Source: Corallococcus sp. AB038B
GTDB taxonomy: Bacteria; Myxococcota; Myxococcia; Myxococcales; Myxococcaceae
DNA: 64,000 nucleotides
NCBI RefSeq assembly: GCF_003668955.1
Contig: NZ_RAWO01000002.1
Span: 535,605 to 599,604 of the forward strand
Direction of reading: 5' to 3'
Shown here: positions 1 through 64,000 of the stretch, in pieces
How positions within the stretch are numbered: position 1 is the stretch's first letter
Layout: every line of letters starts with the position of its first letter
Made by a program: the position numbers and the translations under genes
Notes under the pieces: generated by a model
The model's input: only the letters and a program-made list of their open reading frames with translations
Told to the model about the DNA's origin: nothing
Databases searched by the model: none

Positions 1-1177
1 GCCGGACGCGGACGTCGTCTACTCGGATGAGGACAAGGTGGACGCGCAGGGGCTGCGCTTCGCACCCTACCTGAAGCCCTCTCTGTCTCCGGAGTTGCTG
101 CGCGCGGTGAACTACGTGTGCCACTTCCTCGTGGTGCGCGCATCGCTGCTGCGCGAGGTGGGAGGCATCCGCCCGGGCTTCGAGGGAGCGCAGGACCACG
201 ACCTGTTGCTGCGCCTGATGGAGCGCACGCGGCGCTTCGAGCACATCCCCCGCGTGCTCTACCACTGGAGGACGCTGCCCGGCTCCACGGCCACGGACGC
301 CAGCGCGAAGCCCGCGGCCTCCGAAGCGGGACGCAGGGCCGTGGCGGAGCATCTGGCGCGCATGGGGGAGGGCGGCTCCGCGGAGACGGTCTCGCCAGGG
401 CTGTACCGGATCCGTCACCCGCTCGTGGGCCGTCCCCGGGTGTCCGTGCTGCTGTCGGAAACGCCCACCGAGGCCGAACTCGCAGCGCTCCTCGCCTTCA
501 CGGACGACCTGGACGTGGAGGTCCGCGTCCCTGTTTCGTCTCCAGCAGCTTTCTCCACCGGCAACGCCATCCGCGTCCAGGTCGACGCGGCCGCGACTCC
601 GGGCGCCGTGGCGAACCAGTTGCTGCGCGAGGCCCGGGGCGAACTCATCCTCGTCCTGGAGGCAGGCACGCTTCCGACCGGACCGGGGTGGCTGCGGGAG
701 CTTGCGTCGCAGGCTTCGCGCCCCGGCGTCGGCGTGGTGGGCGCGCGCATCGTCTCTCCCTGGGGCCTGGTGCTGGAGGCCGGGCTGCGCTTCGACGCCG
801 AGGGCCAGGTGCTGCGTCCCTTCGCGGGGCTGTTCGATCCCACGCTCGGCGCATTCGGTGGCTCGCATTGGCCGCGGGACGTGCGCGCCGTCTCCAGCGC
901 CTGCGCGATGATCCGCCGCGAGGTCCTGGAGTCGCTCGGAGGTTGGGACGCGGCCTTCACCTCCGACGAGGCCCGCGGCGTGGACCTGTGCCTGCGCGCG
1001 AGCGAAGCCGGGCTGCGCGTCCTCTATGCTCCCCACGCGCGACTCGTGTGCACCCGCTCCCGGGACGACGCACCCGAGGCCACCCACGACGCCAACCGGC
1101 TCCGTGAAGCGTGGGTCCGCGCGGGACGGACCGACCCCACCGGACATCCGCGCCTCCGCTTTCTCCAGACACCGTAG
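1..1177 (+). CDS. Family 2 glycosyltransferase; the start lies before the window.
   Basis: The translation carries typical GT2 segments (..VVYSDEDKVD.., ..DHDLLLRLMERTRRFEHIPRVLYHWR..). Third-codon positions are GC-rich in this frame. A stop falls at 1175-1177. Confidence 0.7.
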   Translation, partial: PDADVVYSDEDKVDAQGLRFAPYLKPSLSPELLRAVNYVCHFLVVRASLLREVGGIRPGFEGAQDHDLLLRLMERTRRFEHIPRVLYHWRTLPGSTATDASAKPAASEAGRRAVAEHLARMGEGGSAETVSPGLYRIRHPLVGRPRVSVLLSETPTEAELAALLAFTDDLDVEVRVPVSSPAAFSTGNAIRVQVDAAATPGAVANQLLREARGELILVLEAGTLPTGPGWLRELASQASRPGVGVVGARIVSPWGLVLEAGLRFDAEGQVLRPFAGLFDPTLGAFGGSHWPRDVRAVSSACAMIRREVLESLGGWDAAFTSDEARGVDLCLRASEAGLRVLYAPHARLVCTRSRDDAPEATHDANRLREAWVRAGRTDPTGHPRLRFLQTP

Positions 1178-1288
1178 AAATGAACAGCGACCGCGCCTCC
1201 TCCCATGGGGAGCGGGCGGGCTGCCAGCCTTGACGCTCCCGGAGGGGGGTGACATGGAGGACATCCGCCAAGGAGAGGGGGGCGTGCC

Positions 1289-4200
1289 TTGCCTGCAGCG
1301 AGGGTCGGCCTTCCGGACGCCACCACCATGCATCCACAGCTCAATCCCCTGGAACACCCCCTCTGCCTCACGCAGCCCCTGCGGCTGCTGGCCTCCTCAG
1401 CCTGGGTGGAGCACGTCCCGTTCGCGATGTTCCTGATGGACCTGCTGCGTCCCGCGACGCTGGTGGAGCTGGGTGCACACACCGGCGTGTCCTACTCCGC
1501 GTTCTGCCAGGCGGTGGACGCGCTGAAGCTGGAGACGCGCTGCCACGCGGTGGACACCTGGCAGGGCGACCCGCACGCGGGCTTCTACGGGGCGGACGTG
1601 CTCGCGGACCTGCGCGCGCACCATGACCCGCTCTACAGCCGGTTCTCACAGCTGCACCAGATGACCTTCGACGAGGCACTGAGCCAGTTCGCGGACGGCT
1701 CCATCGACCTGCTCCACATCGACGGCTGCCACGAATACGCCCAGGTGAAGGCGGACTTCGAGCACTGGCGCCCCAAGATGAGCGCGCGCGGCGTCATCCT
1801 CTTCCACGACACCCACGTGCACGAGCGCGACTTCGGCGTCTGGCAGCTGTGGGAGGAACTCCGGGGTCAGTATCCGTCCTTCGAGTTCGAGCACGGCTTC
1901 GGTCTGGGCGTGCTCGCCGTGGGCCCGGAGCAGCCGGAAGGGATGCTTGCCCTGACGAGCACCCGGGACGCGGAGCGCGAAAACGTGCGGCAGGCCTTCG
2001 CCACGCTGGGCGGGCGACTGACGCTCCTGCTGCACCGGCAGCACCTGCGCGACGCCTACGGCCAGAAGGAACAGCAGGCCGCGGACCACGCGCGCCAGGC
2101 GCAGCAGCTTCAGACGGAGCTGGACGCCGCCCGTGAAGCGGCGCGCGACACCGCCAGCACCCTGCGCGAGTTCGAAGGCCGGCTCGCGCGGCAGGGCCTG
2201 GCCCAGCGGATGCTCCAGGAGGAGCTGGGCCGCAAGAACGCTCGCATCTACGAACTGGATGCGCACGTGTCGCGCCAGGGCTCGGAGCTGGCGCACATCA
2301 ACGGCAGCCTCGCGTGGAAGGCCATCAACCGCTACTGGGCCATGCGCGAGCGCGTGCTGCCCCCCGGCACGAAGCGCGGCCACCTCTACCAGAAGAGCAA
2401 GGGCACGCTGCACAAGGTGGGCGCGAAGCTGATCAAGCTTCCCGCGAAGCAGGGCGCGCTCAAGGCGCTGCGCGCCGCCAAGGCTGCCCTCACGCCGGCC
2501 GCCCCCGTCGCACTCACTGCCCCCATCCCCGCGGTCGTGGCCCCGAGCGCGCCGCTCGCGCCCCCGGCTCCATGGACCGCGCCGCTGACGCAGCTCTCCC
2601 AGGCCAGCCTGGGCCGGCGCATCCTGATCATCGCGGAGCTGTCGCTGCCCCAGTGCAAGCGCTACCGCGTGGATCAGAAGGTCGCCATGTTCCACCGGCT
2701 CGGGTACGACGTCACCGTCCTGCGCTGGAACGACCACGAGGAGTGCAAGGCCGCGCTCCAGTTCCACGGCCTGGTCATCTACTACCGGGTGCCCGCGTTC
2801 CCTGGCGTGGAGGAACTGCTGGCGGAAACGAAGCGCCTGGGTGTCCCGCACTTCTTCGACGTCGACGACCTCATCTTCGACGTGGAGGAGTACCAGAAGA
2901 ACACCAACGTGCAGCGGCTGCCGGAGAACGAGCGCGAGCTGCTGCTCAACGGCGCGAAGCTCTACCGCAAGGCGCTCAGCCTGTGTGAGCACGCCATCGC
3001 CAGCACGCCCACCATCGCGGAGCAGATGGCCCGCGTCATCTCCGGCAAGGTCTACGTCGTCGAGAACTGCCTGGACGACGGCATCCTGGAGCTGGCCCGG
3101 GAGATGGAAGCGCGCCCGCCCGCGGTGGACGCGGACACGGTCACCATCGGTTACGGCAGCGGCACCCGCACGCACGACGCCGACTTCGCCATCGCCGCGG
3201 ACGCCATCCTCGCGGTGATGGAGCGCCATCCGAACGTGCGCCTGGCCATCCACGGCTTCCTGGAGCTGCCGGCGGGCTTCGAGCGCTTCTCCGACCGCGT
3301 CTTCCGCATCCCGTTCCTGGACGCGGACGACTACCTGCGCGCGCTCGCGTCCTGGCAGATCTCCATCGCGCCGCTGGAGACGACGGTCTTCAACGACGCG
3401 AAGAGCAACATCAAGTTCATCGAGGCGTCCATCTTCCGCGTGCCCGCGGTGTGCTCCGGCTCCGGGCCGTTCCGGGAGATCATCGACCACGGCCGTAATG
3501 GCTTCGTCGCCACCACCCGTGAGGAGTGGGAGTCCGGGCTGTCCGCGCTGGTGCAGGACGCGTCGCTGCGCAAGCGCATGGGCGAGGAGGCCCACCGCAG
3601 CGTGATGGCGCGCTACCACCCGGCGGTGGTGGCCACGGAGCGGCTCCAGCCCATCCTCCAGCACCTGCCGCCCGCGCCGCCTCCGCGCCTGAAGGTGCTG
3701 GAGGCCAACATCCTCTTCGCGCCCTTGAGCTTCGGCGGGGCGACCGTCGTCGCGGAGCAGTTGGCGCACCAGTTGAAGACGGAGGGCTGCGACGTCACAG
3801 TGTTCACCGGCATCCTGAACTCGCCGCTGCCCGCCTATTCGGTGGTGCGCTACGAGGCGCTCGGCCTGCCGGTCATCGCCACCCAGGTGCCGGCCCTCAC
3901 CGACCGCGCCCAGGAGTACCAGAACCCGCGCATGGGGGAGACCTTCACCCAGGTGCTCAAGGCGGTGCGCCCGGACGTGGTGCACTTCCACTCCATCCAG
4001 CTCTTGACCTCCGCGCTCGCCACGGCGTGCGCCGCGGAGGGCATCCCGTACACCATCACCGTGCATGACGCGTGGTGGCTGTGCGAGCGGCAGTTCATGG
4101 TCCGCGAGGACGCCACGTACTGCGGCCAGAAGGGCATCGACCTGCGCGTGTGCACCAAGTGCGTGCCGGACACGCGCTACACCTTCAAGCGCACGTTCGC

Positions 4201-4945
4201 CCTGCGCAAGGTGCTGGACGGCGCGGCCCTGCTGATGGCGCCCAGCGAGTTCCAGCGCCAGCTCTACATCGCCAACGGCGTCGCGCCGGAGCGCATCGTC
4301 GTGAACAAGAACGGCGTGCTGCTGCCCACGCGTGCGCGCGCCCCGCGCCCCGCCAACGCCCCCGTGCGCTTCGCCTACCTGGGCGGCCACGCGGTGCACA
4401 AGGGGTACTTCTGGCTCAAGGACATCCTGGAGTCGGTGCCGGAGTCCGGCTGGGTCCTGAAGATGACCGACATCCAACTGCGCATGGGGTCGGCCTCCAT
4501 CGACGCGAAGGAGTGGAAGGTGAAGGGGAAGGTGGAGGTGGTGCCTCCGTATGATCAGGACGGGATGGACGCCTTCTTCGACGGGGTGGACGTGCTGCTG
4601 ATGCCCTCGCAGTGCAAGGAGAGCTTCGGCCTGACGGTGCGCGAGGCCATGGCCCGTAACGTGTGGGTGGTCACCACGGCGTCAGGCGGCGTCAGCGAGG
4701 ACATCGTGGAGGGCGTCAACGGCAACGTCGTGGACATGGCGGACGCCGACGGCTTCCGCCGCGTGCTGCGCGACCTGGTGGCCCACCCGGAGCGTCTGTC
4801 GCGCGCACCGAGCTCCCAGCACACCACCGTGCGCGACTACGAGACCCAGGCCAAGGAACTCCACGGGCTTCTGTCCGGCCTGGTGAATCCGCCTGCCCGA
4901 AGCACGCCTCTCAAGGAAGCCAACACCGCGGCGACCCAACGCTGA
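1289..4945 (+). CDS. Multidomain polysaccharide biosynthesis protein. The N-terminus is a class I SAM methyltransferase (TylF/rhamnosyl-O-MT-like). A Q/A/R-rich coiled coil and two GT4-type (group 1) glycosyltransferase domains follow.
   Basis: The N-terminal motifs [12 protein letters not shown]...HAVDTWQGD...[10 protein letters not shown]...ILFHDT fit a SAM-MT fold. Residues about 250-330 are heptad-like and Q/E/A/R-rich. Two Rossmann-like GT-B halves carry EX7E-like segments (..[21 protein letters not shown]..). The ORF is a single uninterrupted 1218 codons. Confidence 0.75.
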
Positions 4946-4963
4946 ACCCACCGGAGACGACCC

Positions 4964-5836
4964 ATGCGTTTGTCCCAGCTCAAGGCCCTGATTCCTCCCG
5001 CGATCAAGACCGTCGTGCGCTCCCAGCTCCACACGGGGCTGACACGCACGGAGAACCAGTTGGCATCGCTGCGGTCGCGCTGGTCGCCGCCGGCCCCCGT
5101 GGAGCCGTCACCGCCGGTCGTCGAGGCGCCGCCACCGCCGGCCCCCACGCTTCCGCCCATCACCCGGCAGCTCATCGCGGCCCAGTACCTGCGCGGTGAA
5201 GGCCTGGAGATTGGTGCCCTGTCCAATCCCACGCAGCTGCCCGCGGGAGTCCGGGTCCGCTATGTGGACGTGGCGCCCATCGACGTGCTGCGCGCCCGTT
5301 TCCCGGAGGTGGCGGACCGCATCGTCACGCCGGACATCGTGGACAACGGCGAGGAGCTGGGCACGGTGGCGCCGGAGTCACAGGACTTCGTCATCGCCAA
5401 CCACGTGCTGGAGCACTGCGAAGACCCCATTGGCACGCTGAAGAACTTCATCCGGGTCCTGCGGCCCGGAGGCATCCTCTTCATGGCCATCCCGGACAAG
5501 CGCTTCACCTTCGACCTGCCCCGGGCGCTCACCTCCGCGGCGCACGTCGTGGAGGACCACCTCAAGGGGCCGGAGGTCTCCCGGCGCGCCCACTACGACG
5601 AGTGGCTGCGCGTCATCGACCGGAAGGAGGGCGAGGAGCTGGCCCGCCTGACGGAGGACTTCATCCGGAACGGCACCAACATCCACTTCCACGTGTGGAC
5701 GTTCAACGAGATGTTCGAGCTGTTCTCCGCGGCCCGCGACCAGCTGGGCCTGCCCTTCGACATCAAGCTGGCCTTCCTGGATCCGCCGTGTCTGGAAGTG
5801 GTGTGGGTCCTGGAAGTGAAGAAGCCCCAGGCCTGA
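4964..5836 (+). CDS. Class I SAM-dependent methyltransferase.
   Basis: The segment FVIANHVLEHCEDPIGTLKNFIRVLRPGGILFMAIPDKR is typical of Methyltransf_11/23. It starts 19 bp after the preceding gene. Confidence 0.75.
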   Translation: MRLSQLKALIPPAIKTVVRSQLHTGLTRTENQLASLRSRWSPPAPVEPSPPVVEAPPPPAPTLPPITRQLIAAQYLRGEGLEIGALSNPTQLPAGVRVRYVDVAPIDVLRARFPEVADRIVTPDIVDNGEELGTVAPESQDFVIANHVLEHCEDPIGTLKNFIRVLRPGGILFMAIPDKRFTFDLPRALTSAAHVVEDHLKGPEVSRRAHYDEWLRVIDRKEGEELARLTEDFIRNGTNIHFHVWTFNEMFELFSAARDQLGLPFDIKLAFLDPPCLEVVWVLEVKKPQA

Positions 5837-5840
5837 GACC

Positions 5841-7238
5841 CTACGCCGGGCCGTAGTAGCGCTGGTACACCGTGGTGAGCGTCACCGCCGCGGTGAGCAG
5901 GATGAAGCAGGCGATGAGCACCGGTTTGAAGCGCGCCAGCGCGCGCGGTGCCCAGGCGGGCGGGGCCAGCGCCACCACCAGCAGCGGCGTGTAGGGCAAC
6001 AGGTAGCGGCCCTGCACCCCGTCCACGTGGTTCGCACCCGGAGCCGTCCACGCCAGGTACAGCATGGCCTGGATGGCCAGCACGCCCGCCACCGCCACAC
6101 CCAGCGCCACCACGCGCTCGCGCCAGCCCACCTTCGGCGCGGCCCCGTCGGCGTCCAGCGCCATCACTCCCAGGAGCAACGCGGCCAGGGCGAAGAGGGC
6201 AGGGCGGGGCACCGGCGTGTCCAGCCAGCCCAGCACGCCGCCGCCCTGGTGCAGGAAGTCCGGCAACCGCCTCCAGAAGTCGCTCACCAGCACGCCCAGC
6301 ACCTGGAAGGGGTGCGCGCGGATGTGGGCCACCTGCGCCACCACCTCGCTGGGGCGGAAGATGTCCCGCACGGTGGAGGACCACGCGAACTGGAGCAGCG
6401 CGGGCACGGCGACGATGGCGGCCAGGGCCAGGGCGTAGCGGCCGCGCGTCCCCAGGCGGGTGAGCGGCAGCAGCAGGAACACCAGCGACAGCGGCAGGTA
6501 GGCCTGCTTGCAAAGCGCCACGAACACCGCGCTCGCCAGCAGCAGCCCCAGCTGCTTCGCGCCCAGCGGCCCCGGGTGCGCGAAGGTGTAGTGCAGAGAC
6601 AGCGCCACCAGCAGCAGGCACGCCGACATCGTGATGGGATCCGCGGAGACCGACGCGCGCTGGAAGAGCACCATGGGCGTGAGCGCCAGCAGCGCGAAGG
6701 CCCACCGCTGGAAGGGCATCAGGCGCAGCGCCAGCGCGGTGAGCACCAGCGCCACCAGCACGTTGCCCAGCCGGCCCGCCCACAGCACCGCCACCGGGGA
6801 CGCCTCCAACAGCCGTGCGGGCACCATGCCCAGCGACTGCGGGAAGTAGACCAGCGGGAAGTAGATGGCGGACGCGGCGAAGCGCCACTCCTGGGTGTCC
6901 TGGGGCGCCAGCGCCGCGTGCATCGCGTCGCTCAGGCGCTGCCGGTCCTGGCGCACCTCGGGATGGCCACCCACGCCGTCGGACACCTCCTGCGCCACCC
7001 GCACGATGCTGCGCGGGAGCTGCCCTCCCGCGTCACCCACCGGGATTCGCGTGGCCGTCAGCTGTCCCTCGGAGACCTGGTACGCGCGGTAGAAGTGCGC
7101 GGGCTCGTCCGCCACCTGGAACGGGGGCGTGAGGAAGCTCAGCACCGCGCCCAGCACGGCGGCCACGACGAGGAAGGCCACGACGGGCGCGATGAAGAAC
7201 GGACGCAGCGGAGACGGGGGCGGTGAAGACGGAAGCAT
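5841..7238 (-). CDS. Polytopic membrane protein, DUF2142/GT-C-like; putatively a polyprenyl-phosphate-sugar-dependent glycosyltransferase.
   Basis: The protein has more than 10 predicted hydrophobic helices. An N-terminal periplasmic-loop motif ..FQVADEPAHFYRAYQVSEG.. fits DUF2142. It sits in the same orientation as the downstream GT2/DUF2304 pair. Confidence 0.6.
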   Translation of the reverse strand: MLPSSPPPSPLRPFFIAPVVAFLVVAAVLGAVLSFLTPPFQVADEPAHFYRAYQVSEGQLTATRIPVGDAGGQLPRSIVRVAQEVSDGVGGHPEVRQDRQRLSDAMHAALAPQDTQEWRFAASAIYFPLVYFPQSLGMVPARLLEASPVAVLWAGRLGNVLVALVLTALALRLMPFQRWAFALLALTPMVLFQRASVSADPITMSACLLLVALSLHYTFAHPGPLGAKQLGLLLASAVFVALCKQAYLPLSLVFLLLPLTRLGTRGRYALALAAIVAVPALLQFAWSSTVRDIFRPSEVVAQVAHIRAHPFQVLGVLVSDFWRRLPDFLHQGGGVLGWLDTPVPRPALFALAALLLGVMALDADGAAPKVGWRERVVALGVAVAGVLAIQAMLYLAWTAPGANHVDGVQGRYLLPYTPLLVVALAPPAWAPRALARFKPVLIACFILLTAAVTLTTVYQRYYGPA

Positions 7239-7264
7239 GGAGAAGGGATGGGCCCGTTGGGCCC

Positions 7265-7680
7265 TCAGACGGCGTGCGAGTCGCGACGGGCGGCGACAGC
7301 GGAGGAGACGACTTCAGGACGGGGCTGTGTACGCGCGACGCGCTCGGCCTCCGCGGAGGTGAGCAGGGCGACCTCCTGGGCCAGGCGCTTGAGCTGCTGG
7401 CGCTGGTCGGCCACCTGGAGGCTCAGCCGGTATACCAGCCACATGAGGCACGTCAGGGCGATGAAGAAGAGGGCGGATGGGGCGTAGTAGATGCCCATGG
7501 CTGACGCCAGCGCGTCGATGCCATGGCGCCACAACGACAGGCCCGCGATGGCCACCGCCACCAGCAGCCACGCGAAGGTGTGCCGCTCGCTGGTGCGCCG
7601 GCCCCGGGCCGACCACAGGACGCTGAAGGCGAAGGCGGCCGCGAAGGCCACGCCGATGAGGCTGGAGCGAAGCATGGGCA
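7265..7680 (-). CDS. Small membrane protein, DUF2304-like (GtrA-like accessory).
   Basis: It is read from the internal start MPMLRSS... (about 138 aa). Three TM helices are followed by a C-terminal coiled coil. The ATG lies immediately after the stop of the upstream GT2 gene. The first part of track ORF 7265..7999 is antisense. Confidence 0.5.
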
Positions 7681-8379
7681 TCAGACGGGACGGACCCGCT
7701 CCATGAGCAGGGCGAAGGACACCTTCGCCATGTAGAAGGCCGACTTCCACGGCGTCAGCGAGCTGGTGCCGGTGAGGCGCGGGCGCATGCGCACCGGCAC
7801 CTCCGCGATGGCGAAGCCCTGCCGTGCCGCCATCAGCACGCTCTCCGGCTCCGGGTAGTCGTGCGGGTGGACGCGCGCGAAGAAGCGGATCGCCTGCGGA
7901 CCGAAGCCCCGGAAGCCGGAGGTGGGGTCGGTGATGCGGTGGTGGCTCAGCGTGGACAGGAGGCTCGACAGGAACCGGTTGCCGAAGCGGCGCAGCCACG
8001 TGGAGCGGAAGCTGGTGACGCCCGCGAAGCGGCTGCCGATGACCAGCTCCACGCCCGACTGGAGCGCCTCGCGCAGTGCGGGCACGGACGCCGGGTCATG
8101 CTGCCCGTCGCCGTCCATGCGGATGACGTGCTCGTACCCGTTGCGGGACGCGAACAGCAGGCCGCTGGCCTCGCCCGCGGCGACGCCCAGGTTGAAGGGA
8201 TGGGTGAGCACCCGCGCTCCGCAGTCCCGCGCGCGCTGCGCCGTGGCGTCGCGTGAGCCGTCGTCCACGACGAGCACGTCGAACTCCGGCAGCGCCTCGC
8301 GCAGCTCCGCCACCGTCGAGCCGATGCACTCCTCCTCGTTGAAGGCCAGCAACACGATGAGGCCCTGTCGGGTGTCCAT
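7681..8379 (-). CDS. GT2 polyprenol-phosphate sugar synthase (GtrB/dolichyl-phosphate glycosyltransferase-like).
   Basis: The motifs VLVVDDGSRD...IRMDGDGQHDP...GSRF fit a GT2 DXD fold. The protein is 232 aa. Confidence 0.75.
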   Translation of the reverse strand: MDTRQGLIVLLAFNEEECIGSTVAELREALPEFDVLVVDDGSRDATAQRARDCGARVLTHPFNLGVAAGEASGLLFASRNGYEHVIRMDGDGQHDPASVPALREALQSGVELVIGSRFAGVTSFRSTWLRRFGNRFLSSLLSTLSHHRITDPTSGFRGFGPQAIRFFARVHPHDYPEPESVLMAARQGFAIAEVPVRMRPRLTGTSSLTPWKSAFYMAKVSFALLMERVRPV

Positions 8380-8438
8380 TCAGCCCCCTCCTGCGTCTTC
8401 CGGGCTTCTATCGTTTCCCGGCACGCACGAACAACTCG

Positions 8439-9362
8439 CTACGCCCGATTCCCGCTCACACGCGCGATGAAGATACCCGCGTCCTCCAGGCTCAGGCCCC
8501 TGGCCACCGCGCCCAGGCCCTGGCCCGCCAGGGAGACGAGCGGCCGGGGGAGCTTGCGCAGGGCGTGCGCCCGGTCCGCCAGGCTGTCGGCCTCGAAGTC
8601 CAGGTCCCCGAAGGCGTCCACGCGCTCCAGGCCCACGCGCGGGAGCAGGGCGTCCATGGAGTCGTGGGTGAAGTAGCTCTCGTGCGGCGGAAAGGTGCCG
8701 GCCTGGTAGAGCTGCTCCAGAAGCCCCGACGAGGCCACGCCGGCCATGGCACGGGAGACGCGGTAGAGCAGACCGCTGGCCACCGGCACCTTCAACACCA
8801 CCCACTCCAACTCGGGCGCCAGCTGTGTGACGAGGTGGCGCACCATGTCCGTCAGGTGCGCACCCGGGAAGTGCTCCACGACGTCCAGAAGCGTGAGGAT
8901 GCGCGGACGGAAGGGCAGGTCCTGGAGGGGCAGGGGCCACTGTCCGCCCTCCGGAAGGGGCAGGCGCATGGCGGGGATGCCCGCGTCGCGCATCAGGTTG
9001 ACGGACAGCTCGGAGATGTCCGCGCCAGCCAGCTCCTGGACGCCCGCCTCGCGGCAGCCCTCCAGGAACCAGCCCCGGCCCGCACCGAAGTCCAGGAGCC
9101 GCGAGGGCTGGGGGATGTGGCGGCGCAGACGCTCGACGATGCTCCGGGCCTGGCGCTGGCGCGTGACGCGCAGCGAGTCCATGAAGCCACCGCTGTCGTA
9201 TTGCGCGTGGTAGTCGGCGGTGTTGCGCGGCGCGCGGTGGGTGGCCACTCGGTGGCCACAGCTCGCGCAGGTCTCCACGTCCAGCCGGGGCCCCTGGAAG
9301 GACGGTCGGAGCGAGGATGAAGCGCAGGCGGGACAGGAGGGGGCGGACATAGGGGGCGGCAC
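8439..9362 (-). CDS. SAM-dependent methyltransferase with an N-terminal Cys4 zinc ribbon.
   Basis: The N-terminus has CPAC...CASCGH. The segments ..LLDFGAGRGWFLEGC...LTLLDVVEHFP.. fit a class I MT fold. Confidence 0.65.
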   Translation of the reverse strand: MPPPMSAPSCPACASSSLRPSFQGPRLDVETCASCGHRVATHRAPRNTADYHAQYDSGGFMDSLRVTRQRQARSIVERLRRHIPQPSRLLDFGAGRGWFLEGCREAGVQELAGADISELSVNLMRDAGIPAMRLPLPEGGQWPLPLQDLPFRPRILTLLDVVEHFPGAHLTDMVRHLVTQLAPELEWVVLKVPVASGLLYRVSRAMAGVASSGLLEQLYQAGTFPPHESYFTHDSMDALLPRVGLERVDAFGDLDFEADSLADRAHALRKLPRPLVSLAGQGLGAVARGLSLEDAGIFIARVSGNRA

Positions 9363-9414
9363 CCTACCGCTTCCGCGCGTCCCCCGTCACGTGTCCGCCG
9401 GGCTTCCAGGCCAG

Positions 9415-9942
9415 CTAGCGGCCCCGTCGCCGCGAAGGCCCACGGCGCGGCGGTTCCTGCGCTGGCTCTGGAGACGGCTTCGGCGAAGGCTCCGGCGCCG
9501 CGGCAGGCTGGCGCGACGTCAGCTGCTCCAGCTGGCGCTCTACCTCCTGGCGCCACAGGGACTGCGTGCGCGCCTGCACGCGCTGGTGTTCGTGGATGAG
9601 CGCGAGCGCGTCCAGGATGGCCTCGTTGAACTCCACCTGTCGCCGGAGCGCCTCGTTGATGAAGGGCTGGAACGCCAGCCGGAAGGCGCGCTTGGCCATC
9701 ACCAGCGCGGGCCCCACCACGGGCCGGTGGGACGAAGGGGGGTCCGCGTAGCGCGCGTCGCGCTTCAGCCGCGCGCCCTCCAGGAACGGAGGCCACGCGG
9801 GGCTGGTGGCCGGGCCCTGGGTGGCGGCGAGGCGTCTGCGCAGCGCCTCCACCTTCTCGGGCTCGGGCGTGGGCAGCCGCTCCAGGGACTCCAGCACCGC
9901 CTTCACGGTGGGGTCGCCGGTGATGAGGTCCTCAGCTCGCAT
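9415..9942 (-). CDS. Hypothetical protein.
   Basis: It sits within the same-strand operon between the MT and the GT4. It overlaps the GT4 stop by 11 bp. The C-terminus is P/E/R-rich. Confidence 0.4.
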   Translation of the reverse strand: MRAEDLITGDPTVKAVLESLERLPTPEPEKVEALRRRLAATQGPATSPAWPPFLEGARLKRDARYADPPSSHRPVVGPALVMAKRAFRLAFQPFINEALRRQVEFNEAILDALALIHEHQRVQARTQSLWRQEVERQLEQLTSRQPAAAPEPSPKPSPEPAQEPPRRGPSRRRGR

Positions 9943-11578
9943 GCGGGCGTCCTCCCACGTCCAGCTCTCTTGCCAGCTCCGCCGCCAGCGACGTCAGGTC
10001 GCGCCCCGGGGTGAGCTCCCACAGCCTCTTTCCCAGCACCTGTTTGACGCTCGCGTCCGGCGCGCGGCGAGGCTCCCAGATGCCCGCGACGCGCATGTCC
10101 GGCGGCAGCCGAGACACCGTGCGCCGGGCCACCTCCTCACCGGCGCCCGCGAACAGCAACGGCCCCGGGGCGCACCGCACGCCCGTCTCCAGCGACGACG
10201 ACGGCGGGCTGACCCCGTCCAACCCGAAGCAGGGCTCGTCCGCCGTGAAGCGCCGCACCCGCGTCACGCCGTCGCGCTCATCGCTCGGGGCCAGCTGCAG
10301 GGGCATCACCTGACGGCGCACCGTCCACAGGCTCGCGTCCGGCAGCCGGTCCACCACCGCGCGCGCCAGCTGGGACATGGGCGCATCCGGCGAGGCGTCG
10401 AAGCCCGGGCACACCACGGTGACGGCGGGCGCGGCGGGCGGACGGGCCGGGGGTGCATCTCCCTGGAGGAAGGGCATGAGCGCCTCGCGCACGCGCTGGG
10501 CCACGGACTGCTGGTCCAGGGACGCCAGTCGCTGGCGCTGCGCCTCCACCACTCGCGAGCGCAGGGCGGGGTCTCGCTCCAGCACCGCCAGCAGCCCCGC
10601 CACCTGCGCGGGGTCGTCCGACAGGGTGGTGAGGCCCGCGCCGCCCATGGTCTCCGGCACCGCCGCGGCGCCGTAGGCCACCACCGGCACGCCCCGGTAC
10701 ATGGCCTCCAGCAGGGGCACGCCGAACCCCTCGTGGCGGCTCATGGAGAGGTACGCGGTGGCGGAGGCGAAGCACGCGGACAGCTGCGCGGCGTCCACCC
10801 GCCCCAGGAACACCACGCGATCCGGGCCCAGCTGCTCGCGCAGCGCCAGCACGGACGCGTCATAGGGCGCGCTGCTGTAGAGCGTCCCCGCGACCAGCAG
10901 CCGGCTCTTGGGCTGGTACAGGCGCTGGTAGGCGGTGAAGACGCGCAGCACGTCCTCCAACCGCTTGCTGGGCACCGTGCGGCCCACGAAGAGCACGTTG
11001 GCGCACCCGTCCTCCACCTGCTCGCGCAGGGCCGTGTCTGGCGGCACGTTGAACGCGTTCCAGTCCACCGCGAAGGGCAGGACGCTCGCGTCCGGATAGC
11101 CCGCGGCGGACAGCTCCTCCACGCTGAAGTGCGAGTACGCCCAGGCGTGCGTCACGTGCTCGCGCAGCTGGAGCAGCTCCTCGCGCGCGAGCATGCAGCC
11201 GCGGGCGACGTGGCGGTCGGTGCCCTCGAAGAACCGTTCGGGCGTGACGTTGTGGTACAGCAGCGCCTTGCGGCCCTTCGCCTTGGCCACCAGCGGCACC
11301 AGCCGCGACTCGAAGCTGTGGTGGACGAGCAGCGCGGTGTCCCGGCCCGCGTCGCGCGCGTAGTCGAGAGCTGGGCGCACCTCGTCGCGACACGCCTCGT
11401 CCCACTGCTCGGCGTAGATCTCCGACGCGTATCCCCATCCGCGCAGAAGGTTTCGCAGGTAGCGCACCTGGTTGCCCACGGCGTCGCCCCAGGCCAGCCG
11501 CGGCACGAGCTGGTGGACTGCTCCGGCGCTCGAGGACGCGGTCCCTCGCTTGCTGTTCCAGAGGCTCACGTTGGGCAT
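9932..11578 (-). CDS. Family 4 (group 1) glycosyltransferase with a C-terminal extension.
   Basis: It carries an EX7E motif (..SRHEGFGVPLLEAMYRGVPVVAY..) and a GT-B fold. The protein is 548 aa. Confidence 0.75.
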   Translation of the reverse strand: MPNVSLWNSKRGTASSSAGAVHQLVPRLAWGDAVGNQVRYLRNLLRGWGYASEIYAEQWDEACRDEVRPALDYARDAGRDTALLVHHSFESRLVPLVAKAKGRKALLYHNVTPERFFEGTDRHVARGCMLAREELLQLREHVTHAWAYSHFSVEELSAAGYPDASVLPFAVDWNAFNVPPDTALREQVEDGCANVLFVGRTVPSKRLEDVLRVFTAYQRLYQPKSRLLVAGTLYSSAPYDASVLALREQLGPDRVVFLGRVDAAQLSACFASATAYLSMSRHEGFGVPLLEAMYRGVPVVAYGAAAVPETMGGAGLTTLSDDPAQVAGLLAVLERDPALRSRVVEAQRQRLASLDQQSVAQRVREALMPFLQGDAPPARPPAAPAVTVVCPGFDASPDAPMSQLARAVVDRLPDASLWTVRRQVMPLQLAPSDERDGVTRVRRFTADEPCFGLDGVSPPSSSLETGVRCAPGPLLFAGAGEEVARRTVSRLPPDMRVAGIWEPRRAPDASVKQVLGKRLWELTPGRDLTSLAAELARELDVGGRPHAS

Positions 11579-11692
11579 GGCATTTACCCCTGGCCCGGAC
11601 CGGCCACAAGTGGTCGCGCGCTTGCCTTGACGGGGATCCTTCCCTCCGCTACGGAGGGCGCTTTCTCTCGAAGTGCGAGTGGTGGCTTGTCA

Positions 11693-12718
11693 ATGAACGT
11701 CCTGGTGACAGGGGGCTGCGGCTTCATCGGCTCCAATCTGGTGAAGTACCTGCGCCGCGAGCGCCCCGACTGGAAGATCATCAACCTCGACAAGCTCACG
11801 TACGCGGGCAACCTCGAGACCCTCGCCGACCTGGAAGGTGACCCGAAGCACGTCTTCGTGCGCGGCGACATCGCCAACCGGGAGCTGGTGGAACACCTCA
11901 TCGTCCAGCACGGTGTCGACGCGGTGATGCACCTGGCCGCCGAAAGCCACGTGGACCGCTCCATCCTGGGCCCGGAGGTGTTCATCAACACCAACGTGCT
12001 GGGCACCCAGCAGCTGCTGGAGGCCTGCCGCGCCCGGGGCGTGAAGCGCTTCCTGATGGTCTCCACCGACGAGGTCTACGGCTCGCTGGGCCCCACGGGC
12101 GCCTTCACGGAGACCTCTCCGCTGCAGCCCTCCAGCCCGTACTCCGCGTCCAAGACGTCCTCCGACCTGGTCGCGCTGGCCTACCACCACACGTTCAAGA
12201 TGGACGTGGTGGTGACGCGTTGTTCGAACAACTACGGCCGCTACCAGTTCCCGGAGAAGCTCATCCCGCTGATGGTGGTGAACGCGCTGCACGACAAGCC
12301 GCTGCCCGTCTACGGCGATGGCGCCAACGTGCGCGACTGGCTCCACGTGGAGGACCACTGCCAGGGCCTGCTGGTGGCGCTGGAGAAGGGCCGCGCGGGC
12401 GAGGTCTACAACATCGGCGGCGGCTCCGAGCGCCGCAACATCGAGATCGTCAAGGGCATCCTGGGCCTGCTGAAGAAGCCCGAGTCGCTCATCCAGTACG
12501 TGGCGGACCGGCCGGGCCATGACCGTCGCTACGCCATCGACCCCACGAAGATCCGCACGGAGCTGGGCTATCAGCCGAAGCACACCTTCGAGCAGGGGCT
12601 GGAGGAGACGGTGACCTGGTACATGGAGAACCGCGCCTGGTGGGAGCGGGTGACCAGCGGCGCCTATCGCCAGTACTTCGACACCCAGTACAAGGCCCGT
12701 CTGCAGGGGCGGGGCTAA
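11693..12718 (+). CDS. rfbB: dTDP-glucose 4,6-dehydratase.
   Basis: MNVLVTGGCGFIGSN..., YSASK, and an extended SDR fold. The match to RmlB is strong. The long upstream part of track ORF 9806..12718 is antisense to the GT4 gene. Confidence 0.9.
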   Translation: MNVLVTGGCGFIGSNLVKYLRRERPDWKIINLDKLTYAGNLETLADLEGDPKHVFVRGDIANRELVEHLIVQHGVDAVMHLAAESHVDRSILGPEVFINTNVLGTQQLLEACRARGVKRFLMVSTDEVYGSLGPTGAFTETSPLQPSSPYSASKTSSDLVALAYHHTFKMDVVVTRCSNNYGRYQFPEKLIPLMVVNALHDKPLPVYGDGANVRDWLHVEDHCQGLLVALEKGRAGEVYNIGGGSERRNIEIVKGILGLLKKPESLIQYVADRPGHDRRYAIDPTKIRTELGYQPKHTFEQGLEETVTWYMENRAWWERVTSGAYRQYFDTQYKARLQGRG

Positions 12719-12722
12719 CGCC

Positions 12723-13622
12723 ATGCGCTTTCTCGTCACGGGAGCCAACGGCCTGGTGGGCAGCCGCGTCTGCGCGCAGCTGACCGAGCGCGGACACGAA
12801 GTGGTGGGTCTGGGGCGCGGTCCCCGGCGCACGGGTGGCACGCACGGCTACGTGGAGGTGGACCTCACGCGCGAGCAGGACGTGGCCGCGGCCATCGCCC
12901 AGGCCCGTCCGGAGGCCATCATCCACCCCGCCTCCATGACGGAAGTGGACGCGTGTGAGAAGGACCCGGACGCGGCCTACGCGGCGAATGTCCACGCCAC
13001 GGCGGCAGTGGCCCGCGCGGCGAAGGTGGCCGGGGCGCACCTGGTGCACGTCTCCACGGACTACGTCTTCGACGGGGACGCCGGGCCGTATTCCGAGGAC
13101 GCGCTGCCCAACCCGCGTGGCGTGTACGCGCTGACCAAGCACATGGCCGAGCAGGCGGCGCGCGTGTTCGCGCCGGGCTGCGCCATCGCGCGCACGGCGG
13201 TGGTGTACGGCTGGCCCGCGGCGGGGCGTCCCAACTTCGGGGCGTGGTTGGTGGGGGCGTTGGAGAAGGGCCAGCCGGTGAAGCTCTTCGAGGACCAGGT
13301 GGTGTCCCCCAGCTTCGCGGACAGCGTGGCCGCCATGCTGGTGGAACTGGGTGAGCGTCGGCTCGGTGGCGTGTGGAACACCTGCGGTGGCACGGTCATC
13401 GACCGGGTGGGTTTTGGCCGGGCGCTCTGCGAGGTGTTCGGCTTCGACGCGTCGTTGATCACGCCCACGCGGATGGCGGACCTGAAGCTGGCCAGCCCCC
13501 GTCCGCTGCGCAGCGGCCTCAAGACGGACAAGGTGCGCACGGAGCTGAAGGCCCAGCCGCTGGAGCTGGCGGAGTCCCTGGCGCGCTTCCACGCGGCCTG
13601 GAAGGCGCACCGCGCCGGTTGA
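12723..13622 (+). CDS. rfbD: dTDP-4-dehydrorhamnose reductase.
   Basis: MRFLVTGANGLVG... and ..YALTKHMAE.. match RmlD. It starts 5 bp after rfbB. Confidence 0.85.
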   Translation: MRFLVTGANGLVGSRVCAQLTERGHEVVGLGRGPRRTGGTHGYVEVDLTREQDVAAAIAQARPEAIIHPASMTEVDACEKDPDAAYAANVHATAAVARAAKVAGAHLVHVSTDYVFDGDAGPYSEDALPNPRGVYALTKHMAEQAARVFAPGCAIARTAVVYGWPAAGRPNFGAWLVGALEKGQPVKLFEDQVVSPSFADSVAAMLVELGERRLGGVWNTCGGTVIDRVGFGRALCEVFGFDASLITPTRMADLKLASPRPLRSGLKTDKVRTELKAQPLELAESLARFHAAWKAHRAG

Positions 13623-13694
13623 GCATCGCGCGCGTGGCGTCCGGGCCGCGCGCATCCGTTTCGCGGCCGGGCCGTGGAACACAGGGGAGCACGC

Positions 13695-14576
13695 ATGAAG
13701 GGAATCATTCTGGCCGGGGGTTCGGGCACGCGCCTGTATCCACTGACGCGCGTGGTGAGCAAGCAGCTGTTGCCCGTCTACGACAAGCCGATGATCTACT
13801 ACCCGCTGACGACGCTGATGCTGGCGGGCATCCGGGAGATCCTCGTCATCTCCACGCCGCAGGACCTGCCGCGCTTTCGCGAGCTGTTGGGCGACGGAGA
13901 GCAGTGGGGCATCCGCCTCCAGTACGCCGAGCAGCCGCGTCCGGAGGGCCTGGCGCAGGCGTTCGTCATCGGCCGGGACTTCGTGGGCAATGACCCCGTG
14001 TCGCTCATCCTGGGTGACAACATCTTCTACGGCCACGGCATGGGAGAGCTCACCCAGCGCGCGTCGAAGCGCACGCAGGGCGCCACGGTGTTCGGCTACT
14101 ACGTGAAGGATCCGGAGCGCTACGGCGTGGTGGAGCTCAACGCCCAGCACAAGGCCGTCAGCATCGAGGAGAAGCCTACGAAGCCCAAGTCGCACTACGC
14201 CGTGACCGGTCTGTACTTCTACGACAACCAGGTCATCGACATCGCGGCGAACCTCAAGCCGGGCAAGCGCGGCGAGTACGAAATCACCGACGTCAACGCG
14301 GAGTACCTGCGCCGCGGCCAGCTCAACGTGGAGCTGATGGGACGCGGCTACGCGTGGCTGGACACCGGCACGCACGAGTCGCTGATGCAGGCATCCAACT
14401 ACATCGAGATCATCGAGCGCCGTCAGGGCCTCAAGGTGGCCTGTCCGGAGGAGATCGCCTTCCGCATGGGCTACATCGACGAGCAGCGGCTGACGGCGCT
14501 GGCGGAGCCCATGCGCAAGAACGAGTACGGCCAGTACCTGTTGGACCTGGTGGAGAAGCGGGGGGCGGTGTCGTGA
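13695..14576 (+). CDS. rfbA: Glucose-1-phosphate thymidylyltransferase.
   Basis: [18 protein letters not shown]...LGDNIFYG matches RmlA. Confidence 0.9.
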
Positions 14577-15118
14577 AGGTGACCCCGCTGGCGATTCCGG
14601 ACGTCCTGCTCATCGAGCCGAAGGTGTTCGGCGACGACCGGGGCTTCTTCCTCGAGTCCTTCCACGCGAAGCGCTACGCGGACGTGGGCGTGGTCGGCCC
14701 GTTCGTACAGGACAACCTGTCGCGCTCGGTGAAGGGCACACTGCGAGGCCTGCACTTCCAGGAGCCGAACGCGCAGGGCAAGTTGGTGCAGTGCCTGGCG
14801 GGCGCGGTGTGGGACGTGGCGGTGGACATCCGCAAGGGGTCGCCCACGTTCGGCCGCTGGGTGGCCGCGGAGCTGACGGGCGAGAACAAGCATCAGCTCT
14901 GGGTTCCCGCGGGCCTGGCGCACGGGTTCTGCGTGGTGAGCGACTCGGCGGACTTCTTCTACAAGTGCACCGCGCTGTACTCCCCGGAGTCCGAGCGGAG
15001 CGTGGCCTGGGATGATCCGGACCTGGCCATCCCGTGGCCGGTGAAGCAGCCGCTCTTGTCGGCGAAGGATCAGCGCGCGCCCCGGTTGAAGGACGCGCCC
15101 GTGCTGCCCGTTTTCTAA
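14573..15118 (+). CDS. rfbC: dTDP-4-dehydrorhamnose 3,5-epimerase.
   Basis: The GTG start overlaps the rfbA stop (GTGA). ..[15 protein letters not shown]...GLHFQ... matches RmlC. Confidence 0.85.
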
Positions 15119-15263
15119 CGCGAAGGGCGGCCGGGCAGGCGTGGCGCGGGGGCTTGTCATTCCCCGCCCCCTGCGCGATGAGCAGGCAGGGGGGCGAGCT
15201 CCGTCCTGGGGGAGGAAGCCAGCCGGGGGATGGAATGCCCAATCTCCTCCAAGGAGGAGACGC

Positions 15264-16325
15264 ATGGTCCTGCCCGGCAGGGGAATGAGTTGGAAGGAGT
15301 TCTTCAAGTCCCTCAAGGACGAATGGGGGCGCGACAACGTGAGCAACGTCGCGGGAGCGCTGACGTTCTCCGCCATCATGGCGTTGTTCCCGTTCCTTCT
15401 GTTCCTCGTGTCACTGGCCGGTGTGCTGATTGATCCGCACCAGGCGCAGCAGCTCATCCAGGAGCTGTCGAAGGTGGCGCCCCAGGAGGTGACGAAGATC
15501 CTGGGCGAGCGGCTGGAGGCGCTGGCGAGCAGCAATCCGGTGGGGCTCTTGACGATCGGTGGCGTGGGCGCCGTCTGGGCGGCATCCGGCGGTGTGGTGG
15601 CGCTGATGGACGCGCTCAACACGGTCTACGGCGTGACGGAGAAGCGCCCGTTCTGGAAGAAGCGTGGACTCGCGCTGCTGACGACGCTGGGGACGGCGGT
15701 GACGGTGGTGTTGGCGGCCCTCGTCGCCATCGTGACGCCGGCGATCGCGAACAAGCTGGGCGAGCCGTTCACCAGCATCGTGCTGTGGCTGCGCATGCCG
15801 GTGGCGGGCATCCTGATGATGCTGCTCCTGGCGGTGCTGTACTACGTGCTTCCGGACGTGAAGCAGAAGTTCAAGTTCATCACGCCGGGCTCGGTGGTGA
15901 GCGTGGTCATCTGGGTGATCGCCTCGTGGGGCTTCTCGAAGTACGTGGCGAACTTCGGCTCGTATGACGTGAACTATGGCGCCATCGGCGGTGTCATCGT
16001 GATGCTGCTGTGGATGCAGATCTCCTGCATGGTCGTGCTGCTGGGTGCGGAGATCAACGGCATCCTCGAGCACAAGTCGCCGGACGGGAAGGCTCCGGGT
16101 TCGCGTGATCCGGACGCGCCGGGACCGAACGTGACGAAGACGGAGGCGGAAGAGGAGGGCGCGAACCTCCCCGGCGCCACGGACTTCCGTCCGGTTCCGC
16201 CCCAGCCTCAGTACGAGAACCGCCCGGTGCCGCTGAGCAAGACGCCGCTGGCCGCCGCGGCGAAGTGGGCCGCGGGCGTGGGCCTGGGCGTGTTCCTGAT
16301 GCGCCGCAAGTCCACGGCGCGGTAG
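15264..16325 (+). CDS. YihY/BrkB family membrane protein.
   Basis: ..NVSNVAGALTFSAIMALFPFLLFL.. matches the family. There are six TM helices and a Pro-rich C-terminal tail. The start is uncertain (M at about 15264 or about 15284). Confidence 0.7.
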   Translation: MVLPGRGMSWKEFFKSLKDEWGRDNVSNVAGALTFSAIMALFPFLLFLVSLAGVLIDPHQAQQLIQELSKVAPQEVTKILGERLEALASSNPVGLLTIGGVGAVWAASGGVVALMDALNTVYGVTEKRPFWKKRGLALLTTLGTAVTVVLAALVAIVTPAIANKLGEPFTSIVLWLRMPVAGILMMLLLAVLYYVLPDVKQKFKFITPGSVVSVVIWVIASWGFSKYVANFGSYDVNYGAIGGVIVMLLWMQISCMVVLLGAEINGILEHKSPDGKAPGSRDPDAPGPNVTKTEAEEEGANLPGATDFRPVPPQPQYENRPVPLSKTPLAAAAKWAAGVGLGVFLMRRKSTAR

Positions 16326-16337
16326 TCATGCCGCTCG

Positions 16338-16378
16338 ACGGCGGGCGGTCCTCGAAAGGGGGCCGCCCGTTGTCATTT
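16338..16378. terminator. Putative bidirectional intrinsic terminator between two convergent genes.
   Basis: A GC-rich inverted repeat (cgggcgg...ccgcccg) is followed by ttgtcatttt. Confidence 0.3.
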
Positions 16379-16864
16379 TCAAGGCAGGGGTGACGTGACG
16401 TAGTCCATCCCGTCGGAGTGGCAGCCGTGGCAGGTCGAGTGGGCGCGGCCGTAGTAGTTGTTGGAGTAGCTGGGGCCGAAGCCCTCGTAGAAGATCCAGG
16501 TGTCCTTGCCGGGGCCTTCCGAGACCTTCACGTCCAGCGCGTGGCCTCGGAGCGTCCTCCCGTCGTCCTCGAAGAGCTCCTTCACCAGGATGCTGCCCAC
16601 GGGGTGCGTGGCGTTGCCGTCGCGCAGCGAACGCGTGACGACGTCGTTGAAGAACACGCGGACCTTGCTGCCGTGGGGGGCGCGCGTGTCATGGACCGAA
16701 GGCTCCGCGAGCCAGGAGGTGTACTGGCCCGAGCGGACGAAGTCCGTGATGCCCTTCTCGGACGTGTCGATGCCCTGGACGACGCCGAGCCCCTCGTCCA
16801 CGGAGGAGGAGGGACCACAGGCGGAGGCGAACAGGACCAGGAGGGGCAGTGCGTGGGCGCGCAT
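16379..16864 (-). CDS. Lipoprotein with a CxxCH motif, hypothetical.
   Basis: A signal peptide and lipobox (LFASAC) are present. ..HSTCHGCHSDG.. contains CxxCH (C-HG-CH). The protein is 161 aa. Confidence 0.5.
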   Translation of the reverse strand: MRAHALPLLVLFASACGPSSSVDEGLGVVQGIDTSEKGITDFVRSGQYTSWLAEPSVHDTRAPHGSKVRVFFNDVVTRSLRDGNATHPVGSILVKELFEDDGRTLRGHALDVKVSEGPGKDTWIFYEGFGPSYSNNYYGRAHSTCHGCHSDGMDYVTSPLP

Positions 16865-16912
16865 GCCCAGGACTACGCCAGGGGCGCGGAGGCGGTTACA
16901 GCCGGGCCCGGC

Positions 16913-17533
16913 TCACTGCGGTGCGTAGTTGTGGCTCAGCTCGAAGACGAGCGTCTTCACGATGGGCGGGATGGAGAGCTCGATGCGGCCCAGGTTCAGG
17001 TCCGCGCGGGTGACCTGGTAGGAGAGGCCGCCGAACTCGTCATCGAAGGTGAAGTCGTCGTTGTCGAAGATGGAGATTTCAATCGGGTAGCGCAGGAGGT
17101 TGGAGGAGATGACCTGGCAGCCGCCGGAGCGCCATTCGGGCTCCCAGCTCTCGTCCTCGGGGGTGCGGGAGCGATCGGGAGCGGAGGGGCACTTCATCTC
17201 CACGACGACGTCCGGAGGGGAACCGTCGGAATCCCAGTCCTCGCCCGTGTCCGGATCGACGTCAGCGATGACAGCCCGCCGGGGCTGCACGTAGGTGCGC
17301 ATCACGCCCGCGTAGCAGGCGCGCTGGTCGAGCCGGCAGACACTGCCTTCCGCGCACGCTTCACAGCTGCCGCCATTGGGGCCGCATTCCGAGTCGCTCC
17401 GGTAGCGGATGCATTCATTGAGCGCGGAGCAGCATCCGTCCGCGCAGTTCTCCGCAGTGCAGTCGTAGGGACCGCAGGCGGGGAGCCACAGCGCGCACAT
17501 CAGGACGAACATCCACCAGCCGATGACTTTCAT
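16913..17533 (-). CDS. Cys-rich secreted lipoprotein, hypothetical.
   Basis: A signal/lipobox (LWLPAC) is present. About 16 Cys lie in the N-terminal 70 residues. The C-terminal half is acidic. Confidence 0.5.
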   Translation of the reverse strand: MKVIGWWMFVLMCALWLPACGPYDCTAENCADGCCSALNECIRYRSDSECGPNGGSCEACAEGSVCRLDQRACYAGVMRTYVQPRRAVIADVDPDTGEDWDSDGSPPDVVVEMKCPSAPDRSRTPEDESWEPEWRSGGCQVISSNLLRYPIEISIFDNDDFTFDDEFGGLSYQVTRADLNLGRIELSIPPIVKTLVFELSHNYAPQ

Positions 17534-17556
17534 GAGCGCGGTGAACGCTACCTGCT

Positions 17557-18069
17557 TCAGGTCCGTCCGTCCCGAGCGTTGCGAGCGACGGCCTTCTCGT
17601 AGGCTGCCTGAAGCTCGCTGAACACCGAGCGGGAAGGGCGCGGCGCGTCCAGGTGCAGGTGGCGCAGCTCGTCCATGAACGCGTTCCAGAGGGACGGGCC
17701 GCCCTTCTCAAGCAGCTCCGCGCGTACCGACAGCTCCTCGCTCACCTGCGTGTGCCGGCGGCCCCAGGCCCCCATGTGCGCGAGCAGGGGCACCAGTTGG
17801 ATGGACGCCTCCGTGAGGCTGTAGATGCCTTTCTGCTGGTGGTTCGGATCCGGGCGTCGCGACAGCAGGCCGGACGCAACCAAGCGCTTCAGCCGGTCCG
17901 CGAGGATGTTGGAGGCGATGCCTTCTTCGCTCTGTGAGAGCAGGTCGCCGTAGCTGCGCCGGTTCCCGAACATGACGTCGCGGATGACGATCAGGCTCCA
18001 GCGGTCGCCAAGCTGTTCGAGCGTCAGGTTGATGGGGCAGCCGGAGCGCCCTGTCTGCGGCATGGCCAT
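17557..18069 (-). CDS. HxlR-family winged-helix transcriptional regulator.
   Basis: ..GCPINLTLEQLGDRWSLIVIRD.. matches the family. It is divergent to a GST gene. Confidence 0.75.
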   Translation of the reverse strand: MAMPQTGRSGCPINLTLEQLGDRWSLIVIRDVMFGNRRSYGDLLSQSEEGIASNILADRLKRLVASGLLSRRPDPNHQQKGIYSLTEASIQLVPLLAHMGAWGRRHTQVSEELSVRAELLEKGGPSLWNAFMDELRHLHLDAPRPSRSVFSELQAAYEKAVARNARDGRT

Positions 18070-18160
18070 GCTCCTGGGGTTTCTGCTTGCAGTATGCAAG
18101 TGGTGCAAATACGGTTCAACCCGTTGTTAAACGCAAGTGGTCGAATGGAGAGGTCCGACG

Positions 18161-18820
18161 ATGTCGCTCGCGGTCTACGGTCACTATTTCTCTTCGTATA
18201 CGCAGAAGGTGCTCATCGCGCTGTATGAGAACGGCACGCCCTTCGAGTTTCGAAGCATCAGCCCGGAGACGCCGGAGCATTCAGCCGAATGGCTGCGCCG
18301 CTGGCCGCTGCGCAAGTTCCCGCTGCTGGTGGACGGTGACCGTCAGGTCGTCGAGACGAGCATCATCATCGAGTATCTCCAGCTGAAGCATCCCGGGTCG
18401 GTGCGCCTGCTGCCCGAGGACCCGCTGGTCGCGCTGGACGTGCGGTTCCTCGACCGCTTCTTCGACCTGCACGTCATGGACGCGGCCCAGCACGCCGTGA
18501 ACGGAGCGCTGACGGGGGACCCGGTGAAGCGCCAGGACGGGATGAAGCTGGCGGTGGAGAAGCTGGAGCGGTCCTACGCGTGGATTGAAGGCCAGCTGGG
18601 TGGCCGGACCTGGGCCGCGGGCAACGACTTCACGCTGGCGGACTGTGCGGCCGCGCCGTCGCTGTTCTACGCGGACTGGACGCACCGGATTCCCGAGTCG
18701 TGTCCCCAGCTGCGCGCCTATCGCGCGAGGTTGCTCGCGCGTCCGTCGGTCGCCCGGGCTGTGGATGGAGGGAGGCCGTACCGCCCGCTCTTCCCGCTGG
18801 GCGCGCCGGACCGGGATTGA
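18161..18820 (+). CDS. Glutathione S-transferase.
   Basis: A GST N-terminal thioredoxin-like fold (..SIIIEYL..) and a C-terminal helical domain are present. Confidence 0.8.
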   Translation: MSLAVYGHYFSSYTQKVLIALYENGTPFEFRSISPETPEHSAEWLRRWPLRKFPLLVDGDRQVVETSIIIEYLQLKHPGSVRLLPEDPLVALDVRFLDRFFDLHVMDAAQHAVNGALTGDPVKRQDGMKLAVEKLERSYAWIEGQLGGRTWAAGNDFTLADCAAAPSLFYADWTHRIPESCPQLRAYRARLLARPSVARAVDGGRPYRPLFPLGAPDRD

Positions 18821-18827
18821 TCGCGGC

Positions 18828-20567
18828 TCAAGGCGAGACCGCGGCCATGATGTACCGGGGCAGGAGTTCCTCGCGGAACTTCCGCCAGATGGCGACGTGG
18901 TTGTAGTTGCCCGCGGTGAACAGCACGACGAGGTCCAGCTCCGGGACGACCATCACGAGCTGGCCACCGTTGCCGCTGGCCTCGTACTGCGAATACACAC
19001 GGTCGCCGACGCGGAGCTCATGGCGCCACCACGTGTAGCCATAGGTCCGTCCGTCCGGCATCGTCGCCTGGTTCGCGACGGAGCGTTCCACCCAGCGCTG
19101 GCTGACCACGCGCTTCCCGTTCCAAGTGCCACCGGAGAGGTAGAGCTGCCCGAGCTTCAGGGCGTCGCGAGGGCGCATGTAGATGCCGCCGCCGAGGTAC
19201 TGCTCGCCGTCAGGCATCAGGTCCAGGTGGTAGCCGCGCATCTGGAGGGGCGTGGCGACGTTCTTCGTGAAGAACTCGGGGATCCACGTGCGGGTGGTGT
19301 TGCGGACGACGCCGCCCAGCAGGTTGATGTTCGCGGAGCAGTACACGGCCTTCCCGCCGCCGGGAGCACGGACCATGGGGAGGTCCAGCGTGTACTTGTA
19401 CCAATCCGGTACGGAGTCCTCGAGCCGGTCCTCGTTGCCGGGTGAATCCGGATTGTCGTCGTCACAAGCCAGGCCCGTCGCCATGGTCATCAGGTGCGCG
19501 ACGGTGAGCTTGCGCTTGCGCGCGTCCAGGTTGGAGAGCTTGCCTTTGTACGCGGGGAAGAGGGACGCGACGGGCGTGTCCACGGAGAAGGCCGCACCCT
19601 GGTCCAGGGCAATGCCAATCAACAGCGACGCGTAGGACTTGGAGGAGGAGCGCAGGTCGTGGGGGCGCTCCTTGTCGAAGCCCTGGAAGTACTCGTCGAC
19701 GATGAGCTTTCCGTGACGCGCGATGAGCAGCCCCTGGATGGCGGGCACTGAGTCCGGGCTGGGTTCCTGGTCGAGGATGCGCTGCACGAACTGCTGGAGC
19801 GGTTGGACGTCCATGCCGACGTCGGCAGGGGAGGCCGTGGTCCAGCCGTCGTCCTCCGCGATTGGCTTCTGGTAGGCGTAGGGGCCGGGAGCGGGCGTGC
19901 GCGAGTAGAGGCCCACGGCCTGCGACCGGTCCCGGCGGGTGAAGTCGAACGTCGTGTCGAAGGGAGGGTAGGGGAGCGACAGCCGTCCGGACTGCGAGTC
20001 GAACGTGCCTTCAATCTGGGTGTCGCCCTTGGTGGACGTGAGTCGGACCGTGCGGCCCTGGAGGTCGACACGGAAGAGCATCCGGTTGCCGAAGTTTCGC
20101 TCCGGGTTGCGGATGAACGCCGTCACGGAGCCGTCAGGCTGCTTCTGGACGACGAGGTACAGCGAGAACCGGTCCTCCAGCGGAGCCACGGTGCCGCGCC
20201 AGACGCCCGGCTGAAGTGCGCGCAGTTCCACGGGAGTGGCGAACTTCATGCCGCTCATGAGCACACGCGGCTGGATCCAGTGGCCCGTGATGCTCTGGCC
20301 GTTCTCCGCCAACGTGGCTCGGAGTTCGCCACCTGGGAAGACGACGGACACCTTCCGACTCTCAACCCGGGCAGGAACATCGAATCCGGCGATGCGCGCG
20401 CGCCAGGTGTTGCCCTCCCGAACCAGCGTCAGCTCGCCTCGGACTTGAGGACCCAGGACGCGCTCACTGCCCCAGATGCCCACCAATTGCTCGGCTGGAA
20501 TGGAAACAGCGCCGACATGGAGAGGAAGCAGCGCCAGCAGAAGCCCAAGGAAGCGATACCGGGTCAT
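18828..20567 (-). CDS. Secreted serine hydrolase, beta-lactamase/PBP4* family.
   Basis: A signal peptide is present. An SxxK motif (..RSSSKSY..) is embedded in a beta-lactamase-like domain. An N-terminal beta-rich domain precedes it. Confidence 0.75.
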   Translation of the reverse strand: MTRYRFLGLLLALLPLHVGAVSIPAEQLVGIWGSERVLGPQVRGELTLVREGNTWRARIAGFDVPARVESRKVSVVFPGGELRATLAENGQSITGHWIQPRVLMSGMKFATPVELRALQPGVWRGTVAPLEDRFSLYLVVQKQPDGSVTAFIRNPERNFGNRMLFRVDLQGRTVRLTSTKGDTQIEGTFDSQSGRLSLPYPPFDTTFDFTRRDRSQAVGLYSRTPAPGPYAYQKPIAEDDGWTTASPADVGMDVQPLQQFVQRILDQEPSPDSVPAIQGLLIARHGKLIVDEYFQGFDKERPHDLRSSSKSYASLLIGIALDQGAAFSVDTPVASLFPAYKGKLSNLDARKRKLTVAHLMTMATGLACDDDNPDSPGNEDRLEDSVPDWYKYTLDLPMVRAPGGGKAVYCSANINLLGGVVRNTTRTWIPEFFTKNVATPLQMRGYHLDLMPDGEQYLGGGIYMRPRDALKLGQLYLSGGTWNGKRVVSQRWVERSVANQATMPDGRTYGYTWWRHELRVGDRVYSQYEASGNGGQLVMVVPELDLVVLFTAGNYNHVAIWRKFREELLPRYIMAAVSP

Positions 20568-20588
20568 GGTCTGCTATTCATACGCTCC

Positions 20589-21686
20589 GTGACATCCCAA
20601 GTCGGCAAATACCAGCGCATCCGCCTGCTCACCGAAGACATCATCGAGGATCATCTGGCCAAGGCCGCCGGCCCGCGAGGCGTCGAGAAGACGCTGGTGC
20701 TCCAGTGCCTCCGCTCGGACATGGCCGAGCAGGTGAATTTCCCGGAGATGTTCCTCGACACGGCGAAGAGCGTCGCCCAGCTCAATCACCCGCACCTCGT
20801 GAAGGTCGTCGACTTCGGTGAGGCGGACGGCACGTACTTCCTCGCCAGGGAGCACGTCGATGGGCCCAGCCTGCGCAGGGTGATCAAGCACGTGGTGGCC
20901 CAGCGGTTGACCCTGCCGGCGACACTGTGCGCGCGCATCATCTCGCAAGCCTGTGAGGGGCTCGCCTATGCCCACGACCTCGCCGACCCCAAGACGAACC
21001 AGCCGCTGCGGCTCATCCACCGCTGTGTCCGGCCGTACAACATCCTCCTGTCGCGCCAGGGGACGACCCAGGTGGTGGACTTCGACATCGACTACTTCCG
21101 AGTCCGATGGGCCCCCGAATACTTCACCCCCAACCTGAGCAAGTACAGGTACATGGCGCCCGAGGAGATCATGGGCGTGTCGGTGGACCGGCGGGTGGAC
21201 GTCTACGCGCTGGGTCTGGTGCTCTACGAACTGCTCACCACGCGTAGGCCTTTTGAGTCCACATCCGACTGGGACTTGTTTCGTGCCGTCGTGTCCGAGC
21301 CCATCGTGCCCGCCGAGCAGCACCGGCCGGACCTGCCCGACGCCCTTCGAGCAATCCTCGCCCGGGCGCTCGCGAAGGATCGGGACGAGCGGTATCCGGA
21401 CTGCCACACGTTCCGGAAGGACCTGGAGGCTTTCATCCGTTCGGTGGGAGAGCCGGTGACGCCGAGGCAGCTGGCCCAACTCGTCCAGCAGGTCTCTCCG
21501 AGCGACGACCCGACCGTCATCCCCCCGGCTCCGGACGTCCCGGAGCGCCAGGCACGGCCCCGCGTGGGACGAGGCTGGATCCTCGCGGCGGCAGTGGGCC
21601 TGGGTCTCGTGCTCGGAGGCGGCGCCCTGCTCTGGAAGATGAACGCCGCGCCCGAGCCCGAGAAGGTTCGCGCTACTCCACGGTGA
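20589..21686 (+). CDS. Degenerate Ser/Thr-kinase-like protein (pseudokinase) with a C-terminal TM segment.
   Basis: The kinase fold is recognisable, but HRD is HRC (LIHRCVRPYNILL) and DFG is DFD. There is no GxGxxG loop. APE is retained (YMAPEEIMG). The start is uncertain (GTG at about 20589 or ATG at about 20517). The second option would overlap the divergent neighbour. Confidence 0.5.
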   Translation: MTSQVGKYQRIRLLTEDIIEDHLAKAAGPRGVEKTLVLQCLRSDMAEQVNFPEMFLDTAKSVAQLNHPHLVKVVDFGEADGTYFLAREHVDGPSLRRVIKHVVAQRLTLPATLCARIISQACEGLAYAHDLADPKTNQPLRLIHRCVRPYNILLSRQGTTQVVDFDIDYFRVRWAPEYFTPNLSKYRYMAPEEIMGVSVDRRVDVYALGLVLYELLTTRRPFESTSDWDLFRAVVSEPIVPAEQHRPDLPDALRAILARALAKDRDERYPDCHTFRKDLEAFIRSVGEPVTPRQLAQLVQQVSPSDDPTVIPPAPDVPERQARPRVGRGWILAAAVGLGLVLGGGALLWKMNAAPEPEKVRATPR

Positions 21687-23124
21687 TCGAGAACTGGGCG
21701 GATGCCGGATGGCCCGTCACCGCGAGGACGCGAGACTCCTCCTTGTCCCACTGCCACGCTTTGCCCTGCGACTGCCAGGAGCAGGGCTCGACGGTCATGG
21801 TCAGCGGTCCCGAGCCTTCGCTCCGGGGCTTGAAGGTCACCTCCAGCTCCGCGGTGGCCCCGCTCTCCAGTCCGGCGGAAACCCCCACGAGGTTCACGCG
21901 GTGCTCCTCCACCATCGGGAGTGGCTGACCGCGATACCGCACGCTCACGTCCATCACGCGAGCACCGACGAGCACCCCGGACACGCGGATCCGCACCGTC
22001 TCACACGCGGTCCCGTCATTGCGCACCACCGCCCGCCACGTCTCGGTCACAGGCGCGGACACGGCCAGCGGCGCCGAGGTGTGTTCGGTCCAGTGGAGCG
22101 TGGGCGTTTTGTAGCCCACGTGCATGAGCGGCGCGCCCGGACTCACCGGACGGTTCGACGCGTCGAGGCGCAAGGGCTGTCCGGGCTCGGCGGTGAGCAG
22201 GAAGAGCGCGTCACTGTCCTCGGGGCCCACCCACCACCGCTCAGTCCCCGCAGGCGTCACGGACACGAAGGAGGGCCACTCCCCGGCGAGCGTCTCGAGC
22301 ACCTGGAGCCCGGGCAGGGATACCAGGAGGGTCTTGTCCTGCACGAAGAGGAGCGCCCGCTCCGAGTCGAGAACGCACACCCCTTTACCGCCCCAGGTCA
22401 GTTCAACGTCATCTTCGTCCTCATCCTCATCGTTGGACGGGAGGGAGCCGAGCACGGTGCCGTCGAGCGCGAAGTGAAGGAGCACCGTCTGCCGGTAGTT
22501 GATGACGAGCAGGAGGAGCACTCCGTGGGGAGTGGCCTGGGCCCGCCAGATGTCCTGCTCATGGCCCGGCTCCACCTGGAGCGCGCCCTCCGGCTGAGCC
22601 GCCCCTGGCCGGAGCACATAGACGCGGCCCCGGCCCTTCTCCACGACGGTGATGCCAAAGGGGCTCGTGTCGAGGAACGCGCCATCGGGAGCCTGACGCT
22701 GGGGGCGCCCCTCGCTATAGCTGTACCCGTGGCTGGCGGGCACGGGCTTGGGCAAGGTCATGGGCGCCAATTGCTGCCCGGACCCGTCGGTCGTGAAGAG
22801 GGTGGTCAGCTTGAGGGCCGCGCCCACCACTGTTCCGATGAGCCGGTCCCCATCGGTGGTGAGATCGAAGCACTCCCTGGGAAGGACCTGGGCGGGAGCG
22901 CTCGCGCCGGCCCCCACGGAGAAGACACGCCGATCTCCGCTCCCCACCCAGACGTCCGTTGCCTCGTCGAGTGCGGCGAGCACCACGGGCGAGGACGGAT
23001 ACTCCGGCACGTCGCCTCCTACCTCCCGACGCACGCCTTCGGCGCCGTGGAAGACGATGAGCCGATTCGGTCTGAGATCAAACAACCACGGTCCACGGGC
23101 CAGGAGACGGCGTCTCGGGTGCAT
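21673..23124 (-). CDS. Hypothetical protein, beta-rich.
   Basis: The ORF is 483 aa with typical high-GC codon bias. It is convergent with the pseudokinase, and their 3' ends overlap by 14 bp. Confidence 0.45.
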   Translation of the reverse strand: MHPRRRLLARGPWLFDLRPNRLIVFHGAEGVRREVGGDVPEYPSSPVVLAALDEATDVWVGSGDRRVFSVGAGASAPAQVLPRECFDLTTDGDRLIGTVVGAALKLTTLFTTDGSGQQLAPMTLPKPVPASHGYSYSEGRPQRQAPDGAFLDTSPFGITVVEKGRGRVYVLRPGAAQPEGALQVEPGHEQDIWRAQATPHGVLLLLVINYRQTVLLHFALDGTVLGSLPSNDEDEDEDDVELTWGGKGVCVLDSERALLFVQDKTLLVSLPGLQVLETLAGEWPSFVSVTPAGTERWWVGPEDSDALFLLTAEPGQPLRLDASNRPVSPGAPLMHVGYKTPTLHWTEHTSAPLAVSAPVTETWRAVVRNDGTACETVRIRVSGVLVGARVMDVSVRYRGQPLPMVEEHRVNLVGVSAGLESGATAELEVTFKPRSEGSGPLTMTVEPCSWQSQGKAWQWDKEESRVLAVTGHPASAQFSITVE

Positions 23125-23189
23125 GGCTCTGCATCATACCCACTGACGCCCGTCTCCCTCCGGCATTAAGCTTTGTGGGCAGCTAGGTT

Positions 23190-23959
23190 ATCCATCAGCG
23201 CCACATCGCCTGAATGGAGCCAAGGGCAAATCCGCTGGCGGATGACTCGCCCGGAGATGCGGCCGTCGATGGCCCCTTGATGCGTCATCAACTTGGGGAA
23301 GACAGCCCTCGCGGATGGCGCCCACCAGCGTCAGGGGTGTCCAGCGTCCTCCAGGGTGCATGCATCGGGCGCGTTGGCCCATCGGAGCCCAGCTGTACTC
23401 GCGCCATGGATGTATTGCAGAAGGACTCGCCGAGGAAGACGATCCGCTGCACGTCCACAACGCTCAGGAGCGCGGCAAAGACGCTTCTGCTCCAGAAGCT
23501 TTGCGGTGCAGCGTGCTCGAAGGCGGTGAATGACTTTCTTGGGTGAGAAGCCCAGTAGATGCAGGCCCCTTTGGATTGAGGGACGGCCGGCGATGATTCC
23601 CAGGCGGGCCATCAACTCGGCCATCAGATCGCACACCGTCGCGTCCGGCTTCCGAGCCAGCAGTAGTTTGGACTCGCTGGCCACCTTGCCCCGAATAGGC
23701 GAGAAGTTGCCGTTGCCTTTGGGCCGCAGCACGACGTCTCCCGTCTCTCGGTACAGCCGGAGGCGCGGCTCACCGTCGCTTCCCCAATGCCTAGCATGTG
23801 AGCTATCTGCACATACGACAGGCCCTCGTCGTGGAAGGCCCGATCGATAGCCCGTCGCAGCTTCTCCGGGGGATGTCCTGCGCTCATCCCCAGAGAAGAG
23901 CAAGCCTCGGCGATCGCGCTAAACGAGTCCTGAGTTAATCGCAGCGTTCGCCGTTGCAA
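23190..23959 (-). pseudogene. IS630-family transposase remnant, frameshifted and 3'-truncated.
   Basis: An N-terminal HTH (..LSYVQIAHMLGIGEATVSR..) lies in one frame. It continues in a second frame (..LMAELMARLGIIAGRPSIQRGLHLLGFSPKK..) and in a third (..GDVALMDNLAAHKA*). The third matches the conserved ..MDNLSxHK.. region and is then truncated. Confidence 0.6.
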
Positions 23960-23962
23960 TGC

Positions 23963-24448
23963 TCATTTGTTCTGTAATTCTTCTTTGATCTTGGCGATAA
24001 TTGACAGTTGTCTTTTGAGTTCTCGTTCTTCTTCGTTGATGACGAGCAGTAGCTTGTAGGGGTTTCGATGGCGCTGTCGAGTTAGCTGTCGTTTGAATTG
24101 ATTGGAGAGTCCTCCATGTACTCCAATCGTGAGCTGTCTGCGTAACTGGTCACGCAGGCGACGATACTCGCTGCCGGTCAGTCTTGAGTTTTCTTGCGCA
24201 GCAGCCAAGCCAAAAAGGGCGCGTAGTTGCTTCCCGTATTCAGATACTAACGCAAATGTGATGCCAAGCACCGCCAGCGTCATCGAGATGACGAGAAGGG
24301 CTATTTTTGTTTTGAACTCTCGTCCGCTTGGTGTGAGTGCGAATACGCTCACGGCTACTGCCGTGCCAGTTAGTGCGGATGAGACAAGCAGTCTCTTGAG
24401 TATGCGGTCAGGTTGAGAAGGTGTCGGTTTTGAATTTTTCTGCTGCAT
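23963..24448 (-). CDS. Small membrane protein with two TM helices and a cytoplasmic coiled coil; lower GC than the flanking genome.
   Basis: The ORF is 161 aa. The region is clearly AT-richer than the flanks. Two hydrophobic helices are followed by an R/Q/E/L-rich heptad region. Confidence 0.5.
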   Translation of the reverse strand: MQQKNSKPTPSQPDRILKRLLVSSALTGTAVAVSVFALTPSGREFKTKIALLVISMTLAVLGITFALVSEYGKQLRALFGLAAAQENSRLTGSEYRRLRDQLRRQLTIGVHGGLSNQFKRQLTRQRHRNPYKLLLVINEEERELKRQLSIIAKIKEELQNK

Positions 24449-24454
24449 AGATAT

Positions 24455-24952
24455 TTACTCCGTCTCGACCTGTTGGTGGATGGGCTTTGTTTGTGGGGTT
24501 TTCCTTGTAGGGGATATGTCTGATTGGCTGTTTGATGCGTCTTGATGGATGCCAACGCCTTTTATGAATAGAAAAGCGAGTAGCAAGCCTGAGCCGAGTA
24601 AGTTGCAAACGCCGGCGAGCGCGATGATGTGCCACTTGTCGAAGGGTTGACCCTCGAAGTGCTGATGGAGGGTCAGTATGAGCATGAAAACGACGAGCGA
24701 AATCAGGGTGAAGCCGACGATTCCGAGTACTCTGCGCCAGTCCTGCTGATGGCTTTGTTGCGCTAGTTCTCCAATGTATATGATGGCAGATGTCAGTGCG
24801 GCAGTGGATGATTCGATTCCAAGGAAGTATAACGGCCAATCATTCCACGCCTTCTTGCTGATGAGCTTTTTGGCAAGAACCCCAATGATTAAAAGGATAA
24901 ACGGGGGGAAGAATGCGAAGAAATAGGGGCTTTGTAAAAACTCGCCGTTCAT
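24455..24952 (-). CDS. Small four-TM membrane protein; lower GC than the flanking genome.
   Basis: The ORF is 165 aa with four hydrophobic helices. Its stop lies 7 bp before the start of the next membrane protein, so the two form an operon. Confidence 0.5.
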   Translation of the reverse strand: MNGEFLQSPYFFAFFPPFILLIIGVLAKKLISKKAWNDWPLYFLGIESSTAALTSAIIYIGELAQQSHQQDWRRVLGIVGFTLISLVVFMLILTLHQHFEGQPFDKWHIIALAGVCNLLGSGLLLAFLFIKGVGIHQDASNSQSDISPTRKTPQTKPIHQQVETE

Positions 24953-25248
24953 ACGATGGTGGATTTGAGGTGCATAATTTTGGTCGAGTGATGATGGTAG
25001 AGAATTGAATTGGATTTAAGTGCCATTGTAACGCCTTGTTCGACCTCTTGTCCTGAACATGCAGCATGGCACAAAAGAGGGGGTAGGTGTGTCCATGGGC
25101 CGCTTGTGTGCATCCTTCCTTCATTCGGGGCCCAGATCATCAGACTTGCATGAAGAGCCAACACATGGTGGCGGGGGCCGTCCGGCCAACGATGTGCCGG
25201 ATCGCTTGAGGGCGGACGGGTGTCTCGATCGCCGAACCACTCGACGGT

Positions 25249-25518
25249 TCAGGAATCGCTGTGCATGGAATGCGGCTTCTGGAAGAGTCGGCGGCGCGTT
25301 GGCAACTCCACTCGTGCGGCAGCAGTTCCTCGATGCACATCCTGGTGCGTCTGGACGCCCAACGGTACGTCGGTGAGGTACGCCTCGGGATTCACGCCGT
25401 CAGCCTCACGCATGGCGGCGAGGGGGCAGAGGTCTGCGAGGTTGTTCCTGAGGCCTTGTGGCCGACGAAAGGAAGTTCTTGCGGACAGTGCCAAGGCCCA
25501 GGTAAGCGGAGCGCGCAA
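25249..25518 (-). pseudogene. IS66-family transposase C-terminal fragment.
   Basis: ..NLADLCPLAAMREADGVNPEAYLTDV.. resembles the conserved TnpC C-terminal ..LNGxDPEAYLRDVL.. motif. No full ORF is present. Confidence 0.4.
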
Positions 25519-25968
25519 GGGTTGATTGAAGGGAACGCATACGCTGACCGCTCAGGACTGGCTACTTGCCCCACGCACGTGCGAAGAGCGGGGTATGGGT
25601 GCAGACCTGTTCAGGTTTCGGCGAGGCTGGCCCTGTCGCTCCCGAGCACACGGGCTCGCGGGCCTGATCGAAACCACCATCCAATAAGGTAAACCGCGAG
25701 CAGTCCCATAGGGGCCTATGACAACGCACTGAAGACGGGAGCGCTATGCCATGAAAAGCGCGGACGACAAATAGCCGCCGCTTTTCAGTGTGAGTTTTTG
25801 GTTGATATTTCTCAGTAGCTTCAATAGTCCCAACTCGCCTCAGGTAAGGCCTGAATCAGGAGGCTGGTTTTGATGGCAGGCAGGAAATTGCTTGCATCCA
25901 CTATGGAGTGTCTGCCGAGCGAGGTTTTATGGGTTCGAATTTATTGATGCCGCTGTCTTGGAACTTGT

Positions 25969-27255
25969 TTATTGGTCACCACTGACGTGCCACTCTGCCC
26001 GAGCTAAGAGTTCGTCGAATGTGATGATTTCCGGTTCATACAAGTTGCGTCTGTAGAGTTCGAATGACTGGTATTTATCGCGATGCACGCCACCGCCCGA
26101 GCCCCGAAGTTGGTCCAGATGTCCTGCGATAAGGAAGGAACGCGGCCTGACGACAAAGGTCCCATCCTGTGTTTCTGCCCCGTCTTCATCCGTGTCGGAT
26201 AGATATGAACCTATCTGTTTTGCAGCCAGATGAATCGTCTGCTGCACCTGAGTGACACCTCCGACAAGCTCTGGAGAAGGTGCCCAACAGCCTGGGCGAT
26301 ACTCTTGGCTTGCGAGCAGTTTGGTTTCGTGGTGTTTAATTTCTGCGAACACCATTGCGCGAATTCTGCCATTGGTGCGCATAAGGGCATCTGCGCGCTT
26401 GCCGGAACCTGCGATCGAGAAGCCGGCGACTACTTGCTCCAGTTTGTTTTTGCTCCAGGATGTCAAAAGTTGACCAGTTAAGCTGATGCCCAGGATCCAC
26501 GGGTTTTGTTCAAGAAGTGCCTGCCAGACCTGCTCCCGGCTACCCCCATGCAGGACTCGCGCGCGCTCGAAATGGTTCTCATCGGAGAGCAGATCTCGGA
26601 ACTCTTGAACCACCTTCTTGCGGTGGGCAAGTGCAACGAGATCCTCAGCCGAAGCGTCGTTCTCAATGATTTGGCGGAATTTGGCAGGGTCCCGAGAGTA
26701 CAAACGAAGCATTGCCTCAGGATCGGCGAAGAAGTCGCGAATCGTTTGATCGTCTATTCGGATTCTTGATTCCCCTCCTTCAACTGGAATGTGTTTGAGT
26801 GCCTGAATCATGTCAACGAGCCTTGCCGCAGCTTCGCGATCGAGAGTCAGGAGATTCTCAAGTTTTGTTGCGTCACCGCTCGTGGGAACTCGCTGGATTT
26901 GCAGTTCTCTGACTTGGCCCGTTTCCCGGGCAATTTGTATCTTAATTTGCTTGCGACCACCTGGCGTGGTGAACACTGTTTGCTCCGTCCGCTCTAGGTT
27001 GTGGGGTGTATTTTCGGGTTGATTTGGCTCATTAGACTCGTCGAAAACCTTGACTATGAAGCGAGCTGGCTGGCCGTAGTCCTGTGAGGCACGTAGATCC
27101 AGGGTGAAGGTACGGTGGATGTAAGTGCAGTCAGTTCTTCGGCCGCGCGCATACGTCACTTCGTTAGGTTTGAAAATGACATTTCGAGGTTCGCTATTGT
27201 TGCCCCCCGGCAATGGCGCGTTCACCCGTCGTTCATGCTCGTAGTCATGTGGCAT
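25969..27255 (-). CDS. Shedu-like (DUF4263-type) PD-(D/E)xK nuclease-domain protein; putative anti-phage defence.
   Basis: The C-terminal region ..LEQNPWILGISLTG...GKRADALMRTNGRIRAMVFAEIKHHETKLL.. fits the D...ExK core of the PD-(D/E)xK/DUF4263 family. The N-terminal half is unrelated. GC is clearly lower than the flanking genome. The ORF is 428 aa. Confidence 0.55.
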   Translation of the reverse strand: MPHDYEHERRVNAPLPGGNNSEPRNVIFKPNEVTYARGRRTDCTYIHRTFTLDLRASQDYGQPARFIVKVFDESNEPNQPENTPHNLERTEQTVFTTPGGRKQIKIQIARETGQVRELQIQRVPTSGDATKLENLLTLDREAAARLVDMIQALKHIPVEGGESRIRIDDQTIRDFFADPEAMLRLYSRDPAKFRQIIENDASAEDLVALAHRKKVVQEFRDLLSDENHFERARVLHGGSREQVWQALLEQNPWILGISLTGQLLTSWSKNKLEQVVAGFSIAGSGKRADALMRTNGRIRAMVFAEIKHHETKLLASQEYRPGCWAPSPELVGGVTQVQQTIHLAAKQIGSYLSDTDEDGAETQDGTFVVRPRSFLIAGHLDQLRGSGGGVHRDKYQSFELYRRNLYEPEIITFDELLARAEWHVSGDQ

Positions 27256-27831
27256 TTTTTTGCCTCTAGCCTATTCGCGAAGGCGTGCCGCAGCGAGTTT
27301 CTACGTTATTGCCGAATCTTCTTGGCGGGGACGTCTTGGGTGTTGGTCAAGTTGGGCACTTGCAGGGTTGGGGATGTAGGGAGGTAACGAAGTTCCTTGG
27401 GTGCTTGCATCCTCTCTAGAGGGCATCAGTCATGAGGTAGACATCAACGCCCGCGTCGGCGTTCTTGGCGCCCTTGACCTCCCGCTTGAGGGGAGTGTAT
27501 CGGTTCAGCTTGAAATCCTGGGCCCGCATGCTGTGTGAGTGATACCGGCATCTTCATCGAAAATGAACTCGGTCTTCGAGGTCATGCTTCTGACCTGTGC
27601 AGTGGATGCCAGCGTCTTGCTGGTGGGGGCCGCTGCGACGGGTCGGCACGGCGGACACTGACTTCAACCTGAGGTGAATCAGCTTCTCCCAACTGGAAGA
27701 GCGGTGTCTTGGCCGACTTCGCTCTGCTTTGGCATCACCCGGAAGCGGGATGGACACGGGCACGAAAACGCCGCCTCGCTTCCGGATGACCGGAAACGGG
27801 CGGCGTGGGCACAGCCTGAACTGACGAAGAA

Positions 27832-29430
27832 CTACCGGCGCTTCTGCGCCGCGTCCGCGTGCTTCTCCATGAACTCCGAATACGGGCCGTTGAAGTCGAG
27901 CACTTCCTTGCCCGCCTCCAGGCTCCAGATGCGGGTCGCGACCTCGGAGATGAGCTCCTGGTCGTGCGTCACGCAGATGACCGTGCCGTCGAACTTCGAC
28001 AGGCCTTCGGCCAGCGCCGCGATGGACTCCAGGTCCAGGTGGTTCGTCGGCTCGTCCAGGATGAGCACGTTGTCCTGCGTGATCATCAGCTTGGACAACA
28101 GCACGCGCACCGTCTCACCACCGGAGAGCGTGTCCGTGGGCTTCATCCGCTCCTCACCCGAGAAGAGCATCCGGCCCAACACGCCCGAAATCTCCTCGTT
28201 CGTCAGCTTCTCGCTGATCTCCCGCAGGTAGCCGAAGCACGTCGTCCCCTTGTGGATGACGCCGTGGTGGTCCTGCGGCAGGTAGCCCACCGTCGCCTGG
28301 TGGCCCCAGGTGATGGTCCCCGCGTCCGGCTCCAGCTGGTTGGCCAGCATCTTCACCAGCGTGGACTTACCCACGGCGTTGCGGCCAATCACGCAGATGC
28401 GCTCGCCCTTGCAGACCAGGCCCGTGAACGGCTTGATGACCGGCACCCCGTCGAAGGACTTCTTCAGGCCCTCGAACATCAGCGTCTGACGACCGCTGAT
28501 CACCTTCTGGTCGAACCGGATGAACGGCCGCGCGATGTTCGAGCGCTTCAGGTCCTCCGTCTTCAGCTTGTCGATCTGCTTGATGCGGCTCTGCACCTGC
28601 GACGCTCGCGTACCGGCGTGGAAGCGCGCCACGAAGTCCTGCAGCTGGGCGATCTTCTTCTTCTTCTCTTCCGTCTCGGACTCGACCCGGGTCCGCAGCT
28701 GCGACTTCTGCCGGACCATGTCGTCGTAACCACCCGTGTACTGGATGATGGTCTCGTAATCGATGTCCGCGATGTGCGTGCAGATGGAGTTCAGGAAGTG
28801 CCGGTCGTGGCTGATGGTGATCAGCACGCCCTCGTACACATGGAGGAAGTTCTCCAGCCAGCGGATGGAGTCGATATCCAGGTTGTTCGTGGGCTCGTCG
28901 AGCAGCAGCCCCTCCGGCTTGCCGAACAGCGCCTGCGCGAGCAGCACTCGCAGCTTCAGGCCGCCCGTCAGCTGGCGCATGGGCTCTTCGTGGAAGGACT
29001 CCTCGATGCCCAGGCCGGCCAGCAGCGTGGCCGCGTCGCTCTCCGCCGAGTAGCCGTCCTCTTCCGCGATGACGCCTTCCAGCTCACCCAGCCGGTTGCC
29101 GTCCTCCTCGGTGATGTCGGCCTTGGCCAGGAGCTTGTTCTTCTCGTCCATCGCCGCCCACAGGTGGCGGTTGCCCATCAGCACCACGTCGATGACGCGG
29201 TCGCTCTCGTAGCGGAAGTGGTCCTGGCGCAGGATGCCCAGCTTCCGCGGGCGGATGATGTCGCCCATGTCCTGCTCCTCGTCTCCCGCGAGGATCTTCA
29301 TGAACGTGGACTTGCCGGCCCCGTTCGGACCGGTCAGGCCGTAGCGGCGGCCCGGCGAGAAGGCGACGTTGACCTCCTCGAACAGCTTCTTGGGCCCATA
29401 GGCCTTGGAGACGTTGATGACGTTGAACAT
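27832..29430 (-). CDS. ABC-F family ATPase (translation factor type, two ABC domains).
   Basis: It is read from MFNVINVSKAYGPKK (532 aa). Two Walker A motifs (GPNGAGKST / GRNAVGKST) and two LSGG signatures are present. The upstream part of the track ORF is non-coding. Confidence 0.85.
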   Translation of the reverse strand: MFNVINVSKAYGPKKLFEEVNVAFSPGRRYGLTGPNGAGKSTFMKILAGDEEQDMGDIIRPRKLGILRQDHFRYESDRVIDVVLMGNRHLWAAMDEKNKLLAKADITEEDGNRLGELEGVIAEEDGYSAESDAATLLAGLGIEESFHEEPMRQLTGGLKLRVLLAQALFGKPEGLLLDEPTNNLDIDSIRWLENFLHVYEGVLITISHDRHFLNSICTHIADIDYETIIQYTGGYDDMVRQKSQLRTRVESETEEKKKKIAQLQDFVARFHAGTRASQVQSRIKQIDKLKTEDLKRSNIARPFIRFDQKVISGRQTLMFEGLKKSFDGVPVIKPFTGLVCKGERICVIGRNAVGKSTLVKMLANQLEPDAGTITWGHQATVGYLPQDHHGVIHKGTTCFGYLREISEKLTNEEISGVLGRMLFSGEERMKPTDTLSGGETVRVLLSKLMITQDNVLILDEPTNHLDLESIAALAEGLSKFDGTVICVTHDQELISEVATRIWSLEAGKEVLDFNGPYSEFMEKHADAAQKRR

Positions 29431-29479
29431 GGCGGCGGCTTGTAACGGAAATGGCGCGGCGACCCAAGACGCGCGGTAA

Positions 29480-30883
<1,404 letters not shown>

Positions 30884-30992
30884 AGTCCGTGCGGGTGGCC
30901 CTCCGCCCGCCCTCCGGCCGGGTTGTGACGGGCCGCACGCGAACGGCGGTGCGGCGGGACGTGGCGGGTTAGCCTGCGGTGCTACCTGCCGC

Positions 30993-32177
30993 ATGGACCC
31001 GCGCGTCGCCACCCTCCTGAGTCACGTCCGCTCGAGCGCGGAGAACCGGCCCGGCGTGTACCGGTTCTTCGGTCCCGCTGGGGAGCTGCTCTACGTGGGC
31101 AAGTCCGTGCGGGTGCGCACTCGGCTCCTGTCTTACTTCCGCGCGGACGAGGGCGAGAAGGCCTGGGAGATCGTCGCCCAGGCGCACCAGGTGGAGTGGG
31201 AGTACACGGCCAGCGAGTTCGCGGCGCTCCTGCATGAGTTCCGGCTGATCAAGAGCCACCGGCCTCTCTACAACGTGGAGCACAAGCGCGACCGCGCGCA
31301 CTGCTTCCTCCAGCTCACGCGCGAGGCCGTGCCCCGGCTGCGCGTGGTGGGCCAGCCGGGTGGCGGTGGTCGCGCGGAGTACTTCGGGCCCTTCCACGGC
31401 CGGCACACCATGGCGGACGTGGTGCGCGCGGTGAACGACCTGCTGGAGCTGCGCGACTGCCCGTCCGAGACGCCCATGCGGCTGGCGGATCAGATCCAGC
31501 TCTTCCCCCTGAAGGACGACCCGCGGTGCATGCGTGGGCAGACGGCGCGGTGCCTGTCTCCGTGCGCGGGCGGGTGCACGACGGCGGAGTACCTGGCGCA
31601 GGTCTCGCTGGCTCGGGCGTTCCTCAACGGCGAGTCGGACCGGCCGCTGGTCATCCTGCGCGAGCGCATGGCGATGGCGGCGCGGCGGCTCCAGTTCGAA
31701 TACGCGGCGGAGCTGAGGGATCGCGCGGAGCGGCTGGAGAACGTGCAGGCGTGGATCGTCGAGCTGGGGCGCACGCTGCGGCGGCTGTCGCTGGTCTACA
31801 CGGTGCGCGGGCACGGCGGGGAGGACCGCACGTATGTGCTGCGGCGGGGGCGGATCCGCGCGGAGGTGCCCACGCCCCGGACGCCGGAGGAGCAGGCGGC
31901 GCTGGACGCACGCGTGCGGGACATCTTCGACGTGCCGGAGCCGGAGGCGATTGGCCTCCGCGCCCAGGAGGCCCAGGAGGTGATGCTCGTCGCGAAGTGG
32001 TTCCGCCTGCACCCGGCGGAGCTGGATGCGACGGTGCCTGCCCCCGCGCGGGCCGGGAGCGATGAGCCCTTCGAGGAGGCGGCGGAGGCGCGGGCCGCGC
32101 TGGCTCGCACGCTGGAGCGCACCGTGGAGGGACCGGACGAACCGGAGCCTGACGTCGCCTCCGAGTCGGTGGGGTGA
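30993..32177 (+). CDS. GIY-YIG nuclease plus UVR-domain protein (UvrC N-terminal/Cho-like).
   Basis: GIY-YIG is present (PGVYRFFGPAGELLYVGKS..R). A UVR motif (..FEYAAELRDRAERLE..) is present. There is no RNaseH/HhH C-terminal half. Confidence 0.7.
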   Translation: MDPRVATLLSHVRSSAENRPGVYRFFGPAGELLYVGKSVRVRTRLLSYFRADEGEKAWEIVAQAHQVEWEYTASEFAALLHEFRLIKSHRPLYNVEHKRDRAHCFLQLTREAVPRLRVVGQPGGGGRAEYFGPFHGRHTMADVVRAVNDLLELRDCPSETPMRLADQIQLFPLKDDPRCMRGQTARCLSPCAGGCTTAEYLAQVSLARAFLNGESDRPLVILRERMAMAARRLQFEYAAELRDRAERLENVQAWIVELGRTLRRLSLVYTVRGHGGEDRTYVLRRGRIRAEVPTPRTPEEQAALDARVRDIFDVPEPEAIGLRAQEAQEVMLVAKWFRLHPAELDATVPAPARAGSDEPFEEAAEARAALARTLERTVEGPDEPEPDVASESVG

Positions 32178-32356
32178 TGACGCCGGACATCACCCGGCGC
32201 ACGGCTGTCATCAGCGGCGCGGGCCTTCGCTGACAAGGACAGGCCCACGGCGCTTGGAAACACAGGGGTTTGGCGTTCACCCCAGGCAGCACGAGCGCTG
32301 GCACACGCCGTGCTCATGGGACGGGCATCCCCGCTGTTTCTTCGAGGCCCTATCCC

Positions 32357-33118
32357 ATGGCGATCTCTTCCCTCTCGCGTCCGTCCTCCAGCCCGTGCGC
32401 GAAGGTGTCCCCCGAAGCCGCGCAGGCCCCGCGGAATGTCGTGGTGAAGGTCGTCAACGCCGACGGCTCTCCCGTGAAGACGGTGGACTCCGCGAAGCAG
32501 CCCCAGGAGTTCGCCAAGCTGCTGAAGGAGCTGGGCCTGACGAAGGAGTCCCTGCTGAAGGGCGAGGGCGTGAAGGCCCAGGGCCCGAAGCCCACCACCG
32601 GCTCGCAGAGCTTCCAGCAGAACTGGCAGCGCGACAGCTTCGAGCCGGCCAAGGCCCAGGCCCAGAAGCCCCAGCCCACTCCGGCTCCGACGCCCGCTCC
32701 CACGCAGGTGCAAGGCGCGAAGGGCCCGTCCTCCGGCAAGAGCGCGGATCAGGTGGCCCAGGACATCGCGAAGGAGGCCACGTCCTGGAAGTACGACTAC
32801 TCGGGCGGCAAGACGTGGGATGCGGCCATGAAGAACTCCAGCAACTTCGACGCGTCCAAGTCCGGCGTCTGCGTGGACATGGCCATCGAGGCCGAGCAGC
32901 GCTTCGAGCAGGCCGGCGTGGACGCGCGCGTCGTCTTCGGCAATACGGACCGGGGCGCCCACGCGTGGGTGGAGTTCAAGGACGACAAGGGCCAGTTCCA
33001 GGCCTTCGACCCTACCGCCGCGGCCTGCACCAAGAAGGCTGACGACGCCATCACCCCGTATGACAGCGGCGCCTACCAGTACCAGGGCGTCACCGAGACC
33101 CACCAGGCCGTGGGCTGA
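32357..33118 (+). CDS. Hypothetical protein with a C-terminal transglutaminase-like (Cys-His-Asp) domain.
   Basis: ..SKSGVCVDMA...GAHAWVEFKDDKGQFQAFDP.. gives C/H/D spacing typical of transglutaminase-like cysteine peptidases. The N-terminus is low-complexity. Confidence 0.45.
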   Translation: MAISSLSRPSSSPCAKVSPEAAQAPRNVVVKVVNADGSPVKTVDSAKQPQEFAKLLKELGLTKESLLKGEGVKAQGPKPTTGSQSFQQNWQRDSFEPAKAQAQKPQPTPAPTPAPTQVQGAKGPSSGKSADQVAQDIAKEATSWKYDYSGGKTWDAAMKNSSNFDASKSGVCVDMAIEAEQRFEQAGVDARVVFGNTDRGAHAWVEFKDDKGQFQAFDPTAAACTKKADDAITPYDSGAYQYQGVTETHQAVG

Positions 33119-33174
33119 GGTCTCCCGCCTCAGTTCGGGTCTTGCTCGATTCCGGGCCGCAATGACAGTCCGTG

Positions 33175-33735
33175 CTACCGGAGGTTCCGGATGACGCGAC
33201 AGGGATTGCCGGCGGCGAAGACATACGGAGGAATGTCCCGCGTCACCACGCTGCCCGCGCCGATGGTGGTTCCCTCGCCGATGGTGACGCCCGGGCAGAT
33301 GATGGAGCCGCCGCCAATCCACACCTTCGAACCGATGGTGACGGCGCGGCCCAGCTCCGGGCCCTTGATGCGCTCATCCGGGTCCAGGGGATGCGTGGCC
33401 GCGTACACCTGCACGCCCGGGCCGAAGGACACGTCGTCCCCAATCGTCACCGTGTTGCAGTCCAGGATGACGCACTGGAAGTTCATGAAGACGCGCTCGC
33501 CCAGCCGGATGTGCTCGCCGTAGTCGCAGAGGAACGGCGGTTCGATCCACGTTCCGGCGCCCACCTTGCCCAGCAACTCGGCGAGCAGGCTTTCACGCAG
33601 CGGCAGCTCGTCCTCGGTGGACTGGTTGTAGGCGCGCAGGAGCTTGCGGGCGCGGACCCGCTCGGCCGTCAGCTGTGGGGCGGTGGCGACGTAGAGCTCG
33701 CCCGCGAGCATCTTCTCTTTCTCGGTTCGTGCCAT
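33175..33735 (-). CDS. Hexapeptide-repeat O-acetyltransferase (maltose/galactoside O-acetyltransferase family).
   Basis: A left-handed beta-helix is indicated by hexapeptide repeats (..IGDDVSFGPGVQVY..IGSKVWIGGGSIICPGVTIGEGTTIGAGSVV..). Confidence 0.8.
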   Translation of the reverse strand: MARTEKEKMLAGELYVATAPQLTAERVRARKLLRAYNQSTEDELPLRESLLAELLGKVGAGTWIEPPFLCDYGEHIRLGERVFMNFQCVILDCNTVTIGDDVSFGPGVQVYAATHPLDPDERIKGPELGRAVTIGSKVWIGGGSIICPGVTIGEGTTIGAGSVVTRDIPPYVFAAGNPCRVIRNLR

Positions 33736-33839
33736 GCCCTGAAGAGTAGTCCCCCGTTCCCCAGGATGGTGAACAGCCCGCGTTCCGGCTGCGCGGACAC
33801 GGGTGACACCGCACAGTGCGGCCAGCGAGGATGCCGCCC

Positions 33840-34613
33840 ATGAGGATTGAGCGGGTCGAGGAGACGCTGGAGCGCATCCGTCGCGAGGTGGAGCGGACGC
33901 CGGACGGTGTGCTGGCCTTCGACGGTGACGGCACGCTGTGGAGCGGGGACGTGGGCGACGACCTGTTCATGGCCCTGCTGGAGCACGGCGGCGTTCGCCC
34001 CGAGGCCCGCGTGGCGCTGGAGCGGCTGGGGGCCCGCCACGGCGTGGAGTCGCATCCGGACGCGGTGACGCTGGCGCACGCGCTGTTCAAGGCGTTCGAG
34101 GCCGGGCGCCTGCCGGAGAAGGACACCTACGAGATGATGGCGTGGGTCTTCGCCGGCTGGCACGCGGAGGAGATGCGCGGCTTCGCGCTCGACGTGGTGG
34201 CCCGGCGAGGCGTGGCCGGTCGCGTCCATCCGGAAGCCCGCCGCGTGGTGGAGTGGGCCCGGGGGCAGGGCGTGGACTGCTACGTGGTCAGCGCGTCGCC
34301 GCGCGCGGTGGTGGAGGCCGCGGTGCGCGAGGTGGGCATCACGCCTGACTTCGTGGTGGCGTGCACGCCGAAGGAAGAGGGCGGACGGCTGCTGACGTCT
34401 GTCTTCGAGCCCGTGCCCTACGGCCCCGGCAAGGTGAACAGCCTGAGGCTGCGGACGGACCGGCCTCTCTACGCTGCGTTCGGCGACAACGTGTTCGATT
34501 TGGAGTTGCTCGCGGCCTCCCGCGTCCCGGTGGCCATCCGGCCCAAGGCTCGGCTGCGTGACCGCGCGGCGGAGCTTCCCGCGCTGGTGCAGCTGCATCC
34601 CGAAGAGGCCTGA
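33840..34613 (+). CDS. HAD-superfamily hydrolase (HAD-IB, phosphoserine-phosphatase-like).
   Basis: Motif I DGDGTLW and motif IV (..FGDNVFD..) are present. Confidence 0.7.
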   Translation: MRIERVEETLERIRREVERTPDGVLAFDGDGTLWSGDVGDDLFMALLEHGGVRPEARVALERLGARHGVESHPDAVTLAHALFKAFEAGRLPEKDTYEMMAWVFAGWHAEEMRGFALDVVARRGVAGRVHPEARRVVEWARGQGVDCYVVSASPRAVVEAAVREVGITPDFVVACTPKEEGGRLLTSVFEPVPYGPGKVNSLRLRTDRPLYAAFGDNVFDLELLAASRVPVAIRPKARLRDRAAELPALVQLHPEEA

Positions 34614-34710
34614 CGCAAAACGGGCGTGGAGGAGGACTCCACGCCCGTCTTACTGAAACATCCATGCGCCGCTTCGTGGGTGACCACGAAGCGGCGTCAC
34701 GTTGGCGCGG

Positions 34711-36456
34711 TCAGCTCCCCGTGACGGGGACGAACTCCACGCGGCGGTTCGCGCTGCGGCCTTCCGGCGTCTCGTTGGACACGCGCGGACGGTCGGGGCC
34801 GAAGCCCTTCGCCTCCAGCCGCGAGCCCGCGATGCCCTTCTGGATGAGGTACGCGCGCACGCGGTTCGCGCGCTGCTGGCTCAGCGTGCGGTTGGCTTCC
34901 TCCGGACCGCTGTTGTCCGTGTGGCCTTCAATCCGGACGTTCAGCTTCGGGTTCGCCTTCAGGTAGGCCGCGATGTCATCCAGCTGCCGCTGCTCGTTCT
35001 CCTGGAACTCCGACTGGTTCACCGGGAACTGGACGATGTGCTCCAGCGGCGACGTCGTCTCCGCGGGCTTCTCCTCGGGCTGGGGCTTGGGCTCCTCGGG
35101 CTTGGGCTGTTCCTTCGCGGGGCAGCCACGCTCGGACGCGGGGCCGGCCTCGTTCGGGCAGGCATCGTCCTTGTCGGGCACGCCGTCGCCATCCGAGTCC
35201 TTCACGGGGCAGCCACGCTCGGACGCGGGGCCGGCCTGGTTCGGGCAGGCATCGTCCTTGTCGGGCACGCCGTCGCCATCCGAGTCCTTCACCGGGCAGC
35301 CGCGCTCGGACGAGGGACCGGCCTCGTTCGGGCACGGGTCCTCGCGATCCACCACGCCGTCGCCGTCCGAGTCCTTGTCCGGGCAGCCGTTGTTCTCCAC
35401 GGAGCCGGCCTCCAGCGGGCAGCGGTCGTCCTTGTTGGCCACGCCGTCGCCGTCGTCGTCCTCGTTCGGGCACTGCTCCGGCGTATGGCTGCGGCCGGTG
35501 CGGCACCGGTCCACGGGCTCGGGCTCGTTCGCGTACGCGATGCCCGCGGCCAGCCGGAACGACGGCGTGCCCGGGATGTCCGTGAAGCCGTGCCCGCCAA
35601 TCGCGAAGGCCTCGAAGCCCGCGCCCACCGGCAGCCGCACGCCGCCCAACAACTCCAGCGCCAGGTCCGACTCCACGAGCGACTCGGCGGCCTGCAGCGC
35701 GATTTCGGCGCGCAGCCCCTTGCCGCGCGTGGCCACCACCACGCCCTGCTCCAGCTCCGTGCCCACGTCGCGGCCCGGCTCCACTTCACGCGAGCGGATC
35801 CGGATGCCCGCGTTGGCACCCAGCACCACGGGGCCCACTTCGCGGCTGATGGACACGCGAGGCGCGAACTGGAACCCGGCCCAGCCCGCCTGACGGCCGA
35901 ACGCGTCCGCCGTGCCTCCCGGCAGCCCGATGTCCAATCCCAGGCCCAGGAACACCGGCGCGCCTTCTTCGCGCCGCAGCAGCTCGTAGCGCACGCCCAG
36001 CTCCGGCGTGCCCAGGCCGAACGAGTCCGGCTCGCTCACGCCCACCAGCTGCTCCGCGCCGTGACCGCCCTGCGCGATGATGACGGGCAGCTTCGCGGAG
36101 AACTCCAACCGGTCCACCGGCGACCACGCGCCGGCCAGCCAGCCCGCGGTGCGGTAGTGGAGGATGGAGCGCTCCAGTCCGTCACTGCCCTGGAGCAGGA
36201 GGATGCCGCGCTCGTAGTTGACCATGAGGAGCAGGCGGTAGCCGCCCTCGGGGAGAACGCGGCCGGTGTCCACCAGCATCGAGTCCGTCGCCGCCGGCGT
36301 GAAGCGCAGGCGCTCCAGGTCCAGCGGCCTGAGCGGGCTCGTGGTGGTCTGCCCGAACGCGGCGGGGGTGACGGCGGTGGCCAGCAGCGCGGCCAGCGCC
36401 CAGCTCTGAGCCTTCGTACGCAAGGGGAGGTCCATTCGAGAAAAGAGGGAGCGCAT
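34711..36456 (-). CDS. OmpA-family outer-membrane protein with thrombospondin type 3 Ca-binding repeats.
   Basis: A signal peptide is present. Five or more TSP3 repeats (DSDGDGVPDKDDACPN..) are present. The C-terminal OmpA domain reads ..NRTLSQQRANRVRAYL...RRVEF. Confidence 0.8.
   Translation of the reverse strand: MRSLFSRMDLPLRTKAQSWALAALLATAVTPAAFGQTTTSPLRPLDLERLRFTPAATDSMLVDTGRVLPEGGYRLLLMVNYERGILLLQGSDGLERSILHYRTAGWLAGAWSPVDRLEFSAKLPVIIAQGGHGAEQLVGVSEPDSFGLGTPELGVRYELLRREEGAPVFLGLGLDIGLPGGTADAFGRQAGWAGFQFAPRVSISREVGPVVLGANAGIRIRSREVEPGRDVGTELEQGVVVATRGKGLRAEIALQAAESLVESDLALELLGGVRLPVGAGFEAFAIGGHGFTDIPGTPSFRLAAGIAYANEPEPVDRCRTGRSHTPEQCPNEDDDGDGVANKDDRCPLEAGSVENNGCPDKDSDGDGVVDREDPCPNEAGPSSERGCPVKDSDGDGVPDKDDACPNQAGPASERGCPVKDSDGDGVPDKDDACPNEAGPASERGCPAKEQPKPEEPKPQPEEKPAETTSPLEHIVQFPVNQSEFQENEQRQLDDIAAYLKANPKLNVRIEGHTDNSGPEEANRTLSQQRANRVRAYLIQKGIAGSRLEAKGFGPDRPRVSNETPEGRSANRRVEFVPVTGS
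35119..35295. repeat. Near-identical ~85-bp tandem DNA repeat inside the OmpA gene (encodes the TSP3 units).
   Basis: ggggcagccacgctcggacgcggggccggcc(t/c)(c/g)gttcgggcaggcatcgtccttgtcgggcacgccgtcgccatccgagtccttcac occurs twice back to back. Confidence 0.6.
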
Positions 36457-36459
36457 GTC

Positions 36460-39400
36460 TCAGTTCCCCCGGGCCGGGTTCTGACGGCGACGCGACGAGC
36501 CCCAGGCCGCCAGCGCGGCGAGGAGCGCCAGCGCGGACGTGGTGCCACCGGTGCTGTTGCAGCCACCGCCGGCAATCTCCACGACCTGCGCCTGGACCCG
36601 GACCTGGAACGTGCACTGCGCGGTGTTGCCCGCCGCATCCGTCGCGGTGACGGTGACCTGCGTGGCACCGGCGGGGAAATCACTGCCCGACGCGGGCGAG
36701 GACGTCACGGTCGGATTGGCTGTCACCGCGTCCGTGGCCGTGGGCGTGAACGTCACCTGCGTGTTCGGCGCCACGGTGATGTCCGCGGGGCAGGTGAGGG
36801 TGGGCGCCGTGGTGTCCTGCACCGTCACCTGGAAGGTACAGGTGAGGCCGGTGGAGGTCGCGGTGACCGTCGTGGTGCCAATCGGGAACAGCGAGCCCGA
36901 CGGCTGCGAGTAGCTCACCGGGAGCCCTCCCGCCGGCTCCAGCACGGCGGGGTCGTAGGTCACGAGCGCGCCGTCTGGATCCGTCGCCTCCACGGTGAGG
37001 TTCGCGGGGCAGGTGAGGGTGGGGGGCACCGCGTCGTCCGTCACGTTGAGGGTCACGGTCGCGATGTTGCTGTCGTCGGCGCAGTCACGGACCCGGTAGG
37101 TGAAGCTGTCGGTGCCCACGAAGCCGGGGTTGGGGGTGTACTCGAGCGTCCCCTGCGCGCTGGTGCCGAGCGTGCCGTGCTGCGGCTGGGTGACCGCGGT
37201 CCAGCTCAACACCTGACCGGGGTCCGGATCCGTGCCGCTCAGGGCGATCGCCGTGACCGTGTCCTTCGGAACGACGACCGTCTGGTCCGCAGCCGTCGGA
37301 GGACGGTTGGCGACGACGGTCACCATCCGCCCGCCGGAGATGGCGTTGGCGAAGACGGACAGCCCGTAGGTGCCCACCGGCACGTCCGCGGGGACGGTCA
37401 CCGTCGCGCGCGTGGCCGAGGTGTTGCTGGAGGGAAGCGTCCAGAGACGCCCGCCTTCCGCGGCGCGGAACCGCACCAGGGGGAAGTCGGTGGGGGAGTC
37501 CGAGTAGCTGCCGCTGCTGCCTCCGGAGATGCCCCGGAACAGCATGCCCTCCAGGACGGTGGGGCAGGCCGCGACGAGGGTCACCGGATTCGTCACCGTG
37601 GGCCGCCACGCGGGCTGGGCGCCGTTCTCGTTGAACAGCTCCGCGTCGGGCGCACCCACGCCTCCCACGAGGAGGACTTCGCCTGAAGGCAGCGCGGTGG
37701 AGATCAGCCCTCCGCGCGTGGTGGGGTCCGCGACGGTCGTGAAGATGCGCAGCTGGGGATCGAAGATCTCCGCGGTGTCGACGTACGCGCCCAGGTCGGT
37801 CAGGCCGCCCGCGATCAGGACCTTGCCGGAGGGCAGCAATGTGGCGGTGTGGTGATAGCGCGACTGCGAGAGCGAGCCCACCGGAGTCCAGGTGTTCGTG
37901 GCGGGGTCGTACAGCTCCGCGGACGTGAGGTACGTGAGGCCCACGAGTCCTCCCGCCGCCAGCACCTGGCCCGAGGGCAGCAGCGTCAGCGTCAGCTCGT
38001 CCCGGATACCATTGAGGCTCGCCGCGGGGGCCCAGGTGTTCGTGACGGGGTCGTACAGCTCCGCCGAAGCCGTCTCCACGCCGGTGTTGTCATGGCCGCC
38101 AGCGACGAGCACCCTGCCGTCGTGGAGCAGCACCGCGCCATGGCTTGCACGCGCGACAGTGGGAGGCGCCGCCGCGCTCCAGGTGTTGGCGTCGGGCGAG
38201 TAGATCTCCGCGGAGGCGAGCACCGCGGCGTTGCGCTGGCCACCGGACACGAACACCCGGCCATCCGGAAGGAGCGTGGCGGAGTGGAGGTGCCTCGTGC
38301 CGAGGAGGTCGGCGGTGGGCAGCCAGGTTCCGGTGGTGGAGTCGTAGCGTTGGGCGGAGGCCGTCGAGACGCCCGCGTTGCGGCCACCGGCGACCAGCAC
38401 CTGGCCGGAGCGCAGGACGGTCGCGGTCGCGCGCTCGCGGGGCACGGCGAGCGCGGGCGCGGCGCTCCAGCTGTTGCTCGCGCGGTCATACACCTCCACC
38501 GCCGCCGAGGAACTGACGCCACGGCCTCCCGCGACGAGCACCTGACCGCCAGGCAGCAGCGCCACCATGGGGTCCGTCCGGGGCGTGCCCATGGCGCCGG
38601 CCGGGGACCACTGGCTCGCGGCGGGGTCGTAGACCTCCGTCTGCGCGAAGAACGTCAGGCCGGGGAGCTGGGCGAACCCGCCCGTGACGAACACCTTGCC
38701 CGAGGGCAGCAGCGTCGCGGTGTGGTTCTCGCGGGCGATGTTCATCGTGCCCGCGGAGGTCCAGGTGCCGGTGGCGGGGTCGTAGAGCTCCGATTCGATC
38801 TGCGCCGCCCTGGAAGTGTTGGAACCGCCGGTGACGAGGACGCGGCCATTGGGCAGCAACGTGGCCATGTGGCTGGCGCGCGGGAACGCGAGGCTGCCGG
38901 TCGCGGTCCAGGTGTTGGCGGCCGGGTCGTAGAGCTCCGACTGGGCCGTGACACCGCTCGCGGTGAAGCCACCCGCGACGAGCACGCGGCCGTCGGGCAG
39001 CAGGGTGCTGGTGGAGTAGTGGCGGGCCACCAGCGGGGGCGCGGCGGCGGACCAGGTGCCGCTGGCCGGATCGTAGAGGTCGGCGCCGGGCACCTCTCCG
39101 CTGCCGCTGAAGCCGCTCACCGCGAGCACCCGCCCGTCACGCAGCCGCGTCGACATGTGCGCGCCGCGGCCCTCGGTCATGGCGCCCGTGGCGGTGAAGG
39201 TGTTGGTCGCGGGGTCGTACAGTTCCGCGGTCGTGAGCCGGACGCCGCCACCGCCGGTGCCGCCCGCGATGAGGACCTGTCCCGTGGCCAGCAGCGTGGC
39301 CGTGGGGAGCGCGCGGGTCGTGGACATGTTGCCCGTGGCGGCCCAGGTGTTGGCGACGGGATCATAGAGGCGCCCCCCCTGCGAGCCATCGGTCAGCACC

Positions 39401-39759
39401 AGCACCCGGCCCGTGGGCAGGAGCACGGCCAGGGTGACGTTGCCCGTGAGGCTGGAGGGGCCCGCGGAGGCCCAGGTGCTGGTGGCGGGATCGTAGGTCT
39501 CCGCCGTGCCCACGAATCCGGACGAGTTGACGCCGTTGACGACGAGCAGTTTCCCGTTGGGGAGCAGGACGGCCGCGTGTTGCCCGCGTGCCGTCGCCAT
39601 GGACGGGGTGGCGTACCAGGCCGGCGCCGTCGCGAGACGGGCGTGCGTGGTGCGGATGCCCTCGGATGCCGCCGGGCGCTCGTTCCCGCCGCAGGAAAGA
39701 AGGCCCAGGCTCGCGGCGAACAACAGGAGCCTGCTCCAGACAGCGCGTTGTGACCGCAT
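36460..39759 (-). CDS. Kelch/galactose-oxidase-type beta-propeller surface protein with Ig-like domains and a MYXO-CTERM sorting tag.
   Basis: An N-terminal lipoprotein signal (..LGLLSCGG) is present. More than 20 Kelch-like blades (..GRVLV.GG...AELYDP..TW..) are present. The C-terminus reads ..GGGCNSTGG..ALALLAALAAWGSSRRR. The protein is 1099 aa. Confidence 0.75.
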   Translation of the reverse strand: MRSQRAVWSRLLLFAASLGLLSCGGNERPAASEGIRTTHARLATAPAWYATPSMATARGQHAAVLLPNGKLLVVNGVNSSGFVGTAETYDPATSTWASAGPSSLTGNVTLAVLLPTGRVLVLTDGSQGGRLYDPVANTWAATGNMSTTRALPTATLLATGQVLIAGGTGGGGVRLTTAELYDPATNTFTATGAMTEGRGAHMSTRLRDGRVLAVSGFSGSGEVPGADLYDPASGTWSAAAPPLVARHYSTSTLLPDGRVLVAGGFTASGVTAQSELYDPAANTWTATGSLAFPRASHMATLLPNGRVLVTGGSNTSRAAQIESELYDPATGTWTSAGTMNIARENHTATLLPSGKVFVTGGFAQLPGLTFFAQTEVYDPAASQWSPAGAMGTPRTDPMVALLPGGQVLVAGGRGVSSSAAVEVYDRASNSWSAAPALAVPRERATATVLRSGQVLVAGGRNAGVSTASAQRYDSTTGTWLPTADLLGTRHLHSATLLPDGRVFVSGGQRNAAVLASAEIYSPDANTWSAAAPPTVARASHGAVLLHDGRVLVAGGHDNTGVETASAELYDPVTNTWAPAASLNGIRDELTLTLLPSGQVLAAGGLVGLTYLTSAELYDPATNTWTPVGSLSQSRYHHTATLLPSGKVLIAGGLTDLGAYVDTAEIFDPQLRIFTTVADPTTRGGLISTALPSGEVLLVGGVGAPDAELFNENGAQPAWRPTVTNPVTLVAACPTVLEGMLFRGISGGSSGSYSDSPTDFPLVRFRAAEGGRLWTLPSSNTSATRATVTVPADVPVGTYGLSVFANAISGGRMVTVVANRPPTAADQTVVVPKDTVTAIALSGTDPDPGQVLSWTAVTQPQHGTLGTSAQGTLEYTPNPGFVGTDSFTYRVRDCADDSNIATVTLNVTDDAVPPTLTCPANLTVEATDPDGALVTYDPAVLEPAGGLPVSYSQPSGSLFPIGTTTVTATSTGLTCTFQVTVQDTTAPTLTCPADITVAPNTQVTFTPTATDAVTANPTVTSSPASGSDFPAGATQVTVTATDAAGNTAQCTFQVRVQAQVVEIAGGGCNSTGGTTSALALLAALAAWGSSRRRQNPARGN

Positions 39760-39888
39760 CGATGAAACCCCGATCCGCGAGGGCTGGCGCGACCACGACC
39801 GTCGGCCTGCCGCTCGACGTGAACACTCCGGGTTGCGGATTATCAGTGCGCCGGGTGCTGGGGCAATGCGTGAAAAAATCCGGCGCGG

Positions 39889-40905
39889 TCATCCGCCGCG
39901 TGGGTCGTAGATTTTCTCGGGAGGGGCCTCCAGGAAGCGGCGCCACCAGAGACGGGCCTCGTCGTCGGTGTAGCCGTCCCAGGTGTTGACGTGGGGGAAG
40001 GGCAGGAGCCAGGGCTCCAGGAACCGGGCCAGCTCGCGATACGCCGGCAGTGTCTCACCCAGCTTCGTGTCCCCGGCGAGCGGCTCGGGGCCCAGGCTGA
40101 TCAGGGCGCGGCCTCCGGTGAGTTCCTGGACGGTGGTCTCCGGATGGCTCAGATGCGAGCGAAGTGCCTGGATACCGCCAACGGTTTCGAGCAGGGGAGG
40201 GCCCAGGAAGTTCAGCCAGTGCACGTCGTCAATCCACGGTCCCAAGCCCCACGCCAGCGTAGGCGGAACGTGCCAGCCGGGATGCCTGGACAGCTGCTCT
40301 TTAAGCAGGGGAAGAAGTTTCGACCTCCCGCGTGTGAATGAGAGCGACAGCCCGGCATGGCCCGTGGAGAGCGGAAGAAGCTCCGCCAGAGACCGTGCCA
40401 GTGCAAAGGCCTTCTCGGGCCCCTGTGTCTCCAGGAAGCTTATCGGGAGCTTCACGCTCAGCACGCTGTGCTCGGAAGTGGGTTCTCTCCATGGGAGCCG
40501 AGACTCGAAACTGAATTCATAGCCATCTGGCTCCGAATGTCCTCCCTTGAGGATGACCCATGTGTCGAAGCCCCTCTTGGTCAATCTTCGGAACCAGTAG
40601 GAGTCTTGATCCATGTCGTCCAGGTATTCGAATCGAGACTTGGTGAGGTGGCGTTGAGCTTCCTCCCAAAACTCGGACTCAAGCGGGAAGGCATCCTCAA
40701 TGACGTCGGAATCCTCTCCGACGGTCAGTGCCCCGCCACTGGCAGCAATGAATCCGAGATAGGTGTCGAGGACCCGTCGTAGGACTGGGGCCAGCACTCC
40801 GTGGTCATGCGGCAGGTAGAACACGATGCGCAGGACCAGTTGGACCCGGGGGAGCGTCGGGGCGAAGTGTTGCAGGAACGGATACTTACTCACGCACGAC
40901 TCCAA
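39889..40905 (-). CDS. Hypothetical protein (possibly DUF3396/immunity-like; not verified).
   Basis: The ORF is 338 aa with good codon bias. It is the last gene of a three-gene same-strand operon. Confidence 0.5.
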
Positions 40906-40967
40906 ACTGGGGCGTGATGATCGCGGGCTTGCACTTTCCTCTCAGCTCCGCGTAGCGGGCCATTTGT

Positions 40968-41258
40968 TCACGGGTTCCGTCGTTGGAGAGGGGGTCGCCC
41001 TTGCTTTTCATCGTGCACGGGAACTTGAGGTCGAAAATGCATTGGATTTGGAATCGTGGCGCCCGCGGAAGCCGCTGCCCTCACGGCCTTGTCCATCCAA
41101 GGCAGGAACGCCTCATCCCCCGGCTGCGTGTAGCAGGTGGGATTGCGCAGACATCCACTGGTCGCGGAGTCCGTGGTCTGCGCGTACTGCCTTGGACCCG
41201 AAGCGCACGACAGACAGAGCAGGGCCACCAGCCCACCCAGGAGGCGCAACTCAATCAT
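40968..41258 (-). CDS. Small lipoprotein (about 96 aa), hypothetical.
   Basis: MIELRLLGGLVALLCLSCASG has a signal and lipobox. Its ATG overlaps the stop of the upstream gene (ATGA). The track ORF 40968..41438 extends upstream as a non-coding artefact. Confidence 0.4.
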   Translation of the reverse strand: MIELRLLGGLVALLCLSCASGPRQYAQTTDSATSGCLRNPTCYTQPGDEAFLPWMDKAVRAAASAGATIPNPMHFRPQVPVHDEKQGRPPLQRRNP

Positions 41259-42233
41259 CGTCTTCACCCACGTCGTGCGCCGCCGCGTTGAACAGGCCGA
41301 AGCCCCCGGCCTCCTCACTGGAGATGTCCGCCCGGCGCAGGGCAGGGGAGTCCTGTGTCTGTCCCACCGCCATCCACCGGGGCGCGGCCAGCAACACGCC
41401 ATCCTTCGGCAGCTCCGGCAACAGGTGCTCCAGGTCACCGAGGATGAACTCCGCGTGCCCCACGCCCTCGGGCTCCGGCAGCCCCACCGGCGGATGCCAA
41501 GGCCCTCCGTCCAGGTGCCCGAAGGGGAAGCTCCCCGTGCCGCTCGCGCCCCCGTACCCCCCTTCCAGCAACCGCCGCGTCCGCTCCGAGCCCCCCGTCA
41601 CCGCCGGAAGGCACACGCGCGTCAGCCAGTCCCAGGTCGCCGTACCCTGCTCCACGGGCCAGTCCAGCTCCACCGCGTCATCCGCCTTCGCCAGCAACGC
41701 ATCGATGTACGCACACGCCGCTCGCGGCCCCAGCACGCCCCCTCGGCGTGCCTCCTCCACCGCCGAGGCCCACAGCTCCTCGCGGTAGTAGTGCGCGAAG
41801 TAGAACCCGGGCTCGTCCCACTCCGGACTCGCGCCCCGGGGCAGCTTCGCCAGCACCAGCCCGCTCGACAGGTACGCGGGCCCCGTGGCCCGGGGGTGGA
41901 ACTGGCTGAAGGCCAGCCGGAACACCCGCACCGCCAGCCCCGCCTCATCCGTCGTCTCCAGTCCGTCCGGACACCCCGCGCGCAGGTGGAAGTCGTCGAA
42001 GCGCAGGAACACGTCCACCGCCATGCCCACGGAGTTCTGGCACAGCGACTCCAGGCACGCCGCCAGCGGATGCCCCGTATCCACGGTCGCCTCCCACGCG
42101 GCCGCCAACACCGTGCGCGTTCCCGCCTCCACCCGCAGCGACAGCCGCACCCGGCCGCCCTCGAACGGAGCCTCCCCGTGCCGGACGTCCTCCCCGTGAA
42201 GCGCGCCCCGATGTTCCTGCCCTGGAGTCGTCA
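41251..42233 (-). CDS. Hypothetical protein (327 aa).
   Basis: It is read from MTTPGQEH... GC3 is strongly biased. The overlapping + ORF 41137..42280 is R/P/Q/H-rich, typical of an antisense frame. It is divergent from the mnmC-like gene. Confidence 0.5.
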
Positions 42234-42282
42234 TGCTAGGCACCCATCCTTTCCCACACATCCCCTCCAGGCCAGGAGCCCC

Positions 42283-43134
42283 GTGTCCGAGCCCTCCCAT
42301 CCGCGCGACGGCGACTTCGAGCTCATCACCCTTCGCAACGGCCACCGCGCCGTGCGCCACCTGGGCCATGGCGAGGTCATGCACCCCGCGGTGGGCCCGT
42401 GGCAGGAAGCCCTGCGCCTCTACGTCGACCAGCCCGGCCTCGCGGACCGCCTGCGCCAGCCCGGCCCGCCGCTCGTCATCCATGACGTGGGCCTGGGCGC
42501 CGCCACCAACGCCGTCGCAGCGCTCACCCGCGCTCGGGAAATGGGCCCGGACCGCGCCCGCGACCTGCACATCGTCAGCTTCGAGGTGGACCTGGCCCCG
42601 CTGCGGCTCGCGCTCGCGGACGCGGAGGGCTTCCCCTTCCTCCAGCCGTTCCGCGAAGCCGCTGAAAGCCTCATGAAGCACGGCACCTGGTCCGAGCCCG
42701 GCATCCAGTGGACCCTCAAGCTGGGGGACGCGGTGCCCTTCCTGGAGCCGGACGCGGGGCTGCCCCCGGCGGACCTCGTCTTCTTCGATCCGTTCTCACC
42801 CGCGTCCAACCCGGACATGTGGACCGAAGCCGTCCTCGCCCGGGTGCGCCGGCATTGCCGGGAAGACGGAGAGGGCGCCCTGCTGATGACCTACAGCGCG
42901 GCCACGCCCACCCGCGTCACGCTGCTGCTCGCGGGGTTCTACGTGGGCGCCGGCGTGTCCACCGGCGCCAAGGGGGAGACCACCGTGGCCTCGACCCGCT
43001 ACGAAACACTGGCCGCCCCGCTGGGGACCCGGTGGCTGGAGCGCTGGGAGCGCTCGTCCTCCCGGGCCCCGCACGGGGGTACCCTCACGCCTGAGGTCGA
43101 GCGTCGCCTCCGGACCCATCCTCAGTGGCGCTGA
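42283..43134 (+). CDS. MnmC N-terminal-like (DUF752) SAM methyltransferase-domain protein.
   Basis: ..FELITLRNGHRAVRHLGHGEVMHPAVGPWQEA...VIHDVGLGAATN...FFDPFSP...MWT.. resembles the MnmD/MnmC methyltransferase domain. A GTG start is assumed. Confidence 0.6.
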   Translation: MSEPSHPRDGDFELITLRNGHRAVRHLGHGEVMHPAVGPWQEALRLYVDQPGLADRLRQPGPPLVIHDVGLGAATNAVAALTRAREMGPDRARDLHIVSFEVDLAPLRLALADAEGFPFLQPFREAAESLMKHGTWSEPGIQWTLKLGDAVPFLEPDAGLPPADLVFFDPFSPASNPDMWTEAVLARVRRHCREDGEGALLMTYSAATPTRVTLLLAGFYVGAGVSTGAKGETTVASTRYETLAAPLGTRWLERWERSSSRAPHGGTLTPEVERRLRTHPQWR

Positions 43135-43711
43135 GCGCCCCTTCCGCGGAAGCCTCGCTCCAGCGAAGGTGGAACGTCGCCGCCGTGCCGTCGAACTCCT
43201 CCGGCAGCGCCACCACCCGCCAGCCCCCGCACAGCGCCACCGCGCGCGCCAGCAGACCCGCCGCGAACGTCGGCTGATCCGCCAGCACGTCGTTCATCCA
43301 GAGCTCTAGCGACGTCGCGCTGCGCTCCACGATTTTGATTTCACTGAAGTTGTTGCCGGCGCGAAAGCCCAGGTCCGCCCGCAGCAGCATCCGCCGGGGA
43401 CCGGCCAGCCGGCCCACGCCCAGGAGCGCTCGGCCAAAGAAGGTGCCGAAGTAGGCGTCCATGAAGCGCTCGCCCAGGGAGTAGTACGCGGCCTCCGCCG
43501 GCACGCCGCCATAGACGTGGCCCGCCGCGATTCGCAGGAATTCCCGCCACTGCTCCAGCGAATAGGTGCGCTCCAGCTTTTTGTCGAGGTCCAGCCCCGC
43601 CCGCTTCAGGTGCTCGCGGCACGCCGGCGTCAGGCGGTTCTCCAGCGCGCGGACGAAGAGCGCGTCGACGGTCTGGGCGAAGACAAGCTTCTCAGGATTC
43701 ATGGGGAGCAC
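43085..43711 (-). CDS. Hypothetical protein, possibly a Myxococcales DUF2378-type paralogous family.
   Basis: The ORF is 208 aa with coding-like bias. The family assignment is from memory only. Confidence 0.45.
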   Translation of the reverse strand: MLPMNPEKLVFAQTVDALFVRALENRLTPACREHLKRAGLDLDKKLERTYSLEQWREFLRIAAGHVYGGVPAEAAYYSLGERFMDAYFGTFFGRALLGVGRLAGPRRMLLRADLGFRAGNNFSEIKIVERSATSLELWMNDVLADQPTFAAGLLARAVALCGGWRVVALPEEFDGTAATFHLRWSEASAEGALSATEDGSGGDARPQA

Positions 43712-43781
43712 CCTACACGAAGCCCCCCATGCGATGCTCCCCCACCTGTGTACTGACGTTCAGTGTCGCGTCCCCCGAGTG

Positions 43782-44783
43782 TCAGGAAGCTGGCGCGCGC
43801 CGCACCCGTCGTGAATTCCGGGTGTTTTCAGACCCTGCGTTGACGGACCGCGCCACCAGTTCGCGGAGCCACTGGTGCGCGGGGTCGCCGTCGAAGCGCT
43901 CGTGCCAGACCTGGAGGATGTCGAAGGGGCGCAAGGGGATGGGCGGGGGGAAGACCTGGAGTTCGTACGCGTCGCGGAACGCGGCGATGAGGCGGCGGGG
44001 CGCGGTGAGGACGTGGTCCGAGCGCGACACCGCCAGCGGCGCGATGAGGAAGTAGGGCACCCGCACGGCGATGCGGCGCGGGGGCAGGCCGCGCTGGGCC
44101 AGGGCCAGGTCCACCGCGCCCACGCCGTCGCCTTTGGGGCTGATGAGGATGTGGGACAGCTTCAGGTAGGTGTCCACGTCCAGCGTGCGGCGCACGGTGG
44201 AGTGGTCCTTGCGCACCACGCAGACGAAGTCCTCGGTGAGGAGCTTCTGCTGGCGCAGGCCCGGCCCGGACGGCACGGGCGCGACGATGATGGCCAGGTC
44301 CACCTCGCCCGTCTCCAGCTGGCCGGCGAAGGTGTTGCTGTCCACGTGCAGCACGGACAGGTCCACGCCGGGGGCCTCGCGGCCCAGGAGCTCCAGCGCG
44401 CCCGGCAGCAGCACCGACCCGAAGAAGTCGCGCGTGGCCACGGTGAAGCGGCGGGTCGCGGTGGCGGGATCGAACGCGGGCTCGTCGCGCAGTGCACGGC
44501 GCAGCTCCGCCAGCCCCCGTTTGAGCGGCGCGGCCAGCTGCTGCGCGCGAGGTGTCAGCACCATGCCGCCCCGGCCGCGGATGAGCAGCGCGTCGCCCAG
44601 CAACTCCCGCAGCTGCGCGAGCGCATGGCTCATCGCGGACTGGGTGAGGCCCACGCGCGCGGCGGCGCGGGTGACGTGCGCCTCCTTCAGCAGCGCGTCC
44701 AGCGTCACCATCAGGTTGAGGTTGATGCCGGAGAGGTCGACCTCCGCAGGGGAGGGCGCTGGGGTTTCATGAGCGCGGCGCAT
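43782..44783 (-). CDS. LysR-family transcriptional regulator.
   Basis: It is read from MRRAHE... The HTH is ..LNLMVTLDALLKEAHVTRAAARVGLTQSAMSHAL.. A substrate-binding domain follows. The upstream part of the track ORF is antisense. Confidence 0.8.
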   Translation of the reverse strand: MRRAHETPAPSPAEVDLSGINLNLMVTLDALLKEAHVTRAAARVGLTQSAMSHALAQLRELLGDALLIRGRGGMVLTPRAQQLAAPLKRGLAELRRALRDEPAFDPATATRRFTVATRDFFGSVLLPGALELLGREAPGVDLSVLHVDSNTFAGQLETGEVDLAIIVAPVPSGPGLRQQKLLTEDFVCVVRKDHSTVRRTLDVDTYLKLSHILISPKGDGVGAVDLALAQRGLPPRRIAVRVPYFLIAPLAVSRSDHVLTAPRRLIAAFRDAYELQVFPPPIPLRPFDILQVWHERFDGDPAHQWLRELVARSVNAGSENTRNSRRVRRAPAS

Positions 44784-44864
44784 GGGCGCATGCATAGCAT
44801 GCAGTGGCCTCATGAATGGCGCGGGAGCACTGTTGCGCCATCTCGCTGTCGCTGGAGGCACCCC

Positions 44865-45758
44865 ATGTCCATCGTCATCAACACCCCGAACGGCAACATC
44901 GGTCGTCCCCTCGTGGAGAAGCTGCTGAAGGCGGGCCGTCAGGTCACGATCATCTCCCGCACGCCGGAGAAGGTGGCGGACCTGGTGAAGCAGGGCGCGA
45001 AGGTGGTTCAGGGCTCCATCGAGGAGCAGGCCACGCTGGACGCGGCGCTCGTGGGCGCGGAGGCGCTGTTCTGGCTGTCGCCGCCCGCCATCCGCCCGGA
45101 CTTCCAGGACTGGGCGAAGGCCAACGGCAAGATGGCCGCGGAGCGCGTGAAGGCGCACGGCGTGAAGCGCGTGGTGATCCTCTCCAGCGTCGGCGCGCAG
45201 AGCGGTCCGGGCACGGGGCCGGTGTCCGTGCTGAAGCCCATTGAAGAGGCCTTCCAGGCTGCGGCCCCCAACGTCGTCAGCCTGCGCGCGGGTTTCTTCA
45301 TGGAGAACCTGCTGCGCGACGTGCAGGGCCTGGCGAAGGCCGGCGCGCTCTTCAGCGCGAGTCCGGAGACGAAGGCCTTCCCCATGGTCGCCACCGCGGA
45401 CATCGCGGCCAAGGCCGCCGAGGTGCTCCTGGATCCGTCGTGGACGGGCCACCGCTATGTGGGCGTCCACGGGCCCAAGGACCTCACCTATCCGGAGGTC
45501 GCCAGCATCCTCACCCAGGTGCTGGGCCAGCCCGTGAAGTACGTGCGGGTGGGACTGGAGGACCTGCGCAACGGCATGACGGGCGCGGGCATGCCTGCTT
45601 TCGCGGCGGACACCTTCGTGGAGATGTACGGCGCCATCCAGGACGGGCGCATGGATCCGGCCGAGCCGCGCTCGAAGGAGACCACCACGCCCACCACGCT
45701 GGCGGAGTTCGCCAGCACCGTGCTCAAGCCGGTGGTGGAGCAGGCGCGCGCGTCGTGA
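44865..45758 (+). CDS. NmrA-like NAD(P)-binding protein.
   Basis: It has a Rossmann N-terminus (MSIVINTPNGNIGRPLVEKL). It is divergent from the LysR gene. Confidence 0.8.
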   Translation: MSIVINTPNGNIGRPLVEKLLKAGRQVTIISRTPEKVADLVKQGAKVVQGSIEEQATLDAALVGAEALFWLSPPAIRPDFQDWAKANGKMAAERVKAHGVKRVVILSSVGAQSGPGTGPVSVLKPIEEAFQAAAPNVVSLRAGFFMENLLRDVQGLAKAGALFSASPETKAFPMVATADIAAKAAEVLLDPSWTGHRYVGVHGPKDLTYPEVASILTQVLGQPVKYVRVGLEDLRNGMTGAGMPAFAADTFVEMYGAIQDGRMDPAEPRSKETTTPTTLAEFASTVLKPVVEQARAS

Positions 45759-45896
45759 CGGCGTCCGCCCGTTCGCTCGCATAAGGAACAGGATGGGGAA
45801 ACGTCCGCTGCCCCGTCCCCTTCCTCACAACTGGTGCACGATGGGGGCCTGCCGGAGATTGCTCCGGTACGGCCACCCACCGAATACGAGCGCACC

Positions 45897-48665
45897 ATGG
45901 ACGAGCAACGCCCCGCCACGCCCCCGGCCCGGACGGACCCTTCCATCGACCTGCTCCACCAGCGGACCCGTCAGCCGCTGGAGGTCATCTTCTCCCCCCG
46001 CAGCGTCGCGGTGGTGGGGGCGAGCGAGCGTCCCGGCAGCGTGGGCCGCACCGTCCTCTGGAACCTCATCAGCAGCCCGTTCGGCGGCACCGTCTACCCG
46101 GTGAACCCGCAGCGCCCCAACGTGCTCGGCATCAAGGCGTGGCCTTCGTTGCGCGCGCTGCCGGAGCCCGTGGACCTGGCCGTCATCGTCACCCCCGCCA
46201 AGTCCGTGCCGGCCATCATCCGCGAGTGCGCGGAGGTCGGCGTCAAGGGCGCCATCATCATCTCCGCGGGCTTCAAGGAGACGGGCCCGGAGGGCGCGAA
46301 GCTGGAGCAGGAGGTGCTGCAAATCGCGCAGGCCGCGAACCTGCGCATCATCGGCCCCAACTGCCTGGGCGTGATGCGCCCCACGAGCGGCTTCAACGCC
46401 ACCTTCGCCAAGGGCATGGCCCGCCCCGGCAACGTGGCCTTCATCAGCCAGTCCGGCGCGCTGCTCACCTCCATCCTCGACTGGAGCCTGCGCGAGGCCG
46501 TGGGCTTCAGCGCCTTCGTCTCAGTGGGCTCCATGCTGGACGTGGGCTGGGGAGACCTCATCGACTTCCTCGCGGATGATCCGATGACGCGCTCCATCCT
46601 GCTGTACATGGAGTCCATCGGCGACGCGCGCGCCTTCCTGTCCGCCGCGCGCGAGGTGGCCCTCACCAAGCCCATCATCGTCATCAAGGCCGGCCGCACC
46701 GCGCAGGCCGCGCAGGCCGCCGCGTCCCACACCGGCACGCTCGCCGGCAGCGACGAGGTGCTCTCCGCCGCCTTCCGCCGCGCGGGCGTGCTGCGCGTGG
46801 ACTCCATCGAGGACCTGTTCCACATGGCGGAGGTGCTGGCCCGCCAGCCCCGGCCCTCCGGCCGCAGGCTCACGCTGCTCACCAACGCGGGCGGCCCCGC
46901 GGTGCTCGCCACGGATGCGCTCGTGTCCGGTGGCGGCGAACTGGCCGTGCTGTCCGACGACACCAAGAAGCAACTGGACGGCTTCCTGCCGCCGCCTTGG
47001 AGCCACGCCAACCCGGTGGACATCCTGGGAGACGCGGACGCGGAGCGCTACGCGAAGGCGCTGGAGACCACCGGCGCGGACCCCAACAGCGACGGCCTGC
47101 TCGTCATCCTCACCCCGCAGGACATGACGGAGCCCACCAAGACCGCGGACCGCCTCAAGGGCTACGCGAAGCTGCCCGGCAAGCCCGTGCTCGCCAGTTG
47201 GATGGGCGGTTCGGAAGTCGCCGCCGGCGAGCGCATCCTCAACGACGCGGGCATCCCGACCTTCGGCTACCCGGACACCGCGGCCCGTGTCTTCAACTAC
47301 ATGTGGCGCTACTCGGACAACATCGCCGGGCTCTATGAGACGCCCACGCTGGCGGAGGAGCCCACCGGCGGAGCCCGCGACGTGGCGCGCGCCCTGGTGG
47401 ACGAAGCCCGCGCCTCCGGTCGCACCCTCCTGTCCGAATACGAGTCCAAGCGCCTGCTGGCCGCCTACGGCATCCCCACCGTGGAGACGTGGCTCGCCAC
47501 GTCCGAGGACGAGGCGGTGGAGAAGGCCCGCGCGCTGGGCTTCCCCGTGGTGCTCAAGCTGAACTCGCTCACGGTGACGCACAAGACGGACGTGGGCGGC
47601 GTGCGGTTGGACCTGCGCGACGAGGCGCAGGTGCGGGAGGCCTGGCGCGCCATCCGCGACGCGCTCGTGGAGCGAGGACTTCAGGACGCGTTCCAGGGCG
47701 TCACCGTGCAGCCCATGGCGAAGCTGGACGGCTACGAGCTGATTCTGGGCAGCAGCCTGGACGCGCAGTTCGGGCCGGTGCTGCTCTTCGGCGCGGGCGG
47801 CACCCTGGTGGAGGTGATGCAGGACCGCGCCCTGGGCCTGCCGCCCCTCACCACCACGCTGGCGCGACGCATGATGGAGCGCACGCGCATCCACCACGCG
47901 CTCAAGGGCGTGCGCGGCCGGGCCCCCGTGGACATGGGCGCGCTGGAGCGGCTGATGGTGCGCTTCAGCCAGCTGGTGGTGGAGCAGCCGCTCATCCGCG
48001 AGCTGGACATCAACCCGCTGCTCGTCTCCGGCGAGCGCATCATCGCGTTGGATGCGCGCGTGGTGCTGCACCCGCCGGAGGTCCCGGTCGCGGCGCTGCC
48101 GAAGCTCGCCATCGAACCGTACCCGCACCAGTACGCGAAGCTGCTCACGCTGAAGAACGGCGAGCAGCTCCTGGTGCGCCCCATCCGCCCGGAGGACGAG
48201 CCCGCCATGGGCCGCTTCCATCAGGCCCTCTCCGAGCAGACCGTGTTCATGCGCTACGCGGGCCTGATGAAGCTCAGCCAGCGCGTGGCCCATGAGCGTC
48301 TGGCGCGCATCTGCTTCAACGACTACGCGCGCGAGATGGCGCTCGTCGCCGAGCGGCCGTCCCCGGACGGGAAGGGCGGGGGAGAGATCCTCGCGGTGGG
48401 CCGGCTCACGCGCCTGCGCGGCACGAAGGACGCGGAGTTCGCCATCACCGTCAGCGACCCCGCCCAGCGGCTGGGCCTGGGCACGGAGTTGCTGCGGCGG
48501 CTGGTGGATATTGGGAGGGACTGGGGCCTGCGCCGCATCGTCGCGGACATCCTCACGCGCAACCGCGGCATGCAGGCCGTCAGCAAGAAGCTGGGGTTCA
48601 CCCTCGTGGAACACGAGGAGTTGGCCCCGGACATGGTCAAAGCCGTGAAGGTGCTCAACGGCTGA
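45897..48665 (+). CDS. pat: Protein lysine acetyltransferase Pat type (NDP-forming acyl-CoA synthetase domains plus a C-terminal GNAT).
   Basis: A CoA-binding region (..[14 protein letters not shown]..), succinyl-CoA-synthetase-like and ATP-grasp segments are present. The C-terminal GNAT reads ..[20 protein letters not shown].. Confidence 0.85.
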
Positions 48666-48695
48666 CCGTGCCCGGGGCTCCCCGGTGCTACGGGA

Positions 48696-49511
48696 CTACA
48701 CGTCGTCGCAGGGCGTGCCCAGCCGCGCGCCCGTGTAGACGCCCAGCTCGTTGTAGATGAACGGCAGGTTCTCACCCACCGGCACCGCGCGCAGCTTCTG
48801 GCGCTTGCTCTTCACGACCCAGAACGACGGCTCCTCGCGGTCCACCACGAGGCGCAGGTCGCCGCCTTGCGTGGAGAAGATTTCTCCCTGCGAGTCGGTG
48901 ACGACGTTGAGCATCTTCTGCTGCTTCACCTGGCCGCGCTGGCCCGTGAAGATGCGGAAGCTCTTGTTGTCCGAGCCGATGCCGCGCTCGACCAGGTAGT
49001 ACACACCCTTGTCGTCGCGCAGCAGCGCGTACGGCTGGAACTTCACCGGGCTGGGCTGGTACGTGGCCTTGCGCAAGAGCTCCTTGGCCTCTTCCGCCGG
49101 CACCGGCTGCTGCGGCAGGTTCTTCTCTCCGCAGCGCAGCGCGCACGTCTTGAAGTCTTCGCTCAGCTTCACGTCGGAGACGACGCGGTAGTCCGTGCCG
49201 CGGAAGTTGTCGTTGGCCTTGGGGTTGAAGAAGCGGGGCTCGAAGAAGGCGCCGTCCGTGGAGGACGGGTAGCCCACCGGCACCACCTGCGTGAACGTCT
49301 TGCCGTCCCCGTAGAACAGGTCGCCCTCGTGCTCGGGCGTCTGGGGGATGAGGACCGTGTAGTGACCCTTGCCGTCCGCGCAGACCTTGGCGGACTCCAG
49401 CACCATGCGGTCGCGCAGCTTCTGCTCCTGCTTCCAGGGCGGATCCAGCGCGAGCGCGGCTTGCGGGGCCAGGACGAGCCCCAGGGCGATGACCATGTGT
49501 CGAAGCGTCAT
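48696..49511 (-). CDS. Secreted hypothetical protein.
   Basis: A signal peptide (..LAPQAALALDP) is present. The ORF is 271 aa. Confidence 0.5.
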   Translation of the reverse strand: MTLRHMVIALGLVLAPQAALALDPPWKQEQKLRDRMVLESAKVCADGKGHYTVLIPQTPEHEGDLFYGDGKTFTQVVPVGYPSSTDGAFFEPRFFNPKANDNFRGTDYRVVSDVKLSEDFKTCALRCGEKNLPQQPVPAEEAKELLRKATYQPSPVKFQPYALLRDDKGVYYLVERGIGSDNKSFRIFTGQRGQVKQQKMLNVVTDSQGEIFSTQGGDLRLVVDREEPSFWVVKSKRQKLRAVPVGENLPFIYNELGVYTGARLGTPCDDV

Positions 49512-49529
49512 TGTCGGTGGGCTTTCGTT

Positions 49530-50366
49530 CTAGAGGTTGTCGGTGAAGAAGGTGGTGGTCTCGTCCGACTGGACCGTCCGATCCGCGGTCACGGACCAGA
49601 TGACCTTCTGGGCTTCCATCTTCAGCGCGGCCTTGGCGTCGTCCAAGCGGCACTCCACCGCCTGGAGCTTCTGCTGGACGGCGCGCTTGGCCTCGTCGGA
49701 GCGCTCGCACAGCTTCTGGAGCGACTCCATCGGGCCCACGCAGTAGCTGCCAAAGGACATCTTGTTGATCTGCGCGTCCGTGATGGAGTCCCAGGCCACG
49801 GTGGACGTCAGCTTGGAGCCGCACGCCTTGTTCGTCGCCGCAATGGCCTCGGACAGCTGCGTCTCCGCCTGGTTCGTCCAGAACTTGCGGTCGAACGCGA
49901 GCAGGCCCTGGTACTTCTTGTCGCCTTCCAGGTCCTCGTAGCGCTCGAAGACCTTCTCCACCTTCAGCGCGCCCGTCTTGGCCGTGTCCGGCTTCAGGTG
50001 CGAGTAGCCCGTGTGGTTCACGCCGCTGAAGACCAGGTCCTCGTAGCCGCCCCGGTCATGCACGGTGACGAAGCGCTGCTTGTTGCCGCGCCACATCGTC
50101 CAGTACTCCACGGAGCGCCGCTGCTGCGTGTCCACCCACGCGACCAGCACCTGGCCGTCCAGCTCGCTCTTGGTGCCTTCGAAAGCGACCAGCGCCTTCT
50201 TCGCGTCACCGGGCTCCAGCGCGATGAGGGAGATCTTCTCGCCGGCCTCGTTGGAATACACCTTGCCGGTGGTGGGCTTCGTACCCGCCACCTCGCTGTC
50301 GGGCCGCACGCCCCGGGAACACCCCAGGGACAGCGCCACGACCCCCACTGCCAGTAGCACTCTCAC
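49530..50366 (-). CDS. Lipoprotein, hypothetical.
   Basis: A signal and lipobox (LSLGCS) are present. The ORF is 278 aa. Confidence 0.5.
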   Translation of the reverse strand: MRVLLAVGVVALSLGCSRGVRPDSEVAGTKPTTGKVYSNEAGEKISLIALEPGDAKKALVAFEGTKSELDGQVLVAWVDTQQRRSVEYWTMWRGNKQRFVTVHDRGGYEDLVFSGVNHTGYSHLKPDTAKTGALKVEKVFERYEDLEGDKKYQGLLAFDRKFWTNQAETQLSEAIAATNKACGSKLTSTVAWDSITDAQINKMSFGSYCVGPMESLQKLCERSDEAKRAVQQKLQAVECRLDDAKAALKMEAQKVIWSVTADRTVQSDETTTFFTDNL

Positions 50367-50426
50367 GACAACTCCTTGGATTGCGGGCGCGCCCCCGCTC
50401 TGGAGTTTCCGCGCGCCCGGACGACG

Positions 50427-52079
50427 CTAAAGGTCGATATCGTACTGCGAACAGTATTGTCGGACCCTTGGACGTTCCGTTGCCGGTACGCGGGTCCAAT
50501 TTGCCCGCGAGTTCGCCAGGTCGTGCTGCTGGCAGTACACGCGGGTGAGCAGCGAGAACGACAGGCCGGTGATCTTCGTGCGCTGGCTGCGCCGGATGTG
50601 ACGCAGCGCTTCCGCCGTGTTCGACGCGTCCAGTGCCTTCTGCGCCGCCGCCAGGTCCTCGCGCACGCTGTCCGGCATGGCCTCGGGGGCGACGCGAGTC
50701 TTCGGCTTGGTGTTCACCGTGGGCTGCGTGGAGTTCTCCGGTTCCGTCGGCTGCGTCGGCTGGGGCTCCGGATCCACGGGCTTGTTCACGTCCTCCGGCG
50801 GCGCCACGACCACGGCGGGCGGCGTGACGGGCTCCGTGGGCTGGGGCTGGACCGGGGGCGACGGGGGATTCGCCACCACGACGGCGGGCGCAGTCACGTC
50901 CGGGCGCTTCCAGAAGAAGGCGACGGCGAACGCGATGATGACCGCCATCCCCACGGCCACGGCCACCGGCCACTTCGGGCGGGCAGGGGCCAGCGGCTGG
51001 GCGGACAGGGATGCCGTCTGCGGACCGGCGGAAGGGGCAGGGGACGACGTGTCGTGGCCGGCGTGGGGGCGCATGCCCACCGTGGGGATGTGCTCCTCGC
51101 GGTCCGGCGGACGCGGCACCGACGGCGGGGCCGTGGGATTGGCGGGCCGCGAGCGCTGCTCCGGCTTCACTTCCGCGAGCGTCTGGAGCGGGCTGCCCGT
51201 CAGGTCCAGGATGAACGAGCCCACGTCCGGGTAGCGGTCGTCTGGCTTCTTCGCCATCGCGCGGGAGATGGCCGTCACCACGTGCGGCGGCGTCTCGGGC
51301 GCAAGTGACAGGAGCGGCGGGGGCTCCAGGTGGACGATCTGGTAGATGAGCTCCGCGACGTTGTCGCCCGAGTAGGGCGGCCGGCCGGCGATCATCTCGT
51401 AGACGATGCAGCCGAACGCGAAGAGGTCCGTGCGCGCGTCCACGTTGCTGTTGTGGCCCATGGCCTGCTCGGGGGCCATGTACTGCGGCGTCCCCATCAG
51501 CACGGAGTCCAGCGTCATCAGCGTGCGCGAGTCCACGAGCTTGGAGATGCCGAAGTCGAGCAGCTTCACGCGCTCGCCCACGACGCCGCCCGCTTCCGTG
51601 GGCACGAGGAACACGTTGCCCGGCTTCAGGTCGCGGTGCACCACGCCCGCGCGGTGCGCCGCCTGCAACGCCGCGCCCATCTGCCGCGTGATGGAGAAGA
51701 CCTCCTCCAGCGGCAACTTCTTCTGCTTGCGCAGCCGGCGCGACAGGCCTTCCCCGCGCAGGTACTCCATCACCATGAAGGGCGTGCCGTCCTCCAGGGT
51801 GTCGAAGTCCAGCACCTCCACGATGTTCGGGTGCCCCAGCCGGGAGGCGATCTCCGCCTCGCGCCGGAAGCGCAGCGCCACCTCTTCCGACACCTCCTCC
51901 GCGCCGTGCAGTACCTTGATGGCGACCTGCTTGCCCGGCAGGCGCAGGTGGCGCGCGAGGAACACCGCGCCCATGCCACCCTTGCCCAGCACGGTGCCAA
52001 TCTCATACGTGGAGCGCAGGACCCGTCCCGTGGTCAACGGCTCGCTCTGCGCGGAGGTCGGTTCGGTTGGCTTTTGCAT
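50427..52079 (-). CDS. Ser/Thr protein kinase with a TM helix and a C-terminal domain.
   Basis: GKGGMGAVF, VAIKVL, HRDLKPGNVF, DFGISK and APEQ are all present. A Pro-rich linker, a TM helix and an extracytoplasmic tail follow. Confidence 0.85.
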   Translation of the reverse strand: MQKPTEPTSAQSEPLTTGRVLRSTYEIGTVLGKGGMGAVFLARHLRLPGKQVAIKVLHGAEEVSEEVALRFRREAEIASRLGHPNIVEVLDFDTLEDGTPFMVMEYLRGEGLSRRLRKQKKLPLEEVFSITRQMGAALQAAHRAGVVHRDLKPGNVFLVPTEAGGVVGERVKLLDFGISKLVDSRTLMTLDSVLMGTPQYMAPEQAMGHNSNVDARTDLFAFGCIVYEMIAGRPPYSGDNVAELIYQIVHLEPPPLLSLAPETPPHVVTAISRAMAKKPDDRYPDVGSFILDLTGSPLQTLAEVKPEQRSRPANPTAPPSVPRPPDREEHIPTVGMRPHAGHDTSSPAPSAGPQTASLSAQPLAPARPKWPVAVAVGMAVIIAFAVAFFWKRPDVTAPAVVVANPPSPPVQPQPTEPVTPPAVVVAPPEDVNKPVDPEPQPTQPTEPENSTQPTVNTKPKTRVAPEAMPDSVREDLAAAQKALDASNTAEALRHIRRSQRTKITGLSFSLLTRVYCQQHDLANSRANWTRVPATERPRVRQYCSQYDIDL

Positions 52080-52227
52080 CGGCGGTCCAAATTCCTACTA
52101 GACCGGTCCGACACGATTGGAAAGCACCTGGGTCGAATCCTCCCCCACGGGTCGTGTGAACGCGCTCGGGCTCTCAGGTTCTGAGAGCCCGAGCTGTATT
52201 TTTATCCAGCGACGGAAAGCGCTCCCG

Positions 52228-52866
52228 CTACGGCGTGACGGGTGGGAGCACCAGGTTCGACTGGGTGACCACGGCGGCGTTGATGTTCTGCTGCACGGCC
52301 TGCCGCTCGGTGAGCGCCTCCTGCGTCAGGGCCGGGTTGGTGATCTGGGTCGACAGCAGGCTGTCGTTGAGGAAGCCGATTTGTGTGTGCAGGGCGAGCT
52401 GCGCGCTGGTCAGCGCCAGGTCGAGCTCGGGGCCCGCGGCCGGTGCGTTCGGACCGGCGAGGGTCTGCATGATCTGCTGGGCCTCGGTCTGCAATTGGAG
52501 GCTCAGCGCGGAGTCCTCGGGTGTGATGCCTTGGGCCGTGAGCAGCGCGTCCAGCCGTTGTCTCGCGGCGGTCTGATCCGTGACCAGCTGGTTGTTGAAG
52601 GCGACCACGGCCGGGTCGGAGGAGAGCGGCGCGGCGTACTGGGCCAGCATCACCAGGCTGTCGTTGGCCACCTGCAGGACGCGGGCGATCTGCGCGTCGG
52701 TGAGCGTCAGGAGCACGCCCGCGTCGATGCCCGCGTCCGGGACCTGCTGTTGTGGCACGTCCTGCGGCGTGGGCTCCTTGTTCGCCTCGCTTCCGCAGCC
52801 GTAGCCCAGCGCCAGCGCGCCCGCCAGCAGTGTCCCCATCCAGAATTTCGCTGTCCGCATGTCCAA
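52228..52866 (-). CDS. Lipoprotein, possibly DUF4142-type.
   Basis: A signal and lipobox (LGYGCGS) are present. The body is helical and Q/A/L-rich. Confidence 0.45.
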   Translation of the reverse strand: MDMRTAKFWMGTLLAGALALGYGCGSEANKEPTPQDVPQQQVPDAGIDAGVLLTLTDAQIARVLQVANDSLVMLAQYAAPLSSDPAVVAFNNQLVTDQTAARQRLDALLTAQGITPEDSALSLQLQTEAQQIMQTLAGPNAPAAGPELDLALTSAQLALHTQIGFLNDSLLSTQITNPALTQEALTERQAVQQNINAAVVTQSNLVLPPVTP

Positions 52867-53052
52867 CCCCCGTGAATGTCGCGGAGGCAGGATGGGGAGG
52901 CCCTCCGTTGATGGCCATGCGCGTCCCAGCCGTTGCCACTGTGCCCGGGTGCACAGGCCGGGCAGGCAGGGGGCCTCTCCGGGTGCGAGTGTCGGCCTGG
53001 GAACGCGCGATTTTTCACGGGGATGGGGCGGCTCCTCCTAGAGTCGGGCCCG

Positions 53053-55614
53053 ATGAGTGCCTCCGCCGACACCCGCGCCCCGCTCGCCGCCTTGCTGCCG
53101 AAGCCCGGCGAGCCCCCTCTCGATGCCGACGAGATCCTCAACCGCTTCGTGGGCTACGTGGCCACGAACGGCCTGAGCCTGTACTCCGCCCAGGAGGAAG
53201 CCATCCTGGAGCTCTTGAGCGACAAGCACCTGTTCCTCAAGACGCCCACGGGCTCCGGCAAGTCGCTGGTGGCCATGGCGCTCCACTTCAAGGCCATGGC
53301 CGAGGGCAAGGTGTCGTTCTACACGTGCCCCATCAAGGCGCTGGTGAACGAGAAGTTCTTCGCGCTCTCCAAGGCCTTTGGCCCGGAGAACGTGGGCATG
53401 CTGACGGGCGACGCGTCCATCAACCGCGAGGCGCCCATCCTCTGCTGCACGGCGGAGATCCTGTCCAACCTCGCGCTGCGTGACGCGTCCGCGCGCGTGG
53501 ACGCGGTGGTGATGGACGAGTTCCACTACTACTCCGACAAGGAGCGCGGGGTGGCCTGGCAGATCCCGCTGCTGGCGCTGCCCAAGACGCAGTTCCTGCT
53601 GATGTCCGCCACGCTGGGCGACACGCACGTCATCGAGCAGAGCCTGGAGAAGCTCTCCGGCCGCGAGGTGGCCACGGTGCGCAGCTCCGAGCGCCCCGTG
53701 CCGCTGGACTTCGACTACCGCGAGGTTCCGCTGCACGAGACCATCCAGGACCTCATCGCGCGCGGGAAGTACCCCGTGTACCTGGTGAACTTCACGCAGC
53801 GGGCCGCGGCCGAGCAGGCGCAAAATTTGATGTCCGTGGACTTCAACACCAAGGAAGAGAAGGAGGAGATCCGCCAGGCGCTGCTGGACGCCCCCTTCGA
53901 CACGCCCTACGGCAAGGACTTCCAGCGCTTCCTGCGCCACGGCATCGGCATGCACCACGCGGGCCTGCTGCCCAAGTACCGCCTGCTGGTGGAGAAGCTG
54001 GCGCAGCAGGGACTGCTCAAGGTCATCAGCGGCACGGACACGCTGGGCGTGGGCGTGAACATCCCCATCCGCACGGTGCTCTTCACGCAGCTGTTCAAGT
54101 TCAACGGCGAGAAGCTGGCGACGTTGAGCGTGCGTGACTTCAAGCAGATCTCCGGCCGCGCGGGCCGCAAGGGCTTCGACACCGAGGGCAGCGTGGTGGC
54201 GCAGGCCCCGGAGTACATGGTCGAGAACATCCGCCAGGCGGCGAAGGAGGCCGCGGGCAAGAAGAAGTCGCCCAAGGCGAAGCCGCCGCAGAAGGGGTTC
54301 GTGCAGTTCGACAAGAGCACCTTCGAGCGGCTCCAGAACGGGATGCCGGAGCCGCTGGAGTCGCGCTTCGACGTGAGCCACGGCCTGCTGCTCAACCTGC
54401 TCCAGAGCGACAAGACGGAGGGCAGCGGCGGCTACAAGCGGCTGGTGCAGTTGGTGATGCGCTCGCACAGCTCCGACTACACGAAGAAGAAGCTGCTGAA
54501 GGACGCGGCGATGTACTTCCGCACGCTGCGCGACGCGGGCATCGTGAAGGTGGTGCAGTGGGAGAAGCACTCGGCGACGGTGGAGGTGTCGGAGGACCTG
54601 CAGCGCGACTTCAGCCTCAACCACACGCTGTCGCTGTACCTGCACGAGACGCTGGAGTTGTTGGACCCCACGCTGGACACGTACGCGCTGGACGTCGTCA
54701 CGCTGGTGGAGTCCATCCTGGAGAACCCGGACGTGGTGCTGTACGCGCAGCTGCACCAGCTGAAGGGGGAGAAGATCCAGGAGATGAAGGCGCGGGGCGT
54801 GGAGTACGACGACCGCATGGAGGAGCTGGAGAAGCTGGAGTGGCCCAAGCCGAACCGCGAGTTCGTCTACGGCACCTTCAACGCCTTCGCGAAGAAACAC
54901 CCGTGGGTGGGCGAGGAGAACATCCGCCCCAAGTCCATTGTCCGGGACATGTTCGAGCGCTTCATGTCCTTCCACGACTACGTGCGCGAGTACGGCCTGC
55001 AGCGCAGCGAGGGCGTGCTCTTGCGTTACGTGGGTGACGTCTACAAGTCGCTGGTGCAGACGGTGCCGGAGAAGTTCCGCAACGAGGACCTGGACGACAT
55101 CCTCGACCACCTCCGCGCGACGCTGCGTCAGGTGGACTCCAGCCTCCTGGACGAGTGGGAGCGGATGCGCAACCCGGAGGCCCCCGTCGAAGTGAAGCCG
55201 GTGGTGGACCTCAAGCCCAAGGAGCTCACGGAGGACCCCAAGGCCTTCGCCGCGCGCGTGCGCGAGGAGCTGCACCGTTTGTTGCGCGCCCTGGGCCAGC
55301 GCCGCTACCTGGACGCGCTGGGCATGCTGGACAACGCGCTGGGCGAGTGGACCGCGCCGAAGCTGGAGCTGGCCATGGCGCCGTACTTCGAGGAGCACAA
55401 GCTGGTGGTGCTCACGCCCCAGGCGCGCAAGCCGGCGAACACGCAGCTGAAGGAAGCGGGCACGCGCCAGTGGGAGGCCCAGCAGCGCATCATGGACCCG
55501 GAGGGCCATGGGGACTGGGTCATCGACTGTGAGGTTGATTTGCGCGGCCGGCGCATGGACGACGGCCCCATCCTGATGCTGCGCCGGATTGGCGGCATGG
55601 CCGCCTGGTCTTGA
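53053..55614 (+). CDS. DEAD/DEAH-box (Ski2-like) helicase with a long C-terminal domain.
   Basis: Walker A (TPTGSGKS), DEFH, SAT and ..GRAGRKG.. are present. It is read from MSASADT (an internal start in the track ORF). Confidence 0.8.
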   Translation: MSASADTRAPLAALLPKPGEPPLDADEILNRFVGYVATNGLSLYSAQEEAILELLSDKHLFLKTPTGSGKSLVAMALHFKAMAEGKVSFYTCPIKALVNEKFFALSKAFGPENVGMLTGDASINREAPILCCTAEILSNLALRDASARVDAVVMDEFHYYSDKERGVAWQIPLLALPKTQFLLMSATLGDTHVIEQSLEKLSGREVATVRSSERPVPLDFDYREVPLHETIQDLIARGKYPVYLVNFTQRAAAEQAQNLMSVDFNTKEEKEEIRQALLDAPFDTPYGKDFQRFLRHGIGMHHAGLLPKYRLLVEKLAQQGLLKVISGTDTLGVGVNIPIRTVLFTQLFKFNGEKLATLSVRDFKQISGRAGRKGFDTEGSVVAQAPEYMVENIRQAAKEAAGKKKSPKAKPPQKGFVQFDKSTFERLQNGMPEPLESRFDVSHGLLLNLLQSDKTEGSGGYKRLVQLVMRSHSSDYTKKKLLKDAAMYFRTLRDAGIVKVVQWEKHSATVEVSEDLQRDFSLNHTLSLYLHETLELLDPTLDTYALDVVTLVESILENPDVVLYAQLHQLKGEKIQEMKARGVEYDDRMEELEKLEWPKPNREFVYGTFNAFAKKHPWVGEENIRPKSIVRDMFERFMSFHDYVREYGLQRSEGVLLRYVGDVYKSLVQTVPEKFRNEDLDDILDHLRATLRQVDSSLLDEWERMRNPEAPVEVKPVVDLKPKELTEDPKAFAARVREELHRLLRALGQRRYLDALGMLDNALGEWTAPKLELAMAPYFEEHKLVVLTPQARKPANTQLKEAGTRQWEAQQRIMDPEGHGDWVIDCEVDLRGRRMDDGPILMLRRIGGMAAWS

Positions 55615-55617
55615 CCG

Positions 55618-55911
55618 TCAGGTGTGTGGCGGCTTGGAGGCTCCAGAGCCTCCGGCCGCCTCGCGCACGGTGAGGGTAGCGACCTCCACCTCCGCGAGGA
55701 TGCGGCGCGCGTGGTGGAGCAGGGCCTCTCCGGTGGGCAGCAGGCGCATGCCTTTGGGGACGCGCTCGAAGAGGGGCGTGCCCAGCTCATCCTCCAGGGC
55801 GAGGATGTGACGGCTGAGCGGCGGCTGGGTGATGTGCAGCCGGAGCGCGGCCCGGCCCACGTGGCCCTCTTCCGCCACCGCGACGAAGGACTGGAGGTGC
55901 GTGATGCTCAC
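55618..55911 (-). CDS. LysR-type HTH domain only (truncated regulator or stand-alone HTH).
   Basis: ..ITHLQSFVAVAEEGHVGRAALRLHITQPPLSRHILALEDELGTPLFER.. is followed by a stop after about 95 aa. No effector-binding domain is present. Confidence 0.4.
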   Translation of the reverse strand: MSITHLQSFVAVAEEGHVGRAALRLHITQPPLSRHILALEDELGTPLFERVPKGMRLLPTGEALLHHARRILAEVEVATLTVREAAGGSGASKPPHT

Positions 55912-56003
55912 GCGCGGGACGTTAGCGCGAGTCGTGCGCGCCGTGCACGCAGGCCGCGTCATGCCAGAACAGCATTGGACGCTCCGGACGGGCGGGTGCC
56001 ACC

Positions 56004-56804
56004 TTGCCCGCCATGGGAATTCCTCTCTTCAAGGGCAGTGAAGTGGAGCGGTTGCGGCTCGCGGGCCGTGCAGCGGCGGGCACGTTGGCGCACGTGGCCT
56101 CCCGGCTCCAGCCGGGCGTGACGACGGCGGACATCGACGCGTGGGTTCGCGAGGACACGGCGCGGCGGGGTGGGACGCCCAGTCAGCTGGGCTACAAGGG
56201 CTTCCCGGCCACGGTGTGCACCAGCCGCAACCACGTGGTGTGCCATGGCATCCCGCGCACGGATGAAGTGCTGAAGCCCGGCGACATCGTCAACGTGGAC
56301 GTGACGACGCACCTGGACGGCTTCCACGGCGACACGTCCGCCACGTTCATGATTGGCGAGGTCTCCGCGGACGCGAAGCACGTCGTGGACGTGGCTCGGC
56401 GTTGCCGGGACGCGGGCGTGTCGGTGGTGCGGCACGGCGCGCGGCTGGGGGACATTGGCGCGGCGGTGATGGCGCTGGCGAAGGCGGAGGGGTGCAGCAT
56501 CGTGGAGGAGTTCGGGGGCCACGGCATCGGCAGGCAGATGCATGGGGAGCCGCATGTGCCGCACGTGGGCAAGGCGGGCACGGGCATCACGCTGAAATCG
56601 GGGATGGTCATCACCATCGAGCCCATGGTGAACCTGGGGCGGCCGGACATCCGGATGATGCCGGACGGGTGGACCGTCGTGACCGCGGACGGCAGCCTGT
56701 CCGCCCAGTTCGAGCACACCGTGCTCGTCACCCGCGACGGCTGCGAAGTCCTCACGCCCAACGAGCTGTCCCTGCTCATCTCCGTGAGCCATCCAGAAAA
56801 CTGA
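56004..56804 (+). CDS. map: Type I methionine aminopeptidase.
   Basis: The metal ligands D...D..H..E..E are in context (..VNVDVTTHLDGFHGDTS.., ..EEFGGHGIG.., ..TIEPM.., ..QFEHTV..). Confidence 0.9.
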   Translation: MPAMGIPLFKGSEVERLRLAGRAAAGTLAHVASRLQPGVTTADIDAWVREDTARRGGTPSQLGYKGFPATVCTSRNHVVCHGIPRTDEVLKPGDIVNVDVTTHLDGFHGDTSATFMIGEVSADAKHVVDVARRCRDAGVSVVRHGARLGDIGAAVMALAKAEGCSIVEEFGGHGIGRQMHGEPHVPHVGKAGTGITLKSGMVITIEPMVNLGRPDIRMMPDGWTVVTADGSLSAQFEHTVLVTRDGCEVLTPNELSLLISVSHPEN

Positions 56805-56849
56805 TGCCTTATCGCTTCTGACATCTGGTGTCCGGAGGCCGCCCGGCGC

Positions 56850-57842
56850 ATGTCCTGGCGCATGGAAACGCCTCCACCGCTTCCCGTTGTCCATCCCCGG
56901 ACCTGGACGGCCGGACATGTCCTGGTGCCGTTGTGCACGGCGCTCTGCCTGCTGCCTTCCGTCTCCACCGGCGTGGCCCTGCTCGCGGGGCTGTGCGTGG
57001 CGCTGACCGTGGGCAATCCGTTCGCGGGGAAGACGCGGGCGCTGACGCCCAGACTGTTGTCCCTGGCGGTGGTGGGATTGGGCGCGGGCATGGACCTGCG
57101 CACGGTGCTCGCGGCGGGGCGTGAGGGGCTGGGCTACACGGTGGTGGGCATCGCGGTGTGCCTGACGCTGGGGGTGGGGCTCGCCCGGCTGCTCGGTGTT
57201 CCCCGCGTGACGGGGCTGCTCATCAGCGTGGGCACGGCCATCTGCGGCGGGAGCGCCATCGCGGCGGTGGTTCCGGTGCTGCGGCCCCAGGAGCACGAGA
57301 CGTCCGTGGCCCTGGGCACGGTGTTCCTGCTCAACGCGGTGGCGCTGTTCGTCTTCCCCGTCGTGGGCCACGCGGTGGGGCTGACGCCGCACCAGTTCGG
57401 CTTGTGGTGCGCGATGGCCATTCACGACACCAGCTCCGTGGTGGGCGCGGCGCTGCGCTACGGCCCCGAAGCCCTGGCGGTGGCCACGCCCGTGAAGCTG
57501 GCGCGCGCCCTGTGGATCCTCCCGCTGACGGTGGGCCTGGCCGCGTGGCGCCGGCGCGAGGGCCACGAGGTGACGGGCCGGGTGCGCCGGCCGTGGTTCA
57601 TCGCCGGGTTCCTCGGCGCGGCGGCGGTCGTGACGGTGTTCCCGGGGCTCGCGCCGGTGGGGCAGGGTGTGGCGGCCGTCGCCCGGCAGCTGCTCGTCGT
57701 GACGCTGTTCCTGTTGGGGGCGGGGCTGACGCGCGAGACGCTGCGGGCCGTGGGCCTTCGTCCGCTCGCTCAGGCGGTGGCGCTGTGGCTGATCATGGCG
57801 GGCCTGTGCCTGGGCGCGCTGAGGCTGGGTTGGGCGGCGTGA
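56850..57842 (+). CDS. YeiH-family (UPF0324) putative transporter.
   Basis: About 10 TM helices are predicted. It is paired convergently with a LysR gene. Confidence 0.65.
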   Translation: MSWRMETPPPLPVVHPRTWTAGHVLVPLCTALCLLPSVSTGVALLAGLCVALTVGNPFAGKTRALTPRLLSLAVVGLGAGMDLRTVLAAGREGLGYTVVGIAVCLTLGVGLARLLGVPRVTGLLISVGTAICGGSAIAAVVPVLRPQEHETSVALGTVFLLNAVALFVFPVVGHAVGLTPHQFGLWCAMAIHDTSSVVGAALRYGPEALAVATPVKLARALWILPLTVGLAAWRRREGHEVTGRVRRPWFIAGFLGAAAVVTVFPGLAPVGQGVAAVARQLLVVTLFLLGAGLTRETLRAVGLRPLAQAVALWLIMAGLCLGALRLGWAA

Positions 57843-58022
57843 GGCGCGGGCTCAGGGCAGCAGCACCGATGGCGTTGCGGGCAGGGGGCGGCGGCCAGGC
57901 GGCGTGAGCCTCGGGCTCAGGGCAGCAGCACCGGGGGCGTGGCGCGGGCATGGCGCGGCGGCGTGAGCCTCGGGCTCAGGGCAGCAGCACCGGGGGCGTG
58001 GCGCGGGCATGGCGCAGGAAGC
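57838..58022. repeat. Tandem direct repeat (3 copies, about 59-65 bp) between convergent genes.
   Basis: The unit is ggcggcgtgagcctcgggctcagggcagcagcaccgggggcgtggcgcgggcatggcgc. Each copy carries the reverse complement of the last codons plus stop of the lysR gene (..VLLP*). Copy 1 has diverged and spans the yeiH-like stop. Confidence 0.7.
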
Positions 58023-58890
58023 GGCCCGCGGCTCCGGACGGATCATCCACGGGCAGGGCCCAGGAGAACGCACGCGGGATGCGCAGCCCCGGCACGGGCA
58101 GCACCTGGAACCGGCCCAGGGACAGCTCGCCGTCGATGCTCCAGCGGGATAACAGCGCCACGCCCATACCCAGGGACACGGCCCGTTTGATCGCCTCGGT
58201 GCTGCCCAACTGGAGGTCTCCGCGTCGGGGCCCCTTGCGCACGCCCGCCTTGCGCAGGGCTCGGTCCAGCACGGCCCGTGTGCCGGAGCCCTGCTCGCGC
58301 CACAGCAGCGGTACCTCCCTCAGTGCTTCCATGGTGCGGATCCGCGACCACTCCGTCGGCCCCTGTGACGAGACCACCGGCACCAGCTCGTCATCCAGGT
58401 AGCGCTCCAGCCGGATGCCGGGCGCCCGCGCGTGCCCCTCCACCAGCCCGAGCGGCACCCGGCCCTCCGACAACCACGTCAGCACCTCGCGCGTATTGCC
58501 CACTTCCAGACGAACCTGGAGCTCACGGTGCGTGCGCAGGAAGGACGCCAGCAGGCCGGGCACGATGGCATTGGCGACGGTGGTGCTCGCCGCCAGCGCC
58601 AGCTCTCCGGTGAGGGTCTCCTCGGCCGCGATGGCGAGCGCCGCCTCGTCCAGCAGGCCATGGATGCGCTGGGCGTAGTCGAAGAGCACACGCCCCGCCG
58701 CGTTCAGCCGCACCCCGCGCGCGGTTCGCACGAGGAGCGGTTGGCCGCAGTCCGCCTCCAGTTGCCGGACCTGCGCGGTGACGGCGGGCTGCGACAGGTG
58801 GAGCAGGCGGGAGGCGGCGGAGATCTGCCCCGTCGAGGCGACGACGCGGAAGGTTTCGAGCCGGCGGGGGTCGACGAACAAGGGCTTCAT
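57976..58890 (-). CDS. LysR-family transcriptional regulator.
   Basis: The HTH is ..TFRVVASTGQISAASRLLHLSQPAVTAQVRQLE.. An effector-binding domain follows. Confidence 0.8.
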   Translation of the reverse strand: MKPLFVDPRRLETFRVVASTGQISAASRLLHLSQPAVTAQVRQLEADCGQPLLVRTARGVRLNAAGRVLFDYAQRIHGLLDEAALAIAAEETLTGELALAASTTVANAIVPGLLASFLRTHRELQVRLEVGNTREVLTWLSEGRVPLGLVEGHARAPGIRLERYLDDELVPVVSSQGPTEWSRIRTMEALREVPLLWREQGSGTRAVLDRALRKAGVRKGPRRGDLQLGSTEAIKRAVSLGMGVALLSRWSIDGELSLGRFQVLPVPGLRIPRAFSWALPVDDPSGAAGRFLRHARATPPVLLP

Positions 58891-59023
58891 CCTAGACGAG
58901 GCGCGGGGGGAGGGGCGCCTTCATCGCTGGGTGTTGAGAAGGGGGCGCTTGCGTCCGCCTGCCCGGCAGGGCGCCCGGTGGTTCTCGTTGGAAGCGTCAG
59001 GGCCTTTGATAGGTTGCCGCCCC

Positions 59024-60040
59024 ATGAAGAAGATCCTGGTCGCGCTCCTCGTGCTCATCGTCCTGGCGGTCGCGGGTGCAGGCGGCGTGTTCATGCACTT
59101 CCAGAACGCCACCACCGCGCCGCACGCAGCAGCGGATCCGGCTCCCAAGGAGTTCGTGGTGAAGAAGGGCGCGTCCGCGCGCTCTCTGGGCCAGCAGCTC
59201 CAGGCCCAGGGCTTCCTGGAGAATCCCGCCGTGTGGCGCTTCCACCTGTGGCGCCGGGGCAGCCTCAACGTGAAGGCGGGCCGCTTCATGCTGAGCCCCA
59301 CCGCCTCCGTGGCGGAGCTGGCCAACGCCCTGGAAGGCCAGCCGCTGCCGGAGGACGTGCCCTTCGCGATGATCGAAGGCTGGCGCCTGCGCGACACCGA
59401 TCAGGTGCTCGCCGCCCAGGGCCTGATCAAACCGGGCGAGTACATCGCCGCGGCCAGCCGCACGAGCAACTTCAACGCGCCGTTCCCCATGCCCGTGCGC
59501 AGCCTGGAGGGCTACCTCTACCCGGAGACGTACGGGATCATCGCGGACAACTTCAAGGTGGAGGCGTTCATCCAGCGGCAGATCGACACCTTCCGCGCCC
59601 GCTTCTACGACGAGCACAAGGACGAGATCGGCAAGAGCGGCCGGTCGCTGCACGACATCGTCGTGATGGCCTCCATGCTGGAGCGCGAGGAGCCGGTGCC
59701 GTCCCAGCGCGCGCTCGTCGCGGGCATCCTCTGGAAGCGCGTGGACAAGGGCTTCCCGCTGGGCGTGGACGCCACCAGCCGCTACGAGCTGGCGGAGTGG
59801 AACGACCGCAAGGCGTTCCTCAAGCGGCTGCGGGACAACTCGGATCCGTGGAACTCGCGCACCCGCGCGGGCCTGCCGCCGGGCCCCATTGGCGCGCCCA
59901 CGGTGGACTCGCTGCTCGCCGCGCTGCGGCCGGTGAAGAGCGACTTCTGGTACTACCTGCATGACGCGCAGAAGGTCCTGCACCCGTCGCGCAACGCGCA
60001 GGAGCACGAAGCGCTTCGAGCCAAGTACAACGTGTACTGA
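59024..60040 (+). CDS. mltG: Endolytic murein transglycosylase (YceG family).
   Basis: An N-terminal TM helix is present. The YceG-like domain reads ..LEGYLYPETY...ASMLEREE.. Confidence 0.85.
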   Translation: MKKILVALLVLIVLAVAGAGGVFMHFQNATTAPHAAADPAPKEFVVKKGASARSLGQQLQAQGFLENPAVWRFHLWRRGSLNVKAGRFMLSPTASVAELANALEGQPLPEDVPFAMIEGWRLRDTDQVLAAQGLIKPGEYIAAASRTSNFNAPFPMPVRSLEGYLYPETYGIIADNFKVEAFIQRQIDTFRARFYDEHKDEIGKSGRSLHDIVVMASMLEREEPVPSQRALVAGILWKRVDKGFPLGVDATSRYELAEWNDRKAFLKRLRDNSDPWNSRTRAGLPPGPIGAPTVDSLLAALRPVKSDFWYYLHDAQKVLHPSRNAQEHEALRAKYNVY

Positions 60041-60049
60041 GGCACCGCG

Positions 60050-61744
60050 ATGACGTCCCCCCTCCTGGACCCGAGCCGCGTCTCCACGCCTCCCGCCGGT
60101 GCCGAGGTCGCCCTGCGCGAGGAGGTGGCCCAACTGCGCCAGGAAGCCGAGCGGCTCCGCCGGCTGCTGGAGACCGCGGCGCAGGTCATCTGGTCGACGA
60201 ACCCCGCCAGGGATGCGCTGGCGCCCATTTCTCCATCGTGGACGGCCTTCACCGGCCAGGCGCCGGAGCAGATGCGCAACCAGGGGTGGCTCCTCGCCCT
60301 GCACCCGGATGACCGGGCCGGGGCCCTGGCGGCGTGGGAGCGGGCCAGGGCGGGGACGCAGCCCTTCGTCACTCGCTACCGGCTGCGCCGCGTGGACGGG
60401 GCTTACGTGTGGATGCTCGCGCGGGGCATGCCCGTGCTGGGGCCGGATGGCTCCGTGCACGAATGGGTGGGCACCTGCATCGACATCCAGGCGCAGGTCC
60501 TGGGCGAAGAGCGCGCCGCGTTCCTGGCGCGGGCCAGCGAGTTGTTCGCGTCGTCGCTGGACGCCTCCGCCACGCTGGCGTCGCTGGCGAACCTGTCGGT
60601 GTCGGCGCTCGCGGACTGGTGCATCGTGGACGTGCTGCATTCGGACGGCCACTTCGAGCGCGTCCAGGTGGTGTCGGCGGATCCCTCCCAGGCGCCGCTC
60701 GCGGCCACCGTGCAGCGGCTGACGCCGGTGCCCCAGGACCGGCCCGTCTATCCTCCCGCGGTGGCGCTGGCGACCGGCCGGTCCACCCTGGTGCCGGAGG
60801 TCACGGACGCGGTGATGCAGTCCGTGGCGCAGGACGCGGACCACCTGGAGACGATGCGGCGGGTGGGCATCCGTTCGCTGCTCACCGTGCCAATCATGGC
60901 CCGGGGCCACATCCTGGGCGCGCTGTCCTTCCTGATCACCACCTCCAGCCGCCGGTATCACGACGAGGACCTGCGGTTCGCCCAGGAGCTGGCGAACCTG
61001 GCCGGGCTCGCGGTGGACAACGCGCGGCTGCTCCACGGCGCGCGCGAGGCCATCCGCCTGCGCGACGAGTTCCTCTCCGTCGCGAGCCACGAGCTGAAGA
61101 CGCCGCTGACGCCGCTGAGCCTGAAGCTCCAGGCGCTGTCGCGCGCGGTGAAGTCGCATCCGGACTCGCCGCTCGTGCCGGTCATCGAGGCCCACGTGGA
61201 GACGGGGCACCGCCAGGTCCGCCGGCTCACGGAGCTGATGAACGACCTGCTGGACGTGTCGCGCATCAGCGCCGGCACCTTCCGCCTGCAGCGCGAGGAG
61301 GTGGACGTCGCGGAGGTGGTGCGCGAGGTGGCCGCGACGTTCGCGCCCCGGTTCGTCCTGGAGCACTGCGAGTTCCAGGTGGAAGCCCCGGAGTCGGTGC
61401 GCGGCTGCTTCGACCGGACACGGCTGGCGCAGGTGTTGGATCACCTGCTGGACAACGCCCTCAAGTACGGCCCCGGGACGCCGGTGTCCGTGCGGCTCGT
61501 GGCGGATGGGCCCGTGGCGCGGCTCACGGTGCGCGACGGAGGCATCGGCATCTCGCCAGAGCAGCGGCCCCGCCTCTTCGAGCGCTACGGCCGCGCGGTG
61601 TCCGAACGCCACTATGGCGGCCTGGGATTGGGGCTCTACCTCACCCGCACCATCGTGGAAGCCGAGGGCGGGCGCGTGTCCCTGGACAGCTGCCTGGGCG
61701 AGGGCGCGACGGTCACGGTGGAGCTGCCGCTCACGCGCTCCTGA
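60050..61744 (+). CDS. PAS-GAF sensor histidine kinase.
   Basis: A PAS domain (..WLLALHPDD..), a GAF domain, HisKA (..LSVASHELKTPLT..) and HATPase_c (..DGGIGI...GGLGLGL..) are present. Confidence 0.85.
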   Translation: MTSPLLDPSRVSTPPAGAEVALREEVAQLRQEAERLRRLLETAAQVIWSTNPARDALAPISPSWTAFTGQAPEQMRNQGWLLALHPDDRAGALAAWERARAGTQPFVTRYRLRRVDGAYVWMLARGMPVLGPDGSVHEWVGTCIDIQAQVLGEERAAFLARASELFASSLDASATLASLANLSVSALADWCIVDVLHSDGHFERVQVVSADPSQAPLAATVQRLTPVPQDRPVYPPAVALATGRSTLVPEVTDAVMQSVAQDADHLETMRRVGIRSLLTVPIMARGHILGALSFLITTSSRRYHDEDLRFAQELANLAGLAVDNARLLHGAREAIRLRDEFLSVASHELKTPLTPLSLKLQALSRAVKSHPDSPLVPVIEAHVETGHRQVRRLTELMNDLLDVSRISAGTFRLQREEVDVAEVVREVAATFAPRFVLEHCEFQVEAPESVRGCFDRTRLAQVLDHLLDNALKYGPGTPVSVRLVADGPVARLTVRDGGIGISPEQRPRLFERYGRAVSERHYGGLGLGLYLTRTIVEAEGGRVSLDSCLGEGATVTVELPLTRS

Positions 61745-61748
61745 GACG

Positions 61749-62723
61749 CTACGGCGCGCCTGTGCCGGGCGACTGGGGAGATGTCTGGAACATGCCCGCG
61801 AGGATGCGCTCGGCCGCGTCCGCGAGCAGATCCCTGGCCATGCGCGTCTCCTCGCCGAAGATGCCGCGTGACGTGTTCGCGTCCAGCACGTGCGTGGCGA
61901 GCAGCGCGAACGCCGCGGGCTCGTCGAACGTCGCCTCCGAGGTGAGCACGCGCTTGCCGGGCTGTTGATCCTCTTCGTGGAAGCGCCCCTCCCACGTGTC
62001 GCCCAGCGTGATGGAGAAGTACTGCGCGGCCACGTTGCCGGGCCGCGACATGTGCGAGGCGGCCACCACGGCGCGCAGCTGGCCGCGCTCCTCTTCGGTC
62101 ATCTGGCGTTTCCACGCTTCGACCGAGGCGTGCATGGTGTCGATCTGATCCCTCGCCGCGTCCTCGGCGTTCTTCAGGAGGTCCGGCACCTGGGCGTGGA
62201 TGAACGCGGAGAGATCCGACTGAGTCACCCGGCTCGCCGCGAGCACGGCGTCCACGAGCGAGAGCGACGCGTCGAGCAGACGGTGCTGCCTCGCCAGGGC
62301 TTCGTCTGGAAGACCCCGGCCATCCAGGCTCATTCGCGAGGCGGTGATGAGCCGTCGCATCGTGGTGAGCCGCGTGCGCGTCTCTTCATCGAGCACGTCC
62401 TTGCTGGCGAGCAGGACGTGGAGCGCGAGGGGCACGTGGGTGACGGCCTTGTACTCGTGGTAGTGGCGCGTGCGCGCGGGCGCCTCGAAGCGCTGGCCGC
62501 CTTTGCGCAGGATGAGCACGTCGTCGATCTGCGCGATGACGGGCCCCATGCGGGACAGCACGGCCTCACGGCGCGCGGCGTACGCGTCGCGGAACGCCTG
62601 GTTGAGCACGGAGAGCGGATCCGCGGACTCCAGCGCCACGGTTCGCGCGACTTCGGAGGGCGGCTCGGGAGGAGGGGAAGGGGAGGAGGGCGCTCCCACG
62701 GGGCACTCGGCCATGGCGGGCAC
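61749..62723 (-). CDS. Hypothetical protein.
   Basis: The ORF is 324 aa and mostly helical. Codon bias is good. Confidence 0.45.
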   Translation of the reverse strand: MPAMAECPVGAPSSPSPPPEPPSEVARTVALESADPLSVLNQAFRDAYAARREAVLSRMGPVIAQIDDVLILRKGGQRFEAPARTRHYHEYKAVTHVPLALHVLLASKDVLDEETRTRLTTMRRLITASRMSLDGRGLPDEALARQHRLLDASLSLVDAVLAASRVTQSDLSAFIHAQVPDLLKNAEDAARDQIDTMHASVEAWKRQMTEEERGQLRAVVAASHMSRPGNVAAQYFSITLGDTWEGRFHEEDQQPGKRVLTSEATFDEPAAFALLATHVLDANTSRGIFGEETRMARDLLADAAERILAGMFQTSPQSPGTGAP

Positions 62724-62860
62724 CGTAGCGTCCCCCGCGCGTCCGTCATCCCCGGCCGCGCCCCGGGTGTCCGGATTCCTTCAACCCGAAAAGCGAAAGG
62801 CCGGCCCCGCATCGAAGCGGGACCGGCCTTCACTGCTCAGCGGTGACGACGGTCAGCGGC

Positions 62861-64000
62861 TCAGTCGACCGGGCGCACCTGGACTTCCATCACGGTCTGG
62901 GCCGGGTTCGTCGACAGCACCTCGATGATGGTGCCCGTCTTCGGAACCTTCACGCCGCCGTACGGCTGCGTGGCGTACCAGAACTCGTTCGTGTCGTTGA
63001 ACACCGGCACCGCGGGCTGCGAGGCGTACTCGTTGCGCGGGAAGCCGTTGGGCTTGAGCGACAGCGGGAAGCTGGGCTCCAGACCGAAAGTCGCGTCGTG
63101 CGTCTGCACGCGGCCGGACCAGTAGCGGCCGTCGCTGCGCTGCAGGGGCTGCGGGCGCGAGTCGATGGGCAGGATGCGGCCCGAACCCGGGTGCTGAGAC
63201 ACGTTGTTGTTCGACTGCGACGTGTCCCAGTAGGTGATCAGCAGGCCGGGGTTGTACGAGTAGCGCTCCGCCCAATCCACCAGGCCATCCGAGCTGAAGC
63301 CGAAGTTGTAGGGACCCGTGGCCAGACCCTCGTCGTAGCCGCGGAACTGGCGCCACTCGGCCAGGTAGTAGTTGTCGTAGAGGGTGTTGGTGCCGTCCGT
63401 CACGAAGAACGTCGACTTGTCCCACCACTTGTGGCCCCACTCGCCGTCGTCACCAAAGACGTAGGTGTTCTTCGCCCACAGCTGGACGTAGTCCACCAGG
63501 AAGCCCTTGTTGAACTCCGCCGCGTCCGTCTTGTAGCGGATCTTCAGCGTGACGCTCTTGCCCGCGTAGGCGGACAGGTCGAACTCCAGGGGAATCCAAC
63601 CACCGGACGTGCCGGTGATGCCGTTGCCCAGGTTGTTGCCCCACGGGTTCGTGGTGCGGCTCACCGGGCTGGCCAGGTTGGTGAACGGGCCACCGTCCAC
63701 GGAGAGGGCGACGTAGGCGTAGTCCCAGTCCTCCTCGATGTCGAACCAGGTCTGGAAGGAGAAGGTGATGGGCTTCTTGTTCGGCAGCTTCACCGTCTTC
63801 TCGAGCACGCGGTCCAGGTTGTTGCCCTGGCCGCCCTGCCACATGCCCTGGCCCTCGAACGGGGCGGTGGTGGGCTGCACCACGGGCTTGCCGGGCAGCT
63901 TCACCACGAGCGCCTGCTTCGCGTTCTGGGACGTGACCTCCGCGGGGCCCAGGTTGTGGTACGAGTACAGGCCCGCGTCCGTGGTGGCGTAGTCCAGCCA
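62861..64000 (-). CDS. M6 (immune inhibitor A-like) metalloprotease, C-terminal portion; the start lies beyond the window end.
   Basis: The frame stays open to the window edge. The C-terminal beta-rich domains resemble InhA-type peptidases. The assignment is from memory only. Confidence 0.45.
   Translation of the reverse strand, partial: WLDYATTDAGLYSYHNLGPAEVTSQNAKQALVVKLPGKPVVQPTTAPFEGQGMWQGGQGNNLDRVLEKTVKLPNKKPITFSFQTWFDIEEDWDYAYVALSVDGGPFTNLASPVSRTTNPWGNNLGNGITGTSGGWIPLEFDLSAYAGKSVTLKIRYKTDAAEFNKGFLVDYVQLWAKNTYVFGDDGEWGHKWWDKSTFFVTDGTNTLYDNYYLAEWRQFRGYDEGLATGPYNFGFSSDGLVDWAERYSYNPGLLITYWDTSQSNNNVSQHPGSGRILPIDSRPQPLQRSDGRYWSGRVQTHDATFGLEPSFPLSLKPNGFPRNEYASQPAVPVFNDTNEFWYATQPYGGVKVPKTGTIIEVLSTNPAQTVMEVQVRPVD

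Follow-up and report, generated by a model that had tools for sequence, protein, structure and literature searches.

A variable low-GC segment carrying a Shedu nuclease gene marks a probable chromosomal defence hotspot in Corallococcus

A variable segment of about 4.6 kb in the chromosome of Corallococcus sp. AB038B is very probably the current content of a Corallococcus defence hotspot, a foreign, lower-GC mosaic in which the nuclease SduA alone would act as the defence unit. The segment (positions 23171-27732, with no strand assigned) lies in the window, the whole stretch of 64,000 nt that was analysed (NZ_RAWO01000002.1:535605-599604; GCF_003668955.1). It fills the entire gap between two conserved minus-strand genes, one for a 483-aa hypothetical protein on the left (21673-23124) and one for an ABC-F ATPase on the right (27832-29433), and the site would lie between the ABC-F gene terminator and the promoter region of the 483-aa gene. 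The mosaic would comprise sduA, a separate two-gene membrane cassette, decayed resident pieces of IS630 and IS66 elements, and a decayed gene for a small secreted protein.

The segment stands out from its surroundings in both base and tetranucleotide composition. In 500-bp windows, the mean GC content inside the segment is 0.546 (range 0.486-0.638) compared to 0.694 (sd 0.033, minimum 0.582) in the remainder of the 64 kb. The calculated profile is accordingly non-uniform, and the AT-richness that a sequence-only reading had estimated by eye at about 45-55% GC is borne out, at 54.6% against 69.4% elsewhere. In 2-kb windows, the tetranucleotide L1 distance is 0.57-0.63 inside the segment and 0.22 outside it (sd 0.034, maximum 0.297), a shift of more than 10 sd. 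The low-GC sequence forms two lobes, at 23963-25250 (0.49-0.54) and 25601-27732 (0.53-0.57), separated at 25251-25600 by a bump of host-like GC (0.63) that coincides with the IS66 fragment. The limits first proposed, 23190-27300, were approximately right; the segment defined by synteny is slightly wider, given that, in blastn comparisons with sister loci, the conserved flank stops at about 23170 and restarts at 27733-27766.

The comparison of loci involved eight species-representative genomes, and both anchor genes were compared in five genomes (that of the window and L001-L004). The 483-aa protein shows 79-85% amino acid identity in 8 Corallococcus, Pyxidicoccus, Hyalangium and Myxococcus genomes, and the right anchor, a member of the ABC-F family ATPases by its match to NCBIfam PRK15064 (3e-183), shows 98-99% amino acid identity in L001-L004. 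Between these same two genes, the five genomes hold five different contents: SduA with the membrane cassette in the window; SduA in C. exercitus AB043A (L002); PD-Lambda-1 (1.6e-153) with DUF3800/PDC-M04A in L001; IS5/IS630 with HEPN-like, P-loop and mREase-like genes in L003; and a Kelch protein with an AAA_21 ATPase-methyltransferase fusion in L004. All inserts at the site are depressed in GC (0.57-0.62 vs 0.66-0.69). Aligned to sister genomes, the anchors are conserved and the segment is variable; the same segment was not seen in all relatives. Thus, the foreign composition, the dead IS pieces, the variability among sister genomes and the presence of a defence gene all uphold the proposal that this is horizontally acquired accessory DNA with defence cargo. 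The description as a genomic island fits in part: the segment has the composition and the variable presence of a classical island or integrative element, but no integrase or recombinase, tRNA or att site, or flanking repeats. Specifically, no tRNA or ncRNA (no Rfam match) and no integrase-like open reading frame were recognised in the segment, and its flanks contain no direct repeats or terminal inverted repeats, only short repeats at the chance level.

Defence hotspots and islands, in which variable cargo lies between conserved core genes, have been described for E. coli and Pseudomonas. Phage-borne defence hotspots are also on record (PMC9122126). The Corallococcus site resembles known hotspots in its identical flanking genes, cargo that differs from genome to genome, depressed GC and IS debris, and also in the abundance of known or candidate defence genes among its cargo (Shedu, PD-Lambda-1, DUF3800/PDC-M04A, the AAA_21 ATPase fusion, mREase-like). 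Unlike known hotspots, it spans only 2.6-8.4 kb across the five genomes compared and is anchored by neither an integrase nor a tRNA. The cargo probably turns over through recombination in the conserved flanks combined with IS-mediated rearrangement, with no dedicated integrase involved. The L003 insert holds a second copy of the 3' end of the ABC-F gene, which is 96.7% identical to the allele of another species and 95.0% identical to the resident copy of the same genome. With the comparison limited to eight genomes, and the site occupied in all those sampled, the history of insertion versus replacement is one that we can only infer. Literature searches aimed at other questions turned up no paper mentioning the site between the ABC-F and 483-aa genes. 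Phage defence in myxobacteria is little studied, and screening this gap, which behaves as a Corallococcus defence hotspot, in sequenced myxobacteria would be an inexpensive means of finding candidate defence genes, the ATPase-methyltransferase fusion of C. carmarthensis being one example.

An alternative explanation is that the segment is a single decayed integrated element, such as a prophage, an ICE or an IS-bounded composite transposon, that brought in all the cargo at once. Apart from the foreign composition and the match of one membrane protein family to a PHROG, this possibility is suggested by the transposase remnants, both of which had been noticed from the sequence and proved to be real, albeit badly decayed. 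The pseudogene of an IS630-family transposase, first placed at 23190-23959 as frameshifted and 3'-truncated, extends over 23169-23959 on the minus strand; it consists of five frame segments with four frameshifts and is cut off after the DNLAAHK motif, with the 3' truncation lying exactly at the conserved flank. Unstitched, it gives weak HTH and DDE_3 matches (E 0.048); stitched by hand, it matches DDE_3 with E 6.4e-5 (23.3 bits vs a cut-off of 28.6; profile positions 2-93 of 146) as well as HTH_29/HTH_23, and 587 plasmid records contain annotated IS630 transposases that tblastn matches to the stitched sequence (lowest E 3e-13). The stitched remnant matches the IS630 (Tc1/mariner-like, DDE_3) transposases but is dead, its DDE domain having lost the final third along with the third catalytic region. 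A 153-bp piece of it is also found in C. exercitus AB043A. The IS66 fragment, expected at about 25.25-25.52 kb as a TnpC C-terminus and located at 25290-25478 on the minus strand, lies in two frames; after stitching by hand, it matches DDE_Tnp_IS66_C (E 6e-4, 20.4 bits vs a cut-off of 30) and, in tblastn, annotated IS66 transposases (E 1e-4), but only about 60 C-terminal codons remain, so this transposase is dead as well. Both transposase assignments depend on the hand-stitched reading frames, and no terminal inverted repeats were found for either remnant.

Several observations argue against arrival as one element. Neither an integrase nor a tRNA bounds the segment, and att-like direct repeats and terminal inverted repeats are likewise missing from its ends. 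The two IS pieces come from different families and are host-like in GC (0.625 for the IS630 remnant), and therefore do not form a composite transposon. Moreover, the segment itself is a mosaic with three GC levels, C. exercitus AB043A carries only part of it, and other genomes hold unrelated cargo between identical flanks. Accordingly, we regard a decayed integrated element as quite unlikely and favour a hotspot with mosaic content.

The principal cargo gene, sduA (25969-27255, minus strand), is apparently intact and encodes a 428-aa protein that is, judging by its sequence, an ordinary, already-catalogued type 1 Shedu SduA. It matches the full-length PADLOC SduA model at 3.3e-134, one of 13 PADLOC SduA models that it matches, and contains Pfam PF14082 (DUF4263/SduA_C) at 2.8e-32, above the cut-off and covering positions 2-159 of 159; hence the earlier recognition of a Shedu/DUF4263-like PD-(D/E)xK C-terminus was correct. 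Its sequence matches in the PDB are 8ti8 and 8ps4, and the fold of the nuclease core agrees with the solved Shedu structures. Alignment to 8ti8 places motifs I-IV at E241, D289, E305/K307 and Q336, residues that are invariant in 40 homologues and correspond to motifs I (E), II (D), III (ExK) and IV (Q) of the B. cereus enzyme, E204/D249/E264-K266/Q295 (10.1101/2023.08.10.552793). In this type 1 architecture, about 235 residues precede the nuclease domain. This N-terminal region is kept across more than 1000 full-length homologues, with 57-88% identity over at least 90% of the length. The N-terminal sensors of type 1 Shedu fall into classes such as 1A (sPC4/Whirly), 1B (NRF1) and 1C (NRF2). Because alignments to both B. 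cereus B4264 SduA (8TI8/8TI9) and E. coli SduA (8PS4/8PS5) begin only at residue ~216-239, sequence similarity to these two solved structures is undetectable for the N-terminal ~235 residues, and the predicted fold of this region is without confidence. The protein also differs from the B. cereus enzyme in being about 45 residues longer, and from both B. cereus and E. coli Shedu in its host, a myxobacterium with 69% GC. The suggestion that the segment is the best candidate for a novel system does not hold for this protein, a textbook SduA that NCBI names 'Shedu immune nuclease family protein'; as the main feature of the segment, it brings little new biology, being a further Shedu gene within reach of standard defence-finding software.

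SduA is predicted to be a homotetramer, as its homologues from B. cereus and E. coli suggest. Under the mechanism that we propose, which draws on studies of Shedu (10.1101/2023.08.10.552793, 10.1101/2023.08.10.552762), the beta-rich N-terminal region, with its six invariant arginines, would restrain the C-terminal PD-(D/E)xK nuclease, which would be switched on only when the protein encounters some feature of invading DNA, for example, a free end or an overhang. The active enzyme would then nick or cut the invading DNA, and the circular host chromosome would present no target. Even between the B. cereus and E. coli enzymes, the proposed mechanisms are not the same.

Whether SduA works alone or together with the membrane proteins is addressed by its distribution. 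One could envisage a single three-gene system, with Shedu as sensor or nuclease and the membrane proteins as effectors, comparable to the two-component KELShedu variant described in the literature (PMC12577705), and the location of all three genes on the same strand of one low-GC segment is compatible with this scenario. However, the SduA orthologue in C. exercitus AB043A (88% amino acid identity, same site) and the SduA lineage in Cystobacter fuscus (L037; 81% amino acid identity, a different site, in a low-GC patch) both occur without the membrane genes. Furthermore, sduA and the cassette lie about 1 kb apart, with the IS66 fragment of host-like GC in between; the two also differ in GC content (0.49 for the cassette, 0.53 for sduA); and, among the 20 relatives of the four-TM gene that were inspected, none has a neighbour that is either annotated as SduA or recognisable as such. 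We therefore consider a three-gene system extremely unlikely, and the single three-gene cargo implied by the sequence-only reading gives way to two modules: the membrane genes have no connection with Shedu, and SduA alone, to judge from comparative genomic evidence, would be the functional defence unit, for which the single gene would suffice. The GC content of sduA is low (0.53-0.56) in three myxobacterial hosts, and a constraint inherent in the gene family may be partly responsible for this, in addition to recent arrival.

The membrane cassette is the only element of the segment that may be new. Like sduA, its two open reading frames had been described correctly and lie on the minus strand. 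The first (24455-24952) encodes a 165-aa four-TM protein of an unnamed family, and the second (23963-24448), which begins 6 nt past the first and has GGAG 10 nt upstream, encodes a 161-aa protein with an N-terminal 2-TM hairpin (hydropathy segments 20-38 and 45-70) followed by a charged tail of ~90 aa. That both are chance reading frames in AT-richer DNA might seem plausible, given that they had self-hits only in a word-indexed search of 5.8 billion proteins, that neither falls into a Pfam family and that no clear Shine-Dalgarno sequence precedes the 165-aa frame. However, a full HMMER search with the 165-aa protein recovered 105 representatives at E<=1e-3 (best 6e-14, covering residues 5-133), which share the motifs KKLVRG..W..DFYLGVE / HQDWE / N..G...F..VKGV, and the AF2 model is a confident four-helix bundle (pLDDT 82); the 161-aa protein has the position and topology of the conserved partner in relatives. 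Chance origin of these genes is thus very unlikely. The four-TM protein matches phrog_25392 (3.8e-7), but it belongs to no PADLOC or NCBIfam family, has no PDB fold match, is neither DUF2270 nor SLATT, and finds no match among deposited phage genomes. About 73 nt upstream of its gene is a putative, weak sigma-70-like promoter (AGGACA-18-TACAAT; 25025-25054, minus strand), the sole match in 5 kb, a count that does not exceed the shuffle expectation.

The cassette is a conserved module without a name: in 20 of the 21 assessable contexts, a gene for a 2-TM-hairpin partner is paired with the four-TM gene, and it nearly always comes after it. In four distant relatives (L016, L018, L021 and L026), the partner has a TIR_2 domain that passes the Pfam threshold and also matches the PADLOC ThsB and PDC-S66 models. 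Operons of TIR and TM effectors have been described as Thoeris types, II and V-XI (10.64898/2025.12.03.692087), and the tight two-gene operons of these four relatives resemble them; 2TM-TIR effectors of Pycsar/CBASS belong to the same comparison. Unlike in Thoeris, however, the TIR protein of the relatives is itself membrane-anchored by the 2-TM hairpin, TIR is absent from the partner in the window, and the four-TM protein matches no PADLOC model; no named Thoeris type is established for the cassette. On this evidence, and considering that the site of the window copy is a hotspot occupied by defence genes in sister genomes and that the four-TM family matches a PHROG, the cassette could have landed independently as a defence or conflict module of its own, acting at the membrane in abortive infection by the logic of TIR-plus-TM Thoeris. 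Neither window protein contains a TIR or other recognised domain, though, and the 161-aa protein resembles the relatives' partners in composition only (profile score 2.2 against 0.75, sd 1.5, for shuffles, with 79 of 498 shuffles scoring at least as high). In addition, most partners are 58-124 aa long and have no effector domain, and housekeeping genes predominate around the relatives; of 7 annotated contexts, only 2 have toxin-antitoxin genes close by. Independent arrival as a defence module is accordingly a possibility that we hold to be doubtful, and similarly tentative is the more general notion of an undescribed, widely scattered two-gene anti-phage or conflict module in which the cytoplasmic domain of the partner is exchangeable (TIR in 4 of 20, TPR, GAF-like or none). 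Being sometimes fused to TIR, the cassette is a candidate, open to testing, for a conflict system of a new kind linked to the membrane.

The short broken open reading frames noticed in the right flank of the segment make up a pseudogene of a small secreted protein (27318-27648, minus strand), detected by tblastn as three pieces in three frames with a combined E of 2e-20. The corresponding 145-aa signal-peptide protein is intact in C. exercitus AB043A (L002 1890-2327).

The interval between the ABC-F ATPase gene (27832..29433, minus strand) and the hypothetical gene for a 483-aa protein (21673..23124, minus strand) differs sharply in composition from its surroundings. In 500-bp windows, the GC content of the segment 23171-27732 averages 54.6% (range 48.6-63.8%), compared with a mean of 69.4% (sd 3.3, minimum 58.2%) for the other ~59 kb of the window, and the tetranucleotide L1 distance from the background, in 2-kb windows, is 0.57-0.63 inside the segment and 0.22 (sd 0.034) outside. 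By both profiles, the compositional break that had been claimed by the sequence-only reading is strong and real. The GC dip has two lobes, 23963-25250 at 49-54% and 25601-27732 at 53-57%, parted by a bump of 63% GC at 25251-25600. By blastn, the conservation shared with sister genomes stops on the left at ~23170, 46 bp upstream of the 483-aa gene, and restarts on the right at 27733-27766, 66-100 bp past the stop codon of the ABC-F gene, so that the variable segment, 23171-27732, occupies the whole intergenic space. The three open reading frames previously described in this segment were borne out by ORF calls; they lie on the minus strand and encode 161 aa (23963..24448), 165 aa (24455..24952) and 428 aa (25969..27255). 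Homologue searches returned each of the three products from Corallococcus sp. AB038B with 100% identity. We found no match to a tRNA or any other Rfam family in the variable segment and no recognisable integrase-like ORF; direct and inverted repeats at its flanks did not exceed chance, and the counts of promoter and terminator matches were not clearly above it.

Searching a set of genomes, one for each species, with the 483-aa protein recovered eight loci. Four of them have the ABC-F gene less than 10 kb away and on the side where the window has it: L001 (C. exercitus SDU142), L002 (C. exercitus AB043A), L003 (C. aberystwythensis) and L004 (C. carmarthensis). The remaining loci, L005-L008, carry the 483-aa gene without an ABC-F gene within 10 kb and without a low-GC patch, and are therefore uninformative with respect to a hotspot. 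Between the same two anchor genes, the content differs genome by genome in the window and L001-L004. In L001, the cargo is PD-Lambda-1 (PADLOC 1.6e-153; DUF4041 and T5orf172), followed by a DUF3800 protein (PDC-M04A, 1.5e-36), the two together at 7373-9764. L002 combines a 145-aa secreted protein, an SduA with 88% amino acid identity to the 428-aa protein of the window, a duplicated 425-bp fragment of the beta-lactamase-family gene nearby, and 153 bp of the IS630 remnant. The L003 insert contains IS5 and IS630 copies, a weakly matching HEPN-like protein, P-loop and mREase-like proteins, and also a duplicate of the ABC-F 3' end. In L004, a secreted Kelch/Big_7 protein is accompanied by a 632-aa fusion (7886-9784, minus strand) of an AAA_21/SMC-type ATPase with a C-terminal SAM-dependent methyltransferase domain. 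The ATPase part of this fusion is similar to AriA, PtuA and OLD, and no PADLOC model matches the protein over its full length; we consider it a candidate uncharacterised defence gene. All inserts are GC-depressed, at 0.57-0.62 compared with 0.66-0.69 in their surroundings, and an empty site was not seen in any genome sampled. Taken as a whole, the interval between the ABC-F gene and the 483-aa gene is a defence hotspot in Corallococcus, which is a modestly new point.

The manner in which this cargo is exchanged is suggested by L003, where the final ~540 bp of the ABC-F gene and the region downstream of it recur as a second copy (6572-7234) within the hotspot insert. This internal fragment is 95.0% identical to the resident copy of the same genome, compared with 96.7% to the C. 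exercitus AB043A allele, a difference suggesting that hotspot cargo moves between lineages along with flanking DNA and enters by recombination. Other traces of duplicated sequence were observed at the same site. L004 contains, between its two cargo genes, an inverted 94-bp copy (7729-7822, 84% identity) of the stretch around the stop codon and terminator of the ABC-F gene (27766-27855 in the window), a region that includes a GC-rich hairpin at 27836-27851. The duplicate in L002 (4242-4666) is a degenerate copy of ~425 bp, with 81% nucleotide identity to part of the beta-lactamase-family gene at 20091-20517 of the window; it is placed between sduA and the IS630 scrap and is evidence of local rearrangement.

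Transposase remnants are present in the window segment itself. The IS630 remnant (23169-23959) is broken into five frame segments and ends after a DNLAAHK motif, exactly at the conserved flank. Raw six-frame translation of the region, unstitched, gave marginal Pfam matches only; when stitched by hand, the remnant matched HTH_29/HTH_23 and DDE_3 (E 6.4e-5, 23.3 bits with a cut-off of 28.6, profile positions 2-93 of 146), as well as IS630 transposases annotated in 587 plasmid records (E-values down to 3e-13). The IS630 and IS5 proteins of L003 did not match this remnant. Between the two GC lobes, an IS66 piece in two frames (25290-25478) matches DDE_Tnp_IS66_C (6e-4) and annotated IS66 transposases (1e-4). 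Both remnants have a host-like GC content of 0.63; they are debris of resident IS elements, and the foreign DNA did not arrive on them. The right flank, which had been described as holding only short broken ORFs, does contain broken frames, and these are identifiable as a pseudogene (27318-27648) spread over three frames, whose intact counterpart is the 145-aa signal-peptide protein of L002.

The 428-aa protein is a known Shedu system that standard tools call automatically, and NCBI already labels it 'Shedu immune nuclease family protein'. Its match to Pfam SduA_C spans the entire model (E 2.8e-32), and 13 PADLOC SduA models recognise it, the best being PDLC00394 (positions 3-385 of 392, E 3.3e-134). 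Sequence searches of the PDB returned only the Bacillus cereus Shedu structures 8ti8/8ti9 (E 8e-13 by sequence, 3e-21 by profile) and the Escherichia coli SduA 8ps4. Full-length relatives number more than 1000, with 57-88% identity, and were found in Cystobacter, Pseudonocardia, Actinomycetospora, Mycolicibacterium and many metagenomes. The active-site motifs of B. cereus Shedu, namely I E204, II D249, III E264/K266 and IV Q295 (10.1101/2023.08.10.552793), align with E241, D289, E305/K307 and Q336 of the window protein, and none of these residues varies across 40 aligned homologues. The proposal that the segment is horizontally acquired accessory DNA bearing IS scars and a defence cargo finds support; the further proposal of a novel system does not, since the defence gene in it is a type 1 Shedu of a standard kind that is already annotated.

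Type 1 Shedu has been described as a homotetramer, and activation of the B. cereus protein leads to octamer formation and double-strand cleavage; beforehand, the N-terminal domains keep the nuclease inactive, owing to sequestration of the motif II aspartate (10.1101/2023.08.10.552793, 10.1101/2023.08.10.552762). The window SduA has the same layout of an N-terminal beta-rich region, a helical linker and a nuclease. In its AlphaFold2 model, the nuclease core is confident (pLDDT 80-94) and the N-terminus poor (~50-60), with strands at 43-138, a helix at 140-155 and the linker at 169-235 preceding the nuclease. Of the 16 residues between positions 36 and 145 that do not vary in the 40-homologue alignment, seven are basic (R39, R65, K69, R101, R116, R140 and R145), a pattern in keeping with nucleic-acid sensing. 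The protein would act like the published type 1 Shedu, its N-terminal region presumably restraining the nuclease until activation.

SduA also occurs outside the hotspot. In Cystobacter fuscus (L037; CP043492.1, 4216332-4231600), an SduA with 81% identity is set in a ~10-kb patch of 51-62% GC together with an Mrr_cat restriction-type gene, a Ser/Thr kinase and a Pua-like/Metallophos protein; the patch resembles a further defence island, at a site unrelated to the hotspot. The same SduA lineage is present without the two membrane genes both there and in L002, and in the window the IS66 fragment separates sduA from these genes. Thus, the two membrane genes are not part of Shedu.

The two membrane proteins initially appeared to be orphans, with self-hits only in a word-indexed search, a status that was overturned for the 165-aa protein by a full HMMER search of 1.84 billion representatives. 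This search yielded 105 relatives (best E 6e-14, 28-42% identity) of 126-150 aa, aligned to residues 5-133 and sharing the motifs KKLVRG..W..DFYLGVE, HQDWE and N..G...F..VKGV. The family, predicted to span the membrane four times (4-TM), has no Pfam, NCBIfam or PADLOC model; it matches phrog_25392, of unknown function (3.8e-7, and 4e-19 for one relative), and tblastn found no match in deposited phage genomes. The AlphaFold2 model of the 165-aa protein is a four-helix bundle (pLDDT 82), and a PDB fold search with it returned nothing significant.

Contexts of the relatives were assessable in 21 cases, of which look-ups of representatives supplied ten and a scan of metagenomes eleven. In all but one of these (20), a gene whose product starts with a 2-TM hairpin follows the 4-TM gene within 26 nt. 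Past the hairpin, most partners have nothing or a short tail (58-124 aa), and four contain TIR_2 above the Pfam threshold, in tight two-gene operons from metagenomic and MAG contigs whose GC content ranges widely (45-63%): L016 8001-9034, L018 7148-8211, L021 585-1720 and L026 1668-2697. The L022 partner is a 677-aa, 2/3-TM protein with a TPR array, and that of L029 has a sub-threshold GAF domain. The 161-aa protein of the window has the position and topology of these partners, followed by a charged tail of ~90 residues; a profile of the partner hairpins did not recognise it beyond composition, and for this reason we do not claim homology of the second gene. Many operons combining TIR with a TM effector were described as new Thoeris types in a 2025 preprint (10.64898/2025.12.03.692087). 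A defence role of the membrane cassette is only possible and in our view rather unlikely, because the neighbourhoods of the relatives consist for the most part of housekeeping genes. Also modestly new is an unnamed two-gene membrane cassette that stands beside Shedu in the window and is sometimes TIR-fused in other taxa.

Elsewhere in the window, the only other stretch below 0.60 GC (40201-41100) overlaps a 338-aa ORF (39889-40905, minus strand) that matches Pfam TsiV, the type VI immunity protein for VRR-NUC effectors (3.4e-39), and may be a horizontally acquired orphan T6SS immunity gene. A large secreted Kelch-repeat protein of 1099 aa, with Kelch, Big_9 and HYR domains, is encoded at 36460-39759 (minus strand); a protein of this kind (833 aa) is also found as hotspot cargo in C. 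carmarthensis (L004 5222-7723).

What the first reader, a model, noticed from the sequence alone, without database searches (positions are those of the whole stretch)
23963..24952. Two-gene operon of small foreign membrane proteins (165 aa, four TM; 161 aa, two TM plus cytoplasmic coiled coil)
The two ORFs are 7 bp apart and AT-rich relative to the host. Both are small and strongly hydrophobic. The second has a long R/Q/E/L heptad tail. They match no family I recognise. They sit between the IS630 scar and the Shedu-like gene, so they are candidate membrane-disrupting abortive-infection effectors or a holin-like pair. Alternatively they are a so-far undescribed defence or immunity module.
Basis: inference. 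Interest (0 to 1): 0.6.

Follow-up and report, generated by a model that had tools for sequence, protein, structure and literature searches.

The report
Conserved membrane-protein pair, likely phage defence
Two small membrane-protein genes next to a Shedu nuclease in a Corallococcus genome are a diverged copy of an undescribed, horizontally mobile two-gene cassette (a four-helix membrane protein plus a two-helix membrane protein with an interchangeable tail, often a TIR immune domain) that also occupies the antiviral cargo slot of E. coli P2 prophages, so it is a good candidate for a new anti-phage system.

Summary
Two intact minus-strand ORFs (24455-24952, 165 aa, 4 TM; 23963-24448, 161 aa, 2 TM plus a basic helical tail) lie 6 nt apart in a low-GC island (GC3 0.49-0.61; host genes 0.85-0.95).

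ORF1 is not an orphan. About 90 cluster representatives from many phyla align end to end with it. The family has no Pfam, NCBIfam or PADLOC model, only phrog_25392 (unknown function).

In 26 of 28 independent loci the relative is followed at once by a gene whose product carries two TM helices (three in one locus) and a variable C-terminus: TIR (9), short charged tail (9), other (3), cut by the contig end (5). In E. coli the 4TM + 2TM-TIR pair sits in the P2 gpA-to-portal cargo slot.

ORF2 is a sequence orphan. It matches the partner only in position and architecture, and an IS630 remnant abutting its stop codon may have truncated it.

Linkage to Shedu is not conserved. The validated "2TM+1TM+TIR" system of phage AC1 is not homologous.

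Best reading: a TIR-less, diverged member of an uncharacterised membrane-embedded candidate defence module. The function is inferred, not shown.

The parts
24455..24952 (-). ORF1: 165-aa inner-membrane protein with 4 TM helices and a 32-aa extra hydrophilic C-tail. A diverged member of an uncharacterised ~135-aa 4-TM family (phrog_25392).
   Evidence: ORF. phrog_25392 E=3.8e-7, full length. About 90 relatives aligned over residues ~5-133. Family HMM gives E=4e-39 on the window. AF2 model pLDDT 84, four helices. ORF1 keeps 20 of 25 family-conserved positions, including P17, G45, H96, Q97, N117 and G120.
23963..24448 (-). ORF2: 161-aa protein with a short polar N-terminus, 2 TM helices and a 92-aa basic, helical tail carrying three [KR]RQL[TS] motifs. 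It is the positional and architectural counterpart of the '2TM + variable tail' partner gene. It is a sequence orphan and may be 3'-truncated.
   Evidence: ORF. It hits only itself among 5.8 billion clusters and 1.84 billion representatives. Hydropathy and charge. Helices at 13-37, 45-87, 92-126 and 130-160 in the fused model. 26 of 28 relatives have a partner in the same position.
24458..24461 (-). GGAG Shine-Dalgarno-like motif, 9 nt upstream of the ORF2 ATG and inside the last codons of ORF1.
   Evidence: Read directly from the sequence.
25025..25054 (-). Sigma-70-like promoter match (AGGACA-18-TACAAT), 72 nt upstream of the ORF1 ATG, in the AT-rich leader.
   Evidence: It is the only match in 23-28 kb, but the count is not above chance (2.0 expected), so this is suggestive only.
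23165..23959 (-). Decayed IS630-family transposase remnant, frameshifted and 3'-truncated. Its 5' end abuts the ORF2 stop codon and marks the right edge of the low-GC island.
   Evidence: Translations show the HTH and IS630-type motifs. Weak NF033545 and HTH hits. GC rises from 0.47 to about 0.63 at about 23960.
25140..25574 (-). GC-rich (0.62-0.64) insertion between Shedu and ORF1. It carries an IS66-type transposase C-terminal remnant ('NPEAYLTDV...IEELLPHEW').
   Evidence: Sequence and ORFs. GC profile. PF13817 reaches only E=0.048, so the assignment is tentative.
25969..27255 (-). Shedu nuclease SduA. Same strand and similar foreign composition, so it is an island neighbour, not a conserved partner of the pair.
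   Evidence: PADLOC E=3e-134 and Pfam SduA_C E=3e-32. GC3 0.55. No Shedu homologue in the other loci with ORF1 relatives held at that point, L001-L041.

Best explanation
ORF1 and ORF2 are a diverged, TIR-less copy of a conserved, horizontally mobile two-gene membrane cassette. Gene 1 encodes a ~135-aa four-helix inner-membrane protein. Its predicted topology is N-out/C-out, and its conserved motifs (KKLVRG, W..DFYLG.E, HQDWE) cluster on the cytoplasmic face. Gene 2 is translationally coupled. Its predicted product has both ends in the cytoplasm (N-in), a hairpin of two TM helices, and a cytoplasmic C-terminus that is swapped between lineages: a TIR NADase-type domain, a short charged tail, WD40 repeats, or (here) a 92-aa basic helical tail. 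I infer that the two proteins form a hetero-oligomeric membrane complex that acts as an anti-phage abortive-infection switch. In this model the invariant 4-TM subunit is the membrane-embedded sensor or gatekeeper, and the 2-TM subunit is the effector. When infection perturbs the membrane or releases the gate, the effector oligomerises. In TIR versions that would assemble the TIR domains and deplete NAD+. In tail-only versions such as this one it would open or destabilise the membrane. What is shown: family membership of ORF1; the conserved gene pairing; the TIR identity of many partners; the prophage-hotspot and defence-island contexts; and the foreign origin of the island. What is inferred: physical complex formation, defence activity, which subunit senses and which kills, and that ORF2 is a true, functional partner.
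For: ORF1 belongs to a real family. An exhaustive phmmer search found about 90 representatives at E<=1e-3 that align end to end, with invariant or near-invariant P17, G45, H96, Q97, L112, N117 and G120. ORF1 keeps 20 of 25 conserved positions. The AF2 model has pLDDT 84.

The pairing is conserved. In 26 of 28 independent loci a co-directional gene starts -35 to +38 nt from the 4-TM stop, often as an ATGA overlap, and encodes a TM hairpin followed by a tail.

Nine partners carry TIR_2, at E from 3.6e-17 to 8.5e-29 where scanned individually. The eight aligned TIR partners share an invariant Glu at the expected catalytic position.

Context points to defence. The pair is 100% identical in 3 E. 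coli genomes, where it lies between gpA/DinI and the portal gene of a P2-like prophage. Rousset et al. showed that slot to be an antiviral hotspot (PMC9122126). The two genes that precede the pair there occur with other cargo (PIN_12, DUF262/DUF1524) in their Table S5. Defence-type neighbours elsewhere include Shedu here, PDC-M50A, Abi_C, and AbiU, AbiJ, mad3, PDC-S27 and PD-Lambda-5_B.

The family is spread patchily across Acidobacteriota, Cyanobacteria, Proteobacteria, Myxococcota, Chloroflexota and Gemmatimonadota. In the window the genes have foreign composition and are flanked by IS debris.

K+R counts place loop 1 (4.2) and loop 3 (2.6) in the cytoplasm, so the conserved motifs face the partner's cytoplasmic domain.
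Against: No experiment bears on this family. ORF2 has no detectable sequence similarity to any partner: it scores 1.5 bits against a partner profile built without it, and 60 of 149 TM-hairpin decoys score as well or better. Its assignment therefore rests on position and architecture only.

ORF2 lacks a TIR or any recognisable domain. It ends exactly where an IS630 remnant begins, so it may be truncated and inactive. ORF1 departs from the family at R32S, D41L and W99F and has an extra tail.

Many neighbours of relatives are housekeeping genes such as ThiC, chorismate synthase, GidA and ThiG. I have no background rate, so enrichment for defence genes is not demonstrated statistically. The genome scan used a motif that recovers only 27 of 95 members, so the partner-type proportions are biased.

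Fold searches return only generic helical bundles.
Confidence: 0.5

Rival explanations
1. Superinfection exclusion without cell death. The 4-TM/2-TM complex sits in the inner membrane and blocks phage genome entry or interferes with a phage membrane protein, as small prophage-encoded Sie/Imm-type membrane proteins do. The variable tail would tune specificity.
For: The pair is prophage moron-type cargo in E. coli. Both proteins are small and membrane-embedded. Nine partners have only a short tail with no enzymatic domain.
Against: Nine partners carry a TIR domain, with the candidate catalytic Glu conserved in the eight that were aligned. That fits NAD+ consumption or signalling better than a passive block. 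Most copies are chromosomal and not in prophages.
Confidence: 0.15
2. A membrane toxin-antitoxin or addiction pair that stabilises mobile DNA. The small 2-TM protein is a pore-forming toxin held in check by the 4-TM protein, with no dedicated anti-phage role.
For: The genes are tightly coupled, small and mobile. One locus lies next to a PIN/MazE TA pair. In the window the pair is intact amid decayed IS elements.
Against: TIR, WD40 and other large tails are unusual for simple addiction toxins. The pair occupies a slot that is swapped with validated defence cargo in P2-like phages. TA and abortive-infection functions are not mutually exclusive.
Confidence: 0.12
3. A decaying remnant. ORF1 is a relic of the cassette. 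ORF2 is truncated by the IS630-associated rearrangement, or is not a genuine partner at all, and the locus is non-functional in Corallococcus sp. AB038B.
For: The IS630 remnant starts at ORF2's stop codon, and the island's right flank looks deleted. ORF2 is an absolute orphan. ORF1 is the most divergent member, at no more than 38% identity among its closest relatives, and deviates at 5 conserved positions. The promoter match is not above chance.
Against: Both ORFs are intact, while the flanking IS genes carry multiple frameshifts. ORF2 has a well-placed GGAG and ATG. Its last helix is modelled with high confidence and keeps the island's AT-rich composition up to the stop. ORF1 keeps every near-invariant residue.
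Confidence: 0.15
4. A holin/antiholin-like lysis pair left over from a prophage.
For: Both are small, multi-TM proteins of holin-like size. One weak, non-significant BFVD hit is annotated as a holin (E=0.54).
Against: No holin family matches in Pfam, PHROGs or NCBIfam. No endolysin or phage structural gene lies nearby in the window. The E. coli P2-like prophage that carries the pair has its own holin and lysozyme in the late operon. No isolated phage genome encodes the family.
Confidence: 0.04
5. Accessory subunits of the adjacent Shedu system, for example a membrane anchor or effector for the nuclease.
For: Same strand, similar foreign base composition, and about 1 kb apart.
Against: tblastn with the window's SduA finds nothing in the other loci that carry an ORF1 relative and were held at that point, L001-L041. 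An IS66-like remnant separates the genes. By established knowledge, Shedu works as a single gene.
Confidence: 0.04

Closest known systems
'2TM + 1TM + TIR' system of P2-like phage AC1 (Rousset et al. 2022, PMC9122126; listed in DefenseFinder, from memory, as Rst_2TM_1TM_TIR)
   Same: Same genomic niche, the P2 gpA-to-portal hotspot. Same ingredients: small membrane proteins plus a TIR domain. It was shown to protect against lambda, LF82_P8 and P2, and the authors proposed that the membrane proteins are the effectors.
   Different: It has three genes, not two, and its TIR protein is soluble and separate. Its proteins (126, 186 and ~300 aa) show no similarity to the 4-TM family (E 0.2-0.4 in a five-sequence database) or to ORF2. 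The window's pair has no TIR at all.
phrog_25392 and the unnamed ~135-aa 4-TM family (e.g. E. coli WP_000567607, 'hypothetical protein')
   Same: ORF1 matches the PHROG profile end to end (E=3.8e-7) and the family HMM at 130 bits. The four helices and conserved residues are shared.
   Different: ORF1 is the most divergent member, has a 32-aa extra C-tail, and has substitutions at R32, D41 and W99. The family itself has no known function.
Membrane-anchored effectors of signalling defence systems (CBASS/Pycsar 2TM and 4TM effectors, TIR effectors, SLATT 2-TM domains)
   Same: Small TM hairpins coupled to immune domains. The partners' TIR domains also give weaker hits to the CAP12/Pycsar TIR and ThsB TIR models. 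ORF2 gives a faint SLATT_4 hit (E=0.78).
   Different: No cyclase, SMODS or other signal-generating gene accompanies the pair in any locus examined. No PADLOC TM-effector model is matched by more than one of 61 family members, and none better than E=0.003. The SLATT hit is far below its cut-off (9.6 against 55 bits).
Kiwa (KwaA four-TM membrane sensor + KwaB effector); comparison from my own knowledge
   Same: A two-gene logic in which a small four-TM membrane protein is paired with a cytoplasm-facing effector.
   Different: There is no sequence relationship. PADLOC, which I take from memory to include Kiwa models, returns nothing for ORF1 and no Kiwa-named hit at E<=0.1 for the 61 family members. 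The Kiwa effector is a soluble DUF4868 protein, not a 2-TM protein.

Membership tests
Unnamed 4-TM family / phrog_25392 (ORF1) | Full-length profile match | tested here: met
   phrog_25392 E=3.8e-7, protein 9-133 on profile 8-138 of 138. About 90 relatives align over residues 5-133. Family HMM: 129.7 bits.
Unnamed 4-TM family / phrog_25392 (ORF1) | Conserved residues P17, G45, H96, Q97, L112, N117, G120 | tested here: met
   All are present in ORF1. It agrees at 20 of the 25 positions shared by >=70% of relatives, and differs at R32S, D41L, F42Y, L50T and W99F.
Unnamed 4-TM family / phrog_25392 (ORF1) | Four TM helices, ~135 aa | tested here: met
   AF2 helices at 9-31, 45-65, 72-100 and 106-143, pLDDT 84. 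ORF1 has an extra 32-aa tail.
'4TM + 2TM-X' two-gene cassette (the pair) | A co-directional gene starting within about 40 nt of the 4-TM stop | tested here: met
   The window spacer is 6 nt. The same arrangement holds in 26 of 28 other loci.
'4TM + 2TM-X' two-gene cassette (the pair) | The partner begins with a short polar N-terminus and two TM helices, followed by a charged or domain-bearing tail | tested here: met
   ORF2 has TM segments at about 19-39 and 45-72, then a basic tail. It aligns in register with the partners.
'4TM + 2TM-X' two-gene cassette (the pair) | Sequence homology of ORF2 to other partners | tested here: inconclusive
   ORF2 scores 1.5 bits against a partner profile built without it, and 60 of 149 decoys score as well or better. 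True partners score 1-34 bits in leave-one-out, and the profile is largely compositional.
AC1 '2TM + 1TM + TIR' system | Homologues of its two TM proteins | tested here: not met
   hmmsearch and phmmer give E 0.2-2.3 in a tiny database.
AC1 '2TM + 1TM + TIR' system | A TIR-domain protein in the operon | tested here: not met
   Neither ORF1 nor ORF2 hits TIR at E<=1. The ORF2 tail alone has no Pfam hit below E=0.25.
Shedu system (as an accessory) | Conserved co-occurrence with SduA | tested here: not met
   No SduA homologue in the other loci with an ORF1 relative held at that point, L001-L041 (tblastn).
SLATT 2-TM effector domain (ORF2) | A match above the curated cut-off to a SLATT model | tested here: not met
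   NF033632 SLATT_4 gives E=0.78 and 9.6 bits against a cut-off of 55. There is no Pfam SLATT hit.
Holin / antiholin | A match to a holin family, and a location in a lysis cassette with an endolysin | tested here: not met
   No holin family matches. No endolysin lies nearby. The E. coli prophage carrying the pair has a separate holin and lysozyme.
Known defence TM proteins in PADLOC (KwaA, ZorA, CBASS/Pycsar TM effectors, PDC candidates) | A profile match shared by family members | tested here: not met
   Across 61 members, no model is hit by more than one, and the best is E=0.003.
Anti-phage defence system (functional class) | Protection against phage on expression | not testable with these tools
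   Only contextual evidence is available: the P2 hotspot, TIR partners and defence-type neighbours.

The most novel reading that the evidence does not exclude
The '4TM + 2TM-X' cassette is a previously undescribed family of anti-phage systems. A constant four-helix membrane sensor or gate controls a membrane-anchored, polymorphic effector (TIR, WD40, bare pore-forming hairpin). The Corallococcus copy carries a new kind of effector tail, a basic three-helix module with repeated [KR]RQL[TS] motifs, that acts on the membrane or on nucleic acid.
Probability: 0.4. Interest if true: 0.75.

Novelty: new variant of a known kind. Interest (0 to 1): 0.6.

Why it matters
Membrane-embedded components are the least understood parts of bacterial immunity. 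Here a single constant 4-TM protein is paired, across at least six phyla, with a 2-TM partner whose cytoplasmic end is swapped between a TIR domain, WD40 repeats, a bare tail and (in this window) a basic helical module. That modularity gives a natural experiment for asking how a membrane signal is coupled to different effectors.

The family has no Pfam, NCBIfam or PADLOC model, so current defence-finding pipelines miss it. An identical copy in E. coli P2-like prophages makes the hypothesis directly testable in a standard host.

For this window specifically, it turns two 'orphan' ORFs into one family member plus its positional partner. It also shows that the Shedu adjacency reflects defence-island co-location, not an operon.

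Tried and rejected
1. One gene split by a nonsense codon. The ORFs are in frame (498+6 nt). In other loci the two genes overlap by 4 nt or lie in other frames, so I treat the shared frame as coincidence (1-in-3 chance).

2. Identity with Rousset's AC1 '2TM+1TM+TIR' system. I recalled it from memory, retrieved its sequences from Table S2A, and found them unrelated.

3. SLATT for ORF2: only a sub-threshold hit.

4. A RelE/ParE-like tail in the read-through protein P0070: no Pfam support, so dropped.

6. Sequence searches against PDB for ORF2 and for the ORF1 profile found nothing meaningful.

7. A first partner profile that appeared to include ORF2 was circular and compositionally biased. The corrected test is negative.

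The fused model gives secondary structure only.

9. The search for related loci with the full alignment failed for lack of conserved stretches. A degenerate DNA pattern replaced it.

10. Other negatives: tRNA and Rfam scans of the island; repeats that would mark island or IS ends; isolated phage genomes carrying the family.

11. Literature searches for a named 2TM-TIR/4TM system or for the E. coli accessions found nothing beyond Rousset 2022.
Full report
OBSERVATION. The gap is 6 nt (TAA-ATATCT-ATG), not 7. A GGAG sits 9 nt upstream of the ORF2 start. The coding frame holds only two stops in 990 nt, one of them ORF2's own terminal stop, against 4-24 in the other frames. Overall GC is 0.49, against about 0.70 for the window. 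GC3 is 0.61 and 0.49, against 0.85-0.95 for neighbouring host genes and 0.55 for the adjacent nuclease gene.

The nuclease is a genuine Shedu SduA (PADLOC PDLC00394, E=3e-134; Pfam SduA_C, E=3e-32). Downstream, a frameshifted and truncated IS630-type transposase gene begins right at ORF2's stop codon. Between ORF1 and SduA lies a GC-rich (0.62-0.64) block of about 550 bp. It carries what reads as an IS66 transposase C-terminus, although Pfam support is weak (E=0.048). The three low-GC genes (SduA, ORF1, ORF2) are on one strand and have similar composition. I infer that they arrived as one foreign block that IS elements later invaded. The host is Corallococcus sp. AB038B, according to the source names of the only identical database proteins.

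ORF1 IS NOT AN ORPHAN. Word-indexed searches found only self-hits, and Pfam, NCBIfam and PADLOC gave nothing significant. PHROGs, however, gave a full-length match to phrog_25392 (unknown function, E=3.8e-7). An exhaustive phmmer scan of 1.84 billion representatives, using ORF1 and ORF2 concatenated as the query, then found 91 further hits at E<=1e-3. All fall in the ORF1 half. Nearly all are 125-150 aa, share 28-42% identity and align over ORF1 residues ~5-133. ORF2 hit only itself.

The alignment (A1, 61 sequences) shows invariant G45, near-invariant P17, H96, Q97, L112, N117 and G120, and the motifs KKLVRG, W..DFYLG.E and HQDWE. ORF1 keeps 20 of the 25 positions shared by at least 70% of relatives. 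It differs at R32S, D41L, F42Y, L50T and W99F and has an extra 32-aa hydrophilic tail. No member matches any Pfam family consistently, and none matches any PADLOC model consistently.

With A1 as input, AlphaFold gives a confident four-helix model (pLDDT 84, pTM 0.69). Fold searches find only generic helical bundles. Positive-charge counts across the family (loop 1: 4.2 K+R; loop 3: 2.6; N-terminus, loop 2 and C-terminus: 0.7 or fewer) predict an N-out/C-out topology. That puts the conserved motifs on the cytoplasmic face.

THE PAIRING IS CONSERVED. I collected genomic contexts in four ways. Exact-protein look-ups gave L001-L008 and L042-L046. A viral-contig scan gave L009. A degenerate DNA pattern run over 185,579 species genomes gave 31 loci, of which 20 are true members by HMM at E 1e-25 to 5e-56. 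A plasmid search gave L047.

Of 28 independent loci with readable downstream DNA, 26 have a co-directional gene starting -35 to +38 nt from the 4-TM stop, frequently as an ATGA overlap. Its product has a hairpin of two TM helices rich in small residues (three TM in L032), usually after a short polar N-terminus, followed by a basic stretch and a variable tail. The tails are:
- a TIR_2 domain in 9 loci (E from 3.6e-17 to 8.5e-29 in the individual scans), with an invariant Glu at the expected catalytic position in the eight aligned;
- a short charged tail (total length 64-105 aa) in 9;
- WD40 propellers in one (L006);
- three TM helices plus an unknown domain in one (L032);
- a soluble N-domain plus two TM helices plus a Pro/Ser tail in one (Variovorax megaplasmid);
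- unknown in 5, where the contig ends.
Two loci (L027, L040) lack such a gene. The motif used for the genome scan recovers only 27 of 95 known members, so these proportions are not unbiased.

ORF2 fits this pattern in position and architecture. Hydropathy and the fused-chain model indicate two TM helices, the second continuing past the membrane, then two long helices, the last at pLDDT about 90. The tail holds 20 K+R against 10 D+E and three [KR]RQL[TS] motifs, at 103, 119 and 145.

Homology of ORF2 to the other partners is not shown. Pairwise searches are negative. A first profile that seemed to capture ORF2 was circular. In the corrected test ORF2 scores 1.5 bits, and 60 of 149 real TM-hairpin decoys score as well or better. 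The closest relatives of ORF1 (P0003/L007 and P0004/L008) have short-tail partners, so ORF2 may be an elaborated short-tail type. Because an IS630 remnant abuts its stop codon and the island's right flank appears deleted, ORF2 may also have lost a C-terminal domain.

CONTEXT POINTS TO DEFENCE, NOT TO SHEDU. The L009 pair (4TM + 2TM-TIR) is 100% identical in 3 of 5,426 complete E. coli genomes. In strain SCU-172 it lies between the replication endonuclease gpA/DinI-like genes and the portal gene of a P2-like prophage. That prophage's holin and lysozyme lie elsewhere, in the late operon.

Rousset et al. 2022 showed that this slot is a hotspot of antiviral cargo (PMC9122126). In their Table S5, the two genes that precede our pair (WP_000094764, WP_000212611) are listed with other cargo (PIN_12, DUF262/DUF1524). 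This indicates that the pair is the variable element.

Their validated AC1 system '2TM + 1TM + TIR' was an obvious candidate for identity. I retrieved its three protein sequences and found no similarity to the 4-TM family or to ORF2. It is analogous in composition but not homologous.

Other neighbours of family members include PDC-M50A (E=8e-46), Abi_C, a PIN/MazE pair, a prokaryotic YEATS-domain protein, and, in a bulk scan of 150 neighbour ORFs, AbiU, AbiJ, mad3, PDC-S27, PD-Lambda-5_B and methyltransferases. That scan also found many housekeeping genes, and I have no background rate. None of the other loci held at that point (L001-L041) contains a Shedu homologue. The Shedu adjacency in the window is therefore island co-location.

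HOW IT MOST LIKELY WORKS (inference). The evidence consists of translational coupling, a constant 4-TM subunit whose conserved surface faces the cytoplasm, a partner predicted to have both ends and its variable domain in the cytoplasm, and frequent TIR domains that keep the candidate catalytic Glu. Together these suggest a hetero-oligomeric inner-membrane complex that works as an infection-triggered switch.

I propose that the 4-TM protein is the sensor or gate and the 2-TM protein is the effector. Its oligomerisation would assemble the TIR domains, giving NAD+ depletion or signalling, in TIR versions. It would perturb the membrane directly in tail-only versions, the Corallococcus pair among them.

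The rivals are superinfection exclusion without killing, a plain membrane toxin-antitoxin pair, a decayed non-functional remnant, a holin-like pair, and a Shedu accessory. Each is listed with its evidence. The last two are largely excluded.

NOVELTY AND VERDICT. No Pfam, NCBIfam or PADLOC model covers the 4-TM family. No paper in the searchable library mentions the E. coli accessions or an equivalent 4TM + 2TM-TIR pair. The general kind, small membrane proteins working with TIR or other effectors in prophage hotspots and defence islands, is known. I therefore rate this a new variant of a known kind.

The window's own copy is a diverged, TIR-less and possibly truncated member. The wider family is the more interesting result, and it is directly testable in E. 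coli.

My confidence that ORF1 is a family member is about 0.97. That ORF2 is its genuine partner, about 0.75. That the cassette is an anti-phage system, about 0.5. The specific gate/effector mechanism is less certain than that.

Noticed in passing
window 24446-24457: ORF1 and ORF2 are in the same reading frame, separated only by TAA-ATA-TCT. Read-through of a single stop codon would give a 6-TM protein of 329 residues (165 + 3 + 161). In other loci the two genes overlap out of frame, so this is probably coincidence.
   Followed up: partly
window 25140-25574 (minus strand): A GC-rich (0.62-0.64) block inside the low-GC island. Its frameshifted ORF fragments read like the C-terminus of an IS66-family transposase ('NPEAYLTDV', 'IEELLPHEW'). 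Pfam DDE_Tnp_IS66_C reaches only E=0.048.
   Followed up: partly
window 23165-23965: The IS630 remnant lacks its 3' part and begins exactly at ORF2's stop codon. No inverted repeat or TA duplication could be identified. The last few codons of ORF2 could be IS-derived, and the native 3' end of ORF2 may have been deleted.
   Followed up: partly
L041 5617-6674 (E. coli SCU-172, NZ_CP054353.1): Two hypothetical genes (WP_000094764, 71 aa; WP_000212611, 280 aa, with TM segments) precede the variable cargo in P2-like prophages. They recur with different cargo in Rousset's Table S5, so they may be a constant part of the hotspot. Their role is unknown.
   Followed up: partly
L006 4106-4564 (minus strand): The divergent neighbour of a 4-TM/2TM-WD40 pair is a 152-aa two-TM protein that matches the PADLOC candidate PDC-M50A (E=8e-46).
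   Followed up: no
L012 4874-5257 (minus strand), Nitrosomonas sp. Nm34: A prokaryotic YEATS-domain protein (PF20305, E=5e-9) lies two genes downstream of the 2TM-TIR partner on the same strand. The cassette may be extended in some lineages.
   Followed up: no
L036 1148-1663 and following ORF; protein P0070: Two apparent frameshifts in family loci. The L036 TIR partner is split into two ORFs. P0070 (316 aa) reads from a 4-TM gene, out of frame through TM4, into its 2-TM partner. These are either assembly errors or pseudogenes.
   Followed up: partly
L046 1520-4113: Next to a 4-TM/2-TM pair on a 119-kb metagenomic contig lie a DEAD/Helicase_C_2 protein and a 206-aa protein with CsrA plus cytidine-deaminase (MafB19-deam) hits. 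This is an unusual domain combination.
   Followed up: no
window 40001-41000: A second dip in GC (0.62 against about 0.70-0.73 on either side), possibly another foreign insertion. It was not examined.
   Followed up: no
window 27256-27831: About 575 bp between SduA and the ABC-F ATPase gene have intermediate GC (0.55-0.63), no convincing ORF, no tRNA and no Rfam hit. The left border of the island is not defined.
   Followed up: partly

Follow-up and report, generated by a model that had tools for sequence, protein, structure and literature searches.

A Type 1A Shedu immune nuclease encoded on a low-GC island of Corallococcus sp. AB038B

Introduction

A 428-residue reading frame of the myxobacterium Corallococcus sp. 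AB038B, which joins a Shedu-like nuclease core to an N-terminal half in which an initial annotation recognised no motif, raises the question of whether it encodes (i) a new Shedu subtype, (ii) a different defence nuclease of the PD-(D/E)xK type or (iii) a Shedu protein of a kind already described. The initial annotation offered the first two readings, both on the premise that the N-terminal domain was new. The window denotes throughout the whole stretch of DNA that was analysed (64,000 nt); the gene is called sduA and its product SduA.

The gene and its family

The gene, its possible translation signal and its nuclease domain are placed as follows.

25969..27255, reverse strand: sduA, complete gene for a 428-aa Shedu immune nuclease, an open reading frame from ATG to stop
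27263..27267, reverse strand: possible Shine-Dalgarno sequence AGAGG, 7 nt 5' of the sduA ATG, read directly from the sequence on consensus resemblance only
26005..26541, reverse strand: DUF4263/SduA_C PD-(D/E)xK nuclease domain, aa 239-417, from Pfam

The reading frame has exactly the coordinates first annotated, and both peptides quoted at that time are found in its product, LEQNPWILG as residues 248-256 and GKRADALMRTNGRIRAMVFAEIKHHETKL as residues 285-313. SduA is 100% identical to WP_121759586.1/RKI01535.1 (Corallococcus sp. AB038B), and the identical database entry carries the name Shedu immune nuclease family protein. A scan of positions 25500-27900 detects no sigma-70-like promoter, a result that says little for a myxobacterium, as the scan models an E. 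coli-type consensus. An Rfam search with sduA gives 0 matches, and an alignment of the upstream DNA of sduA relatives reveals no conservation (42% mean column identity).

The Shedu-like DUF4263 core that had been proposed is confirmed by profile matches far beyond chance. Pfam SduA_C (PF14082, formerly DUF4263) matches aa 239-417 across profile positions 2-159 of 159 (E=2.8e-32) with 112.5 bits, compared to a gathering cutoff of 27 bits. In PADLOC, 13 SduA subfamily models match the product; the best of these, PDLC00394, spans aa 31-426 against profile positions 3-385 of 392 (E=3.3e-134), while several others start matching at about aa 193-194. Among solved structures, the sequence matches are Shedu proteins only and cover the nuclease domain only: the Bacillus cereus entries 8ti8, 8ti9 and 8tia (E=8e-13 with a single-sequence query and 5e-21 with a 42-sequence profile) and E. 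coli SduA, 8ps4 (E=2.7e-4 with the 42-sequence profile). The structure prediction and fold search that the initial annotation proposed lead to the same family. The AlphaFold2 model of the full-length protein has a mean pLDDT of 64, with 80-96 in the nuclease core, and the Foldseek matches at E<0.1 with this model are all Shedu entries, the nuclease-domain fold matching the solved Shedu structures. An NCBIfam scan of SduA assigned no family and is uninformative.

The second of the two initial readings, a different PD-(D/E)xK defence nuclease, does not hold, as the protein is already catalogued as a Shedu. SduA has no sequence-level relationship to the PD-(D/E)xK enzymes NucS/EndoMS, N.BspD6I, FokI or NucC, which have none of the elaborations specific to Shedu, no N3 domain and no linker, and which differ in role (mismatch repair, restriction and CBASS effector function). 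The 238 residues that precede the SduA_C domain form the substantial N-terminal region of Shedu Type 1 (Gu et al.) or type I (Loeff et al.).

Active site

The catalytic motifs of the B. cereus enzyme are E204 (motif I), D249 (II), E264/K266 (III) and Q295 (IV) (Gu et al., bioRxiv 10.1101/2023.08.10.552793). Alignment to 8ti8, the chain numbering of which is the native numbering +2, places their counterparts in sduA.

26533..26535, reverse strand: motif I glutamate E241, aligned with B. cereus E204 (8ti8 alignment, coordinates checked)
26389..26391, reverse strand: motif II aspartate D289, aligned with B. cereus D249, at the end of a low-confidence loop, aa 257-293 (8ti8 alignment)
26335..26343, reverse strand: motif III E305-x-K307, aligned with B. 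cereus E264/K266 (8ti8 alignment)
26248..26250, reverse strand: motif IV glutamine Q336, aligned with B. cereus Q295 (8ti8 alignment)

All four motifs are intact, and E241, D289, E305, K307 and Q336 are invariant in an alignment of 42 full-length homologues. The aspartate of RADAL and the glutamate and lysine of AEIK had been singled out as catalytic, and this choice was correct: D289 aligns with D249, and E305/K307 with E264/K266. The D-x(15)-E-x-K pattern by itself is too short to mean much, and it is the profile matches to the sequence that carry the family call.

Mutation of D249 or E264 abolishes defence by B. cereus Shedu (Gu et al., bioRxiv 10.1101/2023.08.10.552793), and the 8ti9 chain bears a catalytic-dead E-to-A substitution at the position aligned with motif III. 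In the inactive B. cereus tetramer, a mobile 'motif II loop' keeps D249 >20 A from the other catalytic residues (Gu et al.). The segment of SduA at this position, aa 257-293, which ends at D289, is modelled by AlphaFold2 with a pLDDT <50. Because the motif II aspartate of the inactive B. cereus tetramer lies so far from its partners, clustering of the D, E and K residues in a monomer model is a poor test by which to refute the assignment.

The N-terminal half

Upstream of the nuclease domain, SduA has an unconserved N-terminal tail (residues 1-27) followed by two regions.

26785..27174, reverse strand: N-terminal sensor/regulatory domain, aa 28-157, cluster N3 (Gu et al.), from Table S3, conservation and predicted strands
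26542..26784, reverse strand: helical linker, aa 158-238, corresponding to residues 118-170 of B. cereus Shedu, where Gu et al. place a linker domain of four helices; from predicted helices

The initial annotation described this half as unrelated, with no recognised motif and plausibly a variable sensing domain. The description stands insofar as no sequence similarity is found between the SduA N-half and the N-domains of the two solved Shedu proteins, and a profile of the N-half against PDB sequences yields chance matches only (E>=1). It does not stand as a claim of novelty, as a PADLOC model, more than 100 full-length homologues and a published table all include the region. Since PDLC00394 covers aa 31-426, the N-half belongs to an existing Shedu subfamily model. 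The exact protein, WP_121759586.1 of Corallococcus sp. AB038B, appears in Table S3 of Gu et al. (bioRxiv 10.1101/2023.08.10.552793) as '4263N3+DUF4263' with an N-length of 239 and a C-length of 11; there, an ortholog of 88-89% identity (WP_120529633.1) and a homologue of about 60% identity (AHC24708.1) are likewise 4263N3+DUF4263. These accessions were matched to sequences by exact look-up. The classification sheet of the same study assigns N3 to Type 1A with an sPC4/Whirly fold and counts 1,684 of 7,687 Shedu proteins in it, and Table S3 lists the B. cereus Shedu proteins under N1 of the same class, Type 1A. As N1 and N3 are different clusters of one fold class, it is understandable that the N-half and 8ti8 do not match in sequence. 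The suggestion of a new Shedu subtype, which depended on a new N-domain, is thus overturned by the listing of this very protein as N3, Type 1A, and there is very little doubt that sduA encodes a Type 1A Shedu nuclease of the N3 cluster.

Many residues of the N-half, among them S57, R65, K69, F71, D72, R101, Q103, G113, R116, R140 and R145, are invariant in the alignment of 42 homologues. AlphaFold2 predicts strands at 44-51, 63-72, 101-109, 114-123 and 133-138 followed by a helix at 140-153, with a low pLDDT of 55-77, and linker helices at 169-177, 179-188, 190-199, 203-224 and 226-235. In these monomer models, which are of low confidence, the order of elements is compatible with a single sPC4/Whirly repeat (beta-beta-beta-beta-alpha) and a helical linker after it, the arrangement of B. 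cereus Shedu. A model of the N-half alone (aa 28-240, 30 sequences) reaches a pLDDT of 56.6, a quality insufficient for fold searching.

A profile of the N-domain (aa 28-157) matches only 159 clusters at E<=0.001 among 1.84 billion representatives. In a Pfam scan of ten of these matches, SduA_C is present in 7/7 of the clear ones longer than 300 aa (P0140, P0141, P0155, P0176, P0225, P0262 and P0277), and P0138 is a 207-aa fragment. Two candidates for an N-domain outside Shedu were rejected: P0264, which has Ig repeats, gives a weak, spurious match spread over five stretches, and P0167 is a truncated ORF whose domain is incomplete at the C-terminal end. On the ten matches scanned, the N3 domain looks Shedu-specific.

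Among characterised relatives, the nearest in class is the Shedu (SduA) of B. cereus B4264 (PDB 8TI8, 8TI9 and 8TIA; Gu et al.), which is Type 1A of cluster N1, whereas the protein described here is N3. SduA is 48 residues longer, with its 27-residue unconserved tail and a low-confidence segment at aa 74-98, and the octamer-interface Tyr315 and loop lysines K238/K241 of the B. cereus enzyme are not obviously conserved in it; the host, moreover, is a high-GC myxobacterium rather than a Firmicute. Compared to the N3 subfamily itself (Table S3; PDLC00394), SduA is a listed member with an end-to-end PADLOC match and differs in nothing of substance, although its N-region of 239 aa is somewhat longer than most N3 entries in the part of Table S3 that was compared (~197-229 aa). 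E. coli SduA (PDB 8PS4/8PS5; Loeff et al.) shares only 18% identity in the aligned core and has an N-domain unrelated by sequence.

Homologues and selection

A search of 5.8 billion proteins with SduA returns 1,019 matches, and those listed, 120 in number, align over 84-100% of the query with 57-100% identity. Orthologs are present in Corallococcus exercitus (88-89% identity) and Cystobacter fuscus (81%), and the Actinobacteria Pseudonocardia, Mycolicibacterium neoaurum and Actinomycetospora have relatives at about 60%. The dN/dS against the C. exercitus ortholog is 0.09 for the whole gene, 0.13 for the N-half and 0.05 for the nuclease half; on this sequence comparison, purifying selection acts on both halves.

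The description of sduA as a single gene is upheld, as no neighbour is conserved across the loci of six relatives (L001-L005 and L007), at every one of which the neighbours differ, and a PADLOC scan of the neighbouring open reading frames of sduA finds no second defence system. The C. fuscus ortholog (CP043492.1, 2727-12170; locus L001) has nearby genes for an Mrr_cat restriction-like protein, a PUA-like + Metallophos protein, an HTH_31 regulator and a Ser/Thr kinase, a neighbourhood that looks like a defence island. The Pseudonocardia relative has two integrases and a relaxase nearby, that of M. neoaurum has IS fragments, and one metagenome contig carries a relative together with genes for a TrwC relaxase and helicases/nucleases (RecD-, UvrD-type). 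These loci fit a role of Shedu as single-gene cargo of mobile elements, of a kind with the 1,110 associations between Shedu and transposable elements reported by Gu et al. (bioRxiv 10.1101/2023.08.10.552793).

The low-GC island

The surroundings of sduA resolve into an island of three blocks.

23850..27600, no strand: low-GC, horizontally acquired island carrying sduA, from composition, C. exercitus synteny and sub-threshold IS matches
~25.65-27.6 kb: Shedu block, GC 0.49-0.56
~25.05-25.8 kb: IS66-like remnant, GC 0.59-0.64
~23.85-25.2 kb: strain-specific two-ORF insert, GC 0.44-0.52

The GC content of the window is ~0.70 and falls to 0.44-0.64 between ~23.85 and 27.6 kb. The low-GC island of the initial annotation is evident in sduA itself, with a GC of 0.532 and a GC3 of 0.548, compared to a GC3 of 0.95 in the flanking ABC-F gene and 0.85 in the 483-aa gene. 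In C. exercitus (RAVW01000432.1, locus L002), Shedu occupies the same place, between the ABC-F ATPase gene and the block of the 483-aa gene and kinase, and the segment equivalent to window positions 23530-25967 is missing.

The lowest-GC block (GC 0.49) holds two small reading frames 6 nt apart on the reverse strand, 24455-24952 (165 aa) and 23963-24448 (161 aa). Visual inspection suggests about four hydrophobic segments, which may span the membrane, in the 165-aa product; in the 161-aa product it suggests two of these and a charged helical tail. Neither receives a Pfam, PADLOC or NCBIfam-type assignment. The sole phrog match of the 165-aa protein is phrog_25392, of unknown function (E=3.8e-7), and among 5.8 billion proteins it matches only itself. 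The two-ORF block is missing from the syntenic C. exercitus locus and could be separate mobile cargo beside Shedu. On the reverse strand, what looks like an IS630-type remnant comprises an HTH_29/HTH_23-type helix-turn-helix (23624-23959) and a DDE_3 fragment (23188-23460, E=0.008), and an apparent IS66 C-terminal fragment lies at 25249-25518 (E=0.048; peptide GVNPEAYLTDV; the next frame reads IEELLPHEW), all of these matches being below the Pfam thresholds. These sequence matches are suggestive of decayed IS remnants, at 23188-23959 and 25140-25520, that flank the two-ORF block. A distant-mode comparison of window positions 23200-25968 to plasmids gives no match. A 20-nt imperfect direct repeat on either side of sduA (TGCTTGCATCC..., 25889-25908 / 27402-27421, 17/20) was rejected as a cassette boundary, as about 0.4 such pairs are expected by chance per 5.4 kb (own estimate) and the repeat is absent in C. 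exercitus.

Other features of the region were noted. Downstream of Shedu, C. exercitus carries, at 4242-4666 of its contig RAVW01000432.1, an additional copy (81% identity) of the 5' portion of a beta-lactamase-like gene. This gene lies at 18828-20567 in the window, the duplicated part corresponds to 20091-20517, and the window has no copy at the equivalent place; the duplication in C. exercitus is probably a rearrangement scar at an insertion hotspot. The reverse-strand reading frame 27832-29769 (645 aa) encodes an ABC-F type ATPase with two ABC_tran domains and an ABC_tran_Xtn domain. Translation probably begins at the internal MFNVINVSKAYG, which yields the ~532 aa annotated in C. exercitus, and the long extension ahead of it resembles an artefact of open reading frames in high-GC DNA. 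A second, milder dip, at 40001-41000 (GC 0.62 compared to ~0.70-0.73 in neighbouring DNA), overlaps the reading frames 39889-40905 (reverse strand) and 40357-40782 (forward strand).

Mode of action and alternative explanations

SduA has a three-part layout of N-domain, helical linker and nuclease, which is under selection and travels as a single gene. The reading preferred here, held with high confidence, is that of a Type 1A Shedu immune nuclease acting as a single-protein system against phage or other foreign DNA, carried on a horizontally acquired island and probably regulated like its B. cereus counterpart. This overall confidence is a compromise between the near-certain Type 1A/N3 identity and the regulatory mechanism, which, by analogy to B. 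cereus Shedu, is somewhat better than an even prospect. By homology to that enzyme (Gu et al.), SduA would form a homotetramer through its nuclease domains. At rest, the N-domain and linker would hold the enzyme inactive, with D289, on the loop of aa 257-293, away from the active site. Dimerised N-domains of the sPC4/Whirly type would bind a nucleic acid associated with infection, perhaps ssDNA or the end of a linear phage genome, such as the single-stranded end of an injected one; binding would release the inhibition, and the invading DNA would be nicked or cut. The proposed binding surface would include the invariant basic residues R65, K69, R101 and R116, a parallel to R29, which has been mutated in B. 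cereus. The circular host chromosome would be spared, such that the invader is cleaved without killing of the host.

The step least readily transferred from B. cereus is activation. B. cereus Y315 aligns with D356 of SduA, and K238/K241 align with S280/G283, in a poorly alignable loop; with these replacements, activation coupled to an octamer should not be taken for granted. The interface tyrosine being replaced, activation without an octamer is conceivable, and there is perhaps a one-in-several chance that the N3 domain senses another infection signal or activates the nuclease otherwise than in the N1 enzyme of B. cereus (e.g., without an octamer). No experimentally characterised N3-type Shedu was found in the literature. 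An alternative of similarly low probability is that SduA acts in the manner of the E. coli enzyme (Loeff et al.): the N-domains of the tetramer clamp free dsDNA ends, and nicks are made at a fixed distance of ~14 bp from the 5' terminus, with no octamer. This clamp-based sensing of dsDNA ends, with its end-measured nicking, belongs to the E. coli enzyme and is not established for Type 1A. The octamer-coupled cleavage of B. cereus Shedu makes double-strand cuts that leave a 7-base 3' overhang.

It is unlikely that the main beneficiary of the nuclease is its mobile element, which it could serve in competition between elements, by excluding incoming plasmids or DNA taken up by transformation, or by addiction, and that phage protection of the host is secondary. 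The setting is in keeping with such a role, as sduA sits beside decayed IS remnants in a low-GC island, its relatives lie between integrases or beside relaxases or IS fragments, the Shedu associations counted by Gu et al. are with transposable elements, and E. coli Shedu blocks the propagation of linear DNA (Loeff et al.). This explanation, however, is about who benefits and leaves the mechanism and the biochemistry as they are. The gene is, moreover, at the same locus in two Corallococcus species with a dN/dS of 0.09 even though the flanking IS have decayed, which suggests a benefit to the host. That sduA no longer functions and is decaying after a past transfer is highly improbable: its place among degraded IS fragments and the lack of a detected sigma-70-like promoter upstream are what such a relic would display, but the frame is intact with all catalytic motifs invariant, both halves are under strong purifying selection (dN/dS 0.05-0.13), the ortholog is retained in C. 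exercitus and C. fuscus, and the E. coli-type promoter scan carries little weight in a myxobacterium.

Significance

Protein, family and N-domain cluster alike have already been annotated, under the NCBI name, and published by accession in the Shedu census. Any peculiarity of N3 would be a variation within the Shedu framework and not a new system, and the importance of the locus beyond correct annotation is very small. For defence nucleases with a variable N-terminal region, the PADLOC subfamily models and Table S3 of Gu et al. should be consulted before novelty is claimed. The residual value of sduA lies in its possible use as a representative for experiments on the N3 sensor cluster or on phage defence in myxobacteria, and the gene could give a first handle on anti-myxophage defence in Corallococcus.
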